Shown: one piece after another, positions 1 to 64,000 of the stretch
How the letters are laid out: each line of letters starts with the position of its first letter
Numbering within the stretch: the stretch's first letter is position 1
NCBI GenBank assembly: GCA_965200965.1
Contig: OZ241744.1
Span: 32,001 to 96,000 of the forward strand
Source: an uncultured Candidatus Binatia bacterium
GTDB lineage: Bacteria; Desulfobacterota; Binatia; Bin18
Length of the DNA: 64,000 bases
Reading direction: 5' to 3'
Notes under the pieces: generated by a model
Told to the model about the DNA's origin: nothing
Database searches by the model: none
The model's input: the letters and a program-made list of their open reading frames with translations, nothing else
Translations under genes and position numbers: made by a program

Positions 1-439
1 GGTCAACATTGTGCTGGACCGAAAACGGCAGGCTGGTATTTGCCCCGTACACCGAGCTGCTTGAGGCGTACACCAGGTGGGCGGTCTGGGTCGCCCGGCA
101 GCCCTCAATGATATTCAGAAAGCCGACCAGGTTGCTCTCAACATAGGGGTGCGGGTTGCTCAGCGAGTGGCGCACGCCGGCCTGGGCGGCCAAGTGGACG
201 ACCCGCTCCGGGCGATGACGTTGAAACAGATCGGCTATGCCGGCCCGGTCGGCCAGATCGAGGGTATGAAAGCTGAAGCGAGCCTGGTGGCTGAGTTGGG
301 CCAGCCGAGCCTGCTTCAGCCGTACATCGTAGTAGGCGTTCATATTATCGAGGCCGATGATCGAATCCCCACGGGCGAGCAGGCGGGCCGCAACGTGAAA
401 TCCAATAAAACCGGCAGCGCCGGTGACCAGAACCCGCAT
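1..439 (-). CDS. NAD-dependent epimerase/dehydratase (UDP-glucuronate 4-epimerase-like), 5' part; runs off the window edge
   Basis: Manual translation from ATG at 439: MRVLVTGAAGFIGFHVAARLLARGD...HLVYASSSSVYGANTSLPFS; GxxGxxG Rossmann motif. Not in the ORF track. Confidence 0.9.
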   Translation of the reverse strand, partial: MRVLVTGAAGFIGFHVAARLLARGDSIIGLDNMNAYYDVRLKQARLAQLSHQARFSFHTLDLADRAGIADLFQRHRPERVVHLAAQAGVRHSLSNPHPYVESNLVGFLNIIEGCRATQTAHLVYASSSSVYGANTSLPFSVQHNVD

Positions 440-455
440 GTCGCGCTCTCAGCGC

Positions 456-1121
456 TCAGCCGGGCCGGAGAGTGTCGGCGGTGGCGTCCCGCCCATCGGC
501 CTGGCCGTTTGGATAGGCAACCTCAGGATTCTGCCGGGCGTGCTGAGCCTGTCGGTCGTGGGACACCGGGCGGCTGGCCGACAACTGCCGGATGACCTTG
601 AGATGATACTCAAGCCCGGACCACAGACTCAGCACAGCCGAGAGCCACAGAAAATACATCCCGGTCAGGTGAAAATCGATGTGCCAATAGGTGTAGTGCA
701 GGATCAGACTGTGTACGGCAAAAATCTGGCAGAGGGTTTTGTACTTGCCGAGTGCTTCGGCCTCAACCACGACCCCCGCGCCAGCGGCGATACCGCGCAG
801 CCCGGTGACCGCAATCTCCCGTCCGACCAGCACCACCACCAGCCAGGCCGGCACCCGCGGAAAACGGTCCAGGCTGAGCAGCATGATCAGGGCGGCCGTC
901 ACCAGCAGCTTATCGGCCAGGGGGTCAAGCAGCTTGCCCAGGGTGCTGGTCCGGCCCTGGAGACGGGCAAAATAGCCGTCAAAATAGTCGGTCCAGCTAG
1001 CCACAAAAAAAATACCGAAGGCCCATACCCCGGCACCCGGTCCGGGGTCGGTCAGATAGTACATCAGCAGGGGGATCAGCGCGATGCGGAAGAGACTCAG
1101 CAGGTTGGGCAGGTGTGACAC
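456..1121 (-). CDS. pgsA: CDP-diacylglycerol--glycerol-3-phosphate 3-phosphatidyltransferase
   Basis: LPNLLSLFRI and DYFDGYFAR...GKLLDPLADK CDP-alcohol phosphotransferase motif; GTG start after GGAGGAG. Confidence 0.93.
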   Translation of the reverse strand: MSHLPNLLSLFRIALIPLLMYYLTDPGPGAGVWAFGIFFVASWTDYFDGYFARLQGRTSTLGKLLDPLADKLLVTAALIMLLSLDRFPRVPAWLVVVLVGREIAVTGLRGIAAGAGVVVEAEALGKYKTLCQIFAVHSLILHYTYWHIDFHLTGMYFLWLSAVLSLWSGLEYHLKVIRQLSASRPVSHDRQAQHARQNPEVAYPNGQADGRDATADTLRPG

Positions 1122-1225
1122 GGCTCCTCCCCGTATAGGCAATTTTCTCCTCCAGGTCAATTTCCCGGGCCTGCCGCTTGCCGCCTTGACTCCGCGGGGG
1201 TGACATGTCAGCAATAGGCCGGCGC

Positions 1226-2818
1226 ATGGAGACGACCGACTATCTTATTATCGGCAGCGGCATTGCCGGCCTCAGTTTGGCCCTCAAAGCGGCCGTCCAC
1301 AATTCGGTCACTCTTGTCACCAAAGACCGCCTCCCGGAGAGCAACAGCGCCTACGCCCAGGGCGGCATTGCCTCGGTCTGGAGTGCCGATGATTCTTTTG
1401 CCGCCCATACGCGCGATACCCTGAAGGCCGGGGCTGGCCTGTGTCATCCCGAGGTGGTCGAAACCGTGGTCCGTGAGGGCCCGGAGCGGATTCGGGAACT
1501 GATTGCGCTGGGCACCAGCTTCTCGCGTCGAAGCGGCAGCCGGGCCGAGGAGTATGACCTGGGCCTTGAGGGGGGGCATTCCTACCGGCGCATCCTGCAC
1601 GCCGCGGACGCCACCGGCCAGGAAATTATCCGTGCCCTCGTCGCCGCGGTCCGTGACCAGCCCAACATCCGCATTCTTGAAAAGCATATGGGGATCGATC
1701 TTCTGACCACGGACGGGCCGGCCGGCAAAGAGTGCTGGGGGGCCTATGTGCTCGCCCTTGAGACCAACCGGGTCTCGACGTTTCCCGCCCGGATCACCGT
1801 ACTGTGCACCGGCGGGGCGGGCAAGGTCTACCTGTATACCAGCAATCCAGATGTGGCGACCGGCGACGGGGTGGCTATGGCCTATCGGGCCGGCGCGCCA
1901 GTGGCCAATCTTGAGTTTTTTCAGTTTCACCCGACCTGTCTGTTTCATCCCCAGGCCAGGTCGTTTCTCATTTCCGAAGCCCTGCGCGGCGAGGGCGCGG
2001 TGCTGCGCCGCCCGGACGGCACGGCGTTCATGGCCGAGTATGATGAGCGGGCCGAGCTGGCACCCCGCGACATTGTAGCCCGGGCGATTGACCGAGAAAT
2101 GAAGAGCCACGGCTTTGAGGCCATCCTGCTCGATATCAGCCATCGCGGCGCGGCATTCCTGCGCCAGCGCTTTCCGGTCATCTCCCAACGCTGTCTTGAG
2201 TACGGGATTGATCTGAGCAGTGAGCCGATTCCGGTCGTGCCCGCGGCCCACTATATGTGCGGCGGGGTGGTCGTTGACCTGAACGGCGCAACCGCGCTCC
2301 GGCGTTTATACGCAGCCGGCGAGGTCAGTATGTCCGGTCTGCACGGGGCCAACCGGCTGGCGTCCAACTCGCTGCTTGAAGCCGTCGTCTTTGCCCATCG
2401 GGTGTTTGTCCACGCCAGGGAGTTTCTGGCCACCGACCGGCAGCCGCGGCCAGCGTTTGCCGACTGGAACCCGGGTCGGGCGGTCGATAGCGATGAGATG
2501 GTCGTAGTGACCCAGACCTGGGAGGAGATTCGCCGCCTGATGTGGAACTATGTCGGCATTGTGCGCAGCGACCGTCGTCTGTCCCGCGCCGAGCGCCGGA
2601 TTGGGCTGATTCAGGATGAGATTCGGGACTACTACTGGAACTTTCTGGTGACCGGCGACGTGCTGGAGTTGCGCAACCTGGCCACCGTGGCCGAGCTGAT
2701 TATCCGCTGCGCCCGTCTGCGCCGCGAGAGCCGCGGTCTGCATTCGACCCTGGATTATCCCCGGGCCGATGACCGTCACTGGCGGCGTGATACCGTCGTG
2801 CGGGCCGACGCTGCCTGA
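1226..2818 (+). CDS. nadB: L-aspartate oxidase
   Basis: IIGSGIAG, YAQGGIA, LEGGHSYRRILHA, QFHPT and GLHGANRLASNSLLE motifs; start 1226 or 1205. Confidence 0.95.
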   Translation: METTDYLIIGSGIAGLSLALKAAVHNSVTLVTKDRLPESNSAYAQGGIASVWSADDSFAAHTRDTLKAGAGLCHPEVVETVVREGPERIRELIALGTSFSRRSGSRAEEYDLGLEGGHSYRRILHAADATGQEIIRALVAAVRDQPNIRILEKHMGIDLLTTDGPAGKECWGAYVLALETNRVSTFPARITVLCTGGAGKVYLYTSNPDVATGDGVAMAYRAGAPVANLEFFQFHPTCLFHPQARSFLISEALRGEGAVLRRPDGTAFMAEYDERAELAPRDIVARAIDREMKSHGFEAILLDISHRGAAFLRQRFPVISQRCLEYGIDLSSEPIPVVPAAHYMCGGVVVDLNGATALRRLYAAGEVSMSGLHGANRLASNSLLEAVVFAHRVFVHAREFLATDRQPRPAFADWNPGRAVDSDEMVVVTQTWEEIRRLMWNYVGIVRSDRRLSRAERRIGLIQDEIRDYYWNFLVTGDVLELRNLATVAELIIRCARLRRESRGLHSTLDYPRADDRHWRRDTVVRADAA

Positions 2819-2827
2819 GACCGGACC

Positions 2828-4300
2828 TCAGTCGTCCAGCTCAAACAGGCCGAGTTGGCTGCCCTTGGGGCGTGCGCCGACCGGGACGGGGTAGCGGTCG
2901 CTGAAGCAGGCGTCACAGAAACCGGCCGGCGACTCCTTGAGGGCGATATACAGACCGGCCTGGCTCAGATAGGACAGGCTGTCGGCGGTGATATAGCGCT
3001 GAATTGCTTCGACGTTCTGGTTGGCGGCGATAAGCTCGCGCCGTTTGGGGGTATCAACGCCGTAGTAGCACGGGCCGACCGTTGGCGGGGAGCTGATCCG
3101 CATATGGATTGCCCGCGCGCCGGCCTGGCGAATCATGGTGATAATTTTGCGGCTGGTCGTGCCCCTGACAATTGAGTCGTCCACAACAACGACCCGCTTG
3201 CCGCGCAAGACCTCGGTCTGGGCGTTGAGCTTGATCTTGACGCCGAAGTGCCGGATGGCGTCACGCGGCTCAATAAAGGTCCGGCCTACATAGTGATTCC
3301 GAATCAGACCCATCTCAAACGGCAGGCCGGCCTGCCGGGCATAGCCGAGTGCCGGCGGGACGCCGGAGTCCGGGACCGGGATGACGATATCGGCCTCGAC
3401 CGGGGCCTCGCGGGCGAGTTGGCGGCCAAAGGCCCGGCGGACCTGATAAACGTTTTTGCCGTACAGGGTGCTGTCGGGCCGAGAGAAGTAGATATACTCG
3501 AACACACACCGGGACAGCGGCTCACGCGGAAAGGGGGTGTAGGAGTGCAGCCCTTGGGGTGTACACAGCAGGACCTCGCCCGGCTTGACTTCGCGTTCGT
3601 AGCGGGCCCCGATCAGGTCAAAAGCACAGGTTTCTGAGGCAACGACTGCGGTTGCTTTGCCCTCGCCGTTGATATGGCCGAGTGCCAGCGGACGAAAGCC
3701 GTGGGGATCGCGCGCCGCCACCATCGCGTTTTCGGTCAGAAACACCAGAGAGTACGCCCCGCGCAGCTGGGCCAGGGCTTCGATAATCCGGTCAACCAGG
3801 CTCGGTGCCCGGGCCGCGGCAATCAGGTGTAGAATGACCTCGGTATCGACCGTTGATTGAAAAATGGAGCCCTGCCGTTCCATCCCCAGCCGCAGCTCGT
3901 CGGCGTTGACCAGGTTGCCGTTATGGCCGACCGCCAGCGAGCCGTAGGTGTAGCGGGCCACCAGCGGTTGGCTGTTCCTGAGAATGGTTGAGCCGGCGGT
4001 GGAGTAGCGGTTATGCCCAATGGCGCTGGTACCCTCCAGCCGGCGGATCTGGCGTTCGTCAAAAATGTCGGCAACCAAGCCAAGCCCGCGATGGGCCAGC
4101 AGGGTTTGGCCGTTGGACGAGACAATGCCGGCCGATTCCTGGCCCCGGTGCTGGAGGGCATACAACGACAGGTAGGCGAGATTGGCCGCGTCGGGGTGGC
4201 CGTAGATGCCGACCACGCCGCACTCTTCGTGGAAACGATCGAGCCGGTCATGCGGGTCCTGCTGCTGGGTGCCTTGGCTTGGCGTGTGTGTGTCCGGCAT
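2828..4300 (-). CDS. purF: amidophosphoribosyltransferase
   Basis: HEECGVVG N-terminal nucleophile Cys, QHRGQESAG, VDDSIVRGTTS PRPP-binding motif. Confidence 0.96.
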   Translation of the reverse strand: MPDTHTPSQGTQQQDPHDRLDRFHEECGVVGIYGHPDAANLAYLSLYALQHRGQESAGIVSSNGQTLLAHRGLGLVADIFDERQIRRLEGTSAIGHNRYSTAGSTILRNSQPLVARYTYGSLAVGHNGNLVNADELRLGMERQGSIFQSTVDTEVILHLIAAARAPSLVDRIIEALAQLRGAYSLVFLTENAMVAARDPHGFRPLALGHINGEGKATAVVASETCAFDLIGARYEREVKPGEVLLCTPQGLHSYTPFPREPLSRCVFEYIYFSRPDSTLYGKNVYQVRRAFGRQLAREAPVEADIVIPVPDSGVPPALGYARQAGLPFEMGLIRNHYVGRTFIEPRDAIRHFGVKIKLNAQTEVLRGKRVVVVDDSIVRGTTSRKIITMIRQAGARAIHMRISSPPTVGPCYYGVDTPKRRELIAANQNVEAIQRYITADSLSYLSQAGLYIALKESPAGFCDACFSDRYPVPVGARPKGSQLGLFELDD

Positions 4301-4326
4301 GGAGCCTCCCCTTCGGCCCGCGTACT

Positions 4327-6546
4327 CTACAGCCCCAGGTGCCGGGCCAGAGCGGTCCGCCATTCGTGTTTGAGCCGGGCAAGCGGCAGGCGTATGCTGC
4401 CGGTCAGCTCCAGCACGCTGCCGCCGACTTGGCCCACCGCGGCACACGGCAGGCCGGCTGCCTCGGCCAGGGCCTGAAGCCGGGCCAGCCTGGAGGCGGG
4501 TAATGAGACCAGGGCCCGGGACGGACTTTCGCCAAACAGCAGCGCGTCAAGACGCATGGAGTCGGCAAGGCGGACCTGAGCGCCGAGGGCGGCCGGGCCG
4601 CTGATGCACGCCTCGGCCAGCGCCACGGCCAGGCCGCCTTCGGCGATGTCATGGGCTGAAGACAGCAGCCCTTCGGCGCTGGCGCTGAGACAGACATGGT
4701 GGAGGCATTTTTCACGCTCAAGATCAAGCTGGGGTGGTCGGCCGGCCACCCGGTTATGGATCACGGCCAGGTATTCGCTGGCACCCAGTTCCTCCAGGGA
4801 CTCACCGAGCAGGACGATCACATCGTCCGGTCGCTTGAACCACTGGGTCAGACGGCGGCTGACATCGGCCAGGATGCCGACCATAGCGACGGTCGGCGTC
4901 GGCGGAATAGCCCGGCCTTGGGTTTCGTTGTAGAAGCTGACATTGCCGCTGACGACGGCCAAGCCAAGGGCCTGACACGCGTCCCGCAGCCCGGCAATGG
5001 CCTGCTGGAACTGCCACATGACCTCAGGTTTTTCTGGACTGCCGAAATTCAGACAGTCGGACAGGGCCAGCGGGCGAGCGCCGCTGACGGCCAGGTTACG
5101 CGCACTCTCGGCCACAGCGAGCAGCGCGCCGCGATAGGGGTCTTGCGCGCAGTAGCGACTGTTACAGTCAACGCTCAGGCCGATACCGGTCGTGGTCCCT
5201 TTGATGCGCAACACGGCCGCATCCGAGCCAGGCTCGACAACCGTGTTGCCGCTGACCAGGGTGTCGTACTGCCGGTACACCCATTCTTTGCTGGCCAGGT
5301 TGGGCGAGCCGAGCAGCCGGAGCAGGACAGCGTTGTAATCGCCTGGCAGGGGCAGGCCGGACAGGTCGAGGGATTGGTGCTGGTCGAGATCGGCCGGCTT
5401 GTGGGCCGGACGCTCGTAGGCCGGCACCTCGTCGGTCAGCGCTGCGACCGGAAGACGAACGACCTCCCGGCCCTGCCATTCGGCCCGGAACAGGCCGTCG
5501 TCGGTGACGTGGCCGACCACCACCGCCGGCAGGTCCCAGCCGGCGAAAATGGCCCGGACTTCTTCTTCACAGCCGGCCTTGGCCACGAGCAGCATACGTT
5601 CCTGGGACTCTGACAGGAGCAGTTCGTAGGGGCTGATTCCGTCCTCGCGAGTGGGAACGGTGTCCAGCTTCAGCAAGAAGCCGGTGCCTCCCCGGCCGGC
5701 CATTTCGATCGCTGAGCTGCTCAGGCCGGCCGCTCCCATGTCCTGGATAGCCACGATCACCTCCCGCTGCATCAGCGCAAGGCAGGCTTCAATCAGCAGG
5801 TTTTCGGTAAACGGGTCGCCGACCTGCACGGCCGGCCGGAGTTCTTCTGAACGCGTGTCAAACTCGCGCGAAGCGAGCAGGCTGGCCCCATGAATACCGT
5901 CTCGCCCGGTGCGTGAGCCGACATACAGGACGGGGTTGCCGGCTCCGGTCGCCCGGGCACGAAAGATCCGGTCGGTTCTGACCACGCCGAGGCTGAAGGC
6001 GTTAACCAGGATGTTGCCGTTATAGCCGGGGTCAAAGGCCACCTCACCGCCGACGGTCGGCACGCCGACGCTGTTGCCATAGCCGCCGATACCGGCCACC
6101 ACGCCTTTGACCAGATACGGTGTGCGCGAGTGCTCGGGTGCGCCAAAACGCAACGAGTTGAGCGAGGCGATTGGCCGGGCACCCATCGTAAAGATGTCGC
6201 GCAGGATTCCGCCTACGCCGGTTGCCGCACCGTGGTAGGGTTCGATACAGGAGGGGTGGTTGTGGCTCTCAATTTTGAACACCACGGCCAGCCCGTCGCC
6301 AATATCGACAATCCCCGCATTCTCGCCCGGACCCTGGAGAATAGCCGAACCGGTGGTCGGCAGGTGGCGCAAAAAGCGCCGGGAGCTTTTATAGCTACAG
6401 TGCTCAGACCACATGACCGAAAAGACGCCCAATTCCTCAAAGCTCGGCGTGCGGCCCAGCAGCTGGACGATGCGGGCGTATTCGGTGTCGGTCAGGCCAT
6501 GATCGTGGGCGAGTTGGAGCGTCACCGTCGGGGTGTGGGCTGTCAT
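4327..6546 (-). CDS. purL: phosphoribosylformylglycinamidine synthase subunit PurL
   Basis: [27 protein letters not shown] and LLSESQERM motifs. Confidence 0.96.
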
Positions 6547-6560
6547 GGCTCTGCGGGCGT

Positions 6561-7247
6561 TCAGCACCCCTCCCCGACACCGGTGAACAACCGGCGGCCG
6601 TCTTCTCCGCCCAAGAGCGCTTCGACAGCGTGCTCGGGATGGGGCATCAGGCCAAGGACATTGCCCCGCCGATTGGTGATCCCGGCGATATTGTTCAGTG
6701 AGCCGTTGGGGTTGGCGCTGGCCTCGACATCGCCGGTTGAGGTGGCATAGCGAAACACGACTTGACCGTTGTCTTCAAGCGTCCGCAGGGTGGGCGCGTC
6801 GGCGACATAACAGCCCGCGCCGTGCTTGATCGGCAGGCGCAGGGTCTGGCCCACCCGGCAGGTGGCGGTAAACGCGGTACGGGCCTGTTCAACCCGAATC
6901 CAGACCCAGGCGCTGATGAACAGCAGCGACTGGTTGCGGACCAGGGCACCGGGTAAGAGGCCCGACTCACACAGAATCTGGAAGCCGTTACACACGCCCA
7001 GAACCGGCCCCCCGGCCTTGGCAAACGCGATGATACTCTGCATGACCGGTGAACAGCCGGCCAGGGCACCGCAGCGCAGATAATCGCCGTATGAAAATCC
7101 GCCCGGCAGGACTACCGCATCCACGCCGTGCAGGTCGCGGTCTTTGTGCCACAGCGAGACGACCTGGTGTCTCAGGACCGTCTCCAGGCAGTACACCGAG
7201 TCCCGGTCGTCGTTTGAACCGGGAAAGGTGACCACACCCCACTTCAT
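6561..7247 (-). CDS. purQ: FGAM synthase glutaminase subunit PurQ
   Basis: [25 protein letters not shown] and MPHPE motifs. Confidence 0.96.
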
Positions 7248-7253
7248 CGTGCG

Positions 7254-7502
7254 CTACTCCTCGACCAACTCAAAGCGACAGTCCTCAATGATGTGGTTGG
7301 CCAACAGCCGCTGACACATTTCTTCAACCCGCTGCCGGGCCCGGTCCGGCGGCAGGTTGTGGAGGCGGACTTCCAGGTATTTGCCCATCCGCACATCACG
7401 GACTTCGCTGTAGTCAAGGGCGTGCAGCGAGGCGGCGATCGCTTTGCCCTGGGGATCGAGAATCGATTTTTTGGGGGTCACATAGACTTTTGCCAACAGC
7501 AT
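7254..7502 (-). CDS. purS: FGAM synthase subunit PurS
   Basis: ILDPQGKAI, VRMGKY and LLAN motifs; 82 aa directly upstream of purQ. Confidence 0.95.
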   Translation of the reverse strand: MLLAKVYVTPKKSILDPQGKAIAASLHALDYSEVRDVRMGKYLEVRLHNLPPDRARQRVEEMCQRLLANHIIEDCRFELVEE

Positions 7503-7511
7503 GGGAGGGCC

Positions 7512-8810
7512 CTAGGCTTGGCGCAAGGCGCGTTCAATGACGGTCTGGGCATGTCTGAGCGCGTGCCGGGCATCAAACAGTTGCGTGAGTTCCGCAGGGC
7601 TGAGCAGGCCGCCAATGTCCGGGTCTTGGCGCACCGCGGCGGCAAAGGAGGCACCGGTCTCCCACACCTGCATGGCGTTGCGCTGCACCCGGCGGTAAGC
7701 GTCGTCGCGGCTGACGCCCTTGCGGACCAGGGCCAGCAGGAGATGCTCGGAGTAGATCATCTCGCCCAGAGCGGTCATATTCTCGTGCATCCGCTCGGGG
7801 TGGATTACCAGCCGGTCAAGAATGCCGGTCAGTCGGGCGAGCATGAAGTCGAGCAGGATGGTCGCGTCCGGACCAATGACCCGTTCGACCGAGGAATGGC
7901 TGATATCACGTTCATGCCACACAGGGATATTTTCAAAGGCCGACAGGGCATAGCCACGGAGCAGGCGAGCGCAGCCGCACACGTTTTCCAACTGCCACGG
8001 GTTGCGCTTGTGCGGCATGGCTGAGGAGCCTTTTTGGCCGGGGCTGAACGGTTCTTCAACTTCCAGGACTTCGGTGCGCTGGAGGTGGCGCATCTCGGTC
8101 GCGATCCGTTCCAGCGAACTGCCGATCAAAGCCAGGGTCGAGAAGAAGGCGGCGTGACGGTCGCGGGGCACAATCTGGGTGGAGATCGGCTCTGGCCGCA
8201 GCTTGAGACGGCGACACACACCGGCTTCAATCTCTGGGTCGATATTGGCAAAGGTCCCGACCGCGCCCGAGATTTTGCCATATGCGATATCCAGGCGCGC
8301 CTGGCCGAGGCGCGTATGGCCGCGTCGCATCTCGGCATACCAGTGGGCGGCTTTGAGGCCAAAGGTGATGGGTTCGGCGTGAACCCCGTGGGTCCGTCCG
8401 ATGGTCAGGGTATGGGCGTGCTCTTGGGCGAGACGTTTCAGAACCGCCAACAATGCCTCAACATCGGCCAGCAGAATGTCGGCGGCCTCACACAGTTGGA
8501 CGGCAAAGCCGGTGTCAATGATGTCCGATGAGGTCAGGCCGAGGTGGAGATAGCGGCCAAGCTCACCGAGCGGTTCGGCAACGGACGACACGAAAGCGAC
8601 CACATCGTGTTTGACCTCGGCCTCAATCTCCCGCATACGCGCAAGATTCAGAGTTGCCCGCTGGCGGAGTTGGTCCGCGGCCGCGCGCGGAATCTGGCCG
8701 TGCTCGGCCAAGGCTTCGCAGGCCAGCAGTTCAACCTCCAGCCACTTGGCGAATTTGTTGTCTTCCGACCAGACCTGGCCCATAAGCGGGCGGGTATAGC
8801 GTTCGATCAT
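7512..8810 (-). CDS. purB: adenylosuccinate lyase
   Basis: MIERYTRP start, GRTHGVHAEP, GSSAMPHKRNP signature. Confidence 0.96.
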   Translation of the reverse strand: MIERYTRPLMGQVWSEDNKFAKWLEVELLACEALAEHGQIPRAAADQLRQRATLNLARMREIEAEVKHDVVAFVSSVAEPLGELGRYLHLGLTSSDIIDTGFAVQLCEAADILLADVEALLAVLKRLAQEHAHTLTIGRTHGVHAEPITFGLKAAHWYAEMRRGHTRLGQARLDIAYGKISGAVGTFANIDPEIEAGVCRRLKLRPEPISTQIVPRDRHAAFFSTLALIGSSLERIATEMRHLQRTEVLEVEEPFSPGQKGSSAMPHKRNPWQLENVCGCARLLRGYALSAFENIPVWHERDISHSSVERVIGPDATILLDFMLARLTGILDRLVIHPERMHENMTALGEMIYSEHLLLALVRKGVSRDDAYRRVQRNAMQVWETGASFAAAVRQDPDIGGLLSPAELTQLFDARHALRHAQTVIERALRQA

Positions 8811-8974
8811 AGGGTTTTGAGTCAGAGGCTTCGGGCTGTGCCCTGTCCTATGTGGCGGCCGTTCGGATGTCAAGGGAGAAGCCGGGAAGATATGATGCCT
8901 CTCTTCGCTGTTGGGGTTGATTTCTCAGGTCTTTGTGGGGTACACGGAAAGCCATAGAGAGATGAGAGCGCTAA

Positions 8975-9109
8975 TCAAAGGAGGACGCAATTGAGCGGTA
9001 CCGGAAAATTTCCCGTAAAGCTATTTCTGATGGAAAAGACGAAATAACCGGAGTCCAGAAGAAGAGGATAGAGATTATAGACAGGTTGGTGGCACAAGGA
9101 ATCGTGTGA
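8975..9109 (+). pseudogene. start-less fragment resembling a polymorphic (Rhs-type) toxin C-terminal tip
   Basis: Frame reads SKEDAIERYRKISRKAISDGKDEITGVQKKRIEIIDRLVAQGIV*; its TGA overlaps the ATG of the SMI1 gene (TGATG); low GC; in-frame TAA immediately upstream. Confidence 0.5.
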
Positions 9110-9576
9110 TGGAAACGAAAGAAGCGGGAGACCGGTTGGCTCAGCGGTGGAAAGAAGCCCGGCTGACGATCAGACCTGGTGTCCCGGCTGAACGGCTGGA
9201 TCAATTCAAGCAACGGTTCAATGCGCACCTCGGACCCGATATACGCGAGTATTTCGAGGCAGTAAATGGGATGGCGTTGGGCGAAATGGACCCTGACTGT
9301 CATATTCGGTTCTGGCCTCTGGAGGAGGTCAAACCGATTCAGGAAGAAGTTGACGCTCCCTGGGTAGCACAGTACACGGGCTACTACCTGTTTGCGGACT
9401 ATCTTCTCTGGTCTCACGCGTACGCGATTGACCTCAACCCCGCTGGTCAAGGAGCTATCGTGATGGTGGGAGGGAAAACTCCCCACCCGGTAGCACCATC
9501 TTTTGCCGATTTTGTCTGCATGTACCTGGACAGGATTGAACAACTTTTCCCTCATCGGGAAGCCTGTCCAGGATAG
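9109..9576 (+). CDS. SMI1/KNR4 (SUKH) family immunity-like protein
   Basis: PGVPAERLDQFKQRFNAHLGPDIREYFEAVNGM, FWPLEEV, FADY and VAPSFADF fit the SUKH pattern. Confidence 0.8.
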   Translation: METKEAGDRLAQRWKEARLTIRPGVPAERLDQFKQRFNAHLGPDIREYFEAVNGMALGEMDPDCHIRFWPLEEVKPIQEEVDAPWVAQYTGYYLFADYLLWSHAYAIDLNPAGQGAIVMVGGKTPHPVAPSFADFVCMYLDRIEQLFPHREACPG

Positions 9577-9657
9577 ATCAAGCCGTTCCAATTCATTCTC
9601 CCCTCCTCTGACGGTGTTGCAATCTCTGGTCGGGCCGGATAGGGTGAGTGGCCTGAC

Positions 9658-9730
9658 GGCGGCGTACCCAAGTGGTTAAGGGAGCGGTCTGCAAAACCGC
9701 CATTCACCGGTTCAAATCCGGTCGCCGCCT
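9658..9730 (+). tRNA. tRNA-Cys(GCA)
   Basis: GGCGGCG/CGCCGCC acceptor stem, CT-GCA-AA anticodon loop, GGTTCAAATCC T-arm, U discriminator; CCA not encoded. Confidence 0.95.
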
Positions 9731-9737
9731 CGTGACC

Positions 9738-10541
9738 TCAGTCTGGGCTGCACTCGTCCCGCGGCGTCTGGCGTGGACCGAAACACACCCCCCGCCTGGA
9801 CTCCTGGATAAAGTCAAGCAAGGACAGCACATCGGGAGTACACGGCTCCTGACGCAAGGCTTTGATCGCATGTTTCATATTGATTTTTTTCCTGAACAGG
9901 CGGCCAAACACGGTGTGTAAGGCCCGGATCCGCTCTTGATTGAAGCCGGCCCGATGCAGGCCCACCCGATTGAGCCCTCTGACTGTGTGGGTCCCGTCCA
10001 TAATGCAAAACGGCGGAACATCGCGGCTGGTCCGCGATAGGCCGCGTAACAGGGCCAAGGTCCCGATCCGGACAAATTGGTGTACCACACAGTTCCCGGA
10101 CACAAAGGCGCGGTCTGCGACCTGCACATAGCCGGCGAGCAGGGCACCGCCGGCTATAATCGTCTGATTGCCAATCTGACAGTTATGGGCGACATGGGCG
10201 TTTTGCATCAGGTAATTATCGTCTCCAATAACCGTGCTGCTGCCTGGGGTTGTTCCCCGATGGACCTGACTGTGCTCCCGAAAGACATTCCGGTGGCCGA
10301 TCTTGAGGCAGGTCTGTTGCTGGGCGTGGTCAAGGTCTTGTGGTTCGTGGCCAATGACCGCTCCCATATGAATGACATTGTCCTCACCAATTTCTGTCCA
10401 GCCGCTGAGAACGGCATGGGCCAGCACCCGGCTTCCGGCCCCCACCCGAACGGGTCCGTCAATCACGACATACGGCCCGATGTCGGCCTGAGGAGCAATA
10501 TCAGCCCGAGGATCAACGATCGCGGTCGGGTGTATTGGCAT
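9738..10541 (-). CDS. lpxA: acyl-ACP--UDP-N-acetylglucosamine O-acyltransferase
   Basis: IHPTAIVD start, hexapeptide repeats, PQDL, HRGT, HVAHNC, VHQFVRIG, DVPPF. Confidence 0.92.
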   Translation of the reverse strand: MPIHPTAIVDPRADIAPQADIGPYVVIDGPVRVGAGSRVLAHAVLSGWTEIGEDNVIHMGAVIGHEPQDLDHAQQQTCLKIGHRNVFREHSQVHRGTTPGSSTVIGDDNYLMQNAHVAHNCQIGNQTIIAGGALLAGYVQVADRAFVSGNCVVHQFVRIGTLALLRGLSRTSRDVPPFCIMDGTHTVRGLNRVGLHRAGFNQERIRALHTVFGRLFRKKINMKHAIKALRQEPCTPDVLSLLDFIQESRRGVCFGPRQTPRDECSPD

Positions 10542-10554
10542 GGGGAGCAATGAG

Positions 10555-10746
10555 CTAGCGCGGCTTGTCGGGTGGCCGGGGTGCGACAGACTCGCCAGAT
10601 TCCGCAGATTCGGCCTGGTCGCCCGGAATGCGGTAGGATTCGTCAGCCCACGCCCCAAGATCAATCGTCCGGCACCGCGCTGAGCAAAAGGGACGAAAAG
10701 GGTTGGCCGGCCAGGAAACAGGTTTGCGGCAGGTTGGGCACGGCAT
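10555..10746 (-). CDS. yacG: DNA gyrase inhibitor YacG (zinc finger)
   Basis: [39 protein letters not shown]; start 10746 or 10758. Confidence 0.92.
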
Positions 10747-10804
10747 GCTGTGTGGCATACAGATTCCAGCGATGGGGCGAACTGTCGCGGCGTCAAAAAA
10801 CCGA

Positions 10805-10876
<72 letters not shown>

Positions 10877-10890
10877 CTGGAGAGAGAAGC

Positions 10891-11012
10891 CCCCCCGGCC
10901 CCGTCCTACTCTCCCACTCCCAGCAGGAGCAGTACCATCGGCGCTGGAGGGCTTAACGGCCGTGTTCGGTATGGGAACGGGTGTGGCCCCTCCGCCATTG
11001 AGACCAGGGGGG
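10891..11012 (-). rRNA. rrf: 5S ribosomal RNA (not linked to 23S)
   Basis: Reverse complement contains CACACCCGTTCCCATACCGAACACGGCCGTTAAG, GCGCCGATGGTACT and GGGAGAGTAGG; terminal C-run and G-run pair as helix I. Confidence 0.93.
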
Positions 11013-11027
11013 TTTCTCCTGTACCTG

Positions 11028-11093
11028 TACCTACCACACCTGCCCATCCTGTCAAGTCCGCCGCTTGACTCAATTTTTGTTAGCCTCTAAAGT
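11028..11093. promoter_or_regulatory. back-to-back sigma70-like promoters for the 5S/tRNA unit (-) and gspF (+)
   Basis: Plus strand TTGACT(11065)-17 nt-TAAAGT(11088). Minus strand TTGACA (11055-11050) with a weaker TAGGTA about 16 nt on. Confidence 0.6.
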
Positions 11094-11105
11094 TTCAGGA
11101 CGCAC

Positions 11106-12338
11106 ATGCCACAATTTCACTATCAGGCGACAACCCCCCAAGGAAAAATTATCAAGGGAGTCATGGACGCTGGCGCAGAGCGGGTGGTCGTCTCGCGTTT
11201 GCACGACCAAGGCTATCTGCCCCTGAAAATACACCTGCCGGACCAGACGACGGGGAAGCTGACCGGCCTGCGTCTGACCCTCCCTGTCCTGCCGGGTCAG
11301 GGCAGGGTACGCCAGCGGGACTTGTTACTGGTGACCCAGGAGTTGGCGACCTTGCTGTCCGCGGGTCTGCCGCTTGACCGCGCGCTGTCCGTTCTGACCG
11401 GACTGACCAACAGGGCCGAGTTACGCCAGGCAGTGGAGCAGATCCTGCGCCATGTGCAGCGGGGCAAATCCCTGGCCGAAGCCCTGGCCGAATATCCAAA
11501 AATTTTTCCGCCCCTGTATATCAATATGATCAAGGCCGGTGAGTTGGGCGGCTTTCTCGATACGGCTTTAGCGCGTTTGGCCGAGTATCTGGAACGTGCC
11601 CAGGAAGTGCAGGATGAAGTGAAATCCGCCCTGGCCTATCCCACTATCCTGCTGAGCGTGGGCGGGGCGGCCATTGTCCTCATGTTCACCTTTGTGTTGC
11701 CAAAGTTTGCGGTCCTGTTTGAAGATATGGGCGAGGCGCTGCCGGCCGCAACCCGCCTCTTGCTGGCGGTGAGTTATTTCGTGCGGGACTACTGGGGGCT
11801 CATGGCCCTGAGTGTGGCAGCGTGTGGGGCCGGGCTGTGGCGCTATGTTGCCAGCCCGCAGGGACGCCTGGCCTGGGATGGCTGGAGTCTGAGGCTGGCC
11901 TTCATCGGCCCATTATTGCAAAAACGCGAGGTTGGACGCTTTGCCCGGACACTCGGAACCCTGCTCCAGAGCGGCGTGCCTCTCCTCCAGGCGATGGAAC
12001 TGGTTGAGGAGGTGGTGGGCAATCAGCGTATCACGCGCAGCCTCACGGACGCGCGGGTTGGGGTTCGAGAAGGTGAGGGCATTGCCGCGCCACTCGGTCA
12101 GACTGGAGTCTTCCCGTCTCTGGCCTTGCAGATGGTCAGTGTGGGCGAAGAAACCGGACGGCTCGATGAGATGTTGATGCAGGTTGCCGAGTATTATGAA
12201 AAAGATACCCACAACCAGCTGCGACGCCTGACCTCACTGGTCGAGCCGGTGTTACTTCTGACTATGGGGCTGATTGTCGGCTTTGTGGTGATTGCTATGC
12301 TGCTCGGACTGTTCAGCGTCAACAATGTCTCATTCTGA
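11106..12338 (+). CDS. gspF: type II secretion system F family inner-membrane platform protein
   Basis: QELATLLSAGLPL, YINMIKAGELGG, ALAYP, VGEETGRLDEML and SLVEP motifs. Confidence 0.92.
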   Translation: MPQFHYQATTPQGKIIKGVMDAGAERVVVSRLHDQGYLPLKIHLPDQTTGKLTGLRLTLPVLPGQGRVRQRDLLLVTQELATLLSAGLPLDRALSVLTGLTNRAELRQAVEQILRHVQRGKSLAEALAEYPKIFPPLYINMIKAGELGGFLDTALARLAEYLERAQEVQDEVKSALAYPTILLSVGGAAIVLMFTFVLPKFAVLFEDMGEALPAATRLLLAVSYFVRDYWGLMALSVAACGAGLWRYVASPQGRLAWDGWSLRLAFIGPLLQKREVGRFARTLGTLLQSGVPLLQAMELVEEVVGNQRITRSLTDARVGVREGEGIAAPLGQTGVFPSLALQMVSVGEETGRLDEMLMQVAEYYEKDTHNQLRRLTSLVEPVLLLTMGLIVGFVVIAMLLGLFSVNNVSF

Positions 12339-12351
12339 GAAAGGAGGACTC

Positions 12352-12813
12352 ATGATGAAGAACGCCGCTCACACGCTCTGGCGTCTGCCGGCCGGTCGAA
12401 CTGCGACGGGGGGTTTTACCCTGGTTGAACTCCTGGTGGTGATGGTCATTCTCGGACTTCTGGTCGCCCTGGTCGCCCCCAACTATATGGGACGGGTGGA
12501 TTCGGCAAGAGAAGACGCCGCTCGCGTCCAGATTGAGAACCTGGGCGCTGCGCTCGACATGTTTCGTCTTGACGTTGGCCGCTATCCAAACTCCCAGGAG
12601 GGCTTGGCCGCCCTGCGTCAGCGTCCAGCCGGCCTCGAGCGCTGGGACGGGCCCTATCTCAAGAAAGATGTGCCCAAAGACCCCTGGGGCGGTCAGTATG
12701 TCTATCGCAGTCCTGGCGAACGGGAAGCCTATGATCTCATGTCCTACGGTGCCGATGGTGTGGCCGGAGGAAGCGACGAAGGCAGAGACATCAACGGCTG
12801 GGAGAACAGCTGA
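12352..12813 (+). CDS. gspG: type II secretion major pseudopilin GspG
   Basis: G|FTLVELLVVMVILGLL prepilin site; LDVGRYP, WDGPYL, KDPWG; AGGAGG RBS. Confidence 0.95.
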   Translation: MMKNAAHTLWRLPAGRTATGGFTLVELLVVMVILGLLVALVAPNYMGRVDSAREDAARVQIENLGAALDMFRLDVGRYPNSQEGLAALRQRPAGLERWDGPYLKKDVPKDPWGGQYVYRSPGEREAYDLMSYGADGVAGGSDEGRDINGWENS

Positions 12814-12871
12814 GCCTGCGGCTCCGAACCCCAGGATTCGTGAGAAGAGGCACGGCCCCTGACTGAAGGCA

Positions 12872-14299
12872 ATGGAGGCAGTGGTGGAACTCGGCGCTGC
12901 ATTTCAGCAGCTCGCCAAGCTGGACTACCTGGATGGGCTGGGGATTGGGATTGGTCCGCGCGAGATGAGTGTCGTGCATCTGGCCAAGCGCTTCTTCCGG
13001 GTCAGTGTGCGGCGGGCGCAGACAGTCCCCCTGCCTGAATCTGGGCCGGAACGCCTGGAGGCCTGTGGACAGGCGTTGAAAGAATTTCTGGCCGCTATGG
13101 AAACTGGCCCGGATCAGGTGGTCTTGTGCGTACCCCGGCAAAGGGCAAGTGTCAGCCGCTTGACGGTGCCCGAGGCGGCTCGGGATTCCCTTGACAGCGC
13201 CATTGGGTACGAAGTTGAGCGGCTCTTCCCCTTCCCCAAAGAAGAGATGTATTACGATTATCTCACCTACCCGGTTGGTGGCGAGGGTGCGCGCCTCGGC
13301 GTTGCCCTGTTCTGTCTGCCCCGCGGTGAGGTTGAAGACCTGCTCGGTGTGCTCTCGGAACTCCAGTTGCGCCCCCACATGGTCACCATCGGCGGCTGTG
13401 CCCAGCTGAGCGCCTTGCTGGCTTGTGCCCCCACGCCCGATGTCTCGTGCGTGCTCATCGGACCGGAAGACGATAAGCTGGAACTGAGTTTCATTGCCGG
13501 CAGACAGCTGGTGGCCAGCCATCTGTTTGCCGCCCGACCCACCGCTGAACCGGACGCCTTGAGCGACCTGGTAGCCCAGGGCGTTGCCCGAAATCTGCCC
13601 GCCGCCGCACCCGACGGCCCCCCCATTTTTGCCTGGGGGACACGGCTGCCCTGGACCGTGGATAGCGGGCACGATCTCAGCGCCCTTGCGACCGTTCGTT
13701 TTGGCATCCCTCCGGAGTCTGGTTTTTCTCCGGCCGCGCTGCCGGCTCTGGGGGCGGCAGTCCAGGCGGTGGGGGAGGTGGCAGGCGGCATCAATCTCTT
13801 GCCCCCCGACAGGCGCGCCCGGCGAGAAAAACGTCTGTCAGCCCTGACCCTGGGGCTGGTGAGCCTCGTCTGTATCCTTGGGTGTACCTGGGCGGTTGGG
13901 ATCACTGTCCAGAACCGCCGGGTGCTGAACGTCCTGACCGCGCAGGTCGAAACGCTCAACCCGGAGATTGAACAGGTTCTGGCCCACCAGTCCGAAGCCG
14001 ACCTCCTGGCCGGCCATATGACGGTCCTCAGTGCAGAGCGGGACACGCGCGTCCTGCCCCTCCTGCGCCACCTGTCGGACACTATCCCGGCCGATATGTA
14101 TCTCACCAGCCTCCACTACAAAGGCGGGAGTATCGAACTGAGCGGGGTGGCCAGGACGAAGCCGGCCTCAGAGCTGGTGACGGCTCTTGAACAGCTTGAA
14201 TGCCTCACCGGCGTTGTTCCCAAAGCCGCGTTTGCAACGACAGCCCAAGGTGAGACCTTCACCCTGAGTGCCGAGGTGGTCCACCCGTGCGGCCACTAG
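12872..14299 (+). CDS. GspL / PilM-PilN-like assembly protein
   Basis: Actin-like N-terminal part, INLLP motif followed by a TM helix and a periplasmic domain (YLTSLHYKGGSIELSG). Confidence 0.8.
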   Translation: MEAVVELGAAFQQLAKLDYLDGLGIGIGPREMSVVHLAKRFFRVSVRRAQTVPLPESGPERLEACGQALKEFLAAMETGPDQVVLCVPRQRASVSRLTVPEAARDSLDSAIGYEVERLFPFPKEEMYYDYLTYPVGGEGARLGVALFCLPRGEVEDLLGVLSELQLRPHMVTIGGCAQLSALLACAPTPDVSCVLIGPEDDKLELSFIAGRQLVASHLFAARPTAEPDALSDLVAQGVARNLPAAAPDGPPIFAWGTRLPWTVDSGHDLSALATVRFGIPPESGFSPAALPALGAAVQAVGEVAGGINLLPPDRRARREKRLSALTLGLVSLVCILGCTWAVGITVQNRRVLNVLTAQVETLNPEIEQVLAHQSEADLLAGHMTVLSAERDTRVLPLLRHLSDTIPADMYLTSLHYKGGSIELSGVARTKPASELVTALEQLECLTGVVPKAAFATTAQGETFTLSAEVVHPCGH

Positions 14300-14919
14300 T
14301 CCACCTCTGGCAGCGCTTCTCCAGGCGGGAACGCCTGCTGCTTGGCGCGGCTGGCGCGTTCCTGCTTGTGGCGGCCGTGCGTTTTGGCGTACTTGACCCC
14401 TATCGGGCCTATGTCCAGCGCCTTGAAGAGCGCCTTGAGCGAACGGCCGATCGAGTCCGCCACATGCGGGAGCGAAAAGACCGTGCTCCCCACCTGGTAC
14501 GCCACCTTGAGGAGTTGCGCCGCCAGTTCATGACCCTGCAAACGCGCTTTATTCCAGAGGCGACCTCCTCCCTGGCCGCGGCCCGCCTCCAGGAGCGGAT
14601 ACAGACCCTGGCCGCCCAGAGCGGCCTCGAGCTGGCTACCACCCGGGTGATGAAAGAGCAGACCATTGGCGAGTTTCGCAAAACGCTGGTGCAGGTCAGC
14701 CTGAGCGGGCCGTTGTCGGCAGTTGCCGCCTTTCTGTCTGGCATTGAATATAACAACGACTGGCTCCTGTCTGTGTCCAGCCTGGAGATACGCAGCCCGT
14801 CCAGGAGCCGGACACGCCGGAGCCGTCGCCGCCAATCGGCGAGCGCTCCCCAGGCCAGGAACATCCTCACCATCACCCTCACCGTTGGGGGGGTGATGCA
14901 GCAGGCTGAAACCTCCTGA
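14287..14919 (+). CDS. GspM / PilO-like protein
   Basis: SRRERLLL + TM helix, coiled coil, LQERIQTLAAQSGL; lies directly after the GspL-like gene. Confidence 0.8.
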   Translation: MRPLVHLWQRFSRRERLLLGAAGAFLLVAAVRFGVLDPYRAYVQRLEERLERTADRVRHMRERKDRAPHLVRHLEELRRQFMTLQTRFIPEATSSLAAARLQERIQTLAAQSGLELATTRVMKEQTIGEFRKTLVQVSLSGPLSAVAAFLSGIEYNNDWLLSVSSLEIRSPSRSRTRRSRRRQSASAPQARNILTITLTVGGVMQQAETS

Positions 14920-14931
14920 AGAAAGCCACCC

Positions 14932-15693
14932 ATGCGAATCCGACGCTTTGTTCATCTGATACTGCTGCTGGGGGCCGGTGGGCTGGCCTGGCAGGTGTTC
15001 GTCGTCTGGAGTCACACTGCTCCGCCACTTGTGACTGATGCGGCTCTCAATTCTGACACCACCCTCCCGTCCTTCTCCCCGGCCGGACCACAGGCGGGAC
15101 AAGAGCTCGTCCAGGTCATTACCGACAAGAATCTCTTTGCTCCCAGCCGCCGACCGCCGCCAACCCAGCCGCCGTCACAACCGTCTGCCCCGGCTGTTCC
15201 GCCGCCCAAGCATCTGAAGTTGGTCGGTGTCTTCATCCTTGGCGAGCGCCGTGAGGCGCTGTTTGCCGATACCTCCAAAGGCGGGAAAGTCACGCGGGTG
15301 GGGTCTGGGGGCACGCTTGACTCCTACCAGCTGGCCCGGCTGACCCATACGGAAGCAACGCTCGCCCTTGGCGCGGGAGGACAGGAATTCAGCCTGCCCC
15401 TGGATGTCCAGAAGAGCGCTGATGCGGCCAAGGCCCCGCGTATCATACCCGCCAGGCCCCGGTTGAATCCTGAAGCCTCAGCAGAGGCACCACCGCTGCC
15501 AACAGGTGCCCAGCCCAGCGGGACGGCCGTCCCCATACCGGGAGAACCCCCGCCACCCCCACAAACCGCCGCGGCCAGCAGCAGCCAGGACGATATCGTG
15601 ACCATTCGGAGAAATATCCGCCGGATGCAACGCCGTCTGCGTGAAATCCGCCGCGCCCGCGCCCTCGAGCGACGTGAGGCACGGGATGGTTGA
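14932..15693 (+). CDS. GspC/GspN-like type II secretion protein
   Basis: N-terminal TM, KNLFAPSRRP and LKLVGVFI motifs, Pro-rich tail; precedes the secretin. Confidence 0.6.
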   Translation: MRIRRFVHLILLLGAGGLAWQVFVVWSHTAPPLVTDAALNSDTTLPSFSPAGPQAGQELVQVITDKNLFAPSRRPPPTQPPSQPSAPAVPPPKHLKLVGVFILGERREALFADTSKGGKVTRVGSGGTLDSYQLARLTHTEATLALGAGGQEFSLPLDVQKSADAAKAPRIIPARPRLNPEASAEAPPLPTGAQPSGTAVPIPGEPPPPPQTAAASSSQDDIVTIRRNIRRMQRRLREIRRARALERREARDG

Positions 15694-17887
15694 GGGGGGC
15701 GCGCACAAGAATACACCAAGACGGCTGCGGGTGGGAGAACGGTGGTCTTTCGGCCTGCTGCGCGGCATGAGCCTGGCGGCGACAGCCGGCGTGTTGTGGT
15801 GGGCTGCCCTGCCTCCCCCGGCCGTTGCTCAGAGCGACCCGGCCGACAGGCAAGCGGCAGTCCGGCTCAATTTTGAAGGCGCTGACATCCGCCAGGTGAT
15901 TCACACCATTGCCGCCGCCTTGGAGATTCACTACATCATCGATCCGCGTGTCCAGGGCCAGGTCACCGTTCGGACGGCCAGCGATATTCCCCGCGATGAT
16001 CTGTTGCCCATTTTCCACCAGATTTTGCGCAGCAGCGGAGTGGCGGCCAAGCGTGTAGGTGATATCTACCATATTGTCCCGGTCGCAGAAGCGAAAACCA
16101 AGACCAGCCTCTCACTATCCCGGCAGTCAAGGGCGGATGATGCGTTTGTCATTGAGATCGTCAAGCTTGAGTACGCGCCCGCCGAAGAGATGGCCAAGGT
16201 CCTCCAGCCGTTTGTCTCGCCCGGCGGCGATGTCCTGCCCTATCCCCGCGCCAATCTGCTGGTGCTGTCTGACCTCGCCTCAAGTGTGCGCCGGCTCAAG
16301 GAGATGGTGGACATTTTTGATACCGATACATTCGGCCAGCTGCACGCCGAGGTGTACCGGATTGAGCACGCCAATGTTGGAGACCTGGGCGAAGAGTTGA
16401 CCGGCCTGCTTGAACCCTATGGGGTCATTACGGCCACCGGTGCCATTGTAACACATGGCGTGTTTGTCATTCCTCTGCCACGGCTCAATGCTGTTGCGGT
16501 CATTGCGTTCAATCCTGAGGTGTTTGTCCATGTTGAAAAATGGATTCAGATTCTTGATGTGCCGCCGGAAAAAGGCGGCGGTCGCAGTGTGCATGTGTAT
16601 GCGGTGGAAAATGCCAAAGCGGTTGATCTGGCCGGCATTCTGGGCGAGTTGTACGGTGGCGGCGGGACGGCCGGCAGGCGTCTGGGCCGCAATCAAGGCT
16701 CTGGCACACGCGGCAGCCTGCGCTCCAGGGGCAACCGCAGCGGCTCGGACGAGAGCCGCCGGCGCGGTCTCGGCAGCGACGGTGAGAGCCGCCGGCGCGA
16801 CGGTGGCGGGCTGAGTGGGAGCGGTGGAACCCAGAGTGTGTTGCTGGCCCCCCAGGAAGGTGAGAAGCCGGTGTTCAAGGAGGAGGTCCGGGTGGTGGCC
16901 GATGAGATCAGTAACTCGCTGATTATTCTGGCTACGCCACGCGACTATGCGATGATCCGGGATGTGTTGCGTCGGCTCGATATCGTTCCCCGGCAGGTGC
17001 TCATTGAGGCTATTATTGCCGAAATCCAGTTGATCGGCACACTCGCCTTCGGGCTGGAATATGCCCTGTCGCAGGGAGGGCTTGAGGGCCTGTTCGGCAC
17101 AAGTGAGGAGAGTGGGGTCGTTGCTGCCGAGACCCCGGCGACTGCCAGCTTAGTCATTGGCAACAGCCCGTTGCTCGCCACCTCAAAGCGGGCGGTGAAT
17201 ATCGGCTCGCAGGGCGTCTTCGGGTTTCTGACCGACCGCGACCAGTTTCTCGCCTTGATCCAGGCCCTGGAGACCCGGCAGCGGGTCAATGTGCTGGCCA
17301 CCCCGTATGTGATTGCGTCCGATAATCGTGAGGCGAGTATCCTGATTGGTGAGGAGGTGCCGATCCTGACCTCGACTTCAACGAGTACGCTGACCGATAA
17401 CGCCCGGACCATCAACAGCGTTCAGTACCGCGATACCGGCAGGATTTTGACAATCCTGCCCCAGATCAATTCGGCTGGTCTGGTCAATCTTGAGATTCGC
17501 CAGGAGGTCAGCTCTGTGGGCCAAGCCGAGTTTGGGCGGACCAACTCGCCCAGCTTTGTGTCACGCGAGGCCGAGACCACGGTGGTGGTCCAGGACGGGG
17601 AGTCGGTGGTGTTGGGCGGCATTATTGCCGACCGGATCAGACGGACCCGCAACGGGGTGCCGTTTCTGATGGATGTGCCGGTGTTGGGCCGCCTGTTCCG
17701 GGTGGATGGTGAGCGGACTGAGCGGACTGAGTTGATTATTCTGATTACGCCACGGGTGATTCGAAGTCGTCAGGAGTTGCAGGCTGTCACCGGGGACTTT
17801 ACCCGGAGGATCAAAACCCTGAAGGAGATGATCGACCGACGCCCGCCCGCGGCGTCCAGCAGTCAGCCGGCTCTGCCTTCTCGGTAA
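15686..17887 (+). CDS. gspD: type II secretion secretin GspD
   Basis: LNFEGADIRQVI, IDPRVQGQVT, QVLIEAIIAEI, VQYRDTG, GVPFLMDVPVLGRLF, RTELIILITPRVI. Confidence 0.95.
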   Translation: MVEGGAHKNTPRRLRVGERWSFGLLRGMSLAATAGVLWWAALPPPAVAQSDPADRQAAVRLNFEGADIRQVIHTIAAALEIHYIIDPRVQGQVTVRTASDIPRDDLLPIFHQILRSSGVAAKRVGDIYHIVPVAEAKTKTSLSLSRQSRADDAFVIEIVKLEYAPAEEMAKVLQPFVSPGGDVLPYPRANLLVLSDLASSVRRLKEMVDIFDTDTFGQLHAEVYRIEHANVGDLGEELTGLLEPYGVITATGAIVTHGVFVIPLPRLNAVAVIAFNPEVFVHVEKWIQILDVPPEKGGGRSVHVYAVENAKAVDLAGILGELYGGGGTAGRRLGRNQGSGTRGSLRSRGNRSGSDESRRRGLGSDGESRRRDGGGLSGSGGTQSVLLAPQEGEKPVFKEEVRVVADEISNSLIILATPRDYAMIRDVLRRLDIVPRQVLIEAIIAEIQLIGTLAFGLEYALSQGGLEGLFGTSEESGVVAAETPATASLVIGNSPLLATSKRAVNIGSQGVFGFLTDRDQFLALIQALETRQRVNVLATPYVIASDNREASILIGEEVPILTSTSTSTLTDNARTINSVQYRDTGRILTILPQINSAGLVNLEIRQEVSSVGQAEFGRTNSPSFVSREAETTVVVQDGESVVLGGIIADRIRRTRNGVPFLMDVPVLGRLFRVDGERTERTELIILITPRVIRSRQELQAVTGDFTRRIKTLKEMIDRRPPAASSSQPALPSR

Positions 17888-18077
17888 CACCGGATGAGCG
17901 GTCTCAGGAGTCCCGGCATGGGACGCGGGGCCGGGCTGGGTCGGAGAGCGTTGATTGCCGGGGCTGCGGGTCATGTGGACGGACGGGAGTACGCCCGACC
18001 GTCATGCCGGACTATGCGAGGGGCGTGGCAGTCCTGATTCCACGGCACCACGCCGTAGGCGACTCCGATTTCAGCGA

Positions 18078-18115
18078 CAAAAAAAGGAGAGGGGGTTCCC
18101 TCTCCTTTTTGTTTT
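18078..18115. terminator. bidirectional intrinsic terminator between convergent gspD and the putative S-layer gene
   Basis: AAAAAGGAGAGGG-GGTT-CCCTCTCCTTTTT perfect inverted repeat with A and T tails. Confidence 0.88.
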
Positions 18116-18211
18116 GACCCAACTGGGGGCCGGGTTGCAGGGTGGCTGAGTGACGCTTAGCGGAGCGTCCCCCGATCGGGGACGGCAACTTCTCCAGTGG
18201 TGTCTGTCCCT

Positions 18212-19516
18212 TTATTGCGGATCAGGCTGGGTGATCCAGCGGAGCGGAACAAGCATGTCGTACTTACCGGAGCTCACATCAAAGAATGAGAAAACGAAAC
18301 CGGTGACGGGAAGCCGTTGCTCACTCATCTGGCTGGTGGGGGTGAAAGCGGTGCTCGCTTCAGGTTCCTTCCCCATATCGTTGGCACCGCCATAGGTCTT
18401 GTTGGTGCTGTTGACGATGCGGAAACTCCCGCCTGTAGCCCCACCGAAGGTAAAGCTAGTGGCCTCATCGTCGTTGCATGTGACCTCGGTCATGTTGTTC
18501 TCCATCATCCGGAATCTGCATATGTTGACGCTCTGATTCAGCCTGATGTTGTGGACGGTTCTGAGGCTGCTTCCCGCTTCGTCAAAGATATACATGCTCA
18601 CCGGGTCAGACATGCTCAATGCGTTCCCATCATCCACCGTTTGATAGTTAAGAACATGGAGACCGGGGAAGGTCACGACAATGTCTGTTGAGGCCCCGAT
18701 GATCGGTTCGGTGACCCAACGACCGATCAGATGACGCTTGTTTTCATCCCGCAGTCTCTGGGACAACACAAAAGGATTGCAATTGGGATCGGTACCGGCA
18801 TCGCAGGGAACGTCGGTCGAGAGAGCAGGATAGACTGCGGCAAAGCCCTCCATAGGAGAGACGAGGTAGCCGATACCCGAGATGTTTCTGGACACACTGC
18901 TTGTCGCCATGTCGCCGCTTCCGGTCATCGTTACTATCGGATACGCATCAATGATGCCCGTCGTATCATTAAGCCTGATGGTCCGATTCTCCATCGTCGG
19001 CGTTGGCAGGCGACTGGCTCCTCCTCTGCTAGCAGCAGGCTGTTGTACCTCCCCGTCACACCCGCCAGGGTTGCCGAGTGTCAGCACGGACCCATCACCG
19101 GCGGCATTGGCACCGATGCCGGCCGTCCATGTGTCGCCCGGCAGGAGACACACATCAAACATGGCCAACTGTTCGGGTCTTCTGTTTACATTGTTGGCCA
19201 GCAATGGCCACTCGTTTGGATCACCAGTAGGGTTATTGGCGCTGCTGGCCTGATCGTCAGTGAACCCAGGCTCGTCCCCACCTCGCACGACGATTCTGAC
19301 AACATTCCTTTTCTGGGTAGCGGGATTGTCCTGGACTCCCAGCGGAGACTGGATACTGATGAGGGTATCCCTCTCGCCTTCTGTGGTCCAGTAGCCGAAG
19401 ATGAGATGACTGCCCACCCCGCTCACCTCCCTTTGGGCCTGCACGGGCCGCGTGGCGAGGAGTAGTGCGCCGGCTACACAGGCCGTAACCCAAGCGTATT
19501 GTCCAATTTTCTTCAT
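18212..19516 (-). CDS. secreted surface protein, probable S-layer subunit (NpdA-like)
   Basis: Sec signal (PVQA|Q); GSHLIFGYWT..DTLISI..VRIVVRG..FDVCLLPGDTWTA resembles the NpdA-type N-terminus as I recall it; rich in T/G/N/D; own promoter and terminator. Confidence 0.6.
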   Translation of the reverse strand: MKKIGQYAWVTACVAGALLLATRPVQAQREVSGVGSHLIFGYWTTEGERDTLISIQSPLGVQDNPATQKRNVVRIVVRGGDEPGFTDDQASSANNPTGDPNEWPLLANNVNRRPEQLAMFDVCLLPGDTWTAGIGANAAGDGSVLTLGNPGGCDGEVQQPAASRGGASRLPTPTMENRTIRLNDTTGIIDAYPIVTMTGSGDMATSSVSRNISGIGYLVSPMEGFAAVYPALSTDVPCDAGTDPNCNPFVLSQRLRDENKRHLIGRWVTEPIIGASTDIVVTFPGLHVLNYQTVDDGNALSMSDPVSMYIFDEAGSSLRTVHNIRLNQSVNICRFRMMENNMTEVTCNDDEATSFTFGGATGGSFRIVNSTNKTYGGANDMGKEPEASTAFTPTSQMSEQRLPVTGFVFSFFDVSSGKYDMLVPLRWITQPDPQ

Positions 19517-19673
19517 ACTGTCTGTCCTCCCTTCAGGATTGTCTGCCTCAAAGCGTTGAGAGCAGCATAGCAGGTTGCGTTCTCATAGTCCATTCCCGCC
19601 CAAAAGTCCAGTACCCGTGTCCTTTGAAACTCGAAACCCACCTCCTTTCACTGCCTCTTCAACGGAATGTCTC

Positions 19674-19702
19674 TGCATAGGGGAAGGCAGAATATGTGTC
19701 AA
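19674..19702 (-). promoter_or_regulatory. sigma70-like promoter of the putative S-layer gene, giving a leader of about 150 nt
   Basis: Minus strand TTGACA(19702-19697)-17 nt-TATGCA(19679-19674); GGAGG RBS before the ATG at 19516. Confidence 0.55.
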
Positions 19703-19743
19703 GCAGATATTGTGCAAGCCTGAGGCCTGCTGACGCGCCTGGA

Positions 19744-20208
19744 TCATTTTTTCCTGGAGATGCCCCTGCGGCGCGGGACATGATACCACACTTCGCCCGC
19801 TTTCCGCCAGGTATCTGTTACGAAGGTAGATGTGATCATCGGGCCGCCGCCAAAGGGGGGCGTGTACTCATATTTCAGACGCAGTCTCACCTTCGCCTCC
19901 CGGACGGATGGGTCAAGTTGCAAAGCCTGCGGGTCAAGCACGGAGACTTCTTTGATTGTGACGCCTGAGCGCGGGCGGGCCAGGGATATTGTCTCTCCAC
20001 GCTGTTTGTGCTGATCGGGGTGTTCGTACTGGAGGGCGAGCGGTATGTCGTTCTCAATCCTGGCCCGCCAGTAGGCTTCAAGCCGCGTTTGCAGGCTGTC
20101 CGGGGCGGTTTGCGGGGCCGGCGCAGGGGCTTTGAGGCCGGCACAGGCTGACAGGGCGGCTGACAGGCTCAGGGTCATGGAGAGCAGGGTTCTTGCAGCA
20201 CCACGCAT
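19744..20208 (-). CDS. lipoprotein of unknown function
   Basis: Lipobox LSA|C; LQTRLEAYWRARIENDIPLALQYE and DTWRKAGEVWYH suggest an NTF2-like fold. Confidence 0.75.
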   Translation of the reverse strand: MRGAARTLLSMTLSLSAALSACAGLKAPAPAPQTAPDSLQTRLEAYWRARIENDIPLALQYEHPDQHKQRGETISLARPRSGVTIKEVSVLDPQALQLDPSVREAKVRLRLKYEYTPPFGGGPMITSTFVTDTWRKAGEVWYHVPRRRGISRKK

Positions 20209-20330
20209 TATGGTCAGAGTAGCAGTTTTGGAGGGTCGGCGTCAATTGCCGGCAGCGCGGGGCCATGTCTTGCGGTGCTCGCTGTTTTCGGCTATGAGTG
20301 GCAGGTCTTTCTGCTCCCCTGTTTCCGGCC

Positions 20331-21527
20331 ATGAATCCACCGCTATTGATTGAAGCGCACGGGCTTGGCAAATCCTACCGGCTGTATCGGTGCCACCTTG
20401 ACCGTTTGAAGGAAGTGCTGTGGCTGGGTCGGCGGCGTTTTTCTGAGGAGTTCTGGGCGGTGCGCGAGGTGTCCTTGCAGGTGTATCGGGGCGATGCGTG
20501 GGGGATTGTTGGAGCAAATGGGGCTGGAAAGAGTACGCTGCTCAAACTTTTGTGTGGTGTCACCCTGGCGTCTGAGGGACAGGTCCGCAGGGTTGGCCGG
20601 CTCAGTTCTCTGCTTGAACTTGGGATTGGCTTTCATCCCGAGTACAGCGGGCGCGAAAATCTGGCCCTGTCCGGCGCGTTGATGGGTCTGGGTCAGGCAG
20701 AGTTGGCGGAACGCCTGCCGCGGATTCTGGAGTTTGCCGACATTGGCGATTTCATTGATCGGCCGCTGAAAACCTATTCGTCCGGCATGGCGGTGCGGCT
20801 GGCCTTTGCCCTGGCCAGTTGTGTTGAGCCGGATGTGCTTGTCACCGATGAGATTCTTTCTGTTGGGGATGAGGCGTTCCAGAAAAAGTGTATTCGCTGG
20901 GTGGAAGATTTTCTTGGCGGTGGTGGAACGCTGCTGTTCTGCGGCCATAATACCTACCAGATCAAGAAACTGTGCGGCAAAGCCATGTGGCTGGACCGGG
21001 GGCGGGTGCGCACGCAGGGGGCGGCGTCACGCGTGGTCCAGGAGTATGCGGATTTCGTTGAAGCCCAGAGCCAGCCGGACGCAGGCCGGACGGCTGACTA
21101 TCCGGTCGCGCTGAGCGCTGGCGAGAATCGGGTCACGGAGGTCCGGCTGTTGGACGGTGCGGCCCAGGAAACCGCACAGTTCCATTTTGGACAGTCGTTC
21201 CGGGCCCGGGTCAGGGTTGAGGCCGGGACGGGGGAGACCAGACCGCCGGTGCTCCTGATTGGTTTTGTCCGGGCCGACCTGACCCCGGTCTACGGGGTGT
21301 CTTCGGAGATGGATGGGGTTGTGCCGCGGCACCTGGAGGGGCGCACCTATCAGATTGATTATGTGCTGCCGCAGCTCAGCTTGCTGCCCGGGCGCTACAT
21401 TCTGCGCGCCCACGCTGTGGATAGCGTTGGCTTGCGGCTTTTTGATACGGTTGAGCGCGCGTTCTCGGTGCGCGGGGAAAGCCGGGAACTCGGCCTATGC
21501 TCCTTGCCGCATAGCTGGGAGACCTAG
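20331..21527 (+). CDS. wzt: polysaccharide ABC exporter ATP-binding subunit with C-terminal carbohydrate-binding domain
   Basis: GANGAGKSTLL, YSSGMAVRLAFA, DEILSVGDEAFQKK; about 150 aa C-terminal extension. Confidence 0.92.
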   Translation: MNPPLLIEAHGLGKSYRLYRCHLDRLKEVLWLGRRRFSEEFWAVREVSLQVYRGDAWGIVGANGAGKSTLLKLLCGVTLASEGQVRRVGRLSSLLELGIGFHPEYSGRENLALSGALMGLGQAELAERLPRILEFADIGDFIDRPLKTYSSGMAVRLAFALASCVEPDVLVTDEILSVGDEAFQKKCIRWVEDFLGGGGTLLFCGHNTYQIKKLCGKAMWLDRGRVRTQGAASRVVQEYADFVEAQSQPDAGRTADYPVALSAGENRVTEVRLLDGAAQETAQFHFGQSFRARVRVEAGTGETRPPVLLIGFVRADLTPVYGVSSEMDGVVPRHLEGRTYQIDYVLPQLSLLPGRYILRAHAVDSVGLRLFDTVERAFSVRGESRELGLCSLPHSWET

Positions 21528-21586
21528 TGCTGGCGGAACAATGGTTTTTTCGTGTTCCAGGGCCAGGGTGATAAGGAAGCGTCATT

Positions 21587-22525
21587 ATGGCGGATAGGAG
21601 TTATCGGGATTTCTGGGAGCATGCTTCGGCTAGCCCGCAGGCAGCTTTGGCTGCCGTTGATGGCAGCGCAGATGAAAGTATTCTCCAAGCAACTGGATGC
21701 TGGACTGCTCGACAAGTCGCCCAGGCCTTGCTCCTCCAGCCTGCCGATCGGGTGTTGGAGGTCGGCTGTGGGGTGGGGCGGATCGGGCGCGAACTGGCTC
21801 CTCGGTGTCAACACTGGCAGGGGGTAGACATTGCCGAGAATATGCTGCGTGTTGCCAAAAATCGGACCGGCCACCTTCCGAATGTTGCCTTTCAGCAGTT
21901 GTCCCGGACGAGTCTGTCAATGTTTGCCACGGACAGCTTCGATAAAGCATATTCTGTGGCGGTCTTCATCCACCTCGATAAAGAGGATGTCTTTCTCTAT
22001 CTCCGAGAAGTCGCCCGCGTCTTACGGCCAGGCGGCATGTTCTATTTTGATATCTGGAACTCGGCTCATGATATCGGCTGGAAGCGCTGGATGATGGAAG
22101 TTGAGCACTGGGCCAATGGCGATCAAGCCGGCCGTAAAGATGTGGCGCGCAACCAGTTCTGTGTGCCCCAGGAAATCCGGCTGTATGTTCAGCGCGCTGG
22201 CCTCAGCGAGGCCTTGTGCTTGGCCGACTCGCCCTGGATTCAGATGGTTGCCGTTAAGCCCGGAGGGGCGGTGGCTATGGAGCAGTTGCGCGTGCAGCTC
22301 GACGCTCGGCAAGACCAATTCTGCTTCAGCCCGACGTGGAGCCGGCTGTTTGGCTCATTGCTTGACGTGTTGCAGAGCCAGCGCCCGCCGCTCGCCTTCT
22401 GGCACGAGTTGCAAGCCCTTGGCGAAACGCCCGAAGCCGAACTGTACCGATGCTATTTTCTGGGGATATGGAAAACCCGCCAAGCCGCCTGGGGGGCGTC
22501 GCCGGTGTGCGCGCGCCGACCGTGA
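21587..22525 (+). CDS. class I SAM-dependent methyltransferase
   Basis: VLEVGCGVGRIG, GVDIAENML, SFDKAYS, LRPGG. Confidence 0.88.
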   Translation: MADRSYRDFWEHASASPQAALAAVDGSADESILQATGCWTARQVAQALLLQPADRVLEVGCGVGRIGRELAPRCQHWQGVDIAENMLRVAKNRTGHLPNVAFQQLSRTSLSMFATDSFDKAYSVAVFIHLDKEDVFLYLREVARVLRPGGMFYFDIWNSAHDIGWKRWMMEVEHWANGDQAGRKDVARNQFCVPQEIRLYVQRAGLSEALCLADSPWIQMVAVKPGGAVAMEQLRVQLDARQDQFCFSPTWSRLFGSLLDVLQSQRPPLAFWHELQALGETPEAELYRCYFLGIWKTRQAAWGASPVCARRP

Positions 22526-23322
22526 ACAATCCGCTGGCCCTGGTCCGCACCGCGGTGCGGCACCGGGCCTTGCTGGGCCAGATGGTGGCGCGTGATGTCA
22601 CAGCGCGTTTTGTGGGGACGAGTCTCGGTGCGGTGTGGAGCCTCATTCAGCCGTTTATCCTGCTGTGTCTGTATACGTTTGTGTTCGGGGTGATCTACCG
22701 GGTGCGCTTTCAGGTTGAAGGGGTTGGCTTTGTGCCGTTTTTGTTTTGCGGCCTGTGGCCGTGGCTGGCGTTTCAGGACGCCTGTCTGCGGTCGGTGACG
22801 GTCATTGTCGATAACGCCCAGTTGATGAAGCGTGTCCAGTTTCCCTCTGAACTGTTAGTCTTGTCCGCGGTGGTGTCGAGCTTTCTCAGCCACGCGGTCG
22901 GCTTTGGTCTGATGCTGGCTGGGGTGGGGATTTGGCAGGGCGGGCTTTCCCCGCTGGCCGTCGGCCTGCTGGCGATTCCGTTTCTGCTCCAAGTGCTGCT
23001 GGCCGTCGCGCTCGGCCTGCTGCTGGCTCCGGCCAATGTCTTTGTGCGGGATGTGTCGCAGCTCACTGGTGCGCTGTTTACGGTGTGGTTTTTCCTGTCC
23101 CCGGTCTTGTATTCCGTGCAGATGGTACCCGAAGCTCTGCAAGCCCTCCTGGCCTGGAATCCGCTGACCCCCATCCTGTCCCTGTACCGGACGCTGATTC
23201 TCAGCCCTGCACAGATGGGCTGGATTTTTGTCTTATATCCCCTCATTCTGTCTCTGCTGTTGCTGGGCTTGGCCCAGCGGTTCTTTGCTGGCTGTAAAGG
23301 CTATTTTGCCGATTATCTCTAG
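22522..23322 (+). CDS. wzm: polysaccharide ABC exporter permease
   Basis: RDVTARFVGTSLGAVWSLIQP, VRDV, FLSPVLY, NPLT, FADYL; GTG start overlaps the upstream stop. Confidence 0.92.
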   Translation: MNNPLALVRTAVRHRALLGQMVARDVTARFVGTSLGAVWSLIQPFILLCLYTFVFGVIYRVRFQVEGVGFVPFLFCGLWPWLAFQDACLRSVTVIVDNAQLMKRVQFPSELLVLSAVVSSFLSHAVGFGLMLAGVGIWQGGLSPLAVGLLAIPFLLQVLLAVALGLLLAPANVFVRDVSQLTGALFTVWFFLSPVLYSVQMVPEALQALLAWNPLTPILSLYRTLILSPAQMGWIFVLYPLILSLLLLGLAQRFFAGCKGYFADYL

Positions 23323-23358
23323 GGGCCGTGTGGGGGTGGCTGAGGCTGGAAACACATA

Positions 23359-24999
23359 ATGCGCGGGAATATCAGAGAGTTTGTCCGGGTTGTGTCCGAG
23401 ACGCTGAGCATTCCACAGCCCATTGTTGAGATTGGGGCCTTGCAGGTTGTCGGTCAGCCCTGTCCGGCCGACCTGCGTCCGCTGTTTGCCGGAACAGACT
23501 ACATCGGCTGTGATATCCGGCCGGGTCCGGGGGTGGACCGGCTTGAAGATGTCCACCACCTGTCGTTTGCCTCGGATACGGTTGGAACCGTCTTGATGCT
23601 GGAGACGCTGGAGCACGTCAAAAATCCGCTCCAGGCTCTGGCTGAGGTGTTCCGGGTTCTGCGGCCTGGCGGTCTGGCGGTCATCAGTTCGGTCATGGAC
23701 TTTCCCGTGCATGAACATCCGGCCGATTATTGGCGCTTTACGCCACAGGGATTTGAGCTGCTGTTAGAGCGTTTTGCGCCACGGCGGGTGTATGTCCAGG
23801 GTCTGCCCGTGTTTCCTCACTCGCTGGGCGGGGTCGGGATAAAGCCGGGACAGGCAGAGACACCCCGCCGGCAGACCGACCTGGATCTGCTTGACCAGCG
23901 TGTGCGGACGATTCCGGGGACCCTCACCCAGGAGATCACGCCCCGGCTTGGGCCGGACCATTTTCGGCTCCTGGGCGAGGAGTTGGGCGAGGAAGAGCGA
24001 CTTCGCTATCCGGTCCCGATGTTGCACAACGCCTATGACCGCCTGTTGCAAAAAGATGAAGAAATCGCGCGGCTCCAACAGGCTCTGAGCCGTTCGCAAG
24101 AAGCCCACCACAGAGAACACGACACAAGGGCGACGCGCTTTGATTATGCCACCTATGAATTCGAGCTGCGTGACCGGCGGGTGAACCGTGATATGCAGGC
24201 CGGCTATGTGTCCCATTTCCAGGGCTGCCGCAAGGTGCTTGACCTGGCCTGCGGCTCGGGCATTTTCCTCGAACTGCTGGCCGAGCAGGGGATTCCCGCC
24301 CTCGGCGTTGAGCGCAACCCGGCGGTGGCGGCCTGGGTGAAACGGCACGGCTGGGACGTGGTGGAGCAAGATGTCCTGACCTTCCTGGAGCAGACGACCG
24401 AGACCTATGACGGGGTTTACTGCTCCCATTTGCTTGAGCATCTGCCTTTTGCCGAGGTGGCGCGGTGCATTGAGTTGCTCGCCTCTCGTCTCGTTCCGTC
24501 TGGAACAGTGGTGATTGTTGTCCCCAACCCCGAATCGATCCGGATGCAGTTGTTTGGATTCTGGCGTGACCCTGAGCATGTCCGCTTCTATCACCCCGAG
24601 CTGCTTGAGGCCGTCTGCCGACACGCCGGCCTTCAGGTCCTCTCCACCAACCGGAGAGACATTCCCTTTGCTACCGCTCCGCTTTCGTTGCCGTCCACAG
24701 CGGACACGCCGGCAAACCAGTCCGGCCCGCGGCGGGGACGGCTGAAAGAGCGGGCGCGGGCCGTCTACTTGCACTGCCTGCGTCTGTTGCGTCTCAGCCC
24801 GGCTGCGGATCTCGTGGCTGTAGAGAGCCGCCTGCGCCAGCACCTGGACGCCCGCTGGGAGGCCGTGGCGGCCTGGGCCGACACCACACATGCGGCCCTC
24901 GACCACATATGGGCGTGGCCCGACAATGCGGTCATTGTGTGCCGCAAGATGGACGCCACCCAGGGTGACACTTCCGGGGGAGGGGGGTCAGAGCCGTGA
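23359..24999 (+). CDS. tandem two-domain SAM methyltransferase with a short coiled coil
   Basis: Domain 1: VEIGA..GCDIRPGPGVD..ETLEHV..HPADYWRFT. Domain 2: VLDLACGSGIFLE..SHLLEHL..FWRDPEH. Confidence 0.85.
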   Translation: MRGNIREFVRVVSETLSIPQPIVEIGALQVVGQPCPADLRPLFAGTDYIGCDIRPGPGVDRLEDVHHLSFASDTVGTVLMLETLEHVKNPLQALAEVFRVLRPGGLAVISSVMDFPVHEHPADYWRFTPQGFELLLERFAPRRVYVQGLPVFPHSLGGVGIKPGQAETPRRQTDLDLLDQRVRTIPGTLTQEITPRLGPDHFRLLGEELGEEERLRYPVPMLHNAYDRLLQKDEEIARLQQALSRSQEAHHREHDTRATRFDYATYEFELRDRRVNRDMQAGYVSHFQGCRKVLDLACGSGIFLELLAEQGIPALGVERNPAVAAWVKRHGWDVVEQDVLTFLEQTTETYDGVYCSHLLEHLPFAEVARCIELLASRLVPSGTVVIVVPNPESIRMQLFGFWRDPEHVRFYHPELLEAVCRHAGLQVLSTNRRDIPFATAPLSLPSTADTPANQSGPRRGRLKERARAVYLHCLRLLRLSPAADLVAVESRLRQHLDARWEAVAAWADTTHAALDHIWAWPDNAVIVCRKMDATQGDTSGGGGSEP

Positions 25000-25964
25000 C
25001 AACACGTCCGAGCGTGTCCATTCTGCTGGTGACGAAAAACGGTGCCCGCTATCTGGCCGAAGTGCTGGACGCTATCGGCCGCCAACGCGGACACTTTCAC
25101 CTTGAGGAGATTATTGCGGTGGATTCCGGCTCGCGGGATGGTTCGCCGGAGATTTTGCGCCAGGCCGGGGCGCGCGTCCTGACGATTCCCGCGGCCGCGT
25201 TTGGTCACGGCAAAACCCGCAACCTGGCGGCCTCGCAGGCCCGGGGCGACTATCTGGTTTTCCTGACCCAAGACGCGACTCCGGCTCGTGCGGACTGGCT
25301 GGACACGCTGCTCGCCCCCCTGGAGGCCGACCCGCTCATTGTCGGGGCCTACAGTCACCACAGGCCGCGTCCCGGCTGCCACCCGATGGAGTGGCGGCGG
25401 ATCGTCCAGGAAGAGATGTCCGGCAGGCCAGACTCCTGCGTCAACAGCGCGGTCAATAATCCAGCCTATGCTCGCAATCCGGTTTTTTTTAATTTTTTTG
25501 CCAATACCAGCTCCGTCATTCGGCGCCGGACCTGGAACCGCATCCCTTTGCCCGAGGTCGAATTTGGCGAAGATCAACTGTGGGCCAAATCGGTCCTTGA
25601 AGCCGGCTATAAGACGGCCTACTGCGCCGACTCAGTGGTATATCATTCCCACGGCTATGGACCGTGGGCCAATTTCCGCCGCCACTTTGACCATTTCGCT
25701 GTCCTGTCCGGGGAGACGGGCAAGATGCCCAGCCGTCTGGCCGAATGTCTGATCGCGGCTGTCCAGGTGGCCCGCCTCGACCTGGCCTTCTGGGCGCAGG
25801 AACGGGGCAAGACCAGGGCGCGCGTGGTGTATCGCTGGGCACTGCCGGCGCTGAGCTGGCATGTCGCCGCCCAGTTGGGGATGTGGTTTGGAGAGCGGGC
25901 ACGGACATTGCCGGGCTGGCTCCAGAGGTGGTTTTCGTATCAGACCCACATCAAACGCCAGTAG
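24996..25964 (+). CDS. GT2 glycosyltransferase (rhamnosyltransferase-like)
   Basis: VDSGSRDGS, FGHGKTRN, FLTQDA, GEDQLWA, VYHSH. Confidence 0.88.
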   Translation: MTTRPSVSILLVTKNGARYLAEVLDAIGRQRGHFHLEEIIAVDSGSRDGSPEILRQAGARVLTIPAAAFGHGKTRNLAASQARGDYLVFLTQDATPARADWLDTLLAPLEADPLIVGAYSHHRPRPGCHPMEWRRIVQEEMSGRPDSCVNSAVNNPAYARNPVFFNFFANTSSVIRRRTWNRIPLPEVEFGEDQLWAKSVLEAGYKTAYCADSVVYHSHGYGPWANFRRHFDHFAVLSGETGKMPSRLAECLIAAVQVARLDLAFWAQERGKTRARVVYRWALPALSWHVAAQLGMWFGERARTLPGWLQRWFSYQTHIKRQ

Positions 25965-25993
25965 CGGAGAAAACGAGCCAGGAAGACAGGGCC

Positions 25994-28612
25994 ATGCGGA
26001 TTGTCCAGGTGGTACACGGGCTTCCTCCACAAGAGAAGGCAGGGACCGAGATCCTGACCCTGGAACTGTCCCGGGCCCTCCAGGCGCGCGGACACCAGGT
26101 CACGATTGTGGCGCGGACCTTTGCGCCCGAGCGCGAGGAATTCAGCCTCCAGGAAGAGCGGGATGGAAGCGGGATGCGGACCGTCCGCCTGGTCAATAAT
26201 TACACGCGAACGACATTCTATCGCCTGGAGTACGACAATCCCTTTTTCCATGACCTCTTTCGCCAACTCTTACACCGCTGCCAGGCCGATATTGTCCATT
26301 TTCAACATATTGCCCACCTGTCGGCCAGCCTTATTCCGTGCGTGTCTGCCCTTGGCTGCCCAACGGTGTTGAGCCTGCACGACTTCTTTTTTGCCTGTCA
26401 TCGGATACAGTTCATTGATCGTGACGACCGGCTCTGCCCCGGACCGCACGGTGGCGAGCGCTGTGTCCCCTGTCTCCACGACATCGCCCCAGCCGCAGCC
26501 ATTCGCCGTCGTTTTGCGTATATGACCCAGGTCTTACAGGTTCCCCGTCGGGTGATCGTTCCATCCGCCTTTCTGGCCAGGCGGATTGCGGACGATTTTC
26601 CCTCCTTGCACGACCGGCTCCAGGTCATTGCCCCCGGGCTGCCCCTCCCGCCCGGTTCCGCGCCACAGCGGCCCCCGCGGCCAGATGGGGCGAACAGGGG
26701 ACGAAACACCTCAGGCAGCCCCCGGCAGCCCCTGCGGATTGTCTCTGTCGGTATCCTGCAACCGCACAAAGGCGCGCATGTTCTGATTGAGGCCCTCAAA
26801 GGGCTGCCCGCCGACCGGGTGCATACCTCGTTCTATGGGCAGGAGCCGGCCTCCAGGCAGGACTATATTGACCAGCTCCGCCGGGCGGCAGCCGGCCTGT
26901 CTGTTCAGTGGGGGGGGGTGTACGACCGGGCGCAACTCCAGGCTATTCTGGCCCGGCACGATGTGCTGGTCATGCCCGTCATCTGGGAAGAGACGTTTTC
27001 TCTGGTGATCCGTGAGGCGTTCCAGGCCGGTCTGCCGGTAATTGCCGCCCGCCGCGGGGCCTTGCCCGAGGTTATCCACGATGGCCGCAATGGGCTGCTG
27101 TTCGAGCCGGAGAATGCGGAGGACCTGCGGCGATGCCTGCGGCGTCTTCTTGATGAGCCGGCACTGCTCGCGCAACTCAAGCCAGCCGGCTTTGTCTGGC
27201 GCGATGCTGATGCCTGCGCCCGGGATGTTGAGCAGGTGTATGCAGCCGTGCTGGCCGAGTCCGGCCCCCGCTCCGCCCTGCCTTTGCCGGGTGTCCCCAA
27301 TACGCCATCGGTGCCGAACGGGCCAGAGGCGTCGTCCCAAGCTCCGAACCCCTCCAGCCCAGCCGCCGTGCCTCGCCAGTTCAGAGATACGTCGCCCGGC
27401 GTGGCCCCACCCCGCCTGAGCGTCTGTCTGCCGACCTGCAACGGTGAGGCGTATGTGGCCGAAGCACTGCGCAGTGTGTTGCAGCAGAGCTATGCCGATT
27501 TTGAAGTGGTGGCGGTTGACGACGGCTCAAGCGACCGGACAGGAGAGATTCTCCAGGGGTGTGACGACCCCCGCGTCCGCATCTATCAGAACCCGCGCCA
27601 GCGAGGCATTTCGGGCAACTGGAATGCCGCGGTCGAGCTGGCCCGGGGCGAGTATGTGTGCGTCTTCCACCAGGATGATGTGATGCTGGCCGATAATCTG
27701 GCTCGGAAAATGGCCCTGTTTGAGACAGACCCCGGCCTCAGCCTGGTGCATTCGCGGGCAGACCCCATTGTCGAAGCCGGAGCGCCGAGTCGTTTGGCCA
27801 GCTGGATGGAACAAGCGGAGGCGGATTTTGTGGCGGAAGGCGAGGCGTATTTTCGCAAACTGCTGCTGAGGGGGAATTGCATCGCCGCATCAACCGTCAT
27901 GGTCCGGCGGGAGCAGTTAGCCGCGGCCGGTGGCTTCAATGAAACGCTCGGCTTTGCCTGCGACTATGAGATGTGGATGAAGCTGTGCCTTGAGGGCCGG
28001 GTCGGTTTTCTCCACGACGCCCTGGTGCGCTACCGCTGGCACGGCGGCAATGTCTCGCACGACTATCAATACGAGCGGGGAGTGGAAGAGTGCGGCCGAG
28101 CGATGCGTGCCGCCCTCGCCTCCTACACCCAAGGCCGCGGCAACACGCCCCAGGCCCGGCTCTTGGCTGAGGCCGCGGAAGCCGTCCTGAAACAACGGGA
28201 GTGGGCGGCTGAGCTTGACCGGGGGCGGGTGTGGCTGGAAGACCAGTGGCAACGCTGGCAGGAGCACGACAAAGAGCAGGCCGGGGTCGTGGCCGACTAT
28301 AAGACCTGGATCGACGAGTTGGAAGCCGGCAAGGCCTGGCTGGAAGACCAGTGGCAACGCTGGCAGGAGCACGACAAAGAGCAGGCCGGGGTCGTGGCCG
28401 ACTATAAGACCTGGATCGACGAGTTGGAAGCCGGCAAGGCCTGGCTCGAAGAGCAGTGGGGCAATTGGCAGCGGATTGCGCAAGAGCGAGCCTGGTTCGA
28501 AGAGCAGTGGCGGGACAATTTTTGGATACGCCTGGGCCGGTTTTTGAGAATCGTAAAGCCTGCACAGGGGTTTCTAGCAAAAAAGAGCGAGCCTGATGAT
28601 CGATCCGACTGA
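25994..28612 (+). CDS. multidomain glycosyltransferase GT4 + GT2 with a Trp-rich coiled-coil tail
   Basis: MRIVQVVHGLPP..GTE, HKGAHVL, ETFSLVIREA (GT4); VDDGSSD, FHQDD, DYEMW (GT2); C-terminal repeats. Confidence 0.9.
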   Translation: MRIVQVVHGLPPQEKAGTEILTLELSRALQARGHQVTIVARTFAPEREEFSLQEERDGSGMRTVRLVNNYTRTTFYRLEYDNPFFHDLFRQLLHRCQADIVHFQHIAHLSASLIPCVSALGCPTVLSLHDFFFACHRIQFIDRDDRLCPGPHGGERCVPCLHDIAPAAAIRRRFAYMTQVLQVPRRVIVPSAFLARRIADDFPSLHDRLQVIAPGLPLPPGSAPQRPPRPDGANRGRNTSGSPRQPLRIVSVGILQPHKGAHVLIEALKGLPADRVHTSFYGQEPASRQDYIDQLRRAAAGLSVQWGGVYDRAQLQAILARHDVLVMPVIWEETFSLVIREAFQAGLPVIAARRGALPEVIHDGRNGLLFEPENAEDLRRCLRRLLDEPALLAQLKPAGFVWRDADACARDVEQVYAAVLAESGPRSALPLPGVPNTPSVPNGPEASSQAPNPSSPAAVPRQFRDTSPGVAPPRLSVCLPTCNGEAYVAEALRSVLQQSYADFEVVAVDDGSSDRTGEILQGCDDPRVRIYQNPRQRGISGNWNAAVELARGEYVCVFHQDDVMLADNLARKMALFETDPGLSLVHSRADPIVEAGAPSRLASWMEQAEADFVAEGEAYFRKLLLRGNCIAASTVMVRREQLAAAGGFNETLGFACDYEMWMKLCLEGRVGFLHDALVRYRWHGGNVSHDYQYERGVEECGRAMRAALASYTQGRGNTPQARLLAEAAEAVLKQREWAAELDRGRVWLEDQWQRWQEHDKEQAGVVADYKTWIDELEAGKAWLEDQWQRWQEHDKEQAGVVADYKTWIDELEAGKAWLEEQWGNWQRIAQERAWFEEQWRDNFWIRLGRFLRIVKPAQGFLAKKSEPDDRSD
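28232..28441 (+). repeat. perfect 2 x 105 bp in-frame tandem repeat (35 aa), followed by a degenerate third unit
   Basis: WLEDQWQRWQEHDKEQAGVVADYKTWIDELEAGKA starts at 28232 and 28337 with identical DNA. Confidence 0.95.
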
Positions 28613-30908
28613 TCCAGAGTATGCGAATACGCCGGCCTCAGACCAGCGTCCCGCCTATGGCTATGGTCCGGCCGACCCGACTGCCCCTCCCGCGGCGACC
28701 ATTGTGACGCCGTTTTACAACACCGGGCCGATTTTTCATGAAACCGCTCGCTCTGTCATGCGCCAGTCCTTCCAGCAGTGGGAATGGCTCATCGTCAATG
28801 ATGGTTCAACCCAGGCTGACGCCGTGGCCCTGCTCAACGAATACCGTGCTCGAGAGGCGCGTATTCGCGTGATTGACCACGGTTACAATCGCGGCTTGAG
28901 CGCCGCCCGTAATACCGGTTTTCAGGCGGCCCGGACCCCCTATGTCATTCAACTCGATAGCGATGACCTGTTGGAGCCAACCGCCATTGAGAAGTGCCTG
29001 TGGTTCCTGGAGTCCTATCCCGAGTACGCCTTTGCGAAGGGGTATACCGTCGGCTTTGAGGCACAGACCTATCTGTGGCAGCACGGTTTTCATAGTGGCC
29101 AGGCCTTTTTGCAAGAAAACAGGGTGGCGGCTAGCAGTGTGGTGCGGACAGCGGTCCACCGCGCGGTTGGCGGCTATGACAGAACATTTCAGAGCGGGTT
29201 TGAGGATTGGGATTTCTGGCTGCGATGTGCCAGCCAGGGCCATTGGGGGGGGACGCTGCCAGAGTATCTGGATTGGTACCGCCGCCGCGAGTCCCATCAG
29301 GACCGCTGGGCTGACTGGAACCAGCCCCAGCAGGTCAAGCGCCAGCTCCGACAGCGCTATCCCCGGCTGTGGGCCGGGCAGTTTCCGCACATCCAGCCGG
29401 AGTGGCATCGGGCCTATACGCGCGTACCGGACCACTTCCCGTGGGACAATCGTCTGGAGAAGGACAAGCCGCGCCTCCTGATGATCCTGCCCTGGCTTAC
29501 GGTTGGCGGGGCCGATAAGTTTAATCTCGATGCCCTCGAACTGTTGACCGGCCAGGGCTGGGAAGTGTCCATCGCCGCCACCCTGACCGGAGATTCGTCC
29601 TGGCTGCCAGAGTTTGCCCGTTTTACCCCCGATATTTTTGTCCTGCCCCATTTTTTGCGTCTGACGGACTATCCGCGTTTCCTGTGCGCCCTGATCCACT
29701 CTCGCCAGGTTGATGTCGTGATGATCTCGAACAGCGAATTTGCCTATCTCCTCTTACCCTATCTCCGCTCTCGGTGCCCCGGGGTCGCCTTTGTCGATTA
29801 CTGTCATATGGAGGAAGAAGCGTGGAAGAGCGGGGGCTACCCGCGTTTAGCCGTTGCCTATCAGGACATGCTTGATCTCAATATCGTTTCATCGCGGCAT
29901 CTTCGCCACTGGATGGAAAAACGCGGAGCCGATGCGGAGCGTATTCAGGTGTGTTATACCAATGTTGACGCGGAAAAATGGCGGCCGACAGCCGCGGCCA
30001 GTGGGCCGTCTGTCCGGCGCGCACTGGATATTGCCGACGATACGCCTCTCCTGCTGTACGCGGCGCGCATTTGTGAGCAAAAGCAGCCCCGCGTCTTTGC
30101 CCAGAGCCTGCTCCGCCTCCGCCAGACCACGACAGACTGGGCCGCGGTCGTGGCCGGTGACGGCCCAGAGGCTGGCTGGTTGGGCGGCTTTATCAAACGC
30201 CACCGGCTGGGCAGGCATGTCCGCTTGCTGGGTGCCGTCCCAAACGACTCCGTTCGTCAGATCATGGTCGAGGCCGACATTTTTTTCCTGCCTTCACAGT
30301 GGGAGGGGATCGCGCTGTCTGTCTATGAAGCGATGGCGTGTGGGCTGCCCATTGTTGGGGCCGATGTGGGCGGGCAGCGGGAACTCGTCACGCCGGAGTG
30401 TGGCGTCTTGATTGCCCGCGCGACCCCGGAGGCCGAAGCCGAGACCTACGCCGCCGCCCTCGCTGAGCTGATCGCCCAGCCCGCCCGTCGCCACCGCATG
30501 GGCCAGGCTGGCCGCCAGCGGGTACAGAGCGCGTTTCGCCTGGAAGACTTGGCTACGCGGCTGGCGCAGCTCTTTCGAGAAGCCCAACACCGGCATACGA
30601 CACAGCCACGTCCCATGCCCCATCCCAGTCTGGCCCGGATCTGCGCCGGCCAAGCGGTCGAGTATACCCGCTTGACGAGTGTGGCCGAGGAGTTGTGGCA
30701 GGAGCGTGGCCAGGCGAGGTCGGCCACCCCCGGCCTTTCGCCCCTTGGGAGCGTTGGGCTGCCGGGTGTGCCGTGGCGGACCCGGCTCTACTTTGCCCTC
30801 CGGCGTCTCTTGTTCCCGTCGTATCGGCTGGCCATGAACCACAGGTGGGGCGTGAGGCTCAAAGACACGCTGAAACGCTTTGTGCTGGGACCCGGCCACA
30901 CGGGCTAG
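28596..30908 (+). CDS. bifunctional glycosyltransferase GT2 + GT4
   Basis: IVNDGST, GLSAARN, LDSDD, EDWDFW; then GGADKFN, EQKQP, EGIALSVYEAMACGLP. Confidence 0.9.
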   Translation: MIDPTDPEYANTPASDQRPAYGYGPADPTAPPAATIVTPFYNTGPIFHETARSVMRQSFQQWEWLIVNDGSTQADAVALLNEYRAREARIRVIDHGYNRGLSAARNTGFQAARTPYVIQLDSDDLLEPTAIEKCLWFLESYPEYAFAKGYTVGFEAQTYLWQHGFHSGQAFLQENRVAASSVVRTAVHRAVGGYDRTFQSGFEDWDFWLRCASQGHWGGTLPEYLDWYRRRESHQDRWADWNQPQQVKRQLRQRYPRLWAGQFPHIQPEWHRAYTRVPDHFPWDNRLEKDKPRLLMILPWLTVGGADKFNLDALELLTGQGWEVSIAATLTGDSSWLPEFARFTPDIFVLPHFLRLTDYPRFLCALIHSRQVDVVMISNSEFAYLLLPYLRSRCPGVAFVDYCHMEEEAWKSGGYPRLAVAYQDMLDLNIVSSRHLRHWMEKRGADAERIQVCYTNVDAEKWRPTAAASGPSVRRALDIADDTPLLLYAARICEQKQPRVFAQSLLRLRQTTTDWAAVVAGDGPEAGWLGGFIKRHRLGRHVRLLGAVPNDSVRQIMVEADIFFLPSQWEGIALSVYEAMACGLPIVGADVGGQRELVTPECGVLIARATPEAEAETYAAALAELIAQPARRHRMGQAGRQRVQSAFRLEDLATRLAQLFREAQHRHTTQPRPMPHPSLARICAGQAVEYTRLTSVAEELWQERGQARSATPGLSPLGSVGLPGVPWRTRLYFALRRLLFPSYRLAMNHRWGVRLKDTLKRFVLGPGHTG

Positions 30909-30954
30909 AGCATGCCACTTGACAGCCTTGGGTTGCCGGTCCCCACAGATAGCC

Positions 30955-33466
30955 TCACTCAATGTAGCCCAGTTCCGAAGCGATGCCCCCAGAGATGGCA
31001 AAGACCCGCACTTCACCACCGCCGACAAAAGGCTCGGCTGGTAAGGATATACGAAAGCCTGAGGTGGCCAACGCTGGCTGGCCGAGCCACTCGGCAATAT
31101 CCGGGCGAGAGATGTTCGTTGGGCCGGCATGGTGAAATGCGCCGTTCAGAAAAATAAGAATGCGCTCGGCCACCCGCCCGTGCTTTTCGTCAACCGCCCA
31201 GCCCTTGAGCAAGACGGAGTGCTCAGAAAACCGAGGGGGCTCAAGGTAGCCTCGGAGTGCGTGGGGACGAATGGGAAAGGTTGTCCCGTCTGAGGCCACC
31301 ACTGCGGTCTGGGCCAAGCGGTAGTGGACTCTGGCGGGGCAGGCCAAGGCTGTCCGGCCGGCAGCCTCGGTGATAACACACACCTCAACCGTATTGCGGC
31401 CCGCCCGAAAAGCGGCTTCCGGGACAAGGGCCGACCAGCTCCCGGGCCGGCCGTACACTGGAACGCTCCACGGCTGCGTCGTCGCCTGGATCGTGCCATT
31501 GACCGCCACAGCAAGGGAGAAGGGCGAGTCGCCATTGAGCGGCGGAGAGACCCCGCCGGTGATATGAGCGGGCACGAAGTCGGATTGGGGGTCCACCGTG
31601 GCAAAGCGATCAGGCCGGTCAATCTCAATCTGGACCTTGGTGTGGACGCTGCCGAACTCTTCAAGCCGGTGGCCGAGGAGTTGTGGGGTGGGGCCGGGGG
31701 CAGGTGGAAAGGGCGTCTCAGAGCCAAACAGACGGTGCTGACGCTGGACTGCGCGCTCTCGGGCCTTGGCTAAGCCGTCGAAGGTCACGGTTCTGCCATG
31801 ATCTGCAAAAATCCGGCGTCTCCGCTCGGGGCACGGCCCCAAGGCCGAGCAGCCATCGGCTTCCCAGGGCAGTTCCACCCCGAGCATGGCGGCAAGGGTC
31901 GGCAGAATATCAATCGTTTCCAGCGGCCTGTCGTTGATGCGGCCTGTCCGTTGGAAGGGGGCTTTGATGAAGAGGGGGACGGGCATAATGTCTTGGAAGG
32001 TGGTCTGGACAGGGCGGCGGTTCCAGTCACCCGGTCGAAAACTGATTCCGTGGTCGGAGGTGATGACGAGCAGGGTTTGCTCATACAGGCCAGTTTGCTT
32101 GAGATGGGCCGTCAGTTCTCCCAGCCAGGTATCAACAAAGCCAACCTGGAGCAGATGACGATAGTAGACCCGGAGGACTCCCCAGGGGTCGTCAAGGTAG
32201 CGTTGGCCTATCAGGCCGGGGGTGCTGCCTTCCTGGCTATAGACCTTTCCGGACGGGAGGTAGTGATATGGGCCGTGGGGCAGGAGGAGATGAAGATAAT
32301 ACAGCCGCGGCTGGTCTGTCGCCCGAATGGCTTGGATGAAGTCCCACGCCTGCGAGCGGCGCTTGGAAAGAAGGGTTTGGCGCACCATCCTGTCAAAAAA
32401 TTGTGACTGGGCAGCGTGGCGGTTGGACGGCTCTTGGGCATTGACAAAGCCCATCCAATTCTGGGAAATCGCTGGAAGCGTGGCGCGGAGGTCCCGGGGC
32501 AGGAGCAGGTGGAGATAGACAACCGTCAGGTCAGACAGCAGGGCGGGGAGACGCTGCCATGCAGAGCCTCCGGCCTGCGGGCATATGTGGGCTGGACAGA
32601 GTTGGGTCAGGGTGCCAAACGCGTTGAGCTCATAGGGCCGGGCCAACAGCGTGAACATATTGTCGGGGTGGTCGGCGGCGTGGGGCAGGCGGCGTGCGGT
32701 GTCAGGGTACTTGCCGGTCAGGATGGCTGGAACCGATCGGACGGTTACGGAACTGACGGTGGTGGTATTCCGAAACCAGGTTGCGTGCTGGGCCAGGGCC
32801 GCAAAATTGGGATAGCGGACCGTGTCAATCTGCTGGTGTTCGTTGAGCAGGGAGACCAGAGGGAGTTCGTCCAGGATAATAAAAACAATGGGGGGTGGAG
32901 TGGGAAGAGGTACACGCTCAGCCGGCACGGGGGGGGGGGGCAGCCGGAACGACGCTCCGAAAGGCAGGCGAGGCAAACACAAACAGGCCCGGAAAAATCA
33001 GCACTGCCGGAGACAGCAGGCTGAAGAACTGCCGAACGGGCAGAAAAAAGACATAAGCCAGCGCGGCCACCCCTCCGCACAACAGCGCTCCGGCAGCGAG
33101 GAGCGTACCCGGCAGGGCGATGGGGTGCAGGGCAGGGAGCACTGTGGCCGCCACCCCCCCGGCAATAAGCGCGCTATGGACCCAGCGTCTCAGCCGGTGG
33201 CTGAGGAGACCGGTGATTCTCTCCACGCCTGTCAAACCGAGCGGGAGGAGCACGCAGAGTATGACGACCAGAGCGGCACTGTCTTGCCAGGTAGCGTGCC
33301 GGAAGACAAAAAACTCGGCTTGGCGCGCCAGCAACTCAAAGAGGGGCTGTGCAATGGCAAAGCCCACTATGACAAAAACGTGCAGGCTGGCCGCATAGGC
33401 CGTCTCTCTCTTCTGCACGGTTGCGGGTGGGTGGGATGGGTGGTGTTCAGGTTTTTGGCTGGCCAT
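30955..33466 (-). pseudogene. membrane-anchored alkaline-phosphatase-superfamily (sulfatase-like, LtaS/NoeB-like) transferase, copy 1; frameshifted at a G12 tract and possibly phase variable
   Basis: ORFs 32918-33628 and 30955-32982 together match the intact paralog; the frame breaks at G12 (32929-32940) and removing one G gives 836 aa; ILDEL, SVTVRSVP, HLLLPH and TSDHG motifs. Confidence 0.85.
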
Positions 33467-34922
33467 AGTAGAGGATGCGCGTACCTGAGGCCAAGGCTTG
33501 ACGCTCGCGGATAGCAAAAGCGGCGGATAAGCAGCGCTCAAAATACGCCGTCTCATAGTCCGCATGGTGGTCGTCTTTGCGGCGGAGCAAGGTCTGGACC
33601 ATAGGGTCCTCGCGGGTGATGAACTCAATGACCACCGCGGCCCCAGAGCCTGCCAGCCAGGCGATGCAGTCGGAGAGAGGAATATTGGCCCCGATCACCA
33701 GATGGTGAATGAGGGCCAGACCCAGGATGAGGTCGGGTCGGGCCCGACGGTCGAGGGCCTTGCGTTCTGTCCCCCGCCAGCCGAGGTTTGGTGCCGGATC
33801 GGCCAGATTGCTGACCAGGGGCAGAATCGTGGTTTCCCCGTCCGCCTTCAATTCCTGGTAGAGCCGTTCTATGACCAGGCTATCGACATCCAGGGCAACG
33901 ACTGTGGTAGCGTTTTGGGCTGCAATGCGTGAGAACGTGCCGGTGTTGCAGCCCAGATCCCAGACCATTGGCCAGGGCCGCGAGTGGATCACGCGGCGGA
34001 CAAAATCGGCTTTTCGGGTCTGCTCGCTCTCCGTGTACGGAAGTTGGTGGGTATACGCCGCCCATGTTGAGCGTGAGCGCTTCCAACTCAGACGCCGGAT
34101 CAGTTTTATCAAACGACCGACATTGGCTTGAATCACGGCCGTATGAAAGCCGGCCCGGCGCAGCTCGTGTTTGAGGTTCTGTTGACGACCGGGTTTGCCC
34201 GGACGCGCCGGCTGAGCAGAGTCGGCATACCGGGCTTGGGCTTTGGCCTGCAAATACACATGGCTGAACACGCCGGGCCGCAGCAGGTCACGCACCGACA
34301 TGAGCCCGTGACAGTCTTGGGCGGTAATGCCTTCAAGACTCCCGCGCAGCCAGGCGTGAAAGGGGAGGTCTTTATACGCCTGGAGGAGGAGCGGAAACAG
34401 AAATAATTGACAGAACTGCCGATAGCCCACCCAGGGTTCTCCAGGGCACAACCGGGTAAAAGAGGGGAGGTCGATAAAAAGCGGGCGGCTGCCGACCCAC
34501 TGGACATTGTAAGGCGAGGCGTCTTTGAGAATCATACCCTCGGCTAAGGCGTCACGCAGCAACTCCAACTGGAGCAAAGCGGCGTCCTTGAGCATACCAA
34601 ACGCCCATTCGTAGGGATAGGAAACAACCGGGAGCTTGGGGTGTTTGAGGGCAGCGACCCAGGGGCTTGCGGGAGACGGGCGTTCTGATGCGGCAAACTC
34701 AGGGCTGAGGTCCCGGAAATGGAGCGGATCAAGCTGCTCGGTCTGGACAATTTTCCCGGCGTTGTGCCAGCGCTGAAAAAAGGTGGTTCGGGTCAGCTGA
34801 TTCCAGTCGGCCAGGGCCGGCGCGGTCAGTGTTCGCACTACCGTGTCTGCCTGATAAAAAACGCGGCTCGTGCGGTCGCGGAACGAGCCGGGCTCAGACC
34901 TGATCTCATCAGAAAAAGACAT
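33447..34922 (-). CDS. NoeA-like protein: kinase-like N-terminal domain fused to a class I SAM methyltransferase
   Basis: GSFRD, VSYPYEW, LKDASPYNVQW..FID (kinase-like catalytic loop); VWDLGCNTGTFS, LALIHHL (methyltransferase). Confidence 0.8.
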   Translation of the reverse strand: MSFSDEIRSEPGSFRDRTSRVFYQADTVVRTLTAPALADWNQLTRTTFFQRWHNAGKIVQTEQLDPLHFRDLSPEFAASERPSPASPWVAALKHPKLPVVSYPYEWAFGMLKDAALLQLELLRDALAEGMILKDASPYNVQWVGSRPLFIDLPSFTRLCPGEPWVGYRQFCQLFLFPLLLQAYKDLPFHAWLRGSLEGITAQDCHGLMSVRDLLRPGVFSHVYLQAKAQARYADSAQPARPGKPGRQQNLKHELRRAGFHTAVIQANVGRLIKLIRRLSWKRSRSTWAAYTHQLPYTESEQTRKADFVRRVIHSRPWPMVWDLGCNTGTFSRIAAQNATTVVALDVDSLVIERLYQELKADGETTILPLVSNLADPAPNLGWRGTERKALDRRARPDLILGLALIHHLVIGANIPLSDCIAWLAGSGAAVVIEFITREDPMVQTLLRRKDDHHADYETAYFERCLSAAFAIRERQALASGTRILYYGQPKT

Positions 34923-34956
34923 GGGCCACGCCTGAGCCGAAGCGTAGACCGGGAGG

Positions 34957-35196
34957 CTATTCCCGCTCGCTCGCCTGAGCGTCTTCGCTCTTCGGGTCTT
35001 TCGTTTGGTCAACACCGAACACGCGCAGGAAACGCTGCCAGTACAGCTTGAGCAAAACGGCCAGACCAGCCATCCCGCCGAGCACGAGTTGCAGGAACAT
35101 GCTGCCGCTGCCCGGATCGAGATAGGCGTGGGCAGCGCGTGGAAAGCCACAGGTCATCCCTGTCAACACTGCAAGGAACAGCCCTCTTCTCTGCAT
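34957..35196 (-). CDS. small membrane protein with AYLDPGSGS motif (79 aa)
   Basis: GGAGGGG RBS; signal-like N-terminus ending AHA|Y, then LDPGSGS, one TM helix and a charged tail. Confidence 0.8.
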   Translation of the reverse strand: MQRRGLFLAVLTGMTCGFPRAAHAYLDPGSGSMFLQLVLGGMAGLAVLLKLYWQRFLRVFGVDQTKDPKSEDAQASERE

Positions 35197-35386
35197 AGTC
35201 CCCTCCTGATCGCAACTCGCCTGGTGCTGCATCCGTAGTTGTGCTGTGGGAGCGAATTGGCCTCAGCACCGACGGCTCTCTCTCCTATCACGGGCTGCCA
35301 AGATTGAAAAGAGGGAGATTGAGGGGCCGGGGCAGAGAGGAGAACCGCTGCGGGACTGTCCCGCTGCCGCCGGGTCTGGCATGGTA
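35154..35386 (+). repeat. about 230 bp direct repeat, copy 1 (leader region plus 5' end of the micropeptide gene)
   Basis: Closely matches 37584-37815 from TCATCCCTGTCAACAC to GGCATGGTA. Confidence 0.92.
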
Positions 35387-37531
35387 GCCTCGGAGTGCGT
35401 GGGGACGAATGGGAAAGGTTGTCCCGTCTGAGGCCACCACTGCGGTCTGGGCCAAGCGGTAGTGGACTCTGGCGGGGCAGGCCAAGGCTGTCTGGCCGGC
35501 AGCCTCGGTGATAACACACACCTCAACCGTATTGCGGCCCGCCCGAAAAGCGGCTTCCGGGACAAGGGCCGACCAGCTCCCGGGCCGGCCGTACACTGGA
35601 ACGCTCCACGGCTGCGTCGTCGCCTGGATCGTGCCATTGACCGCCACAGCAAGGGAGAAGGGCGAGTCGCCATTGAGCGGCGGAGAGACCCCGCCGGTGA
35701 TATGAGCGGGCACGAAGTCGGATTGGAGGTCCACCGTGGCAAAGCGATCAGGCCGGTCAATCTGAATCTGGACCTTGGTGTGGACGCTGCTGAACTCTTC
35801 AAGCCGGTGGCCGAGGAGTTGCGGGGCGGGGCCGGGGGCAGGTGGAAAGGGCGTCTCAGAGCCAAACAGACGGTGCTGGCGTTGGACTGCGCGCTCTCGG
35901 GCCTTGGCTAAGCCGTCGAAGGCCACGGTTCTGCCATGATCTGCAAAAATCCGGCGTCTCCGCTCGGGGCACGGCCCCAAGGCCGAGCAGCCCTCGGCTT
36001 CCCAGGGCAGTTCCACCCCGAGCATGGCGGCAAGGGTCGGCAGAATATCAATCGTTTCCAGCGGCCTGTCGTTGATGCGGCCTGTCCGTTGGAAGGGAGC
36101 TTTGATGAAGAGGGGGACGGGCATAATGTCTTGGAAGGTGGTCTGGACAGGGCGGCGGTGCCAGTCACCCGGTCGAAAACTGACCCCGTGGTCGGCGGTG
36201 ATGACGAGCAGGGTTTGCTCATACAGGCCAGTTTGCTTGAGATGGGCCGTCAGTTCTCCCAGCCAGGTATCAACAAAGCCAACCTGGAGCAGATGACGAT
36301 AGTAGACCCGGAGGACCCCCCAGGGGTCGTCAACACGGATCGTGGGCGTCATGTCGGGGCTGACCGCTTCTTGGGAATAGACCTTTCCGGACGGGAGGTA
36401 GTGATATGGGTCGTGGGGCAGGAGGAGATGAAGATAATACAGCCGCGGCTGGTCTGCCGCCTGAATGGCTTGGATGAAGTCCCGCGCCTGCGAGCGGCGG
36501 TCGGGCAGCAGATCTCCAGGTATCCCCGTCCGGGAAATCTTTGGAAGCGGGGCGCTGAGGTCCCGGGGCAGGAGTCTGTAGCAATACGCAAGGGCAAGGT
36601 CAGACAGCAGGGCGGGGAGACGCTGCCATGCAGAGCCCCCGGCCGGCGGGCATATGTGGGCTGGACAGAGATGGGTCAGGGTGCCGAACGCGGCGATCTC
36701 ATAGGGCCGGGCCAACAGCGTGAACACATTGTCGGGGTAGTCAGTGGCGTGGGGCCGGCGGTGGTCGTAGGCAGGGTACTTGCCGGTCAGGATGGCTGGA
36801 ACCGATCGGACGGTTACGGAACTGACGGTGGTGGTATTCCGAAACCAGGTTGCGTGCTGGGCCAGGGCTGCAAAATTGGGATAGCGGACCGTGTCAATCT
36901 GCTGGTGTTCGTTGAGCAGGGAGACCAGGGGGAGTTCGTCCAGGATAATAAAAACAATGGGGGGTGGAGTGGGAAGAGGTACACGCTCAGCCGGCACGGG
37001 AGGGGCAGCCGGAACGACGCTCCGAAAGGCGGGCGAGGCAAACACAAACAGGCCCGGAAAAATCAGCACTGCCGGAGACAGCAGGCTGAAGAACTGCCGA
37101 ACGGGCAGAAAAAAGACATAAGCCAGCGCGGCCACCCCTCCGCACAACAGCGCTCCGGCAGCGAGGAGCGTACCCGGCAGGGCGATGGGGTGCAGGGCAG
37201 GGAGCACTGTGGCCGCCACCCCCCCGGCAATAAGCGCGCTATGGACCCAGCGTCTCAGCCGGTGGCTGAGGAGACCGGTGATTCTCTCCACGCCTATCAA
37301 ACCGAGCGGGAGGAGCACGCAGAGTATGACGACCAGAGCGGCACTGTCTTGCCAGGTAGCATGCCGGAAGATAAGGAACTCGTCATGGCGCGCCATCATG
37401 TCAAAGAGGGGCTGTGCAATGGCAAAGCCCACTATGACAAAAACGTGCAGGCTGGCCGCATAGGCCGTCTCTCTCTCCTGCACGGTTGCGGGTGGGTGGG
37501 ATGGGTGGTGTTCAGGTTTTTGGCTGGCCAT
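35288..37531 (-). CDS. sulfatase-like (LtaS/NoeB-like) membrane transferase, copy 2; in frame but lacking the C-terminal domain of copy 1
   Basis: Near-identical to copy 1 up to HALRGY, then reads into the repeat; alternative GTG start at 37573. Confidence 0.85.
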   Translation of the reverse strand: MASQKPEHHPSHPPATVQERETAYAASLHVFVIVGFAIAQPLFDMMARHDEFLIFRHATWQDSAALVVILCVLLPLGLIGVERITGLLSHRLRRWVHSALIAGGVAATVLPALHPIALPGTLLAAGALLCGGVAALAYVFFLPVRQFFSLLSPAVLIFPGLFVFASPAFRSVVPAAPPVPAERVPLPTPPPIVFIILDELPLVSLLNEHQQIDTVRYPNFAALAQHATWFRNTTTVSSVTVRSVPAILTGKYPAYDHRRPHATDYPDNVFTLLARPYEIAAFGTLTHLCPAHICPPAGGSAWQRLPALLSDLALAYCYRLLPRDLSAPLPKISRTGIPGDLLPDRRSQARDFIQAIQAADQPRLYYLHLLLPHDPYHYLPSGKVYSQEAVSPDMTPTIRVDDPWGVLRVYYRHLLQVGFVDTWLGELTAHLKQTGLYEQTLLVITADHGVSFRPGDWHRRPVQTTFQDIMPVPLFIKAPFQRTGRINDRPLETIDILPTLAAMLGVELPWEAEGCSALGPCPERRRRIFADHGRTVAFDGLAKARERAVQRQHRLFGSETPFPPAPGPAPQLLGHRLEEFSSVHTKVQIQIDRPDRFATVDLQSDFVPAHITGGVSPPLNGDSPFSLAVAVNGTIQATTQPWSVPVYGRPGSWSALVPEAAFRAGRNTVEVCVITEAAGQTALACPARVHYRLAQTAVVASDGTTFPIRPHALRGYHARPGGSGTVPQRFSSLPRPLNLPLFNLGSP

Positions 37532-37583
37532 AGTAGAGGATGCGCGTACCTGAGGCCAAGGCTTGACGCTCACGGATAGTAAA

Positions 37584-37815
37584 TCATCCCTGTCAACACT
37601 GCAAGGAACAGCCCTCTTCTCTGCATGGTCCTCTCCTGATCGCGGCTCGCCTGGTGCTGCATCCGCAGTTGCGCTGTGGGAGCGAATGGGCCTCAGCGCC
37701 GGCGGCTCTCTCTCCCATCAGGGCTGCCAAGATTGAAAAGAGGGAGGTTGAGGGGCCGGGACAGAGAGGAGAGCCGCTGCGGGGCTATCCCGCTGCCGCC
37801 GGGTCTGGCATGGTA
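37584..37815 (+). repeat. about 230 bp direct repeat, copy 2; carries the 5' part of an 18-aa remnant of the micropeptide (37570-37626, - strand)
   Basis: Matches 35154-35386; remnant reads MQRRGLFLAVLTGMIYYP*. Confidence 0.9.
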
Positions 37816-37851
37816 TGGGACAGAACATCTTTCGTTCCTATCCGGCACCTG

Positions 37852-39276
37852 ATGACAGATGATACTGCTACACCGTGTCTCTTATTGATCGTGCCCTGGC
37901 TGGAAATGGGTGGGGCGGACAAGTTCAATCTGGACCTGCTCCGGCAGCTGCGCCAACGGGGATGGCAGGTGTTGATCGCAGCGACCTTGCCCTCCACCCA
38001 CCCCTGGTTGGCCCGGTTTGCCCGCTATGGCCAGGATATTTTTCTGTTCGATCAACAGCAACGGATGGCCGACTATCCCGCTTTTCTACGCGAGTTGATC
38101 CAGACGCGGGGAGTTGATGTCGTGCTGATTGCCAATAGCGAACTCGGCTATCTGCTCCTGCCATACCTGCGGGCCGAGTGTTCGGACGTGACGTTTGTCG
38201 ATTTTTGCCACATGGAAGAGCACGCCTGGAAACGCGGTGGCTACCCCCGGATGTCGGTTGAACACCAGGACTTGCTTGACTTGCAGCTCGTCTCTTCTGA
38301 CCATCTGCGTGGCTGGATGGTTGACCGTGGAGCCGACCCTGAGCGTATCCGGGTGTGTTACACCAATATTGATCCGGCTGAATGGCGGCCCGACCCTGAG
38401 CGGCGCAAACGGGTTCGTCATGCTCTGCTGGCCGTTCCTGAACACGGTCAGGAAGACGCCCGGGATCCGGGCCCCCCGATCATCTTGTACGCCGGACGCA
38501 TGTGCGCCCAGAAACAGCCGCGCGTGTTTCTGGAGACGGTCCGACACCTGAAGGTCGGTGCTGACCGCTTTGTGGCAGTGGTAGCCGGTGATGGGCCCGA
38601 GTTTGCCCGGCTGCGAAGCGAGCTCAGCCGCTCTGGTCTGGCCGACCGGGTGCGTTTGCTGGGAGCGGTTTCAAACGCGCGGATTCGAGACCTGATGAGC
38701 GCAGCCGATATCTTTTTCCTGCCCTCCCGATGGGAGGGCATTGCCGTGTCGATCTTTGAGGCGATGGCCTGTGGGCTGCCGGTTGTGGGGGCGGATGTGG
38801 GCGGCCAGCGGGAACTCCTGACCCCGGAGTGCGGGCTGCTGGTATCGCCAGGCCCTGCCGGAACGGGAAGCGCAGCTCGTCAATACGCGCCTCTCCTGGC
38901 CGACCTGCTGAGCGACCCCCAACGCCGGGCGGCCCTCGGCCGGGCGGCGCGGCAGCGCGTCTGCCAGCATTTTCGGCTTGAGCAGATGGGCGAGCGCATG
39001 GCCGGTGTGCTCCAGGAGGCGCGGGACCTGCATATCAGCCAGCCCCGTCCCCTCCCCGATGCGCACTTCGGCCAGCTCCGAGCGGCGCGGACCGTGCGCT
39101 ATTTGCGCTTCCAGGCCCTGGTACGACGCCTGGTGTCTCCGACCATACGGGCGGCCCTGGACAAAAAGCTCCACTGGCTCCTGCCGGTCAGGGAAACCGC
39201 CGAGCGGGTCTTGCTGCGAGAGGTCTGGAGAGATGGGCCTGTCATGCGCCAGCTACCCCCACACAAGACACCATGA
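37852..39276 (+). CDS. GT4 glycosyltransferase, paralog of the C-terminal half of 28596-30908
   Basis: LIVPWLEMGGADKFNLD, AQKQPRVF, EGIAVSIFEAMACGLP; start uncertain. Confidence 0.88.
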   Translation: MTDDTATPCLLLIVPWLEMGGADKFNLDLLRQLRQRGWQVLIAATLPSTHPWLARFARYGQDIFLFDQQQRMADYPAFLRELIQTRGVDVVLIANSELGYLLLPYLRAECSDVTFVDFCHMEEHAWKRGGYPRMSVEHQDLLDLQLVSSDHLRGWMVDRGADPERIRVCYTNIDPAEWRPDPERRKRVRHALLAVPEHGQEDARDPGPPIILYAGRMCAQKQPRVFLETVRHLKVGADRFVAVVAGDGPEFARLRSELSRSGLADRVRLLGAVSNARIRDLMSAADIFFLPSRWEGIAVSIFEAMACGLPVVGADVGGQRELLTPECGLLVSPGPAGTGSAARQYAPLLADLLSDPQRRAALGRAARQRVCQHFRLEQMGERMAGVLQEARDLHISQPRPLPDAHFGQLRAARTVRYLRFQALVRRLVSPTIRAALDKKLHWLLPVRETAERVLLREVWRDGPVMRQLPPHKTP

Positions 39277-40166
39277 GTTGCCCGGATGCCAAAACCCCTT
39301 CCGAGCCCGCGGCTGTCCACGCGCAGCCGACAGAGGTCCACGTTTCGGTTGTCATCCTGACCTGGAACTCCGAGCGGCAGATTGTGGCCTGCCTGGCCTC
39401 CCTGGCCCAAGGGCTGTGCATATGTCCCGCTGAGGTCATTGTGGTTGACAACGGCTCACAGGATCAGACCTGTGCCGTTGTCCAAAACGCCCTGCCCAGC
39501 GTGCGGCTGGTGCGCAACGCCAAAAACCGTGGCGTTGCCTCGGCTCGGAATCAGGGCGTCCGCTTAGCGCGTGGCCAGTATATCATCGTTCTGGACGACG
39601 ACACGATTGTCCAGCCAGGGGCTTTGGACTCCCTCGTCTGCTATATGGCCGCACGGCCTGAAGTCGGGCTGTGCGGCCCTAAACTGACCGCAGCCGACGG
39701 CAGTCTCCAGTTCTCCTGTCGGCTGTTCCCGACCTTGGCCGATAAACTGGCCCGGCGTCTGCCTTCAGCCGCGGCGCAAAAAATCGTCTCCGCCTCTGAA
39801 ATGGCCGACTGGGATCACAACACGGCCCGTGAGGTGGACTATGTGATCGGTGCCTGCCAGGTTATCCGCCGCCGCGCCCTGCACACAGTAGGGATGCTTG
39901 ACGAATATATTTTCTATGGTCCAGAAGATGTCGATCTGTGTCTGCGGCTGCAACAGGCCGGCTGGCGGGTAGTGTATGTGCCTGATGCGGTCGTTGTGCA
40001 TCAGGAGCGACGGCGGACCAACTCCGTGTGGTCCGGTCTGACCTGGAAGCATATGAGGAGCGTCGGCTATTTTTTCTGGAAGCACGGCTACCTGCTGTCC
40101 CGCAAAAAGCTCTACGCGCGGATTGCCCAGTCTCGGGCGCGCAGTCAGGTCCGGAGGCAGGGGTGA
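39273..40166 (+). CDS. GT2 glycosyltransferase (WbbL-like)
   Basis: VVDNGSQD, NRGVASARN, LDDD, EDVDLCLR. Confidence 0.88.
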   Translation: MSCPDAKTPSEPAAVHAQPTEVHVSVVILTWNSERQIVACLASLAQGLCICPAEVIVVDNGSQDQTCAVVQNALPSVRLVRNAKNRGVASARNQGVRLARGQYIIVLDDDTIVQPGALDSLVCYMAARPEVGLCGPKLTAADGSLQFSCRLFPTLADKLARRLPSAAAQKIVSASEMADWDHNTAREVDYVIGACQVIRRRALHTVGMLDEYIFYGPEDVDLCLRLQQAGWRVVYVPDAVVVHQERRRTNSVWSGLTWKHMRSVGYFFWKHGYLLSRKKLYARIAQSRARSQVRRQG

Positions 40167-41614
40167 GGAGCCACACGCTCTACTCCTCAACGCTGCTGCT
40201 CGGGCTCCTGACCGCCGACCTGGTGTGTGTCGGCGGAGCATACGCGATGGCGTTTGCCTTCCGTTTTGTTCTGCCGCTGCCCTTCACCACCGAGTTGCTG
40301 CCGGCTGAGCGCCTCATTGAGGTGCGCCATCCCATCGTCTTCCTTCTCGTCACCCAGGGATGGGTCTTGTACTTTCTGGGTCTTTACGATCTGCATGGCT
40401 TGCATCTGCGCGCCCGGGTCCTGCCCCGGGCGCTGGCCGCCGGCGGGCTGCAATTGCTGCTGACCACGGCCTGGTATTTTTTTCGGGGCGATGTTTTTTT
40501 CCCCCGTTCCGTGCTGGTGCTCTTCTGGCTCTTTAACGCGGTGATGATCGGCGTCCTGCGCCTGGGCGTCCTGCACCGGCTGGGACGGGTCCGCCCGTTG
40601 CGGATTCTGCTGGTCGGGACGCCCACGGAGGCGCGAGCTTTTCTCAATGTTCTGCCCGCGGTGCGGCCCCGGCCCGAGATTGTGGGCCTGGTCAGCCTCT
40701 CCGGGCTGAACGGCCAGGCCGCGCACGAGGACGACCGGCCGGCGCTTGCCGACCTGGAGGTCCCCTGGCTGGGGGACGCGACAGCGTTGGAACGGATTGT
40801 CCAGGGTGTGGGCGCTGATGATATCATCCTGCTGGCCTCCACAACCTGGAAAGATACCTTTGTTGAACGCCTGCTCGGCCTGCCGATGCGGCCTGCTGCG
40901 TCCCTGGATGAGGCTGACAGACGCCCCCGGGTGCTGGTTGTGCCTTCGGTGTACGATATCCTGGTGGGGCGGGTCGCCTCGGTCCGGCTGCACGACATGC
41001 CCCTGGTTGAAGCGCTCAAAGACCCGTACGACGACCTGGCCTTCGTCGTCAAGGGCATCCTTGACCGGGTGCTTGCGGCCGGGCTGCTGGTGCTGAGTCT
41101 GCCCGTCCTGGGTCTGGCCTCGGCCGGCCTGGCCGCCACCTCCCCGGGACCGATTGTGTACCGCCAGCGGCGCGTCGGCAAAGACGGCAGGGAGTTCACC
41201 CTGTACAAGTTACGCACCATGATTGACCGGGCTGAAGAAGAGACCGGGCCGGTCCTGGCCGGCCGGACCGATCCGCGCGTGACCCGGATAGGCCGTCTCT
41301 TGCGTAAGAGCCGTATTGATGAGCTCCCGCAGCTCTGGAACATCCTGAACGGTACGATGAGCCTGGTCGGCCCCCGGCCCGAGCGGCCCGAGTTTGTCAA
41401 AGACTTCCTGTGCAGTGTGCCGGGCTACGCTGAGCGATTCCAGGTCAAACCCGGCTTGACCGGGCTGGCCCAGATCAACGGCGAGTACCACACTACCCCG
41501 GAATACAAGCTCAAATACGACCTGGCCTATATGTACAACTACTCGGTGTGGCTCGATGTCCGTATTCTGGCCGATACGATCAAGGTCGTGCTGACCCGCC
41601 AGGGCAGCGCCTGA
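40163..41614 (+). CDS. polyprenyl-phosphate priming sugar transferase (WcaJ/WbaP family)
   Basis: N-terminal TMs; KLRTM, DPRVT, DELPQLWN, MSLVGPRPERP, KPGLTGLAQ. Confidence 0.92.
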   Translation: MRSHTLYSSTLLLGLLTADLVCVGGAYAMAFAFRFVLPLPFTTELLPAERLIEVRHPIVFLLVTQGWVLYFLGLYDLHGLHLRARVLPRALAAGGLQLLLTTAWYFFRGDVFFPRSVLVLFWLFNAVMIGVLRLGVLHRLGRVRPLRILLVGTPTEARAFLNVLPAVRPRPEIVGLVSLSGLNGQAAHEDDRPALADLEVPWLGDATALERIVQGVGADDIILLASTTWKDTFVERLLGLPMRPAASLDEADRRPRVLVVPSVYDILVGRVASVRLHDMPLVEALKDPYDDLAFVVKGILDRVLAAGLLVLSLPVLGLASAGLAATSPGPIVYRQRRVGKDGREFTLYKLRTMIDRAEEETGPVLAGRTDPRVTRIGRLLRKSRIDELPQLWNILNGTMSLVGPRPERPEFVKDFLCSVPGYAERFQVKPGLTGLAQINGEYHTTPEYKLKYDLAYMYNYSVWLDVRILADTIKVVLTRQGSA

Positions 41615-41617
41615 AGC

Positions 41618-42895
41618 ATGCGTGCCACACACGGCAAAGAGCCGGGACACAACGCGGGCCGGACCTGGCTTGACCGCGGTGTCCGCATCGGCCTGATGTT
41701 GTTTTTCATCAGTCTGTGTACCTCGGTCGCCATTCAGCAAACCCTGCTCGGCGTCATGCTGGGCGTTGGGGCCTGCCACTGCTGGCGGACTCAGACCGCC
41801 CCCCGCACGCCTCTTGATCCGGCGCTGCTGCTTTTGGGGGGCGCGCTCCTGCTGTCGAGCCTGCTCAGCCCGGACCCGCTCCACTCTTTACCGGCGCACC
41901 GAAAGCTGTGGCTGGTGGGGGCCTTTTTTGTCGCCTATGTCCTGATTGACAGCCGCCAATGCGCCGTCCAACTCATCAGACTGGTGATTATCACTGCCGC
42001 GGCGCTGGCCGCCTACGGCGTTGTCCAGCACTACACCGGCCTTGACCTGGCCCGCCAGTTGGTCGGCAAAGAGCCGAGTCTGACCGCCTTCTGGCTGGGC
42101 AGCAAAGAGGGCTTTCGGACCGCCGGGCTTTTTCCGTCGGGCATCACCTACGCCCACAATCTGCTGTTTCCCCTGTGCCTGGTTACGGCCTTTCTCTTGG
42201 CTCCAGCCAAGGGCTGGCGGACAAGAGCCGGGCTGGGGCTGGGCTGGGGGCTGATGGTGATGGCCCTGCTGTTCTCCCTGACCCGAGGCGTCTGGATCGC
42301 CTATGCCGGTGTGCTCGTGCTGGCCGGGCTGGTCAGGGGCCGGCGGGCGCTCGCTGGCGCGCTCGGCGCGCTCGGCGTCTGTGGGGTGTTGCTGCTCGGT
42401 GCCGGCGACGGAGTGCGGGAGCGGGCCGGTCAAATTTTTGATCTGAACGCGCCGGCAAACCTGGCCCGCAGCCGCATCTGGCAGGCCAATATCGCCATGA
42501 TCCGGGACCGGCCGTTGTTTGGCTGGGGCTACGGCAACTATAAACAGTTCCGCGCGCCCTACTACGCCCGGTATCCAGCGGTCGGCTCGGCCGGCTGGGC
42601 CGGGAACTCTGACGCCCACGCCCACAATACCTTTTTGCAACTGTGGGTTGATGGTGGCTGGCCCGGCTTTGTCGCTTTTATCGCCCTGCTTGCGGCCGTC
42701 CTGGCCAAAGGCTGGCAGACCTATACCCGGCTAGCCGAGCCGCTCAAAAGCTGTGCCCTCGGCATTCTGCTCGGCCTCGTCGGCTTTCTCATCGGCGGGC
42801 TGACCCAGCACAACTTTGGCGATGCCGAGGTAAGCATCGTTCTGTGGGCGCTCGTTGGCGTGCTGCTGCGCCTGGAGCGGTGGACAGAGGACTGA
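41618..42895 (+). CDS. O-antigen ligase / O-oligosaccharyltransferase family protein
   Basis: Multi-TM; SLTRGVW, RSRIW, PLFGWGYGNY, HAHNTFLQ. Confidence 0.88.
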   Translation: MRATHGKEPGHNAGRTWLDRGVRIGLMLFFISLCTSVAIQQTLLGVMLGVGACHCWRTQTAPRTPLDPALLLLGGALLLSSLLSPDPLHSLPAHRKLWLVGAFFVAYVLIDSRQCAVQLIRLVIITAAALAAYGVVQHYTGLDLARQLVGKEPSLTAFWLGSKEGFRTAGLFPSGITYAHNLLFPLCLVTAFLLAPAKGWRTRAGLGLGWGLMVMALLFSLTRGVWIAYAGVLVLAGLVRGRRALAGALGALGVCGVLLLGAGDGVRERAGQIFDLNAPANLARSRIWQANIAMIRDRPLFGWGYGNYKQFRAPYYARYPAVGSAGWAGNSDAHAHNTFLQLWVDGGWPGFVAFIALLAAVLAKGWQTYTRLAEPLKSCALGILLGLVGFLIGGLTQHNFGDAEVSIVLWALVGVLLRLERWTED

Positions 42896-42983
42896 AGCGA
42901 CTCACCAGGCAGGAACAGCGCTCTGACCTGCCCCGTCCTCTTGCCGCTCCTCGTGGGCGTCGCTATGGTGAACCACGTCTGCC

Positions 42984-44723
42984 ATGTACCGTCTCTGGAC
43001 CTATATCTTTCGCTACCGCTACCGGTATTTGCGCGGTATCCTGTGCCTGTTGCTCACCGCCAGCCTGGCGATGTCCATTCCGCTCCTGCTCAAACGCGCG
43101 GTTGAAGGCATTGAGCAGGGGTTGCCCTTTTCTGATATCAGCCTGTCGCTTGCCGCGCTCATCAGTGTGGCGCTCATTCTGGGCGTGGTCCGCGCCTTTT
43201 CCCGTTTCCTGATCTTCAATGTCGGCCGCGACATTGAGTATGCCTTGCGCAACGATCTGTTTGCCCACATCCAGACGCTGTCTCTCCGCTACTACCAGCG
43301 CAACTTTACCGGCGATCTGATGTCCCGTTTTGTGAACGACGTGAACGCGGTCCGTCTGCTGCTGGGGCTGGGAATCCTGAATGTGCTGAACACCCCAGTG
43401 TACTATGTATACGGCGTCTCGGCCATGATCGCTATTGACCCCGGCCTGACCCTGGCCGCCCTGGCCCCTTACCCCCTGATGATCGTCTTTGTGCGGGCGA
43501 TGAGCCGGCAGATCATGGCTCGCACCCTGCGCGTCCAAGAGGGCCTGGCCGCCCTCTCGACCCGGGTCCAGGAGGGGACCAGCGGTATCCATGTCGTGCG
43601 CGCCTATGTGGGTGAGGACTGGCAGAACGCCGAGTTTGCCACCCTGAACGCGCGATTCAAGGCCGACAGCATCGCCCTGGCCCGGATACGCGGCCTGTTT
43701 CTGCCGCTGATGAAAACTGTGTCCGGGCTCGGCCTGCTGGTCATCCTGTGGTACGGCGGGGCACAGGTCATTGCCGGCCGGCTGAGCCTGGGCGACCTCG
43801 TCGCCTTCATGGGCTATCTCCACCTGCTGGCCTGGCCGACGATGGCCCTGGGCTGGCTGGTGTCCATCGTGCAACGGGGACGGGCCGCCCTCCAGCGCCT
43901 CGACGGCGTTTTTCAGGCCCAACCCGAGATCATCGGCGGCGCTGACGACCGACCGGGGCAGGTATTCAAGGGGGAAGTTGGCTTTCATAACGTGGACTTT
44001 GCCTACCACACCCCTGACAACGGCCACCAGGTTCTGCACGATATCACCTTCACCGTCCCGGCCGGCTCCACCGTCGCGCTGGTCGGTCGGATGGGGTCGG
44101 GAAAAAGCAGTCTGGTGCATCTGCTGCCACGGCTGTTCGACGTGAGCGACGGCTCGATCAGCATTGACGGGCGGGATATCCGGACGTTTTCCCTGGCAGA
44201 CTTGCGCCGCGGCATCGGCTTTGTCCCCCAAGAGCCGTTTCTGTTTTCGACCCGCATCGCAGACAATATCGCCTTTGGCATGCCGACGGTTGACTTTGAC
44301 CAAGTCCAGTGGGCATCTGAGGTGGCGAGCATCGGCCACGAGATTGAAGCCTTGCCCAAGGGCTATGACACGGTTGTCGGTGAGCGCGGCATCACCCTGT
44401 CCGGCGGCCAGAAACAACGCCTGACCCTGGCCCGGGCCCTGATGGCCGACCCTCCCATCCTGGTCCTTGACGCCGCGCTGTCGAGTGTTGACACCCAGAC
44501 CGAACGGGCCATCCTGCGCGCCCTGCGCGACTCAACGCGGGGCAAGACGGTCCTGCTGATCTCACACCGCATCTCCGCGGTTCGGGACGCCGACCTGATC
44601 CTGGTGCTCGACGACGGACGTATTGTTGAGACCGGCACGCACCAAGCCCTCGCGGCCCGGGGCGGCCTGTACGCCGCTCTCTTTCAGCAGCAGGCGCTGG
44701 AGCGCGAACTGGCCGAACTGTGA
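42984..44723 (+). CDS. ABC exporter TMD+NBD half (MdlA-like)
   Basis: TGDLMSR, GRMGSGKS, LSGGQKQR; degenerate Walker B (LDAALS). Confidence 0.9.
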   Translation: MYRLWTYIFRYRYRYLRGILCLLLTASLAMSIPLLLKRAVEGIEQGLPFSDISLSLAALISVALILGVVRAFSRFLIFNVGRDIEYALRNDLFAHIQTLSLRYYQRNFTGDLMSRFVNDVNAVRLLLGLGILNVLNTPVYYVYGVSAMIAIDPGLTLAALAPYPLMIVFVRAMSRQIMARTLRVQEGLAALSTRVQEGTSGIHVVRAYVGEDWQNAEFATLNARFKADSIALARIRGLFLPLMKTVSGLGLLVILWYGGAQVIAGRLSLGDLVAFMGYLHLLAWPTMALGWLVSIVQRGRAALQRLDGVFQAQPEIIGGADDRPGQVFKGEVGFHNVDFAYHTPDNGHQVLHDITFTVPAGSTVALVGRMGSGKSSLVHLLPRLFDVSDGSISIDGRDIRTFSLADLRRGIGFVPQEPFLFSTRIADNIAFGMPTVDFDQVQWASEVASIGHEIEALPKGYDTVVGERGITLSGGQKQRLTLARALMADPPILVLDAALSSVDTQTERAILRALRDSTRGKTVLLISHRISAVRDADLILVLDDGRIVETGTHQALAARGGLYAALFQQQALERELAEL

Positions 44724-46561
44724 TGGACACGCCGCGCGAGCCCGAGCTGGGCAAAACCTATGACCTCGTTCTGCTGCGGCGGCTGTGGCGCTACGTCCGT
44801 CCTTACCGGGCGCGGTTTCTCCTGGCCCTGGTCTGTCTGCCGCTGACCTCAGCCTGTGTGCTGGCCCAGCCCTACCTGTTGAAGCTGGCCGTTGACCGCT
44901 ACATGCTCCAGCGCGAGCCCGAGGGGCTGGCCCTGGTCGGCCTGCTGTTTGCCGTTGCCCTGCTCGGCGAGTTTGTTTTCCTGTATACCCAGTTTCACGC
45001 CACCATGCTCATGGCCCAGAGCAGCCTGGCCGACCTGCGCCGCGATCTGTTCGCCCACTTGCTGGAGCTGCCGGCCCGCTTTTTTGAGCGCACCCCGGTC
45101 GGCCGCCTCGTCACCCGCCTGACGACCGATGTGGACGCGATTAACGAAGCCTTTTCGGCCGGCACGCTGACCATCTTCATGGATGTGCTGACCATGACCG
45201 GGATCGTCACCATTATGCTGCTGCTCGATCCGCAATTGGCCCTGGTAGCGCTGGTCCTGGTGCCGCCACTGGTGTTGAGCCTGAATTTCTTTCGGATTCG
45301 GACCCGCCAGAACTACCGGACGATGCGCAGCCGGCTGGCCCGGATCAACTCTTTTCTGCAAGAAACCATCTCCGGCATCCTGGTGGTCCAGCTGTTCGCC
45401 CAGGAGAAAAAGCTGTTTGGCGAGTTTGACCGGCGTAACCGTGACTACCGGGACGCCAGCCATGTGTCGAATATCTACGAGGCGAGCCTCTTCTCGGTGG
45501 TTGAAGCGATCAGTTCCGTCTCAATTGGGCTGATGCTGTGGTACGGTGCCGGCCAGGTCGGCAGCGGTATCGTGGCCCTGGGCACCCTGGTGGCCTTTGT
45601 CGATTATATCCAGAAACTGTTTGTGCCGATGCGGGAGTTCAGCGGCAAGTATACCACCCTGCAATCCGCCCTGAGCGCCATCGAGCGGGTCTTCCAACTC
45701 CTGGACACACCGGCGGCAATCACCTCGCCCGACACCCCCCGCCGGCCTCAGCAGGTCCGCGGCCGGATCGTGTTTGACCATGTCTGGTTTGCCTATGACG
45801 ATGAAGACTGGGTACTGCGGGACGTGTCTTTTACGCTTGAGCCCGGCGAAAAAATTGCCCTTGTCGGTGCCACCGGTGCCGGTAAAACGACGATCAGTAA
45901 GCTGCTCAGTCGCTTCTACGATGTCCAGCGCGGCCGGATTCTGATTGACGGCATTGATATCCGCGAGTGGGACCCGAAGGTCCTGCGGCGGCACATCGGC
46001 ACGGTCCTCCAGGACGTGTTCCTGTTTGTCGGTGATATTGTCACCAACATCAGCCTGGGCCGGACCGATATTGCGCCGGCAGCCCTGGAACGGGCCGCCC
46101 AGGCGGTCCATGCCGACCGTTTTGTCCGCCAGCTGCCCAAGGGCTATGCCGAGCAATTGTACGAACGCGGCTCCAACCTGTCCGCCGGCCAGCGCCAGCT
46201 CCTGTCCTTTGCCCGGGCCCTGGCCTACGATCCGGCCGTCCTGGTCATGGACGAAGCCACCTCAAGCGTTGACCCGGAGACCGAACTGCTCATTCAGGAC
46301 GCCCTGACAACGCTGATGGAAGGCCGGACCACCCTGGTGGTTGCCCATCGCTTTTCGACCATTCAGAATGTTGACCGCATCCTGGTCATGCACAAGGGCC
46401 GGCTGCGCGAGATGGGCAGCCACGAAGAACTGCTGGGCCGGCGGGGCATCTACTGGCGTCTGTACCAGTTGCAGTACAGCGGCCACGAGTCCGGCGGACA
46501 GGCTTCTCAGCCGGCGCGCTCAAACGAAAGCGAGGGGCTGCTTGGTGGGGAGACAGAGTGA
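44720..46561 (+). CDS. ABC exporter TMD+NBD half (MdlB-like)
   Basis: PVGRLVTRLTTD, GATGAGKT, LSAGQRQL, MDEATSSVD. Confidence 0.9.
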   Translation: MMDTPREPELGKTYDLVLLRRLWRYVRPYRARFLLALVCLPLTSACVLAQPYLLKLAVDRYMLQREPEGLALVGLLFAVALLGEFVFLYTQFHATMLMAQSSLADLRRDLFAHLLELPARFFERTPVGRLVTRLTTDVDAINEAFSAGTLTIFMDVLTMTGIVTIMLLLDPQLALVALVLVPPLVLSLNFFRIRTRQNYRTMRSRLARINSFLQETISGILVVQLFAQEKKLFGEFDRRNRDYRDASHVSNIYEASLFSVVEAISSVSIGLMLWYGAGQVGSGIVALGTLVAFVDYIQKLFVPMREFSGKYTTLQSALSAIERVFQLLDTPAAITSPDTPRRPQQVRGRIVFDHVWFAYDDEDWVLRDVSFTLEPGEKIALVGATGAGKTTISKLLSRFYDVQRGRILIDGIDIREWDPKVLRRHIGTVLQDVFLFVGDIVTNISLGRTDIAPAALERAAQAVHADRFVRQLPKGYAEQLYERGSNLSAGQRQLLSFARALAYDPAVLVMDEATSSVDPETELLIQDALTTLMEGRTTLVVAHRFSTIQNVDRILVMHKGRLREMGSHEELLGRRGIYWRLYQLQYSGHESGGQASQPARSNESEGLLGGETE

Positions 46562-46564
46562 GGC

Positions 46565-47629
46565 ATGTGGGTCTGGCTTGTCTGCCTGACGCTGCTGTCC
46601 GCCTGCTCGCCGGTCTATGTCCTCAGGCTGGGCTATGAAGAGGCCAGGATTCTGTGGCATCGCCGGCCCATCAGCGATATCCTGAACCGGCCCGACCTTG
46701 ACCCTGCCACCCGCGACAAGCTGCGCCTCGTCTTGCGCGTCCGGGCCTTTGCCGAACACGAATTAGGCTTCAGGGTCCGCGGCAGCTACGCCAGCCTGAC
46801 CGAAGTCAGCCGTCCGCCGATTGTGCATGTGCTGAGCGCGGCCCCGCGGACTCGTCTCGAGCCGTATACCTGGTGGTTCCCGATCGTCGGCCGGGTGGCC
46901 TACAAGGGCTATTTCAACCAGGGTTTGGCCCGGGCAGACGCGCGCCGGCTCGAAGTCCAAGGCTATGATACCGCTGTCCGCCAAGCGTCGGCCTTCAGTA
47001 CCCTGGGCTGGTTTGACGACCCGCTGCTGCCGCATCTGCTGGGCTATGAGGCCGAAACGCTGGTCAATGTGATTTTTCATGAACTGTTTCACAGCACGTT
47101 TTACCTGGCCGGACACACGGCGTTTAACGAATCCCTGGCCAATTTTGCCGGCCATCGGGCCGCGATTGTCTTTTTTGCCCAGGAACACGGCCAAGACGCC
47201 GTGCTCACCCGCCGGGCCGAAGCCGGCTGGAGGCGGCAACTGCGGCTGTCCGAGTTGCTGGCCCGGGCCGCCGAGGGTTTGCGGGCACTCTACGCCTCAT
47301 CCCTGCCCGAGGCCGACAAGCTCAGCCAACGGGAAGAACGGTTTGCCGCCTTCCAGGCCGAATATCGGGCCCTGGCCGGGCCGGCTTCGGCCAAGGCCGG
47401 GCTCGCCTCGGGCCGGCTCAACAACGCCATCCTGATCAACCATTTGGTCTATATGCGAGAGCTGGGGCTTTTTGAGCAGGTCTATCAACAGGCCGGCCAG
47501 GATTTGCGCCGCACCCTGGAGCGCATTCCTGAAGTGGCGACAGGAGCCGCGGAGCCGTTCGCCGAGGTAAAAACGCTGCTCAAGCGGCCGGTGTCAGAAG
47601 AGCGCAACCCAAGCGCGTGGAATGGCTAG
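46565..47629 (+). CDS. putative zinc aminopeptidase lipoprotein (DUF2265-like)
   Basis: LSA|C lipobox; WWFPIVGRVAYKGYF, FSTLGWFDDP, HELFH..FNESLA. Confidence 0.85.
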   Translation: MWVWLVCLTLLSACSPVYVLRLGYEEARILWHRRPISDILNRPDLDPATRDKLRLVLRVRAFAEHELGFRVRGSYASLTEVSRPPIVHVLSAAPRTRLEPYTWWFPIVGRVAYKGYFNQGLARADARRLEVQGYDTAVRQASAFSTLGWFDDPLLPHLLGYEAETLVNVIFHELFHSTFYLAGHTAFNESLANFAGHRAAIVFFAQEHGQDAVLTRRAEAGWRRQLRLSELLARAAEGLRALYASSLPEADKLSQREERFAAFQAEYRALAGPASAKAGLASGRLNNAILINHLVYMRELGLFEQVYQQAGQDLRRTLERIPEVATGAAEPFAEVKTLLKRPVSEERNPSAWNG

Positions 47630-47841
47630 ACCGCTGTCTCAACCCAATCGCTTTCAGAAGCGGGGCCTGGAATGGGCTGGCCGCACTCGCGCAGCCCCTC
47701 CAGGTGAAAGTCAATCGCTTCCTCAATCAGGGCTGTCGCTTCCTGCCGTGTCTCTGCCACTGCAATACAGCCGGGGAGGTCGGGAATGTGAGCGCCCCAG
47801 CCTGACTCGCCTTTTTCAAGAATCACGAGATAGTACATCAT
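47626..47841 (-). CDS. HicB-like antitoxin family protein (no adjacent hicA)
   Basis: YLVILEKGESGWGAHIPDLPGCIAVAETRQEA..AIDFHLEGL. Confidence 0.88.
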   Translation of the reverse strand: MMYYLVILEKGESGWGAHIPDLPGCIAVAETRQEATALIEEAIDFHLEGLRECGQPIPGPASESDWVETAV

Positions 47842-47856
47842 TTTCCCTTTTCAGGC

Positions 47857-48480
47857 TCACGCCTGTGCCTGCACAAACTCTACCGCGGCCTGGGCCGCGG
47901 CCCTCTCCTGTCCCCAGAAAAAATGGTCAACCCCGGCCAGTGTCACCAGCTTTTTGGGATCAGGCATCTTCTCGACCAGCTGTTGCAGTTCGGGGATGGG
48001 CGAGAAGGTGTCCGTATCTCCGCTGATGAGCAGCGTCGGCTTGTTGGCCGTCAGCAGAAACGACGGGTCCCGAAAGCCGACCGGCAGGGCCACGCCAATC
48101 AGCACACCCACCCGCTCATCCTCAGCCCCGGCGCGCAGCCCGACGAGAGAGCCGAATGAATACCCGGCGACAACGACCCTGGACACCGGCTGGCGGGTGA
48201 GCAGGGCGGTGACCGCGGCTTTGACATCTTCAACCTCAGCCTCGCCCTCGCCGTGGCTGCCCCCGCTGTGGCCCACCCCGCGAAAATTGAAGCGCAGGGT
48301 GGCAAGTCCGGTCTCCTGAAACGCCAGGGTCAGGGCCGACACCACAGTGTTGCGCATCTCGCCGCCGTACTGTGGGTGGGGATGACAGATCACCGCGCCG
48401 ATGGACGGGGCGGTGGGCGGCGATGAAAACAGTCCTTCGAGGCTGATATCTCCAACCGGAAACGTCATCTGTTCTTCCAC
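47857..48480 (-). CDS. alpha/beta hydrolase
   Basis: HPHPQYGGEM, RFNFRGVG, GYSFG, DHFF. Confidence 0.9.
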   Translation of the reverse strand: MEEQMTFPVGDISLEGLFSSPPTAPSIGAVICHPHPQYGGEMRNTVVSALTLAFQETGLATLRFNFRGVGHSGGSHGEGEAEVEDVKAAVTALLTRQPVSRVVVAGYSFGSLVGLRAGAEDERVGVLIGVALPVGFRDPSFLLTANKPTLLISGDTDTFSPIPELQQLVEKMPDPKKLVTLAGVDHFFWGQERAAAQAAVEFVQAQA

Positions 48481-48586
48481 GGCTTCTCCTGTTCATAGAC
48501 CCTGGTGTAGCACGCTCCGCGGCCGGCTGAAAGGACGGGTGCGCTTGTCAGCCGGGGTGTGTTGGCCTAGTCTGCACGCTGCTGCC

Positions 48587-49153
48587 ATGTCACATCCGCT
48601 GCGCCATACCCCCGAGTCCGTCCGATTCCTGGCCGACCGCACGGTCGGCAAGCTGGCCCGCTGGCTGCGCATCCTGGGCTATGACACCCTGTATTGGCCG
48701 CAGCTGACGCCGGTCGGCCTGCTGGCCGAGGGCCGCCGCCAGGGACGGGTGATCCTGAGCCGCAACACCCGCATTCTGCAAGGACGGAGCGTCTCGCCCT
48801 CCTCTCGGTCTGATGAGACGCGCCGGCCTTGGGTCAAAGACGCGCCGGCCTGTGTCTTCATCCGGCCCGCTCATTTCCGCCAGCAACTCAAGCAGGTGGT
48901 TGAAACGCTTGGGCTTGAGGTGACAAGCGCTGTGCTGAACCGCTGTGTGGCGTGCAATCAGGTCCTCCAGGCGGTCTCCAAGGCCGAGGTCGAGGCCCGG
49001 GTGCCGGCCTATGTGTGGCGCACCCAGTCGGCCTTTCGGCGCTGCCCCGGGTGTGGGCGTATCTACTGGCCGGCCAGCCACCGGGATCATATTCTGGCCG
49101 AGCTTGAGCGGCTGGGCTTGGCCGCGGCGACCGAAACGCGAGCGGAAAACTGA
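48587..49153 (+). CDS. Mut7-C RNase (PIN-like) domain protein containing a 17-aa palindrome-derived insertion
   Basis: FLADRTVGKLARWLRILGYDT, RCVACN, CPGCGRIYWPASH. Confidence 0.9.
   Translation: MSHPLRHTPESVRFLADRTVGKLARWLRILGYDTLYWPQLTPVGLLAEGRRQGRVILSRNTRILQGRSVSPSSRSDETRRPWVKDAPACVFIRPAHFRQQLKQVVETLGLEVTSAVLNRCVACNQVLQAVSKAEVEARVPAYVWRTQSAFRRCPGCGRIYWPASHRDHILAELERLGLAAATETRAEN
48780..48830 (+). repeat. 51-bp palindromic element, copy 1 (in frame in the Mut7-C gene)
   Basis: AAGGACGGAGCGTCTC-19 nt-GAGACGCGCCGGCCTT; 47/51 identical to the reverse complement of 49258-49308. Confidence 0.9.
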
Positions 49154-49590
49154 TGGCTGATCGCTGGGCCGGCTACTGGTTGTTGTGGGATGGGGGGTGA
49201 GGCTTCTGCCGCGGCTTTGTCGCTTGGGTCAAGCGACACGACCGGGCCGGTGTCATCGAGGACGGCGCGTCTCATCAGACCGAGAGGAAGGCGAGACGCG
49301 CCGTCCTTCGGGCTGTGGCCTGGCAGGACGCCCCCCGGCCGCCTGTGACGGATGAGTTGGCGCAGCGCTGTCGGCAGGCCCTCCATGTGATTACGCCGGC
49401 CGGCGAGACCTTGGCCGCCGGCCGGGCCAGTCTGTGTGTGCTGGGGCTGATCGGCTATCCGCGCTTGGCCCGTCTGGCCGGGCTACCGCCCTTCATCTGG
49501 GCGGTTGAGGCCGGCTACTGGCTTGTGGCCCGCAACCGGCGGTGGCTGAGCCGGGTGCTGTATGGCAAAAGCCAGCCCTGCCAATACTGA
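49153..49590 (+). CDS. DCC1-like (DUF393) thiol-disulfide oxidoreductase, candidate selenoprotein (UGA at codon 16)
   Basis: ATG overlaps the Mut7-C stop; MADRWAGYWLLWDGG-U-GFCRGF continues in frame to GYWLVARNRR; the UGA occupies the first Cys of DxxCxxC. Confidence 0.8.
49218..49238 (+). promoter_or_regulatory. bacterial SECIS-like hairpin
   Basis: TGTCGCTTG-GGT-CAAGCGACA perfect stem with a G-starting loop 26 nt downstream of the TGA at 49198-49200. Confidence 0.7.
49258..49308 (-). repeat. 51-bp palindromic element, copy 2 (inverted, in frame in the DCC gene)
   Basis: AGGACGGCGCGTCTC-19 nt-GAGACGCGCCGTCCT, a perfect 15-bp stem; encodes EDGASHQTERKARRAVL. Confidence 0.9.
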
Positions 49591-49652
49591 TGCGCGTCCT
49601 TAAAAGGCGTGATCGTGTCGCCTTCCCCTTGACCAGATGACACATTCACGCC

Positions 49653-49949
49653 TCAGTGCGACGGCGAGAGGGAGCGGGCGAGGCGTTCGGGAGAGAGGGC
49701 TTTTTCCAAGGGTCGCATGATCTGGCGTTCGACGGCCTGCCCGATATATGCGCTGCACGCCAGCCCCACAAGCCGCTGATATTGTTCGTGGGATATCTCC
49801 CCGCTGTCGCGGAACCTAGTCATTTTCCGGAGAAAAGCCCCGACATCTCTTGTGCTCAGTGAGCGGGGCTGGGGTGACTGTCCGGCTCTGGGACGCGGCA
49901 GGCGGTACGGCCGTAGGCGGGGAGCGTATGGCTTTGTAGCGTGTTTCAT
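49653..49949 (-). CDS. hypothetical basic protein, copy 1 of a duplicated gene
   Basis: Near-identical to 52640-52939, including about 60 bp of downstream flank. Confidence 0.6.
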   Translation of the reverse strand: MKHATKPYAPRLRPYRLPRPRAGQSPQPRSLSTRDVGAFLRKMTRFRDSGEISHEQYQRLVGLACSAYIGQAVERQIMRPLEKALSPERLARSLSPSH

Positions 49950-50041
49950 GGCTGTTCCGTCGGTCAATCGCGTGTTGTCTCCACCTTTGTCGCTGGTGTA
50001 GAGGAGCGGGGCGAGGGCCTGTGACACACCGCGTCGAGACC

Positions 50042-50425
50042 TTATGCAAGAGGCTGGGGTAACAAAACCGGCCTGGAGTGTTCGGCCAACTCCGCTTGCC
50101 AATCAAGGATGTCATCGCTCGGCCAGCCGGTAATGTTTGCGTGTCCAGGAGGGGTGTTGTCATACTCGACGCTCAGACCGCCAGGTCTCTCTGGGACAGC
50201 GTGTGTCGCAAGAATAGCCCACCCGTGCAATTTCTTTCCTCTGTCGCGCGCAACGGTTACGCCGCACTCTTCTGTGCGTTCATGCGGCCATGTATTGGTC
50301 CGAAACACGGAGACCTTGCCTTGGTGGGGTTGAAAGAGTTTGGCTTTCACGCCGGTCGCAGGCATCTTGTTCTTTTCCACGACAAATCGGGTCAGGGGTG
50401 GGCTGTCCTGGAGGCGTCCCATCAC
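50042..50425 (-). CDS. hypothetical protein, possible ADP-ribosyltransferase/RES-like toxin
   Basis: LTRF...LFQP..KVSVFR...LSVEYD..GHANITGWP (R-S-H spacing); abuts the upstream gene; low GC. Confidence 0.55.
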   Translation of the reverse strand: MMGRLQDSPPLTRFVVEKNKMPATGVKAKLFQPHQGKVSVFRTNTWPHERTEECGVTVARDRGKKLHGWAILATHAVPERPGGLSVEYDNTPPGHANITGWPSDDILDWQAELAEHSRPVLLPQPLA

Positions 50426-50893
50426 CTACCTGTCCTTTTCCTGTATCTGCGCCAATTTGGTAAAGCAGGGATCAATCAAATCTGCAATCTGATCCTCCCA
50501 AGCCCCAAGGTTTTTTGAGCGCGCCGTTCCATAAGTGCAGACATAGGCAACTGTTCCGTCCGGGTCAACCGTGAGCAGCAGCCGCCCATCTTTTTCAAGC
50601 ATCCATTCAAAATATACCCCTCCCTTTTCGGTCGCGCTCACGTCCGGGGCAGGAAGAGCAAAACAGTCTGCCGGGAACTGGTCAATCAGTTGGTGCGCAT
50701 ACTCTACCGCTTCGGGCGCGGCTGCTCCGTCAAACTCTGCTCCAATCTCCCCTTCCAAAAGTGCCCGGACCTCCCCCTCTTGGCGTTCTCTCTCCCTCTG
50801 TTCTTCCTCACCAGAGGAGAAAAATCTACTCACAGGCCGCATAGGAAGAGACCCTGGACAGGGTTCTTCCTCGGACATTTTGGATTCACTCAT
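50426..50893 (-). CDS. acidic hypothetical protein, possible antitoxin
   Basis: PAPDVSATEKGGVYFEW..LLLTVDPDG; its stop is directly followed by the start of 50042-50425. Confidence 0.6.
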   Translation of the reverse strand: MSESKMSEEEPCPGSLPMRPVSRFFSSGEEEQRERERQEGEVRALLEGEIGAEFDGAAAPEAVEYAHQLIDQFPADCFALPAPDVSATEKGGVYFEWMLEKDGRLLLTVDPDGTVAYVCTYGTARSKNLGAWEDQIADLIDPCFTKLAQIQEKDR

Positions 50894-50977
50894 GCTCAGG
50901 CCCTCTTCAGTTTGTGCGGTTTTATAGCCTGTTATGATGATCACACCGTAATGGCGCAATCCTACAAACTCTTTCTA

Positions 50978-51097
50978 CTGATGCCGACCCGCTGTCAACC
51001 CCCCCGTGGGGAAGCGGCAGGGGGGTGTCGGATGACGCTGTGCTACCCCGACCTGCGCGACTGGCTTGTGGCCCGCAACCGGCGGTGGCTGAGCCGG
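50978..51097. repeat. composite spacer 1: TTGACA-containing repeat + REP-like hairpin + 38-bp exact copy of the DCC gene 3' region
   Basis: 50978-51025 resembles 51990-52034; 51060-51097 is identical to 49517-49554. Confidence 0.85.
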
Positions 51098-51139
51098 TTC
51101 GTAGCGGGGGCAGGAGAGCGGGGCGGGTGAGGGCAGGAC

Positions 51140-51712
51140 TTACTTTGCTTTTTCCAAATCGGCGTAGGTCATAATTTTGTGATCTTGAACATCGAAGAAG
51201 TGGGCGAGCCAGCGCTGATAAAAACGAATATGGGCAAACTGACTTCTATCGTAATCCATAGCGCGTAGTAATTCGTTGTGGCACATCATATCAAGGACCC
51301 GATGGACTGGCGGTTCATCCGCCTCGATCCCAAGACGGTGCGCTCGAAACTTGGTGAGGGAGTGCATATCTCTCGGTTTTTCGGCCATTTCCATCTGCTG
51401 CTCAAGTTCGATAAATCGACGACACAAATCATCGTGGAGGCGGGCCGCAGGACCAGTCCCGACAACAAGGTCAATGGTGAAAAAGACAGTCACCAAGGCC
51501 GCGGCCAGGGAAGGGTAAAGCGTGCCCACATCGTTCAGCAGGGTAACGACCGTTGCCGAGCCAAAGATAACACCTAGCGCACTGGTGACTTGGCGGAAGC
51601 GGTCAAAGAACATCCGCCGCCGGGCGTGATAGCGAATGGACCGCCGAACGCCGAAAAGCAGGGCGTGCCACTCAGTATCGGGTTGATTTTGTGTTACGGT
51701 GTGGCCACTCAT
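51140..51712 (-). CDS. SLATT-like 2-TM effector protein
   Basis: LLFGVRRSIRYH..FFDR, two TM helices, AARLHDDL..FIELE, IEADEPP. Confidence 0.65.
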   Translation of the reverse strand: MSGHTVTQNQPDTEWHALLFGVRRSIRYHARRRMFFDRFRQVTSALGVIFGSATVVTLLNDVGTLYPSLAAALVTVFFTIDLVVGTGPAARLHDDLCRRFIELEQQMEMAEKPRDMHSLTKFRAHRLGIEADEPPVHRVLDMMCHNELLRAMDYDRSQFAHIRFYQRWLAHFFDVQDHKIMTYADLEKAK

Positions 51713-51754
51713 GACACTCTTCCCACATGTAGGATTGAAAAATTGACTTCCTGG

Positions 51755-51979
51755 TTAGTTGCTGTCGTCACCGTCGTCTTTCGGGGGTGGAGGTGGGAGG
51801 GTATCGCGTATTGTTTCTGTACGAGGCTTGTTGCTGTGACGAAATTCCTCGTCAATTCTTTCTCTGGGGCGGTCCTCGAGGGTTTTCTCTTTTTCTGCCT
51901 CTCTTTCTTTGAGGCGGTCCTCGAGGGTTTTCTCTTTTTCTGCCATTCGCTTTTCCTTTCTACGGGTTATCTTGAGCAT
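51755..51979 (-). CDS. small charged disordered peptide with an internal repeat and PPPPPK motif
   Basis: AEKEKTLEDR occurs twice (32-bp exact repeat, 45-bp period, 51868-51944); lies directly upstream of the SLATT-like gene. Confidence 0.55.
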   Translation of the reverse strand: MLKITRRKEKRMAEKEKTLEDRLKEREAEKEKTLEDRPRERIDEEFRHSNKPRTETIRDTLPPPPPKDDGDDSN

Positions 51980-51989
51980 ATCTTACTCG

Positions 51990-52132
51990 CTGATGCAAAC
52001 CCGTTGTCAACCCCTGTGGGAAAGCGGCAGGGGGCGTATCGGATCAGCGTAGCGTGATCCGATACGCACGACTAGCCTGTCTGGCCGGGAGGCCGGCTAT
52101 TGGCTTGTGGCCCGCAACCGGAGGTGGCTGAG
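51990..52132. repeat. composite spacer 2: TTGACA-containing repeat + perfect REP-like hairpin + degenerate DCC 3' copy
   Basis: GCGTATCGGATCA-GCGTAGCG-TGATCCGATACGC (52034-52067); 52089-52132 matches 49507-49550 at 42/44. Confidence 0.85.
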
Positions 52133-52140
52133 GGCAAAAG

Positions 52141-52575
52141 CTAGCCCCGCCAATGCCGGACGCCGTAGCCGGCCCCAAAGCCGCCAGCAAAAGCAGCAAG
52201 CACTTGGACAATCTGTTTATAGAGTTCTTTGTCAGCCGGTGCCAAGTAGAATGTCAACAGGCCGAACGAGAGAAGCACAATCAGGATGTAGACCAGCCTG
52301 TAGCGCCGGTCGGCCTTGGAGTACTCGAATGATCGCTCATCGTTCCTGCCGTCGTTCTCGATGAGTGTAGTGATATGGTCTTCGGTGAGCTTTTCGAGTA
52401 CGGGATTACGGGCGGGACCAATTGTTCCTGCAATAACTTGCTCAAATTGCTCTTCTATGACCTGTCGAGAAGCTGGGACAGAAGCCTCTTCTTGTCCGGG
52501 AGATTCTTGCTGCTCGCCCTCTGGGGTTGGTTTCGTGAGCGAACTATCAGGGCTGTCCGTGGGCTTGTCAGCCAC
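52141..52575 (-). CDS. 2-TM membrane protein (DUF2335-like architecture)
   Basis: Acidic disordered N-terminus, GPARNPVLEKLTEDHI, two C-terminal TM helices ending GGFGAGYG. Confidence 0.6.
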   Translation of the reverse strand: MADKPTDSPDSSLTKPTPEGEQQESPGQEEASVPASRQVIEEQFEQVIAGTIGPARNPVLEKLTEDHITTLIENDGRNDERSFEYSKADRRYRLVYILIVLLSFGLLTFYLAPADKELYKQIVQVLAAFAGGFGAGYGVRHWRG

Positions 52576-52639
52576 CGCTGGGCGTCCTTAAGAGGCGTGA
52601 CCGTGTCGCCTTCCCATCAGCCAGATAACCATTCACGCC

Positions 52640-52939
52640 TCAGTGTGACGGCGAGAGGGAGCGGGCGAGGCGTTCGGGGGAGAGAGCTTTTTCCAAGGGT
52701 CGCATGATCTGGCGTTCGACGGCCTGCTCGATATATGCGCTACACGCCAGCCCCACAAGCCGCTGATATTGTTCGTGGGATATCTCCCCGCTGTCGCGGA
52801 ACTTGGTCATTTTCCGGAGAAAAACCCCGACATCTCTTGTGCTCAGTGAGCGGGGTTGGGGTGACTGTTCCGCTCCGGTACGCGGCAGGCGGTACGGCCG
52901 TAGGCGGGGAGCGTATGGCTTTATGGCAGTCTGTTTCAT
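52640..52939 (-). CDS. hypothetical basic protein, copy 2
   Basis: GAGGA RBS; paralog of 49653-49949. Confidence 0.65.
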   Translation of the reverse strand: MKQTAIKPYAPRLRPYRLPRTGAEQSPQPRSLSTRDVGVFLRKMTKFRDSGEISHEQYQRLVGLACSAYIEQAVERQIMRPLEKALSPERLARSLSPSH

Positions 52940-52947
52940 GGGTGTCC

Positions 52948-53223
52948 TCAGGCTGTGCGCGGCGCGGTGCGGCTGATCACGCGGCTCTCACGTTCCTGAA
53001 ACCGTGTGCGTAAATCCCGGCGCAGGCCGTAGAGCGGAATGCCGCCCGGGGTGAGGGGCGACCGGATAAACAGGTCCTGATGTGCCTGGATGTAGGTCTG
53101 GACTTGCTCCGGGGAGAGGCCGGTCTGTCTGGCGATGCCCCCCGGAGTGCGCCACAGGGAGCGGGGGCCACAAAAGGCATTCACCAGCTTCGCCCCAATG
53201 GGATCAGTAAACAGTTCATTCAT
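52948..53223 (-). CDS. small protein, possible winged helix-turn-helix
   Basis: AGGAGG RBS; WRTPGGIARQTGLSPEQVQTYI; ATGA overlap with the upstream gene. Confidence 0.6.
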   Translation of the reverse strand: MNELFTDPIGAKLVNAFCGPRSLWRTPGGIARQTGLSPEQVQTYIQAHQDLFIRSPLTPGGIPLYGLRRDLRTRFQERESRVISRTAPRTA

Positions 53224-53567
53224 GGTGACTCCTCCTGTTGAGAAAGGCACTCGGGTTTAACCCGCGTGGTGATGATGTCCGCGAGCGCATCCTGAAACCC
53301 GTCGCTGTTGATAAACTCCTTGAGAGGCGTCACGTCTTCGTACAGATTGCGGGGCCGCCAAACCGTAATCCCTGCAACGACGAGGATCACGATCAGGAAC
53401 ACGATTATCATCAGTACAACTACATAAAATTGGTGGTCCGCACTGAGTTGAGAATTGATGACGACTAAGCCGATAATGCCTTCAATAACCAGCAAGCCCA
53501 CGGTGAAAAAGATCAGTGGATTGCGGACCTGAGTGAGCAACTTGGCTGGATTCTGTCCCACCGTCAT
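53220..53567 (-). CDS. 2-TM membrane protein
   Basis: VRNPLIFF + two hydrophobic helices + RPRNLY; CTGACC-17 nt-TAGAAT promoter candidate at 53648-53620. Confidence 0.7.
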   Translation of the reverse strand: MTVGQNPAKLLTQVRNPLIFFTVGLLVIEGIIGLVVINSQLSADHQFYVVVLMIIVFLIVILVVAGITVWRPRNLYEDVTPLKEFINSDGFQDALADIITTRVKPECLSQQEESP

Positions 53568-53778
53568 TTACGGTTGTCCCGTCGGTCAATCTCGCGTTGT
53601 CTCCCCCTTTGTCCCGTTCATTCTACTCCCCCCGCGTCGCAGGGTCAGCAGTTTTCCCCATGAAATATTCTTATCGGCTAGCATCAGCGCGTCTTATCAA
53701 AGCGGGCACTACGGGGAATGCGGGGACTTGGGGGAGGGGCGAAGGTCAGGGGAATCCCGGAATCATATGAGTCGGGGT

Positions 53779-56667
53779 TCAGACCCGGCCTTTGCCACCA
53801 TGTACGGAGGGTTCGGCGCACCATTTGGCGGCCAAGCGACGCACGGCCTTCCAGGTGGCTTCGGTGAAGCCGAGCAGGTCGCGGACGACACCGCGGTCGA
53901 GCCGGGCGCGGTTGGGGTCGGCCGCGGCCAAGTGGGCCGGCAGCAATACTGTGGTGCGGAACTCGTCGAAGATGGCCCGGGCGGTAGCAAGCTGGGCGGG
54001 GCTGAGGGCGCGGAAGTCAAGGACAGGCAGGGTTTCGGCGGAGCGGATGGTGAGCCGGGCCTTGCTGGATTGCTGGCGGCTCGAGTGCCACCAGTACGAT
54101 AGGAGGCCCAGGGTGCTGTTGCTCCACACGGCGAAGGCGTAATCGAATGTTCCATCGTCAAAAATGACGTTGGGCCACACCGTCCCGCCTATTGATGCGT
54201 GATCGGTGAAGGCGACTGCGAGGGGTTGAGAGCCAAATGTGTACTCCAGGTTAAGATGAACGCGGCTGGCGGTTGCCCATACCTCGGCGGCTTTGGTTTC
54301 CATGCCTATCCGAACCTGCAAGGCCGAGTCAGGGGCGCACACCATCCGCGTTTCTTTTTTGGCAGCGTGGTTCCACAGGGCGGGGTAGGTGGCGGTCGGG
54401 CTGGCCGCGGCCTTGGTGAACGGCCCACGCGGGGGCGGGCCGATGATGTCACGATGGACGAGGCCGAGCCTGCCTACCACGCCTAGGGGAGCGGTTTTCA
54501 GCTCAAGGGCGGCGGTGGCCGGCAGCCACAGTTGGGAGCGGGTCAGGGCGTAGGCGGTTTGGGCCAGGGCAGCATCCAGCAGCCGGACTGTGCCCCACGG
54601 TGCGCCGTTGGTGGGGCACGGGGCGGTCAGCGTCTCGCCGGCCAGTTCATCCCCGACGGTCAGGCGTGTGCCGCCGTAGGGGCCGTCTTCAATGTGCCGG
54701 ATGTTGTCGGCCGTGGCGATGCTTCTGGCCAGTTCGGCGGCCTGGGCAAAGCCCTGCGGGCGGTGGGTCAAGGAGACGAAACGGGCCGCCTGTAGGGCGT
54801 CGTCCGACTTGGCGTCACGGCGTTTGCGGGCAATGACCAGGCATTCGGCCATGCCCGTGTCTGAGGAGAAGGACATCTCCATGCCGGAGGCGGCAATGCT
54901 CAACACGGTCAGGTCTGTATATTTTTGGGCGAGCATATGCCGGAAGCCCTGCCAGGACAGGCCGGCGGCCGCGGACAGGGGCAGGACCAGGGCCAGCACG
55001 CCGCCGGGCTTGAGCTTGGCGTGGGCCAAGCCGGCAAAGGCCGAGGCAATGCCTGCGTTGCCGTGATAGCAACTGTGCTTGCCAAAGGTGTTGATGCGGG
55101 CTCCCATCGCGGTCTGGTCGGCCCGCGTGGCGTCAAACGCGGCAAAAGCCGGGTTGGTCACGTCGGCGTGTGCGCCCTCGTGGTTGGTGGCGCGGGTGAA
55201 AGGCGGGTTCATAATCACCAAGTCAAAACCCTCGTCTGGAATATCGGCCAGAATGTGGGTGGCGGTTTCTTCGCCAAGGCTGCCGGTGCGCTTGGCCGGA
55301 TCGCTGGTGTTGAGGAGTACCAATTGCCGGGTGGAGTGCAGCAGTTCCAGTGAGCCGATCTTCACGCTGGCGTCTGGCTGGCGGCCGTAGGCCAGGGTGT
55401 AGAGGCGCGAGCTGCCAAAGCTGGCTTGGGGCTGGACGCCGGACAGGGTGGAGCCGGTGATGTGGATGGCTGAGGGCATCACGTCGCAGCCGTACAGGAC
55501 TTCTTCCATCATGACCGGATGGAGGTCGGCCGGGTTGCCGCCGGTGCGCTCGTGGCGGCTGGCGATCTGCTCGTAGACCGCGGACAGCAGCGCGCCGGTG
55601 CCGCAGGCAAAGTCGGCGATGCGCAGCCGGCCAATGGCCGCGGGGTCGGCCCAGTCCAGGCCGCGGAGCTTGGCCACAGCCAAGCGGGCCAGCAGGGCCG
55701 CGGAGGCCGGCAGGGTGTAGAAGGTGGCCAGGTATTTGCGGTCGGCAATCAGACGCTGGAAGATGCGCCCGGTCAGGTCATGGGCGTTGGTGGCACCGGT
55801 GGAGGCGACGCCTTCGGCGGTGTGTCGCAGGGCGTGCAGGAGGGGGGCGGCGGTGGCCGGTGGCAGTTGGGCCACGATATCGCGGGCAATCGCAAAGATG
55901 GGCCAGTAGTTGATGTCCAGGATGGCGGTCCAGGCGGTCAGGATTTCATCCTGGGGGTTGGTGACAGCTTGGCCACAGACGAGGTGCAGGGGCTTGACCT
56001 CGGGGTACATACCGGCCAGCCGCTCGTGGAAGATCAGGGCGTTGGCAAGAATGGCGCAGGCCATGCGGCGGGTCTGGGCCACATCGGCCATGCCCAGCAG
56101 CCGGGCGATATGGGGGGCAATGGCCGGGCGTTGCTCGGCCATGTCGTGCAGGATGCTCACGCCGGCGTCAATGCCGTCCTCGAGGGCGCTGGCCGCGGCG
56201 TCTACGGCGTGCTGGGGGATGGACACGAGGCGGATCAGGTCGGCCAGATCGGCAACTGAGCCGGTCAGCCAGCCGGCGGCGGGAAAGCGCTGTGTATCCT
56301 GCTTATTCTGGCTGAAGACGCACCAGGACAGCGTGGCCCCGGCTATGGCCGCTTGCAGATCGTCGGCGGAAGCCAGGGTTTGCGGGTAGCGCAGGGCGAT
56401 AGCGGCCTCAATGGGGGTGGATTCGTGCACGACCGGCAAACCGAGACGGCTCGCAGCCTCGGCCTCGACGCTGCGGGCCGGGAAGTATTCGGCTTCAAGT
56501 GCGACCGGGGCGCGGTCCGGGGCGGTGATGGCGATGTCGAGTTGCAGCCCGGCATGGCCGGCGACAAGCCGGGTGTGCTCGGCCCGGACCTGGCAGCCGG
56601 ACATCATGCCGTTCAGCAGCCCGGCCAGGGCGGTGTTGGCGCTTGGTTCGGTCTGGTGGCCGCTCAT
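53779..56667 (-). CDS. single-chain restriction-modification protein (type IIG-like: nuclease-like N-terminus, N6-adenine methyltransferase, target-recognition domain)
   Basis: ATFYT, IADFACGTGALL (motif I), VIMNPPF (motif IV); N-terminal LDIAI...ALEAEY PD-(D/E)xK-like segment. Confidence 0.8.
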   Translation of the reverse strand: MSGHQTEPSANTALAGLLNGMMSGCQVRAEHTRLVAGHAGLQLDIAITAPDRAPVALEAEYFPARSVEAEAASRLGLPVVHESTPIEAAIALRYPQTLASADDLQAAIAGATLSWCVFSQNKQDTQRFPAAGWLTGSVADLADLIRLVSIPQHAVDAAASALEDGIDAGVSILHDMAEQRPAIAPHIARLLGMADVAQTRRMACAILANALIFHERLAGMYPEVKPLHLVCGQAVTNPQDEILTAWTAILDINYWPIFAIARDIVAQLPPATAAPLLHALRHTAEGVASTGATNAHDLTGRIFQRLIADRKYLATFYTLPASAALLARLAVAKLRGLDWADPAAIGRLRIADFACGTGALLSAVYEQIASRHERTGGNPADLHPVMMEEVLYGCDVMPSAIHITGSTLSGVQPQASFGSSRLYTLAYGRQPDASVKIGSLELLHSTRQLVLLNTSDPAKRTGSLGEETATHILADIPDEGFDLVIMNPPFTRATNHEGAHADVTNPAFAAFDATRADQTAMGARINTFGKHSCYHGNAGIASAFAGLAHAKLKPGGVLALVLPLSAAAGLSWQGFRHMLAQKYTDLTVLSIAASGMEMSFSSDTGMAECLVIARKRRDAKSDDALQAARFVSLTHRPQGFAQAAELARSIATADNIRHIEDGPYGGTRLTVGDELAGETLTAPCPTNGAPWGTVRLLDAALAQTAYALTRSQLWLPATAALELKTAPLGVVGRLGLVHRDIIGPPPRGPFTKAAASPTATYPALWNHAAKKETRMVCAPDSALQVRIGMETKAAEVWATASRVHLNLEYTFGSQPLAVAFTDHASIGGTVWPNVIFDDGTFDYAFAVWSNSTLGLLSYWWHSSRQQSSKARLTIRSAETLPVLDFRALSPAQLATARAIFDEFRTTVLLPAHLAAADPNRARLDRGVVRDLLGFTEATWKAVRRLAAKWCAEPSVHGGKGRV

Positions 56668-56683
56668 GCGTTCTTCCTCCTGC

Positions 56684-57136
56684 CTAGACCTGGCCCAACT
56701 GGCGCAGGGCCTCGTATAGCACGATGGCCGCGGCGTTGGACAGGTTCAGGCTGCGGACGTGTTGGCCCGGCATGGGGATGGTGTACAGGGACTCGGCTAA
56801 CTCGGCCCGGATAGAGGCTGGCAGGCCGCGCGTTTCACTGCCAAACACCAGCAGATCGTCGGGCCGATAGCAGACCTGGGTGTAGGACTCAGTGGCCCGG
56901 GCCGAGAAGGCCAGCAGCCGCCCGACGGGCCGCCGGCGGAGAAATTCGCCCCAATCCGCATAGGTCTGCACAGCGACATGCGGCCAGTAGTCCAGGCCGG
57001 CCCGCTTGAGATAGCGGTCTTCAAGGGAGAAGCCGAGGGGACCGACGAGGTGAAAGGCGGTGTGTGTGGCCGCGCACAGCCGGGCGGTGGTGCCGCTGTT
57101 GGGCGGAATCTCGGGCGCAACAAAGACGATGTGCAT
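56684..57136 (-). CDS. trmL: tRNA (cytidine(34)-2'-O)-methyltransferase
   Basis: PEIPPNSG, LKRAGLDYW, FGSETRGLP, RSLNLSN. Confidence 0.93.
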   Translation of the reverse strand: MHIVFVAPEIPPNSGTTARLCAATHTAFHLVGPLGFSLEDRYLKRAGLDYWPHVAVQTYADWGEFLRRRPVGRLLAFSARATESYTQVCYRPDDLLVFGSETRGLPASIRAELAESLYTIPMPGQHVRSLNLSNAAAIVLYEALRQLGQV

Positions 57137-57140
57137 GGGG

Positions 57141-57620
57141 TCAGGACTGAGGATCGGCCACGGAGATGGGGTAGGCGGTGTCGTTGAGGCGCAGGACAAA
57201 CGCCCCGGTCTCAGGCTCTTCGTCAATATAGGCGGCCAGTTGATAGTAGGCCGGGCGGGAGAAACGGGCCAGGTGGGCGTGTCCTTTGACCCGGCAGTAC
57301 ACGACATTGTCCGGTCCGATGTGCAGCGTGTCAGGGCTGAGGGCTTCTTCGCTGGTGTCGTTCAAGCGGACCCTGAGACCCCGGTCACGGTCGCCGCCCA
57401 GCGCGGTCACAAGGTAGGGCGCGTCGTCGATCTCAACCGTGGCCGTGTCCCGACCCAGCACAATCTGGTAGCGGCCGTCTTCAGTCCGCCGCAGATGTTG
57501 GCTGAACAGCAGGTTGATGCGCCGGTTTTCGATCCGCTCGTCATTGGCGTACCACCAGCCGTCTTTCCCAAAGCTGATCGTGCGGATGGAGTCAATCGCC
57601 CAGAATCCTGCTTTTGGCAT
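57141..57620 (-). CDS. DUF1285-like protein
   Basis: DGWWYANDERI, VEIDDAPY, YCRVK..ARFSRPAYYQL. Confidence 0.8.
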   Translation of the reverse strand: MPKAGFWAIDSIRTISFGKDGWWYANDERIENRRINLLFSQHLRRTEDGRYQIVLGRDTATVEIDDAPYLVTALGGDRDRGLRVRLNDTSEEALSPDTLHIGPDNVVYCRVKGHAHLARFSRPAYYQLAAYIDEEPETGAFVLRLNDTAYPISVADPQS

Positions 57621-57644
57621 ACGCCTTCGTCTCCCGCGCGTCGG

Positions 57645-58103
57645 TTATCTGGCCCGCGACTCGTTCACGTTGTCCAGGATGATCGTCACTGGCCCGTCGT
57701 TCACTACCTCGACGGCCATATCGGCCTGGAAGCGGCCGGTGGCCACCCGGATGTTGTGGCTCCTGGTCCGCTCTACAAAATACGCGTACAACGGGCGGGC
57801 CAGCTCGGGGCCGGCCGCGGCACTGAACGACGGCCGCCGGCCCTTGCGGCAATCGGCGTACAGGGTGAACTGTGACACGATGAGCAACTCGCCCCCAAGG
57901 TCACGCAGGGAACGGTTGAATGTGCCGGTCTGGTCCGAAAAGATGCGCAGCCCGATAATTTTATTGCTGAGATAGTCGGCCTGCGCCCGGGTGTCGTCGG
58001 CCCGAATGCCGAGCAGGACGACCAAGCCATGCCCAATCTGGCCGATGCACTCCCCGTCTACCGAAACCTGGGCGTGGCTCACCCGCTGAATGACTGCTCG
58101 CAT
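57645..58103 (-). CDS. dtd: D-aminoacyl-tRNA deacylase
   Basis: MRAVIQRV, VSQFTL, KGRRPSF, NDGPVT. Confidence 0.95.
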   Translation of the reverse strand: MRAVIQRVSHAQVSVDGECIGQIGHGLVVLLGIRADDTRAQADYLSNKIIGLRIFSDQTGTFNRSLRDLGGELLIVSQFTLYADCRKGRRPSFSAAAGPELARPLYAYFVERTRSHNIRVATGRFQADMAVEVVNDGPVTIILDNVNESRAR

Positions 58104-58238
58104 CTGCCTGTAGTGTTAGCCGACTCCCGGCCAGCAGACAAGCGCGCCCGCCTGGTATCGCCGAGGACGGAATGTGTCATCAGATCAACAGGAAGGCGAC
58201 ATGTTCCATCCTTCCGGTCTGTCGGCTATGATTCGAAT

Positions 58239-59006
58239 ATGCATCCGGTTCTCCTCAGCCTCGGACCCGTAACCATTTACAGCTATGGGGTAATGATGGC
58301 GTTCGGCTTTGTGGCCGCCGGCTGGGTGATCAGAAAGGAGTTGCAAGGCCAGGGCCGAGAGCCAGACCTGGCGGCCAGCTTGGTGCTGTGGGCGGCCGTG
58401 GGCGGCCTGGTCGGTGCCCGCCTGCTGTTTATTCTCGATACTTGGCCGGCGTTTGTGGCCGATCCCTTGGCGTTGATCCTGACCGGGGCCGGCTTTATCT
58501 GGTACGGCGGTCTGCTGGGCGGGATTGCCGGGGTGAGCCTGTGTATTCGGCGCTATCGGCTGCCCTGGCTGCGGACAATGGATATCGTCGCGCCGGCCAT
58601 TGCGCTCGGCCACGGCATTGGCCGGATTGGCTGCCATCTGGCCGGTGACGGCGACTGGGGACCGCCGACCGATTTGCCCTGGGGCGTGGTGTATAGTCAG
58701 GCGGTTGTCGGCTGGCCGTACCCGCCGGGGGTGGCCGTCCACCCCACACCGCTGTACGAATGGGCCGCCTATTCCCTCATCTTTGTCTTTTTGTGGCACC
58801 GCCGGACCACCGCCCATCGGCCCGGTGCCCTGTTTTGGGGCTATCTGGTGCTGGCCGGGCTGGCGCGTTTTGGGCTGGAGTTTGTCCGTATCAATCCAGG
58901 CGTACTGTTGGGGCTGTCTCTGGCCCAGGTGATGAGCATTCCCCTGGTCGCCTGTGGGGCGTGTATGCTGCTCAGACCTGCCGGGGCCGAGGAGAAGGCC
59001 AGGTGA
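58239..59006 (+). CDS. lgt: prolipoprotein diacylglyceryl transferase
   Basis: YSYGVM, GARL, WYGGLLG, GRIGCHLAG, HPTPLYE, RFGLEFVR. Confidence 0.93.
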   Translation: MHPVLLSLGPVTIYSYGVMMAFGFVAAGWVIRKELQGQGREPDLAASLVLWAAVGGLVGARLLFILDTWPAFVADPLALILTGAGFIWYGGLLGGIAGVSLCIRRYRLPWLRTMDIVAPAIALGHGIGRIGCHLAGDGDWGPPTDLPWGVVYSQAVVGWPYPPGVAVHPTPLYEWAAYSLIFVFLWHRRTTAHRPGALFWGYLVLAGLARFGLEFVRINPGVLLGLSLAQVMSIPLVACGACMLLRPAGAEEKAR

Positions 59007-59584
59007 GAAAGTGGGGTGTCCTTGGTCTGGTCGTACTGGGGTGTGGGTTTGTCCTGCTCACCCTCCTTCCCGCTGGGCCGAGCCTGCCAAAAGCCGCCGA
59101 GGATTTTGTGTTGCCCGACATCCACGGGCAGGTCGTGCGGCTGTCGCAGTTGAAGGGCAAGGTGGTTTTTCTCAATGTGTGGACGACCTGGTGTCCGCCG
59201 TGTCGCCAGGAGATGCCGACCATGCAGACCCTCTACCGCCAGCTCCAGGGCGAAGACTTTACGGTGCTGGCCGTCAGCCAGGACGTGGATGGTCACAAGA
59301 CCGTGGTGTCGTATCTGAGTGAAGGCGGCTATACCTTCCCGGTTTTGTTAGATGTGCGTGGGGAAGTTGGCAGGAAATACGGGGTGAGCGGCTATCCAGA
59401 GACCTTTCTGATTGATCGCCAAGGCATGATTGTGCATCACCATATCGGCTACAACAACTGGGCCAGTCCCGAGTCTGTCGCCGCGGTCCGGGGGCTGATT
59501 CAGCACGGGGTGTGGACACCGCCGCCGGGTGCGGACACGCCCGGCGAACAGTTGCCGCTGCGGCCCTCGCGGCCTGAGCGTTGA
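59003..59584 (+). CDS. TlpA/ResA family thiol-disulfide oxidoreductase
   Basis: N-terminal TM; KGKVVFLNVWTTWCPPCRQEMP, YPETFLIDRQG. Confidence 0.9.
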   Translation: MRKWGVLGLVVLGCGFVLLTLLPAGPSLPKAAEDFVLPDIHGQVVRLSQLKGKVVFLNVWTTWCPPCRQEMPTMQTLYRQLQGEDFTVLAVSQDVDGHKTVVSYLSEGGYTFPVLLDVRGEVGRKYGVSGYPETFLIDRQGMIVHHHIGYNNWASPESVAAVRGLIQHGVWTPPPGADTPGEQLPLRPSRPER

Positions 59585-59772
59585 GACCTGCGTCGTGCGG
59601 TGTGGGTCAGGCCCGACCCGCGAATAACCCTATACCGGCCTCGGGTGAGTATGCTATGGTCACGGCTCTCGGCCTGTGACAGCGGAAGCTGCTGGAAAGA
59701 AGGACGGATTGCGTCGCCTTCCCCTCGTTCTGTTGACGCGAGCCGTCCTCATGGACTGTGAAAGGGGCACAC

Positions 59773-61173
59773 ATGATGCGCGATCGGCGAAAAAGGATTG
59801 GTATCGGCCTGCTCGTCACGACGCTCGGGATTGGAGCAGTGCTGCTCGGCAGCCACGGGTTTGATCGCGTTGCGGCTGTTGGGCGCGAGGATTATGAAGG
59901 TCTGGAATCGTTCTCCAATGTGCTGGCCATCGTGCAGAAAAACTATGTCCAAGAGGTAAAAACCAGCCAGTTGGTTGAGGGGGCGATTGACGGCATGTTG
60001 ACCGCCCTTGACCCTCACAGCGCCTATCTCACCCCCGATTTGTACCGCGAGCTTCAGGTAGACACCGAGGGCAGTTTTGGCGGATTAGGCATTGAGATTA
60101 CGCTGCGTGACGGTCTGCTGACCGTGGTCTCCCCGATCGAGGATACGCCGGCCTATCGCGCCGGGGTCAAAGCCGGGGACCAGATCGTCAAGATCGACGG
60201 AGAACTGACCAAAGACCTGACCCTGCTCGAAGCGGTCAAAAGGATGCGCGGTCCGCAGGGCAGTCAGGTGACGATTTCTGTCCGACGCGAGGGGGTTGAC
60301 CGCTTTCTTGATATTTCGCTGACCCGTGAGGTGATTAAAATCAGGAGTGTCAAGTCAAAACTCCTGGAGCCAGGCTATGGCTATATCCGCCTGACCCAGT
60401 TTCAGGACCGAACCACGGCCGACCTTGAAGACGCGCTCGCGCGCTTCAGCCAGAACGGCCAGGAACTCAAGGGGCTGGTGCTTGACCTGCGCAGCAATCC
60501 CGGCGGACTGCTGAGCCAGGCGGTCAAGGTGGCCGACGTGTTTCTCGACAGCGGCATGATCGTGTATACCAAAGGCCGGCTTAATACCCAGCAGCAGAAA
60601 TATCTCGCCCACCCCGGCGGACATACCGGGTTCCCCCTCGTCGTGCTGGTCAATAACGGCAGCGCAAGCGCGTCCGAGATTGTGGCCGGCGCGGTCCAGG
60701 ATCACGGGCGGGCGGTGGTCTTAGGCACCCAGACCTTTGGCAAAGGCTCGGTCCAGACCATCTTGCCCCTGGAAAATGGTGATGCCCTGCGCCTGACCAC
60801 CGCCATGTATTACACGCCCAACGGCCGTTCGATTCAGGTCACCGGCGTCAAGCCCGACCACATCGTTGAGAATGTTCTGCCCGAGCACATCGCCGCCAAC
60901 CGCCAGCGGGGGATCCGAGAGGAAAATCTGCGCGGGCATCTTGACAATACAATGTCCCAGGAAACGTCACCGACCCAGGTCCAGAGTATTCAGGCCGCGC
61001 CCAACCCCTCCACGCCACTGTCGCCCGACGCCTCCGCGGATGAGGAAGCGATCAAAGAGGGCGAGTTGGGCAAAGACCCCCAGCTTGATAGAGCCCTGGA
61101 ACTGCTCAGGTCCTGGCCGGGCATCCCTGCCACAAGCGTTGCCGCGGCCCCGCCCGTAGACAGACAAGAGTAA
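59773..61173 (+). CDS. ctpA: S41 family carboxyl-terminal processing protease
   Basis: LDPHS, FGGLGIE PDZ domain, LDLRSNPGGLL, SASASEIVAGA, TFGKGSVQ. Confidence 0.93.
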   Translation: MMRDRRKRIGIGLLVTTLGIGAVLLGSHGFDRVAAVGREDYEGLESFSNVLAIVQKNYVQEVKTSQLVEGAIDGMLTALDPHSAYLTPDLYRELQVDTEGSFGGLGIEITLRDGLLTVVSPIEDTPAYRAGVKAGDQIVKIDGELTKDLTLLEAVKRMRGPQGSQVTISVRREGVDRFLDISLTREVIKIRSVKSKLLEPGYGYIRLTQFQDRTTADLEDALARFSQNGQELKGLVLDLRSNPGGLLSQAVKVADVFLDSGMIVYTKGRLNTQQQKYLAHPGGHTGFPLVVLVNNGSASASEIVAGAVQDHGRAVVLGTQTFGKGSVQTILPLENGDALRLTTAMYYTPNGRSIQVTGVKPDHIVENVLPEHIAANRQRGIREENLRGHLDNTMSQETSPTQVQSIQAAPNPSTPLSPDASADEEAIKEGELGKDPQLDRALELLRSWPGIPATSVAAAPPVDRQE

Positions 61174-61180
61174 GCGGTCA

Positions 61181-62452
61181 ATGACACCTTCTGCGCCGTC
61201 CCGCGGCCTGCCTGCCCGGCAGTCTCACGCTCCTGTCCTGTCCGTGTCTGAGTTGACCGCCCGGATCAAGGGGGTATTGGAGGCCGACTTTGACGAGGTG
61301 TGGGTGGCGGGTGAAATCTCGGGGCTGCGCAGCCCGCCTTCGGGTCACAGGTATTTTACCCTCAAGGACAGGACCAGCCAGTTGCGCTGTGTCATGTTCC
61401 GCGGCCAGGCCGGATTGCTCCGTTTTCGGCCCGAAGACGGCCTGGAGGTCATCATTCGAGGTCGTATCGGCTTGTATCCGGCGCGTGGTGATATGCAGCT
61501 GTACGCCTCGGGCATGGAGCCGCGCGGAGTTGGAGCGCAACAACTGGCGCTTGAACAACTGAAGGCCGCCCTGGAGGCTGAAGGGCTGTTTGCCGCGGAG
61601 CGGAAAAAACCCCTGCCGTTTTTTCCCCGTCATGTAGGGGTGGTCACTGCCCAGACCGGAGCCGCCATTCACGATATTCTGACGATTGTGTACCAGCGTT
61701 GCGCGTACACCCATGTCCTGCTCCGGCCAGCAAAGGTTCAGGGGGCCGGAGCCGAGGCTGAGATTGCGGCCGGCATCCGAGAGCTCAATGAGCATGCCGA
61801 GGCCGAGGTCATCATTGTTGGCCGGGGCGGCGGGTCGCGGGAGGACCTGAGCGTCTTTAATGACGAGGTAGTGGCCCGCGCCATTGCCGCCTCTGAGATT
61901 CCGGTGGTGGCCGCGGTGGGCCACGAAATTGATCTCAGTATTGCCGATCTGGTTGCCGATAGACGCGCCCCGACCCCGACCGCGGCGGCCGAGATGGTGA
62001 TGCCGCGCTGGGACGATTTGCAGGCCCGTATCGGCACCCAGGCGCGGGCCCTGGTCATGGCCATGCAACGCCACATGAGCCGGCGGCGTCAGGCGGTGTT
62101 GAGTCTGCGCCAACGTTTGCGCGATCCCCACCACGACCTCGGCGTCCGACGCAATCAGCTCCACGCCCTGGCAGCACACTTGCGGGGCGCGTTCCAGCGC
62201 CGGGGCGAGCGAGCCCAGGCCCGGCTCCAGGAACTCAGCGCCACCCTGAACAGCCTGAGCCCCTTGGCGGTCTTAGGCCGGGGCTATAGTCTCACGCGGA
62301 CGATTCCCGACGGCAGGGTGGTCGCCAACGCCGGACAGCTCAGGCCGGGCGGTCGTGTCCGCCTGATGTTTGCCGCAGGAGAAGCAATTGCCCGCATAGA
62401 GCAGATACAGGAGGGAGAGGAGCAGGGTGAAACAGCCGCCGAAAACGTTTGA
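61181..62452 (+). CDS. xseA: exodeoxyribonuclease VII large subunit
   Basis: GEISG, GHRYFTLKD, GRGGGSREDL, VGHEID, RAPTPTAAAE. Confidence 0.95.
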   Translation: MTPSAPSRGLPARQSHAPVLSVSELTARIKGVLEADFDEVWVAGEISGLRSPPSGHRYFTLKDRTSQLRCVMFRGQAGLLRFRPEDGLEVIIRGRIGLYPARGDMQLYASGMEPRGVGAQQLALEQLKAALEAEGLFAAERKKPLPFFPRHVGVVTAQTGAAIHDILTIVYQRCAYTHVLLRPAKVQGAGAEAEIAAGIRELNEHAEAEVIIVGRGGGSREDLSVFNDEVVARAIAASEIPVVAAVGHEIDLSIADLVADRRAPTPTAAAEMVMPRWDDLQARIGTQARALVMAMQRHMSRRRQAVLSLRQRLRDPHHDLGVRRNQLHALAAHLRGAFQRRGERAQARLQELSATLNSLSPLAVLGRGYSLTRTIPDGRVVANAGQLRPGGRVRLMFAAGEAIARIEQIQEGEEQGETAAENV

Positions 62453-62687
62453 GGCCGGGTTGCACGATTTGGAAGGGATTGTGGAGCGGATGGAAACCGG
62501 GGAGCTGTCGCTTGAGGACGCCCTGGGGGCTTTTGAGGAAGGGGTTGGTCTGGTCCGTCATCTGGGCGAGAAACTGGCCGAGGTTGAGAAGCGCCTGGAG
62601 GTGCTCAGCCGCGATCAGGACGGCGTGTTCCAGCTTCACGCCCTGCCCACTGACCCCGAAGACCAGGCACAGAACGAGGACTCGTGA
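62427..62687 (+). CDS. xseB: exodeoxyribonuclease VII small subunit
   Basis: FEAGLHDLEGIVERMETGELSLEDALGAFEEG. Confidence 0.93.
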   Translation: MKQPPKTFEAGLHDLEGIVERMETGELSLEDALGAFEEGVGLVRHLGEKLAEVEKRLEVLSRDQDGVFQLHALPTDPEDQAQNEDS

Positions 62688-63589
62688 ATCTGACCCGCTA
62701 TATGAAAGAACGCCAAGGGCTGGTTGACCGGACGCTCAGAGCCGTTCTGGCCCCGTCCGCGGGGAAACCGCCCCGGGCCTTGGACCGAGCCATGCGCTAT
62801 AGTCTGTTTTCCGGTGGCAAGCGCATTCGTCCCATTCTGGCCCTGGCCAGTGCTGAGGCGCTCGGCGCAGACCTCGAGCCGGTCCTGCCGTTTGCCTGTG
62901 GCCTGGAGATGATCCATGCCTATTCCTTGGTCCACGACGATCTGCCAGCTATGGATGACGACGAGCTGCGGCGGGGCAAACCGACCAATCATGTGGCGTT
63001 TGGCGAAGGCATGGCGATTTTGGCCGGCGACGGGCTGCTGACCGAGGCGTTTCGGGTGATGGCCGAAGGCGCGCTGGCCGCCCCTCGGCGGGGGCAGGCG
63101 GCGCTCCGGGCGCTGTGCGAGGTGGCTGCCGCGGCCGGTGCCAGCGGCATGGTGGGCGGACAGGTCCTGGACCTGGAGGCCGAAAAGAAAAAATCGACCC
63201 GCGCCATCGTTGAGGCGATTCATACCCGGAAAACCGGAGCGATGATTCGCGCCGCTGTCCGGGTTGGGGCGCTGCTGGGCGGTGCCACGCCCCGCCAATA
63301 CGAGCGCTTGGACCGGTATGGAACGACGATTGGCTTGGCCTTTCAGGTGACGGACGACATTCTGGATATCGAAGGCGGCACAGAAAAAACCGGCAAACGC
63401 CAGGGCCGCGACGCCGAGCTGCACAAAGCCACCTATCCGGCCGCCATCGGCCTTGACCGGGCCAAACGCCTGGCCGGCGAGTTGCGCGAGGACGCGCTGG
63501 CGGCTCTTGAGCCTTTTGGGCCGACGGCTGAGCCGCTGCGTCAGCTCTGTCACCATATTGTCAACCGGGCCGTGCCGGCCCAAACGTGA
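62684..63589 (+). CDS. ispA: farnesyl/geranyl diphosphate synthase
   Basis: [40 protein letters not shown]. Confidence 0.94.
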
Positions 63590-64000
63590 CAGCCGCCGCG
63601 TTTCCCCTCCCCGTCCACACTGTGGTTGATCGTAAACACACATCCCGACGCGAACGCCTCGACGTGCTGACCGCCCGGCGCGGCCTGACCGCCAGCCGTG
63701 AGCAGGCCCGGCGGCTCATTATGGCCGGTGCCGTGGTGGTCAATGACCAACGTATTGACAAGCCCGGCACCCTGGTCGATAGCGCGGCTCGCGTCCGCAT
63801 CAAGGACCGCGCCCGCCCGCGCTACGTCAGCCGTGGCGGCCTCAAGTTGGAAGCCGCGCTGCGGGCCTTTTCCCTGGAGGTCTCGGGACGGGTCGCCCTT
63901 GATGTCGGTGCCTCGACCGGTGGCTTCACCGACTGCCTGCTGCAACACGGCGCGGCGCAGGTTTTTGCCGTTGATGTCGGCTATGGGCAACTGGCCTGGT
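63586..64000 (+). CDS. tlyA: TlyA family rRNA methyltransferase, 5' part; runs off the window edge
   Basis: Manual translation: [56 protein letters not shown]; start 63586 or 63622. Confidence 0.92.

Follow-up and report, generated by a model that had tools for sequence, protein, structure and literature searches.

Which reaction, if any, would unite a single-helix microprotein, a protein related to rhizobial NoeA and a multi-helix membrane enzyme of alkaline phosphatase (ALP) fold? These are the products of three adjoining genes (Table 1) in the window, the 64,000-nucleotide stretch of DNA of an uncultured Candidatus Binatia bacterium that was analysed here. As the earlier note had stated, this cassette lies in a glycan locus, with glycosyltransferase genes on both sides and Wzm/Wzt genes on one.

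Table 1. Features of the cassette, of its partial duplicate and of the flanking glycan genes
Feature	Position	Strand	Basis
Copy A of the Thr-type ALP-fold enzyme, catalytic and C-terminal part	30955..32928	-	ORF, fold match, SVTVRSVP
12-G run frameshifting copy A	32929..32940		Sequence; interrupted 8-base tract in copy B
Copy A, membrane part, five predicted helices, GTG start inferred	32941..33418	-	ORF
NoeA-family protein, 491 aa	33447..34922	-	ORF, KDASPYN..FID, methyltransferase match, homology to NoeA
Microprotein, 79 aa	34957..35196	-	ORF, hydropathy and charge; family without Pfam/NCBIfam model
Copy B enzyme, 731 aa, in frame	35288..37483	-	Predicted nucleophile Thr 36812-36814
Remnant of duplicated cassette head	37484..37815	-	Alignment of copies; joint in run contigs
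Flanking glycan genes: Wzt, methyltransferase, Wzm, double methyltransferase, GT2, GT4-GT2, GT2-GT4	20298..30908	+	Domain matches
Flanking glycan genes: GT4, GT2, polyprenyl glycosylphosphotransferase, O-antigen ligase-like protein	37654..42895	+	Domain matches

The microprotein ORF is preceded by an RBS-like AGGAGG. Based on hydropathy and charge, residues 1-24 are predicted to form a signal peptide ending in AHA, Tyr25 (35122-35124) opens the motif YLDPGSGS, and a single membrane helix containing Gln and Gly, a basic amphipathic stretch and an acidic tail would follow. Relatives of the microprotein make up 10,215 clusters (50% identity, E≤0.001); the product described in the earlier note, AHA and YLDPGSGS ahead of one transmembrane helix, thus belongs to a genuine family, one without any match in Pfam or NCBIfam. 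Numbered from the motif, Tyr1 is the sole invariant residue, found in 283/283 non-redundant peptides that were chosen without a Tyr pattern, although the profile-based collection still favours Tyr at this position. Tyr28 is replaced by Phe in 58 of these peptides, Asp3, Ser8 and Gln12 are each variable, and one motif is devoid of Ser and Thr altogether. A signal-like leader was detected in 277 of 362 microproteins and a basic tail in nearly all, hence the Tyr is predicted to be outside.

The NoeA-like protein had been read as a kinase-like domain fused to a SAM methyltransferase. Its C-terminal part (about residues 283-491) is indeed a class I SAM methyltransferase, and no signal peptide was seen. 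The N-terminal domain is kinase-like by motif (R30, D134, N139, D151); D134, N139, D151 and the SAM motif are conserved in 187/187 NoeA-family sequences and R30 in 186 of them. A previous study equated the D-N-D residues and the basic residue with D166, N171, D184 and K72 of PKA, described the active site as atypical, Arg replacing the catalytic Lys and the ion-pair Glu being absent (section 8), and obtained weak remote-homology support for a kinase fold, with an HHpred E of 6.6 and an FFAS score of -8.95 (PMC9758233). None of our own searches recovered a kinase fold. Profiles against the PDB, the ESM Atlas and Pfam (65 family members) gave no kinase match, hhalign of the domain with 29 Kdo-family kinases scored within the range of 20 column shuffles, and a comparison with a single Ser/Thr kinase by the same tool returned nothing. 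The structural check proposed earlier, performed by Foldseek and VIA-align on the whole NoeA-like model, returned only methyltransferases, the list being filled by the methyltransferase domain. The motifs and PMC9758233 mark the N-terminal domain as a putative kinase.

The third product was presented in the earlier note as one multi-helix ALP-fold enzyme bearing SVTVRSVP; fold and motif stand, but not the single ORF. In this assembly the membrane and catalytic parts are in different frames because of the 12-G run. An in-frame form, 4 bases shorter, occurs in 6/6 public runs with contigs covering the site. The run contigs may derive from a collapsed second copy, and the frameshift may be an assembly error, a strain-specific slip or phase variation. 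Such a copy exists as a tandem duplicate upstream of the cassette (35154-37815, 93-96% identical), where a single deletion took out nearly the whole microprotein gene and nearly the whole NoeA gene and left an in-frame enzyme gene shortened at its C-terminal end, without about 95 last residues of copy A. In the remnant, the deletion has brought the upstream region and first codons of the microprotein gene (37584-37815) next to the final codons of a NoeA-like gene, and contigs of four runs contain this joint.

In copy A, the predicted nucleophile Thr (32743-32745) lies within SVTVRSVP, the metal-site motifs are ILDE, PH and SDHG, and the beta-rich C-terminal region has no Pfam match. A sulfatase annotation was rejected, as the window reads T-V-R-S-V-P with no C/S-x-P-x-R motif. 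Among 81 aligned ALP-fold partners, the nucleophile column holds Thr in 75 rows and Cys in just 2, and the metal ligands are Asp183 (79), His358 (78), Asp432 (75) and His433 (65); conservation of Thr and ligands extends to very divergent partners. The enzyme model aligns with PbgA/YejM, EptA and MCR-1 (Z 26.3, 21.6 and 20.9) over 391-400 residues spanning membrane and catalytic domains, at an rmsd of 13-15 Å. This supports an EptA/YejM-like architecture, and the nucleophile column supports the Thr nucleophile proposed at the outset. The soluble ALP domain gives lower scores with EptA and LtaS than with sulfatases or phosphonate monoester hydrolases, for which Z reaches 28.7, and none of the curated EptA/LtaS family cut-offs was reached (23 bits vs 970 for the LtaS model).

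The best full-length structural match, YejM/PbgA, is a regulator. Along with the atypical active site and the failure of our searches to recover a kinase fold, this would suit a sensing or regulatory cassette devoid of methyl-phosphate transfer, in which the microprotein regulates the membrane enzyme and the NoeA-like protein carries out another nucleotide-dependent reaction or has a separate target for each domain. We consider this improbable: the D-N-D residues and SAM motif are retained throughout the NoeA family, Thr and metal ligands persist across very divergent partners, and the replacement of NoeA by CDP-phosphonate/TagF pathways described below suggests group transfer.

Co-occurrence of the three genes, anticipated from the operon, was found well beyond the window. 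The microprotein is present at 76/80 NoeA loci. Of 80 microprotein loci, 70 have NoeA on their contig, the contig ending within 60 bases in 4 of the other 10; an ALP-fold protein is encoded at most 6 kb away in 67/80 loci. Among 41 related genomes, the 12 that have the microprotein are also the 12 that have NoeA, all ten NoeA genomes among 251 from the phylum of a Bacteroidota genome encode the microprotein, and the coupling holds in 43/44 Actinomycetota-phylum loci examined. A microprotein match in genome G200 was discarded as spurious, having an internal stop codon. The cassette is spread across many bacterial groups and, in one phylum, occurs in 55 of the 300 genomes sampled. Its surroundings vary: among 49 full-flank loci, just 7 matched the window's glycan genes, and 114 neighbours scanned with Pfam, out of 324 selected, proved to be mostly unrelated genes. 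Clustering of conserved neighbours yielded lineage synteny and shadow frames, and nothing else. Most relatives from beyond Ca. Binatia are not in glycosyltransferase clusters; the notion that the cassette is always in a glycan locus was therefore dropped, and the surface glycan that had been proposed is a candidate acceptor.

The same contexts bear on a capping role modelled on WbdD of E. coli O9a. In PMC3482155, WbdD is described as phosphorylating and then methylating the phosphate, acting on the glycan itself without a microprotein or outer transferase. NoeA would likewise cap a polyprenol-linked glycan in the cytoplasm while tethered by the microprotein, and the outer enzyme would remove or relocate the cap after export. 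Both proteins join a kinase-type domain, putative in NoeA, and a class I methyltransferase domain in one chain, a methyl-phosphodiester product would be shared, WbdD is among the methyltransferase-domain matches, at a Z of 11.1 that many others equal, hydrolases top the scores of the soluble ALP domain, and here the cassette is flanked by Wzm/Wzt and glycosyltransferases. Nevertheless we regard such capping as very unlikely, since most relatives lie outside clusters of that kind, the domain order is reversed (kinase-like first), the coiled-coil tail is absent, there is no sequence-level match, and a swap of NoeA for a TagF-like enzyme with the other two parts retained would not be expected.

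Such swaps were observed in genomes where no NoeA match was found. In G103, genes for a cytidylyltransferase-PEP mutase, a decarboxylase, an Fe-ADH and a TagF-like transferase separate the microprotein and ALP enzyme genes, occupying an M42-peptidase site that holds NoeA in G183 and G087; neither the 400 further genomes of the phylum that were searched nor plasmids contain a close relative of this TagF-like protein. In G816, the microprotein is fused to a TagF-like enzyme, of which it is the sole membrane anchor, and phosphonate genes and a YidC-ALP fusion adjoin. In G871, it is fused to the ALP enzyme next to a YidC-TagF fusion, an arrangement shared by 15/15 loci of this type, all close kin, in a set of 191 genomes from the class. 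Where NoeA is absent, its place can be filled by a TagF-like CDP-transferase accompanied by phosphonate genes or by a YidC of its own, and a role of the microprotein in group transfer, as put forward in the earlier note, gains from both swaps and fusions. The fusions came from genome searches; the best 120 of 344 protein database matches are just short proteins. No YidC paralogue was found in NoeA loci or in the G103 locus. Two further genomes, G724 and G575, encode microprotein and ALP enzyme, and their loader was not identified. A sulfotransferase, seen once (G575), was not counted as evidence for a third loader, because three same-order homologues have neither microprotein nor ALP enzyme nearby and G724 has no homologue.

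NoeA-type and TagF-like donors would both form a phosphodiester on a hydroxyl, which is the donor chemistry of EptA and LtaS. Our preferred reading, to which we assign a probability of roughly 0.4, is a three-step methyl phosphate relay. The invariant Tyr of the microprotein would receive first a phosphate and then, by O-methylation, a methyl group from the NoeA-like enzyme. Methyl phosphate would next move from this Tyr to the Thr of the membrane enzyme, and from the Thr to an acceptor in the cell envelope beyond the membrane, in this window perhaps the neighbouring glycan. The membrane would be crossed either by loading before export or by flipping of the short N-tail with help from YidC. 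Against the relay, the Tyr is predicted outside while the ATP, SAM and CDP donors are inside, and the cassette has no MBOAT-like tunnel protein. Fusions of 730 residues fit loading before export badly, as this would be single-turnover.

A lipid may instead be the carrier of methyl phosphate to the envelope acceptor, with the microprotein as a structural subunit or membrane anchor coupling loader and transferase; its Tyr would help to bind the donor, and YidC paralogues would insert proteins or flip lipid. EptA, MCR-1 and LtaS use lipid donors, and the ALP-fold enzyme model has their five-helix architecture. In favour of this reading, the predicted orientation of the Tyr is away from the loader, and in G816 the microprotein alone anchors the TagF-like enzyme in the membrane. 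This reading, which we hold to be somewhat unlikely, leaves unexplained why the Tyr, predicted to be outside, is invariant and in no case replaced by Phe, as well as the fusion of the microprotein to ALP enzymes having several membrane helices of their own. A dedicated kinase would moreover be redundant, as phosphorylated lipids are already present in cells.

The relay may be a special case. We tentatively propose, with some doubt, that YxDPG microproteins are general Tyr carriers of phospho groups, with interchangeable loaders, YidC-aided crossing of the N-tail and Thr-type ALP enzymes unloading onto envelope polymers. NoeA would load methyl phosphate, TagF-like enzymes CDP-activated phosphonates or polyol phosphates and, perhaps, a sulfotransferase sulfate.

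If the relay is true, activated phospho groups would cross the membrane on a protein instead of a lipid, a new route; the S. meliloti host-range genes noeA and noeB would gain a function and their operon an overlooked fourth gene, and a route of phosphonates to surface glycans would be suggested. If the general carrier is true, it would do for phospho groups what the DltX shuttle does for acyl groups and would supply the missing noeA/noeB biochemistry. The cassette is very common, with more than 10,000 microprotein clusters, yet its microprotein had no family model. New here are the near-perfect microprotein-NoeA coupling, the Tyr invariance, the donor swaps, the fusions and the identity of the S. 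meliloti small ORF.

The cassette is the Sinorhizobium nodL-ORF-noeA-noeB unit, in keeping with the likeness to NoeA and NoeB pointed out earlier. The window and S. meliloti NoeA proteins share 31.5% identity over 97% of their length (E 2e-52), and the unnamed 71-aa ORF that separates nodL from noeA encodes this microprotein (E 4e-12). S. meliloti NoeB has the membrane and ALP-fold layout of the third enzyme, with Thr at the nucleophile column, but the two are not alignable by BLASTP (E 0.86), and the third enzyme belongs to another subfamily. A mechanism for noeA/noeB or a methyl phosphate cassette was not found in the literature searched, which extended to work on YidC, phosphonates and glycerophosphotransferases, subscription papers and bioRxiv supplements being outside its scope. 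To call the system undescribed was nonetheless an overstatement, as the neighbourhood, kinase-methyltransferase and EptA-like fold were noted in 2022, with no mechanism or chemistry (PMC9758233). In that study, homologues of Lani_1193 and Lani_1195 occur in 65% and 38% of 816 neighbourhoods, and the small protein of the Legionella anisa unit (Lani_1193/1194/1195) is discussed just as a possible effector; Lani_1193 is compatible with the microprotein in its size, its location and a borderline signal peptide.

With EptA/MCR-1, LtaS and YejM/PbgA, the membrane enzyme shares five membrane helices, an ALP-fold domain on the outside, a Thr where sulfatases have Cys and a D-E/H/D-H metal site. Unlike these enzymes, it is always linked to a dedicated loader and a microprotein, and its donor, unlike that of EptA/MCR-1 and LtaS, is predicted to be other than bulk phospholipid. 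The microprotein resembles the DltX/DltB/DltD and PatA/PatB systems, as described in PMC12148441, in being a single-helix protein with an invariant outward Tyr, either free or fused to a partner; DltX is described there as shuttling an acyl group on its invariant Tyr. The microprotein differs by lacking any likeness to the C-terminal FXYXXF motif, by its N-terminal Tyr and by its partners, a kinase-methyltransferase or TagF-like enzyme and an ALP-fold enzyme instead of MBOAT and SGNH proteins; no tunnel protein is encoded here, and the cargo would be a phospho group rather than an acyl group.

The microprotein of the window cassette consists of a signal-like leader up to AHA, the YLDPGSGS motif, a single membrane helix and a basic tail. 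Neither Pfam nor NCBIfam has a model that matches it, and its look-alikes in ESM Atlas are all unnamed; its profile matches 10,215 clusters (50% identity clusters, E≤0.001). The middle protein, with at least 7,830 NoeA-family relatives, is 31.5% identical to S. meliloti NoeA across 97% of its length, and the 71-aa hypothetical gene between nodL and noeA on pSymA encodes a member of the microprotein family (E 4e-12), also present on 59 rhizobial plasmid records. These matches bear out the likeness to the rhizobial NoeA/NoeB pair, host-specific nodulation proteins according to the accessible part of PMC10945364, drawn in the earlier note. Its term "undescribed" goes too far, as the gene set is already known in outline. 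In its available portion, PMC9758233 describes the NoeA family as Lani_1194, a kinase-methyltransferase, and reports the small hypothetical Lani_1193 in 65% and Lani_1195/NoeB (alkaline phosphatase fold, EptA/YejM-like) in 38% of 816 neighbourhoods; that portion suggests only decoration of secreted factors or envelope as a role.

NoeA aligned to at least 599 GTDB loci; of the 80 best, which were fetched, 76 carry the microprotein and 67 an alkaline-phosphatase-fold (ALP) protein at most 6 kb away, the flank being short in 10 of the 13 others. Conversely, NoeA lies on the contig in 70 of the best 80 of 490 metagenome loci fetched by the microprotein; four of the remaining ten end within 60 bases, three have an ALP protein and three are short contigs. 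Both genes occur in the same 12 of 41 related genomes, and the co-occurrence expected in the earlier note is thus found. Microprotein-NoeA coupling holds in four phyla, within which related genomes are not independent. NoeA is encoded by 10 of 251 Bacteroidota genomes, nine with a microprotein match and the tenth with a divergent microprotein immediately upstream (local E 0.075), and one genome has a microprotein without NoeA. One microprotein match among the 251 was dropped as spurious. The microprotein occurs in 9 of 400 Pseudomonadota genomes, beside NoeA in six, and in 55 of 300 Actinomycetota genomes, with NoeA adjacent in 43 of the 44 examined. Additional microprotein copies come with additional ALP genes.

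Several individual loci were also recorded. In one genome (G038; L179:6778-13802 and L181), a single NoeA is accompanied by three microproteins and by eight or more ALP-fold membrane proteins, four of which lie in tandem beside an orphan microprotein. On an IMG/VR viral contig (L243:5770-9702), the whole cassette is preceded by tail-like ORFs and followed by a glycosyltransferase; this could be the border of a prophage or a cassette for surface conversion carried by a phage. At L030:1334-7242, a NoeA locus with no detected microprotein, upstream TPP-enzyme, Fe-ADH and asparagine-synthase-like genes resemble phosphonate genes.

Features of the window
Feature	Position	Strand	Basis
Microprotein ORF, 79 aa	34957-35196	minus	ORF reading
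Middle gene ORF (NoeA family), 491 aa	33447-34922	minus	ORF reading
Sulfatase-fold third gene (copy A)	3' end at 30955	minus	ORF reading
12-G run in copy A	32929-32940		
Copy A C-terminal beta-rich region, no Pfam match	30955-31800		
Long ORFs without Pfam match	18215-19516, 51143-51712, 62639-63643		
Eco57I-like methylase, 962 aa, close to a low-GC stretch	53782-56667		

The earlier note's three-gene minus-strand operon in a glycan locus stands as to genes and flanks, but copy A is split in the assembly by a 12-G run. Upstream lies a tandem duplicate (93-96% identity) in which a single deletion stretches from the first microprotein codons as far as the middle gene's end; its third gene (copy B) is in frame, 731 aa long and without the last domain. 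Since read depth doubles across the common parts and the deletion joint is found in contigs of four runs, the duplicate is real. The gene is in frame in all six runs with contigs crossing the G run, but such contigs may represent a collapsed second copy, and the window's own genome has 84 C/G runs of at least 9 against four A/T runs; assembly error, slip and phase variation therefore all remain as explanations of the frameshift. That genome also has arrays of C9/G9 and longer tracts at intervals of about 1.5-2.5 kb (G000:C1 273600-305100, 1133700-1164600 and 2852400-2870000). They suggest tandem gene arrays with one homopolymer tract each, which may be assembly artefacts or phase-variable loci. 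In genome G015 (L180:6259-9444), a second copy of the cassette has likewise lost NoeA except its tail. The beta-rich region of copy A may serve as a module that binds the acceptor. The nearest relatives with a name are Ca. Binatia genomes, and the named records with window DNA are sponge metagenomes; the bacterium is probably a sponge-associated Ca. Binatia.

Glycan genes lie on both flanks of the window cassette, and a surface-glycan target had been proposed, but only 7 of 49 loci with full flanks match these genes (11 of 271 tiles in an own-genome comparison) and, among 324 selected neighbours, the 114 scanned with Pfam were mostly unrelated genes. Consequently, the cassette is self-contained and its glycan link in the window circumstantial.

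The NoeA structure model (pLDDT 82.6) matches class I methyltransferases over residues 283-491. WbdD, a kinase and phosphate methyltransferase acting on mannose in the available part of PMC3482155, is one of many tied matches, and WbdD-like capping is a highly improbable reading of the cassette. Conservation is complete or nearly so for R30, D134, N139, D151 and the SAM motif (186-187 of 187 sequences), and these four residues correspond to those equated with the PKA active site in the accessible text of PMC9758233. Our own fold and profile searches, some masked, gave no kinase match for the N-terminal domain, so that of the kinase-like domain and SAM methyltransferase initially described, the second gains a fold match but the first is a label based on motifs and PMC9758233. 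The copy B model (pLDDT 89.1) has five helices followed by the ALP fold, and aligns over its full length only with PbgA/YejM, EptA and MCR-1; for its soluble domain alone, the top scores are those with sulfatases and phosphonate monoester hydrolases. The nucleophile column has Thr in 75 rows out of 81 (with three plasmid seeds entered twice), and the Asp, His and Asp-His metal ligands are conserved, which supports the Thr nucleophile predicted in the earlier note. ALP partners fall into several barely alignable subfamilies whereas microprotein and NoeA remain alignable, a pattern that would fit one donor and many acceptors.

Five microprotein genomes searched for NoeA gave no match, and their ALP partners retain Thr in 5/5. 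At an M42-peptidase site, G183 and G087 carry microprotein-NoeA-ALP; in G103, cytidylyltransferase-PEP mutase, TPP decarboxylase, Fe-ADH and a TagF-like transferase hold the NoeA place at this site. In G816 a TagF-like protein begins with the microprotein, leader included, and its operon also holds phosphonate genes and a YidC-ALP fusion. In G871 it is the ALP enzyme that begins with the microprotein; a YidC-TagF fusion lies upstream of it, with LicD nearby. YidC-TagF genes occur in 15 of 191 genomes of the G871 class; an ORF starting with the microprotein follows in 15/15, with the ALP part within fetched DNA in 14. YidC, TagF-like, peptide and ALP parts share a single open frame of 1,430 codons in G1222 (L327:1-3534). 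In G575 (L286:5098-8561), a genome without NoeA, the microprotein has a PF13469 sulfotransferase on one side and a Thr-type ALP enzyme on the other, which hints at a sulfate version of the cassette; three sulfotransferase homologues checked did not repeat the arrangement. A carbamoyltransferase and an O-antigen ligase neighbour this locus. In G724, which has the microprotein, no loader (the cytoplasmic enzyme proposed to charge it) was identified.

The first Tyr of the microprotein is kept in 283/283 non-redundant sequences (pattern-selected and word-search sets excluded, two truncated rows removed), of which 58 have Phe for Tyr28; Asp3, position 6, Ser8 and Gln12 are all variable, and one microprotein lacks any Ser or Thr in the motif. 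A signal-like leader is present in 277 of 362 microproteins and a basic tail in nearly all of them; these features predict an outward-facing Tyr. TagF-type enzymes convert CDP-X to R-O-P-X, and Thr-type ALP enzymes accept P-X from a diester of this kind before transferring it further. NoeA would phosphorylate and then methylate the phosphate, giving R-O-P(O2)-OMe, as with WbdD. Since the microprotein is common to NoeA and TagF versions, is fused to either TagF-like or ALP enzymes and carries one invariant hydroxyl, it may, by analogy, be the carrier of the phospho group (probability roughly 0.42). The main difficulty of this carrier role is membrane crossing: the microprotein might be loaded before export, or its short N-tail might flip, perhaps served by the private YidC copies found with TagF versions and in none of the NoeA loci. 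That a lipid is the carrier and the microprotein a subunit is rather unlikely, and some other chemistry is improbable. No description of the cassette chemistry was found in the open literature searched.

Modular donor swap, two-way fusions, Tyr invariance and a fourth gene in the nodL-noeA-noeB operon are new in this analysis and provide a specific hypothesis that is cheap to test. Among known systems, Lani_1193 of Legionella anisa, from the available portion of PMC9758233, resembles the microprotein in size and place, the two features on which they are likened, and DltX, a Tyr acyl shuttle in the accessible part of PMC12148441, offers an analogue for the putative carrier role.

Follow-up and report, generated by a model that had tools for sequence, protein, structure and literature searches.

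The two hairpins that lie in opposite orientations within adjacent genes of the DNA analysed here (the window, 64,000 nucleotides from an uncultured Candidatus Binatia bacterium) are exact insertions, made without target duplication, of a 51-nt mobile element that carries no gene. The insertion sites of this element family obey a one-sided target rule that is new here, namely a C at -4, counted 5' from the insertion point, on one of the two strands, and we propose, at a probability of about 0.45, that the element moves by single-strand excision and local reinsertion through the host type IA topoisomerase, TopA. The fuller statement, whereby a 51-54 nt hairpin with topoisomerase I-site ends uses the essential TopA as its transposase and has neither an enzyme of its own nor a partner transposon, is put forward a shade more tentatively. 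The features of the locus are as follows.

48587-49153, + strand: gene for a protein with a Mut7-C RNase domain (PF01927), 188 aa, host of copy A (Pfam).
48780-48830, + strand: copy A, a 51-nt hairpin, in frame (phase 1) in the Mut7-C gene.
48838-48851, + strand: native Mut7-C stretch with a 14-nt match to the right arm of copy A (sequence comparison).
49153-49590, + strand: gene for a DCC1-like thiol-disulfide oxidoreductase (PF04134), a predicted selenoprotein, host of copy B (Pfam).
49218-49238, + strand: SECIS-like stem-loop, starting 18 nt past the UGA (predicted fold).
49258-49308, - strand: copy B, a 51-nt hairpin, in frame (phase 0) in the DCC1-like selenoprotein gene.

Copy A has a 19-nt loop and arms of 16 nt with two internal mismatches, whilst the arms of copy B form 15 perfect pairs; the two are an inverted pair with 47/51 identity, as the initial annotation of this DNA had reported, and each is indeed exactly 17 codons long and open in the frame that its gene uses. 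The further claims that excision would leave natural sequence and that no target-site duplication is present are confirmed by the empty alleles of a same-genus genome (G007), which has exactly 51 nt fewer at each site and no duplicated target bases (RNTRILRAKDAP at the copy A site and HDRADVIRAVAWQ at the copy B site). Comparison with orthologs agrees: the 17 residues of copy A are absent from 13/13 aligned Mut7-C proteins, one further ortholog having been excluded for a stop in its translation. In the AlphaFold model of the Mut7-C protein the insert is a predicted disordered loop in an otherwise confident fold (residues 68-86 with pLDDT <50, mean 81.9).

The reading frame of the DCC1-like gene requires the UGA at 49198-49200, in a U-x-x-C motif, to be read as selenocysteine; the TGA is kept in frame in DCC1-like orthologs of the same genus (g1), and orthologs in genus g8 have no stop there. 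ORF callers shorten this gene (49153-49590). The SECIS-like stem is also predicted in G007, which lacks the insertions, and copy B leaves it undisrupted. It had been suggested that the two copies might pair in the shared mRNA around the UGA and SECIS, and copies A and B do pair together in the predicted minimum-energy fold of 48770-49320 (z -7.7); the SECIS-like stem survives in this same fold, and a putative function of the pairing found no support. Since inverted neighbouring copies occur elsewhere in the family (locus L088), the pairing is most likely a by-product of local hopping. The suggestion that the copies bound an invertible segment of 427 bp fared less well, there being no inversion joint in the contigs of four other runs, in an assembly format that drops rare variants; contigs of runs X3, X6 and X7 (two studies) run gap-free across both copies, whose orientation is unchanged, and run X11 (a third study) covers both in pieces.

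The hairpins belong to a large family. An iterated profile identified 98 copies scoring at least 20 in the 3.62-Mb source genome (G000), and since the best score in the reversed genome was 0.1, chance similarity is excluded; a covariance model built from 55 copies gave 131 matches in G000 and 73 in G007. The arms differ among G000 copies and remain paired, with 132 both-side changes vs 45 in shuffles (0/500), and the 19-nt loop is conserved in G000 and G007. By our own gene calling 47 of the 98 copies lie inside predicted ORFs, the coding fraction of the genome being 0.86, and 33 of these 47 are more than 90 nt from both ORF ends. Ten host genes were checked by NCBIfam, including dnaX, thrS, murF, aroB, ispE, murJ, rnhC and cas3; five of the six element frames are commonly open and in use, with no shared peptide. 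The length of 17 codons (18 in relatives) and the mostly open frames would let copies persist in genes. Copies show no sense/antisense bias relative to genes (15 vs 15) and no leading/lagging bias, and their density drops away from the skew-inferred origin (38, 19, 18, 4, 13 and 6 per bin). Among individual hosts, cas3 (G000:C1:2840128-2842941) carries three in-frame copies, and thrS (G000:C1:1914262-1916115) has one copy inside and one overlapping the gene end. Besides copies A and B, the window holds four further members of the family, which the initial annotation had overlooked.

49604-49654, + strand: third family copy, intergenic, with arms that are different yet paired (profile match).
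About 52592-52641, + strand: family copy with one indel, inside a 368-nt local duplication (sequence comparison).
58163-58213, - strand: further family copy, intergenic (profile match).
59700-59750, + strand: further family copy, intergenic (profile match).

Amongst relatives the elements, found in genera g1 and g8, are 54 nt long in 72/117 cases, with nearly invariant arms and variable loops. A strict two-arm pattern was found in 27 of 55 genomes of the family and in none of 19 genomes of its other eight genera, and the 151 class-level genomes yielded just two weak matches outside the family, both lacking arms. A scan of a genome collection with an exact-core pattern gave 0 matches, and a degenerate pattern gave three, of which two are in a Ca. 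Binatia assembly and one is an unpaired chance match; a metagenome scan gave a single match, by chance, and two viral scans gave none. A search of 46000-64000 against Rfam returned no match at the gathering score, and no published description of the 51-nt family was found in a literature search that covered few subscription journals.

Mobility was assessed by comparing empty sites across 0.8 Mb of G007, plus further G007 loci, with G000. Whilst 38 of the 98 G000 copies could not be placed, the 60 placed copies comprised 27 that correspond to exact 51-nt gaps, 9 that are shared and 24 others; reciprocally, of 30 G007 copies 6 sites are exactly empty in G000, 6 are shared, 15 are other and 3 were unplaced. 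These are script-assigned classes, and by eye many of the sites scored as other turn out to be empty but to have an indel close by and a few to be shared, and one scored as shared is empty. The about 100 copies, the reciprocal empty sites and the in-frame copies in named genes bear out the initial proposal of a coding-compatible mini mobile element. Flank duplication of at least 4 nt is absent in 33/33 exact empty/filled pairs. A slight excess of flank identity over 1-3 nt (30 vs 22, 11 vs 6.5 and 5 vs 1.8; 46 vs 30 and 16 vs 8) was considered as duplication and rejected, because the empty alleles lack exactly 51 nt.

Copies alike in sequence tend to lie near one another: the copy closest in sequence lies within 5 kb for 18 of 94 copies, where 1.7 are expected and the maximum in 1000 trials was 8. 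The loop is inverted between G000 and G007 at two shared sites, and at L031 in G007 a full copy has a second one as host, its insertion point being a C(-4) site within the loop of that second copy. Mutation beside the junctions (0.167 vs about 0.11, p 0.07) is not significantly raised.

At the locus itself, one arm had been noted to recur about 20 bp downstream in native Mut7-C sequence; the recurrence is real, covers 14 nt and lies 22 nt away, and 13/14 of its positions are present in the G007 empty allele. Copy A is alone among 94 copies in having an arm-versus-flank match of at least 10 nt (0.05 expected per 94 at 13 nt), the arm motif shared with native Mut7-C sequence occurs in only 2/94 copies, A and B, and the left arm of copy B carries a compensating change. 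The native sequence at 48838-48851 is the likely template for conversion of the copy A arm, and copy B was likely derived from copy A. Insertion into Mut7-C would have come first, followed by conversion of the arm by the native sequence downstream and then by a local hop of 478 nt from the Mut7-C copy into the DCC gene, with arm correction. The purely local template-switch origin raised earlier for the pair is not supported, although one arm of the Mut7-C copy was probably shaped by local conversion. That flanking DNA templates the arms in general was rejected, such templating being seen in 1/94 copies.

The target rule emerges when the two flanks are considered jointly. Counts of C at -4 (56/94) and of G at +4 (54/94) at first look palindromic; across the 94 sites, both are present at 23, one at 64 and neither at 7, such that 87/94 sites have the C at -4 on one strand or the other, compared with about 47 for matched random sites. 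The two bases are negatively associated (Fisher p 1e-4; p 0.057 for the exact empty alleles alone, n=33), and this, together with the 23 sites having both (25-29 expected), fits a rule of C at -4 on one strand. For random sites matched for codon phase and intergenic share, neither base was present at 47 sites, the lowest value among 2000 draws being 29. The rule applies inside genes (neither, 2/36) as well as outside them (5/58) and, among offsets 1-9, only to offset 4. A polar model outperforms a symmetric one with gains of 39.8 in G000 and 40.9 for 97 distinct sites of relatives, where the null maxima over 25 shuffles each are 31.3 and 30.3, respectively. The 54-nt elements of relatives follow the rule more weakly (neither, 28/117; polar model with C 0.57 at -4 and G 0.60 at -5). 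There is additionally a weak symmetric preference at -5/+5 and -6/+6, and element orientation is independent of target polarity (33 vs 31).

The ends of the element show a related pattern. Amongst 188 element 3' ends, T is found at -5 in 133, at -2 in 169 and at -1 in 107, and C at -4 in 177 (the end C being partly built into the search profile); a circle would continue past the 3' end with A in 107 cases and with G in 66. Most copies of the 54-nt type end in TCTTT and start with A. Joined end to end, the element termini give a junction similar to TCNTT^A, the cleavage motif of E. coli topoisomerase I: the exact motif would form on at least one strand in 16/94 copies and TCNTY^R in 63/94, TCNTTA having a background frequency in G000 of 2e-4 per position. 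Bacterial topoisomerase I cuts one strand 4 nt 3' of a C that is read by R169, R173 and Y177 (PMC3467081), and the in vivo motif of the E. coli enzyme is TCNTTA/T, with cleavage at TA (PMC9352719). A C at -4 of the cut, as for a type IA topoisomerase substrate, is found at 87/94 targets and 177/188 ends. The family matches the type IA rule in its one-strand C 4 nt 5' of the cut and in an end-to-end junction resembling TCNTT^A (PMC3467081, PMC9352719), but there the rule is described for relaxation and cleavage and not for element movement, and the targets here are GC-rich, showing no AT-rich E. coli motif beyond C at -4 and T/G at -5.

In the mechanism that we propose, one strand of melted or negatively supercoiled DNA would fold into the hairpin, so bringing the element ends together. 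Because C stands at -4 both in the flank and at the element end, both junctions on that strand would after insertion be CNNN^ sites, one supplied by the target-derived flank C and the other by the terminal C-Y-T-Y of the element; CNNN^ at both junctions is an IS608-like layout for single-strand excision and reinsertion via 5'-phosphotyrosine links. Two 5'-phosphotyrosine cleavages followed by crossed rejoining would yield a 51-nt single-stranded circle with the junction TCNTY^R and would also seal the donor strand, whereupon running the reaction backwards at a CNNN^ site close by would insert the circle, and replication would copy the second strand. Such a route would leave no duplication, because a single strand is inserted and the second is then made by replication, and it would account for the exact ends, the use of either orientation, the selection on pairing and the short-range hopping.

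G000 has one topA, in which the aligned R-R-x-x-D-R-x-x-G-Y motif is present, and a search for a second paralog gave matches in 54 genomes, 53 of which have a single topA. In other g1 genomes (L272; G001, G005, G006 and G004) the topA domain match exceeds that of G000 by 66-105 nt, and L272 is without family arms. Several points count against the TopA mechanism. TopA normally reseals its own break, and the terminal C lies inside the paired stem, so that the end must fray. topA is present in every relative, yet complete genomes such as G004, G014 and G101 showed no copies, and the space between divergent genes holds no excess of intergenic copies (8 vs 10.9 expected). The closest pair of G000 copies agrees at 49/51 positions, none being identical, and end type tracks target polarity only weakly (25 vs 13). 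The small share of copies with the exact TCNTT^A junction, the weaker rule in the 54-nt relatives and the lack of an AT-rich target motif also weigh against it. A literature search returned no title or abstract on TopA-driven transposition.

The main alternative, which we rate somewhat below the TopA route, is a single-strand transposase dedicated to the element, either of the HUH type or with a fold not recognised here, that reads the hairpin, happens to prefer C at -4 and has been lost from G000 or is supplied by passing mobile elements. Exact insertion, the lack of duplication, selection on the hairpin and a polar target are all as in IS200/IS605 and RAYT systems, the family is patchy within its two genera, and the conserved loop in G000 and G007, with the conserved arms in genus g8, suggests a specific reader. 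Enzymes can moreover be lost, since G000 retains GTAG REPs without their RAYT (none was found in G000; G006 has a RAYT flanked by a similar REP). Against this, the single-C rule is far shorter than a guide-paired tetranucleotide, and no such enzyme came to light in a search covering seven mobile-enzyme Pfam families (Y1_Tnp, tyrosine and serine recombinases, RT, TnpB, DDE_Tnp_1 and IS110), TopIB and by-eye screens. Y1, DDE_Tnp_1, IS110, serine recombinase and TopIB matches are absent from G000 and G007, each of which has two tyrosine recombinases, and Y1_Tnp is also absent from the element-rich genomes G003, G005, G156, G109, G174, G175, G176, G140 and G178. None of 19 Y1 loci examined in relatives is flanked by family arms, and tblastn of the relatives' Y1 proteins against G000 gave no match, such that the RAYT or IS200 link anticipated in the initial annotation did not materialise. 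No candidate was found by eye among 160 neighbouring genes and 185 basic soluble proteins, nor by motif and uncalled-ORF screens, and half-elements at 1272631, 3578567 and 2214289 have no bordering transposase.

Improbable, in our estimation, is the reading as a classical MITE whose 16-bp terminal inverted repeats are acted on in trans by a DDE transposase that inserts bluntly. The nearly invariant arms and freely varying loop in genus g8 are what terminal inverted repeats would give, the weak symmetric preference at -5/+5 and -6/+6 and the local hopping are compatible with it, and DDE_Tnp_1 genes exist in G125, G093 and G156. The absence of duplication and the polar target nevertheless speak against it, as do the G000 arms, whose sequence varies with pairing kept, and the lack of DDE_Tnp_1 in G000 and G007; ends 19 bp apart would also be hard to synapse as duplex DNA. 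In 400 kb of G093/G156, and in small loci besides, no larger element is bordered by a near-exact solitary arm, and the ends of the 4 DDE loci examined bear no family arm.

Slightly less credible again is movement with no transposase at all, by local polymerase template switching or nick repair at sites marked by TopA cleavage complexes or similar lesions: local clustering, the loop inversion at two shared sites, the one arm converted by flanking DNA and the C(-4) rule would fit, but exact 51-nt boundaries without flanking microhomology at dozens of sites would not, and the same motif at the element's own ends is left unexplained. Spread through an RNA intermediate and reverse transcriptase is the least probable of all, since, despite a stable RNA hairpin and RT genes in G000, G007 and G093, the G000 RT gene has an interrupting stop and resembles a stand-alone defence-type RT, a search of G125 yielded no RT, the two strands are equally able to fold, with G-T and A-C mismatches balanced (75 vs 64), and there is neither an Rfam match at the gathering score nor a strand bias relative to genes.

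Other enzyme loci were seen in passing. The stand-alone RT (L161, G000:C1:2404925-2406298), split by TAG in G000, is intact in G007. A search for a TnpB-type domain gave no candidate mover; the domain is absent in G125 and G093. A frameshifted large gene at G000:C1:680319-683974, which from its motifs we take to encode a type V-like CRISPR effector, adjoins what is presumably a Cas1-like gene and gave no mover candidate; G007 and G004 have long open frames at the TnpB-domain match that corresponds to it.

With respect to known systems, the Rickettsia palindromic elements (RPE) are described as gene-less, lineage-restricted palindromic repeats that often lie in frame in unrelated housekeeping genes (PMC10969869, PMC3733652). 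Like these (see also PMC3184786), the present element is a repeated palindrome in frame in unrelated genes (47/98 in predicted ORFs) whose orthologs lack the residues, and among the genomes searched it occurs in two Binatia genera only; it differs in being 51-54 nt rather than about 150 nt, in having no shared peptide and in its one-sided target rule, as judged from the published descriptions. The family also resembles the GTAG/CGTC REPs (PMC3733652) in comprising small hairpins in many copies, some in genes, and the CGTC REPs are presented there as having no known transposase; unlike the REPs of that account it has no unpaired terminal GTAG/CGTC tag, a 16-bp stem and 19-nt loop in place of 8-9 bp and 4-5 nt, single units rather than dimers and no linked RAYT. 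The arms of 15-16 bp are like the terminal inverted repeats of a classical MITE, but target-site duplication is absent. With IS200/IS605 elements the family shares the lack of duplication, a polar target 5' of the insertion, a hairpin substrate and the proposed 5'-phosphotyrosine chemistry, whereas it has no TnpA or Y1 gene, a one-base in place of a tetra- or pentanucleotide target, both ends in one hairpin with no separate end hairpins, and either orientation relative to the target. The small dispersed repeats of Nostoc, reportedly characterised by Elhai et al. in 2008 as very small mobile hairpins of 21-27 nt that insert in frame in multiples of three, are similar by that description in their tiny hairpin, multiple-of-three length and in-frame position.

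The family appears to work like RPE-type intragenic palindromes, by a mechanism that is possibly categorically new. How tiny palindromes enter genes without duplication and without a partner transposase is a question that RPE-like and CGTC-type repeats raise as well, and this family makes it cheap and direct to test, the substrate being 51 nt long, the target rule a single base and the candidate enzyme well studied. Should TopA prove responsible, loop insertions of 17-18 residues in essential proteins would have a housekeeping enzyme as one source, and other orphan in-frame, duplication-free palindromes, in which the C(-4) rule can be checked, might have arisen by the same route; should it not be involved, the family would still point to an unidentified single-strand recombinase.

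Downstream of the DCC gene, the region 49550-56700 looks like a variable cassette array in which the DCC 3' end serves as attachment repeat and which ends at a methyltransferase-like ORF. The 3' end of the gene recurs three times (49507-49550, 51050-51093 and 52089-52132), each time followed by different small opposite-strand ORFs; in G007 the DCC end leads directly into the gene that lies here at 51140-51712, and other strains show different joints. The 368-nt duplication (49591-49955 and 52579-52945, 92%) carries a hairpin copy and an ORF of 98-99 aa, the latter with no Pfam or PADLOC match; amongst the ORFs downstream of the DCC gene, the sole PADLOC match is the methyltransferase-like ORF. 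A separate GTAG-type REP family, with 116 matches to its 8-nt core in G000, is represented in the window at about 52030-52065.

Follow-up and report, generated by a model that had tools for sequence, protein, structure and literature searches.

Selenocysteine (Sec) forms of thioredoxin (PF00085), glutaredoxin (PF00462) and Prx-like proteins (PF00578, UxxC and UxxU) are catalogued with Sec placed in a motif derived from CxxC (PMC13188914). The catalogued thioredoxin-fold selenoproteins carry their SECIS element inside the coding region and use the standard SelA/B/C/D apparatus. In the accessible part of the source, Group 4 [NiFe] hydrogenases are described as having CXXU, UXXC or UXXU in some members, interspersed with Cys forms; for these, one downstream SECIS has been proposed, but not tested, to serve both UGA codons (PMC13582414). 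The Cys-type DCC1-like proteins (DUF393, PF04134; 'YuxK' in source names) include Arabidopsis DCC1, which according to the accessible part of its report reduces carbonic anhydrase 2 (PMC7598583).

Here we describe a DCC-family gene, found in a window of 64,000 nucleotides (the whole stretch of DNA analysed, from an uncultured Candidatus Binatia bacterium), in which a TGA codon and a SECIS-like hairpin accompany the family motif. The gene has in common with Cys-type DCC proteins the Pfam match and the position of DxxCxxC, and differs from them in having TGA at the first Cys, a hairpin in the coding region (present in 0 of 46 Cys forms) and, in this copy, a 17-residue repeat insertion. The predicted position of Sec, the location of the hairpin and the standard Sec machinery are as in the catalogued thioredoxin-fold selenoproteins, but the family is a different one, with no Pfam match to PF00085, PF00462 or PF00578 at E 0.01. 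Scattering of Sec states among Cys forms is shared with the Group 4 hydrogenases; going by the accessible part of that report, the hydrogenase motif is a metal ligand in a large multi-subunit enzyme, whereas DCC proteins are single domains of 14-16 kDa, and, as a further difference from the hydrogenases, the Cys forms of DCC examined have lost the hairpin as well.

PF04134 is missing from the 119 families in Table 1 of the 2026 catalogue (PMC13188914), in agreement with a preliminary description of the locus, which did not place the family among the classical bacterial selenoproteins. DCC/DUF393 was likewise not found in the accessible parts of PMC12013277, PMC13326102, PMC13745706 and PMC9312934. 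NCBIfam (June 2026) held no matching model, and no selenoprotein model matched at E 0.1; a literature search, which left most subscription papers outside, returned no report linking selenoproteins with the DUF393/DCC1 family. New Sec families appear regularly, so a Sec-containing DCC family is by itself a modest surprise.

A DCC-family reading frame with one in-frame TGA

The upstream Mut7-C gene ends in a TGA (49151-49153) whose last base is also the A of the DCC gene's ATG at 49153 (Table 1), an overlap that makes translational coupling likely. The frame is 145 codons long and closes with a TGA at 49588-49590; codon 16 is its sole internal TGA. Coordinates and overlap reproduce the preliminary description, which had reported an ATG coupled to the Mut7-C stop and a 145-codon frame with a single TGA; the frame stands, but codons 36-52 proved to be a 51-nt insertion that the description had missed. 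A profile search with the read-through product matched PF04134 at 39 bits (cut-off 27.8, E 2.2e-9), and the family alignment places the codon-16 TGA at the first Cys of DxxCxxC, where it had been placed before. The motif reads D-G-G-U-G-F-C, and D13, U16 and C19 are invariant columns when U is read as C. A rough pattern count finds the third cysteine (Cys73) in 55 of 71 sequences of the Sec type and in 44 of 46 of the Cys type.

Table 1 Features of the DCC locus and related features of the window and genome (window positions unless a G000:C1 genome coordinate is given)
Feature	Position	Strand	Remarks
HicB-like antitoxin domain	47626-47841	-	
Mut7-C RNase-domain gene	48587..49153	+	Upstream of the DCC gene; own 51-nt in-frame insertion at 48780-48830
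Mut7-C stop / DCC start overlap	49151..49155	+	Same overlap in genome G007
DCC1-like (DUF393) gene	49153..49590	+	145 codons with TGA as Sec; 128 without the repeat insertion
In-frame TGA, codon 16	49198..49200	+	First position of D-x-x-U-x-x-C; predicted selenocysteine
Cys19 (TGC)	49207..49209	+	TGA in most Sec-type relatives
SECIS-like hairpin	49218..49238	+	9-bp stem, GGU loop at 49227-49229
51-nt palindromic repeat, in frame (residues 36-52)	49258..49308	+	Missing in G007; in the model, a loop joining helix 1 to strand 2
Cys73	49369..49371	+	Third cysteine, invariant in the 34-row alignment
Window copies of the 51-nt palindromic repeat (n=5)	48780-48830, 49258-49308, 49603-49656, 58160-58217, 59696-59751		
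190-aa protein, two hydrophobic helices	51140-51712	-	Sub-threshold SLATT match, E 0.09; no PADLOC match
962-aa protein	53779-56667	-	Eco57I Pfam match over cut-off; weak PADLOC MTase and type IIG matches, E 1e-9 to 5e-4
Other in-frame TGA genes (SelW-like, three UGSC, PrdB-like, selD)	G000:C1 900029, 2190127, 666533, 2802149, 3480320, 3226706		Each with a G-loop hairpin 17-22 nt downstream

The plain ORF list and the public gene call of this genome both contain just the 91-aa tail of the DCC gene, as had already been remarked of the ORF track, and fragments of 80-101 aa lacking the active site make up 15 of the 81 protein matches. This exposes a systematic annotation fault, in that Sec DCC proteins are called as fragments without an active site. 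Runs with the label sponge metagenome contain the stretch, and no RNA dataset was listed as containing it. The codon-16 TGA was covered and unchanged in four of four public runs from three studies. Across these runs the DCC gene showed 17 changes (10 synonymous, 7 other), none of them in the motif; one change opens the outermost hairpin pair, and another, at codon 141, cuts the protein short within its unconserved tail.

A hairpin conserved in TGA-type genes

The 9-bp hairpin with a GGT loop that had been described 26 nt downstream of the TGA was found again on folding (208 nt), with nine Watson-Crick pairs (49218-49226 with 49230-49238) at pair probabilities of 0.93-1.0. Measured to the loop, the spacing is 26 nt from codon 16 and 17 nt from codon 19, and the energy of the 35-nt segment is -16.6 kcal/mol. 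In the accessible part of the 2026 catalogue, the bacterial SECIS model has a loop of 3-9 nt with G in its first two positions, a stem of 4-16 bp, a spacing of 16-37 nt and an energy of at most -7.5 kcal/mol, and the DCC hairpin agrees with it in all four respects (PMC13188914), its distances from codon 16 and from codon 19 alike falling within the spacing range; SECIS features were also taken from the accessible part of PMC1088965. An equally good hairpin follows 28 of the 113,129 TGA triplets in the genome, and 2,081 motif-bearing TGA sites pass a looser rule, which makes a genome-wide scan for UGA plus hairpin too noisy for listing selenoproteins. The hairpin alone is therefore no proof, and the proof lies in the comparison with relatives.

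After removal of duplicates (147 to 121 rows; 75 TGA-type and 46 Cys-type), all six inner pairs were formed in 68 of the 75 TGA-type genes and in none of the 46 Cys-type genes. In a second set, the corresponding figures were 15 of 17 (3 of these 17 repeat the first set) and 0 of 32. Pair 27-35 is C-G in 53 rows and U-A in 20, and three further pairs covary. Synonymous-codon shuffles, which treat the rows as independent although these are related by descent, formed the six inner pairs in 0.8 of 75 rows, and none of 500 shuffles reached the 57 cells in which both sides of a pair are changed. Control structures slid along the alignment were 15-43% paired, compared with 92% at the real position. 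The rare codon AGG occupies the 3' arm of the hairpin in 50 of 75 TGA-type genes, compared with 47 of 1,237 Arg codons elsewhere. RNAalifold returned the same stem and no other, and the 60-nt alignment contained no second conserved hairpin that could serve the first UGA. The loss of the hairpin in Cys forms and the rare AGG are stronger points than the shuffle, and the comparison indicates that the hairpin is selected as RNA.

The other six Sec genes of the genome have a hairpin spacing of 17-22 nt, as against 26 nt for codon 16 of the DCC gene, and this longer spacing may make decoding at codon 16 less efficient. The hairpin fits the second motif position best, which suggests that the ancestor of this UxxC gene was of the UxxU or CxxU type; alternatively, the place of the loop could simply reflect an invariant Trp codon that fixes its possible position.

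Selenocysteine machinery and genetic code of the genome

The preliminary description had named a lack of Sec machinery as a result that would refute it, and all four of selA, selB, selC and selD are present in the genome, a single 3.62-Mb contig. The selA gene (E 3e-156) adjoins the sole tRNA-Sec (UCA), and the one copy of selB over cut-off adjoins a selD that itself contains an in-frame TGA. Five further genes with an in-frame TGA were confirmed from a codon-bias scan in which candidates were picked by eye: a SelW-like gene, three UGSC genes (over cut-off) and a PrdB-like gene (under cut-off). No match over cut-off to a Sec-type FdhA was found in the genome. TGA is the commonest stop, ending 365 of 650 long ORFs, and a reassigned genetic code was excluded on that ground. 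ARAGORN also made two oddly long calls, tRNA-Phe(aaa) of 90 nt and tRNA-Arg(tcg) of 91 nt (G000:C1 176513-176602 and 279139-279229).

Sec and Cys states among relatives

Searches reading through stops covered the class (301 genomes) and three other phyla (201, 301 and 251 genomes), and one scan of the genome collection was a further source of TGA genomes. In the 301-genome class search and the 201-genome search, DNA was inspected for the best 46 and 30 loci and the rest were typed by the stop column. The TGA is kept in seven of seven genomes of the same genus, whereas TGY in all close relatives would have spoken for a nonsense mutation; five of the seven have a second TGA at codon 19. A TGA at the motif was found in 30 genomes of five phyla (10 Binatia, 11 Myxococcota, 5 Armatimonadota, 3 Chloroflexota and 1 labelled Cyanobacteria). 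Five of these genomes are UxxC (G004, G007, G021, G470 and G000, the genome studied here), five are CxxU (G349, G375, G781, G977 and G917) and the remaining 20 are UxxU. The one-Sec UxxC form of the preliminary description thus holds for this copy, but UxxC is a minority among relatives and UxxU is commoner. A metagenome pattern scan, which asked for UxxU only and so biases the frequencies of states, found at least 120 loci, 70 of which, among the matches listed, scored above 50 bits on the family profile. Two genomes with a TGA inside the match but off the motif (G185, G046) were counted as Cys or left out, and one locus (L248, G363) had no stop within the match.

Matches to selB were found in 13 of 14 TGA-type versus 32 of 47 Cys-type genomes, and to selA in 15 of 15 versus 20 of 31. 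Two TGA genomes (G025 and G349) had no selB match, yet have selA and tRNA-Sec. Either selA or selB is present in all 30 TGA genomes, most of which were checked for one of the two genes only. The Cys-type genus g8 has selB in 25 of 25 genomes; in many genomes Sec genes thus go together with a Cys-type DCC gene, so Sec is unnecessary for the job of the family.

In a tree built by a quick method (182 rows, 123 columns, CxxU rows absent), the DCC gene shares a starred group with rows of the UxxU (five), UxxC (three) and CxxC (one) types. The tree needs 18 state changes, but the starred branches force only two, so the number of origins and the direction of change are not shown by it. Two individual loci stood out. 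The CxxU gene L240 lacks the family hairpin, forming 2 of its 6 pairs; its genome (G375) has both selA and selB, and the gene represents either a nonsense change or a different SECIS. The UxxC copy L208 (G004) has an intact hairpin and a frameshift after the third Cys, from decay or an assembly error.

Predicted fold and function

Identity to full-length Cys-type proteins named as DCC family is 55-65%. A model predicted from 34 rows (pLDDT 73.6) has a beta-alpha-beta-alpha-beta-beta-alpha core followed by three helices; the motif comes after strand 1 and before helix 1, where thioredoxins usually have their catalytic site. Its top structural matches, N-terminal domains of GST and thioredoxins, are of moderate strength (the best has Z 6.2 and rmsd 2.9 across 74 residues) and do no more than suggest a thioredoxin-like fold; a sequence search found no solved structure of a relative.

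Mut7-C precedes the DCC gene in 26 loci, of Sec and Cys types alike. Among the remaining loci, any other neighbour was present in four at most, save genes shared within Binatia, and gene context therefore gives no substrate. To our knowledge, no substrate has been described for bacterial members of the DCC family.

A 51-nt repeat within the gene

Compared with G007, the DCC gene and the Mut7-C gene each show a gap of exactly 51 nt (49258-49308 and 48780-48830). The repeat responsible has 86 matches in the genome, and 38 of 79 full-length copies lie inside coding-like ORFs; 12 host ORFs were scanned, of which 7 could be named, and genes with an in-frame copy include dnaX, murJ and a member of the tRNA nucleotidyltransferase family. 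In the DCC gene, the insertion keeps the frame and starts 19 nt past the hairpin, which is undisturbed, and in the model it forms a low-confidence loop after which strand 2 re-forms. With in-frame copies in other genes and a loop in the model, the insertion is weak evidence of decay. Short palindromic repeats inserted in frame into many genes are familiar from the Rickettsia palindromic elements; the 51-nt element is likened to these by description and for the in-frame insertion only.

The last nine codons of the DCC gene differ from G007. Fragments of the DCC 3' end recur at 51057-51097 (98% over 41 nt) and 52080-52154 (78% over 90 columns), both preceded by a related 57-nt stretch, and 49591-49960 is repeated at 52579-52945 (92%). 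The pattern looks like repeated insertion at the 3' end of the DCC gene.

Proposed decoding and alternative explanations

Given the sel genes and the co-occurrence of TGA and hairpin in relatives, the earlier proposal of a Sec-containing DCC1/DUF393 protein is supported, and on this comparative evidence the codon-16 TGA is very likely read as Sec. For the whole explanation, Sec coding together with a predicted function as a thiol-disulfide oxidoreductase, we put the probability at about 80%. By analogy with established bacterial Sec decoding, ribosomes ending Mut7-C would restart at the overlapping ATG, and SelB-GTP with Sec-tRNA(UCA) would bind the GGU-loop hairpin and deliver Sec at codon 16; in the absence of selenium, release at codon 16 would leave a 15-residue peptide. 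In keeping with the chemistry of thioredoxin folds, the attacking nucleophile would be Sec16, located where helix 1 begins, Cys19 would resolve the intermediate to give a selenenyl-sulfide, and a cellular reductant would recycle the protein, so that the DCC selenoprotein would work like known UxxC selenoenzymes while belonging to the DCC family. In relatives with two TGA codons, a single hairpin would serve both, at distances of 26 and 17 nt, and oxidation would give a diselenide at the active site. The UxxC copy most likely descends from a UxxU gene by a change of Sec19 to Cys, a direction that the tree does not supply, and the protein probably accommodates its 17-residue insertion in a surface loop.

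Three other ways of explaining the TGA are extremely improbable: a nonsense mutation, a sequencing error next to a run of G, and a reassigned genetic code. A single change converts TGC or TGT to TGA, codon 16 follows six G, and the public gene calls hold the 91-aa tail alone; but TGA recurs at the exact motif positions in 30 genomes of five phyla with open frames behind it, the covarying hairpin accompanies TGA forms only, the codon is unchanged in four runs, and TGA is the genome's commonest stop. Taken as comparative evidence, this conservation, the hairpin, the runs and the stop usage speak for rejecting all three. The UGA could also be read as Cys by a SECIS-dependent tRNA-ReC (SelC*), giving an ordinary CxxC protein. 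According to the accessible part of the hydrogenase report, this tRNA is able to decode UGA as Cys before a SECIS and occurs in about 56% of genomes with UXXU hydrogenases, including Armatimonadota (PMC13582414). The genome has one selB over cut-off with no second SelB paralogue, one UCA tRNA, called as tRNA-Sec, and one ordinary tRNA-Cys of 74 nt; no extra SelC-like tRNA was found among its 51 tRNAs or 11 tRNA-Sec model matches (general tRNA and tRNA-Sec models), and the four other genomes screened have one tRNA-Sec each. Decoding as Cys is consequently considered very unlikely, though less so than a nonsense change or error.

Two further explanations accept a Sec gene but not its present role, and both are unlikely, if somewhat less so than decoding as Cys. 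The copy may have true Sec ancestry and be decaying to a non-functional state, with the insertion, the missing second Sec and rearrangement of the 3' end as the causes. The insertion at residues 36-52, the frameshifted G004 copy, the last nine codons unlike G007, the stop at codon 141 in one run and the recurring 3'-end fragments (51057-51097, 52080-52154) fit such decay; it is opposed by an insertion that is in frame, leaves the hairpin undisturbed and forms a low-confidence loop in the model, by the same repeat lying in frame within dnaX, murJ and the tRNA nucleotidyltransferase-family gene, and by strain changes that are mostly synonymous and absent from the motif. Alternatively, a Sec protein might bind a metal or metalloid through Sec16, Cys19 and Cys73, or be a redox sensor, instead of a catalytic oxidoreductase. 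In thioredoxin folds the loop before strand 3 adjoins CxxC, and the third Cys, invariant in the 34-row alignment, lies before strand 3 in the model. All four of CxxC, UxxC, CxxU and UxxU occur, moreover, and the accessible part of the hydrogenase report describes the same for the Ni-binding motif of the Group 4 enzymes (PMC13582414). A catalytic role is favoured by Arabidopsis DCC1, the only family member with a described activity considered here, which according to the accessible part of its report reduces a partner protein (PMC7598583), by the motif at the usual thioredoxin catalytic position of the model, and by the absence of recurrent metal-resistance neighbours.

We consider it probable that the DCC family includes a widespread, uncatalogued selenoenzyme branch, the usual form of which would have two Sec three codons apart, one 21-nt hairpin for the decoding of both and a diselenide centre, with frequent switching between UxxU, UxxC, CxxU and CxxC; the gene described here would be a one-Sec reversion. 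This would add to the bacterial selenoproteome a family absent from the catalogue checked, and the use of Sec would mark the first Cys position of the DCC family as redox-active. Most useful is the series of UxxU, UxxC and CxxU under one hairpin: a 14-kDa protein with all four Sec/Cys states would be a test system for one SECIS decoding two close UGA codons, and, if the explanation is true, a natural series for the reach of SelB from one SECIS and for the effect of a second selenium on a thioredoxin-fold site.

Neighbouring genes

PADLOC gave no match for four of the five ORFs downstream of the DCC gene; the 962-aa protein is probably a restriction-modification fusion. About 7 kb of variable genes (49591-56683) separate the DCC gene from a downstream gene that we take to be TrmL-like. 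In G007, the DCC gene abuts a homologue of the 51140-51712 gene, and in 24 related loci a TrmL-like gene lies directly downstream of the DCC gene.

Follow-up and report, generated by a model that had tools for sequence, protein, structure and literature searches.

Tandem cargo units behind a restriction-modification gene, bordered by copies of a core-gene 3' end: a probable variable islet in an uncultured Candidatus Binatia bacterium

Introduction

Between the gene for a DCC1-like thiol-disulfide oxidoreductase (DCC) and a Type IIG-like restriction-modification (RM) gene, an uncultured Candidatus Binatia bacterium carries a run of small genes interrupted by pieces of the DCC gene itself. The organism dwells in sponges. 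How does such an array arise, and by what means does its content turn over? A preliminary description of the stretch of DNA analysed here (the window, 64,000 nucleotides) had proposed an integron-like defence array with modules added or exchanged by recombination at the DCC-derived repeat. The explanation we favour, with a probability of roughly 60 %, is a variable islet in which RM cargo units are stacked in tandem and bordered by DCC ends, and whose turnover likely proceeds by general homologous recombination without a dedicated recombinase.

Defence hotspots and variable islets beside RM genes form a general class. The array resembles them in its small, uncharacterised, lower-GC genes, which are patchily distributed and co-oriented behind the RM gene between two core genes. 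It differs from them in stacking several alleles in tandem, bordered by core-gene end copies and REP elements. An enrichment of RM systems in sponge symbionts is reported in the available part of PMC5649159.

Layout of the locus

All nine small ORFs between DCC and the RM gene lie on the minus strand, and the RM gene adjoins them, both as first described (Table 1). The lower GC content attributed to the array genes applies to six of the nine (0.50-0.57, against 0.615 for the genome) but not to A, A2 and G (0.60-0.64). Two features had been overlooked: A and A2 are 92 % duplicates over 368 nt, and the tail of DCC corresponds to the stump of a deleted second F copy, which is supported by two other runs (X4 and X6) where F stands intact ahead of A.

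Table 1. Features of the array and its borders (positions in the window)
Feature	Position	Strand	Remarks
DCC1-like thiol-disulfide oxidoreductase gene (DCC)	49153..49590	+	3' end duplicated in array; in-frame TGA at codon 16 (likely selenocysteine)
DCC 3' part copied into spacers	49465..49554	+	
Stump of deleted second F copy (F 3' end)	49564..49585	-	gives present DCC C-terminus GKSQPCQY
Gene A	49653..49949	-	98 aa, no family; pairs with F in relatives
Gene B	50042..50422	-	126 aa, predicted ART/RES-like fold, candidate toxin
Gene C	50426..50893	-	155 aa, no family; candidate antitoxin
Spacer 1 leader	50978..51024	-	TTGACA at 50993-50998 and small hairpin; 5' leader of cargo unit
REP1	51026..51062	-	GTAG-type REP; both flanks match right end of G001 RAYT element; meets DCC at ACTG
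Displaced native DCC 3' end (spacer 1)	51060..51130	+	reaches own stop codon at 51130; matches DCC ends of G003, G004
Gene D	51140..51712	-	190 aa, SLATT-like two-helix membrane protein; phrog_11791; 48 % to BcepMu gp19
Gene E	51755..51979	-	74 aa, proline-rich small ORF, upstream of D
Spacer 2 leader	51985..52034	-	TTGACA at 52005-52010
REP2	52035..52073		perfect hairpin, loop inverted relative to REP1; flank ends GACT
Second displaced DCC 3' copy (spacer 2)	52072..52132	+	25-nt internal deletion; start ~52072
Gene F	52141..52575	-	144 aa, C-terminal half hydrophobic, no significant family
Gene A2	52640..52939	-	92 % copy of A
Gene G	52948..53223	-	91 aa, weak non-significant HTH resemblance only
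Gene H	53220..53567	-	115 aa, hydrophobic, unnamed family
RM 3' flank	53709..53778	-	ends in GTAG foot (53709-53712)
Type IIG-like (Eco57I-domain) RM gene	53779..56667	-	962 aa, heads cargo
trmL (SpoU family)	56684..57150	-	directly convergent with DCC in empty alleles

The composite spacers

Each of the two spacers is indeed composed of a TTGACA box, a hairpin and a DCC copy, and recomputation reproduces the identities of 38/38 and 42/44 given for the copies. These are longer than first stated, that of spacer 1 running to its stop codon and that of spacer 2 beginning at about 52072. Chance does not account for the repeat, because the longest exact match to the DCC end in random 4.1-kb windows (n=300) is 16 nt. 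The suggested search of the genome for more spacer copies finds DCC copies nowhere else. The two copies start about 50 nt apart, and an ACT-to-ACT deletion could derive one from the other.

The TTGACA box was thought to head a two-gene module in each spacer. This is true of spacer 2 (E and D), while the box of spacer 1 heads three genes (C, B and A), or four with the F that is intact in other strains. No canonical -10 element lies 16-18 nt from either spacer TTGACA, and a promoter scan gives no canonical sigma-70 site there. The complementary TGTCAA was also considered as an IS200/IS605 end and rejected, the genome being without a Y1 enzyme and the box being a cargo leader. An Rfam search returned two chance-level matches only.

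The RM gene as carrier of the cargo

The DCC-trmL site, ancestrally empty, is still so in G001, G005 and G014 and at 19 of 20 further loci of more distant relatives. The RM gene occurs with the same cargo at unrelated sites in other genomes (G005, G037, G038, G040, G047, G052 and G055), and the succession of RM gene, TTGACA leader and A-F or E-D, often terminated by a REP, recurs at several sites in the family; in this clade it lies behind trmL. Leaders homologous to that of spacer 2 precede E-D directly behind the RM gene in G005, G040 and G052. Since the TTGACA box and the REP both accompany the cargo behind the RM gene elsewhere, neither is specific to DCC. The DCC gene, first taken as the anchor of the array, thus loses this role to the RM gene, which accounts for the cargo; the DCC copies are scars.

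Variation between strains and species

When the locus is compared across strains, the units differ in number, content and order. The content is thus not invariant, and misassembly is not the source of the spacers, which independent contigs from other runs bridge. A conspecific contig (X10) passes from the RM flank through a whole REP to the spacer 2 leader and E-D, skipping F-A2-G-H exactly at the REP. In the sister species G007 and in runs X4 and X6 the order of the D-E and A-B-C units is reversed relative to the window; the joints in X4 and X6 are F-A-B and C followed by a DCC stub and G, this order being deduced from contig overlaps on the assumption of one strain per sample. Content and order therefore vary, with breaks at the DCC copies and the REP, much as recombination at the DCC repeat would predict, but many deletions are sloppy and lie off the repeat: F was lost twice at non-repeat points, E and F are fused in G007 (E::F), and the RM gene has internal deletions.

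The units also have separate histories. D-E is 2.9-3.1 % diverged against 0.36 % for the backbone (X3, X7 and X10; Fisher p 1e-9 for X3 and 2e-8 for X7), and D alleles common to X6 and X12 are absent from X4. Run X12 precisely lacks REP2. In X3, A-B-C is uncovered and contigs break off or start within the DCC repeat, as expected if the unit was lost, although no contig spans the site and we do not count it as proof. The contigs of X11 are too fragmented for unit order. A metagenome scan with DCC gave 598 pattern matches, of which 0 were confirmed.

Could the DCC end and its cargo have been duplicated in tandem just once, locally and long ago, with only decay and deletion afterwards and without exchange between strains? 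A/A2 and the F stump do amount to a DCC-F-A stretch present twice, and X12 keeps the window order at about 5 % divergence. However, a process of loss only cannot put D-E and A-B-C into the opposite order, nor can it make single units diverge several-fold more than the backbone. We consider this course of events very improbable.

Probable turnover by general recombination

In the favoured explanation, the REP-bearing RM-side end of one allele would have been joined inside the DCC 3' end via a microhomology of a few bases, either on two occasions or once with a later deletion. The incoming DNA might have been anchored by DCC homology, or a circle might have entered by a single crossover; either way, a new allele placed ahead of the old one would duplicate the DCC end. 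Units would thereafter be lost, reordered and exchanged by crossover at the DCC copies, REPs and A/A2, likely via natural transformation, while illegitimate deletions would erode the array. The cargo is likely retained in part for anti-phage or toxin-antitoxin value. Some points count against this explanation. DCC copies of about 40-110 nt are a poor substrate for RecA-type exchange, and both joins share the REP flank GACT, although a random illegitimate join would have no need of one particular flank. The evidence consists of contigs, in which neither a circle nor an act of recombination is seen.

The genome encodes comEC and dprA, competence genes that are not proof of transformation. Tandem duplications made at repeats by transformation have a precedent in the available part of PMC3784515. 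These, and homology-facilitated illegitimate recombination as the accessible text of PMC3240628 describes it, resemble the array in that one homologous anchor and a join at a repeat or microhomology give additive tandem integration in competent bacteria. In contrast to them, the process proposed here is deduced from natural strains only, and the units are small, non-identical alleles. The strain-level data describe a reorderable array of candidate defence modules that is probably maintained without a dedicated recombinase, with core-gene scars and REPs as likely crossover points.

REP elements and the RAYT alternative

The hairpin of the array is a GTAG REP of the RAYT family, present in 28 copies in the genome and flanking RAYT in G001 and G006. 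This raises an alternative in which RAYT/TnpA-REP made the junctions, cutting single-stranded DNA beside the REP and joining it at CT/CA inside the DCC end; the unit would then be released or copied and enter at DCC, as by a gene-capture device. The published parts of the TnpA-REP literature seen here provide for such chemistry, since the enzyme cuts between C and T or between C and A on either side of a REP before strand transfer (PMC8266576), and sequestration of the genes beside it has been proposed (PMC3333891). REP1 and its two flanks agree with the G001 RAYT element at its right end, up to GACTG, where DCC starts, and the same flank recurs in G001 as three tandem copies. REPs or their remnants follow the cargo in G037, G038, G040, G047, G052 (two loci) and G055, and stand on both sides of D in G002; in G057 the DCC end has independently received a REP doublet.

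CT/CA is found at both REP-DCC joins but is too frequent to be diagnostic, and the exact break falls within the microhomology. The genome gives 0 matches to the RAYT family (PF01797), and within the genus three of the eight genomes have Y1 matches, the REP of the array being present in two of these, G001 and G006. The flanks of the 28 genomic REPs show no fixed cut site. Of 53 local duplications, REPs mark 4 where 1.4 would be expected (p ~0.056, not significant), and several cargo loci are without a REP. We consider RAYT doubtful as the maker of the junctions.

The wider proposal is equally tentative, namely that REP hairpins and a domesticated RAYT capture and stack genes in vivo, so that RM-linked defence modules would be joined to core-gene 3' ends in Binatia sponge symbionts, and integron-like arrays built, by an HUH enzyme in place of an integrase. 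If true, it would supply the host function that RAYT/REP still lack. For the question whether RAYT captures genes, the spacer junction offers a natural substrate. With REPtrons, BIMEs, REPINs and TnpA-REP, as the available parts of PMC8266576, PMC3333891 and PMC6006769 present them, the array shares GTAG-footed REPs and, in REP1, the flanks of a REPtron right end; it differs from REPtrons and BIMEs in that its genome is without RAYT and its REPs, instead of making up BIME arrays, mark the edges of multi-gene cargo and of host-gene copies. In the literature searched (main texts, few subscription papers among them), no array anchored on a gene end is described as built by RAYT or as free of an integrase.

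Integrons and integrase islands

As first described, the window is without an integrase or transposase: no such family is matched by 15 + 78 ORFs, the latter being 78 of the 87 of at least 150 aa outside 47.6-57.4 kb (the other nine are two ABC-transporter ORFs and overlapping shadow frames). In the genome, IntI (TIGR02249) gives 0 matches over cut-off, a search for serine recombinase, IS110 and Y1 transposase finds none, and the two tyrosine recombinases score best as XerC and XerD. The attC R''/R' motif (RYYYAAC ... GTTRRRY) is absent from both strands of four intergenic stretches, in agreement with the earlier statement on attC sites as far as a motif test goes. Integrons and CALINs share with the array small co-oriented genes, content and order that vary between strains, and hairpin repeats. 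In contrast to their mostly single-gene promoterless cassettes, the units here comprise 2-4 genes with their own travelling TTGACA leader, and the repeated element is part of a host gene. The array is not an integron, and the term integron-like does not hold in the sense of a dedicated system.

Direct repeats of the target-gene 3' end do stand at the unit borders. A restored gene with displaced 3' copies flanking units is the classic attL/attR pattern, and integrase islands that restore their target likewise accrete in tandem. The DCC end might accordingly be an att site, served in trans by a recombinase of a lost phage or island, at which circles with the DCC end but no integrase insert one behind the other; the differing unit orders across strains would agree with this. 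Yet no such recombinase was found, the units measure 1-2 kb and the copies begin at different positions, elsewhere the cargo goes with the RM gene, and a duplicated DCC end occurs in 0 of 7 congeners and 0 of 21 other DCC loci. Of the dif-like 28-bp sites that surround modules of the XerCD/pdif kind, none is matched in the spacers by a pattern that has no positive control and finds none genome-wide either. We hold an att site to be improbable. Tools based on integrases or attC would overlook arrays of the kind described here.

Cargo functions

The label of defence genes receives weak resemblances for two of the nine (D, SLATT-like; B, ART-fold), but none is significant in PADLOC: with the PADLOC 2.0 profiles, 0 of 9 cargo genes fall under E 0.02 and the RM gene is the sole match. 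An anti-phage role for some array genes is thus suggested only weakly. Gene B compares best by fold with Tse2 (Z 6.7, rmsd 2.7, 99 aligned), then with a KptA structure (Z 6.6); nearly all of its best 40 structural matches have the ART fold, every Z being under 8, the caution level of the tool. A PDB sequence search with the B profile gave no match, nor did Foldseek for B and D at E 0.001. In all eight other loci C sits upstream of B, and B-C may be a candidate toxin-antitoxin pair. Genes C and H have no match on plasmids and match unnamed Atlas clusters only. The gene pairs C-B, E-D, A-F and H-G are four candidates for phage challenge.

Gene D itself reaches E 0.092 against SLATT profiles, below cut-off, while among 41 homologues there are matches to SLATT_1 in 38 and to SLATT_4 in 31 (E up to 0.1; best 4e-7); Pfam gives no significant match for D and its homologues. 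In other phyla the neighbours of D (110 ORFs, 56 of 80 loci) are mixed, including some prophage, methylase, GmrSD, Fic, AAA and caspase genes and many that are housekeeping or unknown. Of the 80 loci, just 4 have the RM gene beside D, and these are all in Binatia, so the RM link is lineage-specific.

Composition of the array and integrity of the assembly

Between the DCC1-like thiol-disulfide oxidoreductase gene (DCC) and the Type IIG-like restriction-modification gene (RM), past which lies the SpoU-family gene trmL, the nine cargo genes (A, B, C, D, E, F, A2, G and H, from the DCC side), two spacers and DCC copies are all present as the preliminary description had them. The DCC repeat is far above chance expectation and, in a genome-wide search, confined to this locus. 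Contigs of run X1, which may be the source sample of the assembly, cover the whole region with zero differences, one of them spanning spacer 2, and a 2,706-nt contig of run X12, from a different study, crosses both spacers in the same order as the window. On this evidence the array is no misassembly, a possibility raised at the outset. According to the run labels, the host bacterium is sponge-associated.

Each spacer consists of three parts of separate origin: a TTGACA leader, a REP hairpin and a DCC piece. The leader is a 5' leader belonging to the cargo. Homologous leaders precede E-D, immediately behind the RM gene, in the related genomes G005, G040 and G052. A-F, too, is headed by a TTGACA leader in G006, G014, G037 and G052; DCC lies near such TTGACA-led cargo of relatives in G006 only. 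A promoter scan found no canonical -10 for the two leaders of the array, which are therefore only putative promoters. As to the hairpin, it belongs to a GTAG-type REP family counted 28 times genome-wide. The same REP flanks the gene of a REP-associated tyrosine transposase (RAYT) in G001 and G006, and the spacer 1 hairpin with both its flanks aligns to the right end of the G001 RAYT element, up to GACTG, at which the DCC sequence starts. The third part, the DCC piece, is the gene's own end in a displaced position; in spacer 1 it represents the native C-terminus including the stop and agrees with how DCC ends in G003 and G004. The resident DCC now terminates in an antisense stump left by a deleted F. 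Because of this composition, the array can be parsed into three units, (F)-A-B-C, D-E and F-A2-G-H, each bordered on one side by a DCC end and on the other by leader plus REP or, for F-A2-G-H, by a REP foot only.

Positions of features (window unless a locus or contig is named; G000, genome under study)
Feature	Position
Spacer 1 (preliminary limits)	50978-51097
Spacer 2 (preliminary limits)	51990-52132
Junction in run X10	53709 to 52044
Deletion in RM, runs X7 and X10	54687-56201
DCC region with in-frame TGA	49153-49237
SECIS-like hairpin	49219-49237
Palindromic element in DCC	49257-49308
Palindromic element in Mut7-C gene	48780-48829
Sulfatase pair	31242-37815
TPR-repeat gene array	G000:C1:1744150-1751900
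Three tandem paralogues	G000:C1:2994550-2996540
75-nt direct repeat	G000:C1:1917377-1918290
Stub-bearing segment, G005	L025:11100-11190
REP doublet in last DCC codons, G057	L067:5400-5540
Sequence downstream of DCC, G002	L028:4690-4900
Small gene between two REPs, G006	L039:1140-2020

Site history across relatives

DCC and trmL directly face each other, leaving an empty site, in G001, G005 and G014 and likewise in 19 of another 20 loci (outside the genus DCC had 31 matches, of which these 20 and G014 make up 21). Among seven relatives within the genus, two sites are empty, two lack trmL beside DCC and three hold cargo with RM or its remnant: DCC-D-E::F'-A-B-C-RM in G007, DCC-F-A-RM remnant in G006 and DCC-G'-F'-RM remnant in G004. 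No DCC copy is present in these three, and in G007 the E::F fusion removed the stretch where spacer 2 would sit. The RM gene is patchy (match in 18 of 56 genomes). Members of another genus have it in front of the same cargo at different sites, as RM-E-D-REP (G040, G052), as RM-A-F (G037, G047, G052, G055) or with an F remnant behind it (G038); four of the RM loci examined (G014, G034, G048 and G049) lack this cargo. G005 carries, far from trmL, a trmL 3' stub, an RM cut to its two ends, a leader, E and D, so that host-gene stubs accompany this cargo in other cases too.

The array is a variant of the variable islets linked to RM genes; what sets it apart is that alleles remain stacked, with scars of a gene end and REPs as their borders. 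Its outcome resembles that of integrons and its anatomy that of tandem accretion islands, yet it belongs to neither class. A literature search, with most subscription papers outside its reach, returned no account of such an array.

In genus g8 (L049, L054 and L057, of G052, G049 and G047), RM with or without cargo is convergent with the 3' end of one common gene, presumably nitroreductase-like, and this site is another hotspot built alike. In G002 a different gene follows DCC, trmL is not adjacent, and the downstream sequence is one we take to be cobalamin-riboswitch-like.

Variation within the species and origin of the joins

The variable content between strains that the preliminary description implied is borne out by conspecific contigs, the arrangement in runs X4, X6, X7 and X10 differing from that of the window. 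One X10 contig skips F-A2-G-H: its RM flank is followed by an entire REP and then by the leader of spacer 2. X7 contig ends agree with this junction, and both runs show a 1,513-nt deletion inside RM. Contigs of X4 and X6 connect intact F to A, continuing toward B, and the C start via a DCC stub to G (joints called at 88 % likeness), for which the simplest path, assuming one strain per sample, is DCC-DE-FABC-GH-RM. D-E thus stands ahead of A-B-C in this path, as in G007, contrary to the window, the order of which is kept in X12 with the spacer 2 REP precisely lost. D-E diverges by 2.9-3.1 % in X3, X7 and X10 (backbone, 0.36 %), and X4 has no differences over F and G-H and 3.6 % over B-C. The units differ in ancestry as well. 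The eight runs compared come from four studies and are therefore not eight independent tests. A single duplication followed by decay fits worse than the reading set out below and is highly improbable.

The best-supported reading, with a probability of about 0.6, is additive integration of another strain's allele. The incoming allele would find its anchor in DCC through homology, and microhomology would close the join at the REP flank, a junction-forming step that we infer; afterwards, units would turn over through homologous recombination among the repeats and deletions would erode the array. Both comEC and dprA are in the genome, and transformation is able to create tandem duplications at repeats, according to one study (PMC3784515).

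RAYT could instead have made the REP-DCC joins. Published work describes cleavage by this enzyme between C and T or C and A near a REP, then strand transfer (PMC8266576), and proposes carriage of flanking genes (PMC3333891). One REP flank is indeed common to both joins, REPs lie behind cargo at many loci, and in G057 the DCC end independently acquired a REP doublet. However, no Y1/RAYT gene was found in this genome, its 28 REPs show no fixed flank and, of 53 local duplications, no more than 4 contain a REP (1.4 expected), which leaves this route unlikely. A site-specific recombinase supplied in trans also fits worse than integration by homology and is improbable: the two tyrosine recombinases of the genome best match XerD and XerC, and neither IntI over the cut-off, a serine resolvase nor IS110 was found in the genome, nor an attC motif in the spacers (DDE transposases were searched within the window, where no transposase family matched the ORFs compared). 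The "integron-like" system proposed earlier is thereby reduced to a likeness in outcome.

Cargo genes

PADLOC returned a significant match for none of the nine cargo genes, and candidate assignments are confined to B, C and D. D falls in phrog_11791 (E 1.7e-49) and shares 48 % identity with BcepMu gp19, positioned between repressor and lysis genes; its homologues give weak yet consistent matches to SLATT profiles. The predicted model of B is confident (pLDDT 92.8) and its top structural rows are nearly all ART-fold proteins, the best Z of 6.7 being below the tool's safe level. C lies ahead of B in 8/8 other loci, an arrangement suggestive of a toxin-antitoxin pair. At least one cargo module is probably anti-phage. 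Six of these eight loci (L167, L170-L174) carry ahead of C-B a conserved ORF of ~210-280 aa, absent from the window, which presumably resembles TIGR04255.

Other repeated loci and features of DCC

Behind another methyltransferase-like gene lie tandem 2.1-kb repeats (~80 % identical) of a candidate TPR-repeat gene, with a REP at the head of every copy; this is a second array that is punctuated by REPs and trails an RM-like gene (gene names by reading). Elsewhere, a REP and an HTH gene, presumably antitoxin-like, precede three tandem paralogues with REPs between them, which we take to be coiled-coil, and a 75-nt direct repeat with a REP within flanks a core gene, presumably ispF-like. In G006, a small gene assumed to be HicB-like sits between two REPs immediately upstream of the RAYT gene. 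Two sulfatase genes inside a polysaccharide locus have 1.1 kb in common at 96 % identity.

DCC itself contains an in-frame TGA within WDGG*GFC, followed by a SECIS-like 8-bp hairpin with a GGT loop. The TGA recurs in G007 and G004, Cys takes its place in 20 pattern-found loci of other genera, and selA and tRNA-SeC are both in the genome; the product is likely a selenoprotein of the DCC family. A 2026 selenoprotein inventory mentions neither DUF393 nor DCC1 in its main text (PMC13188914). Moreover, a palindromic element of ~50 nt interrupts DCC without shifting the frame, giving 17 extra residues relative to G007. The same element lies inverted inside a Mut7-C gene, related copies stand behind A and A2, and ~75 binned matches occur genome-wide.
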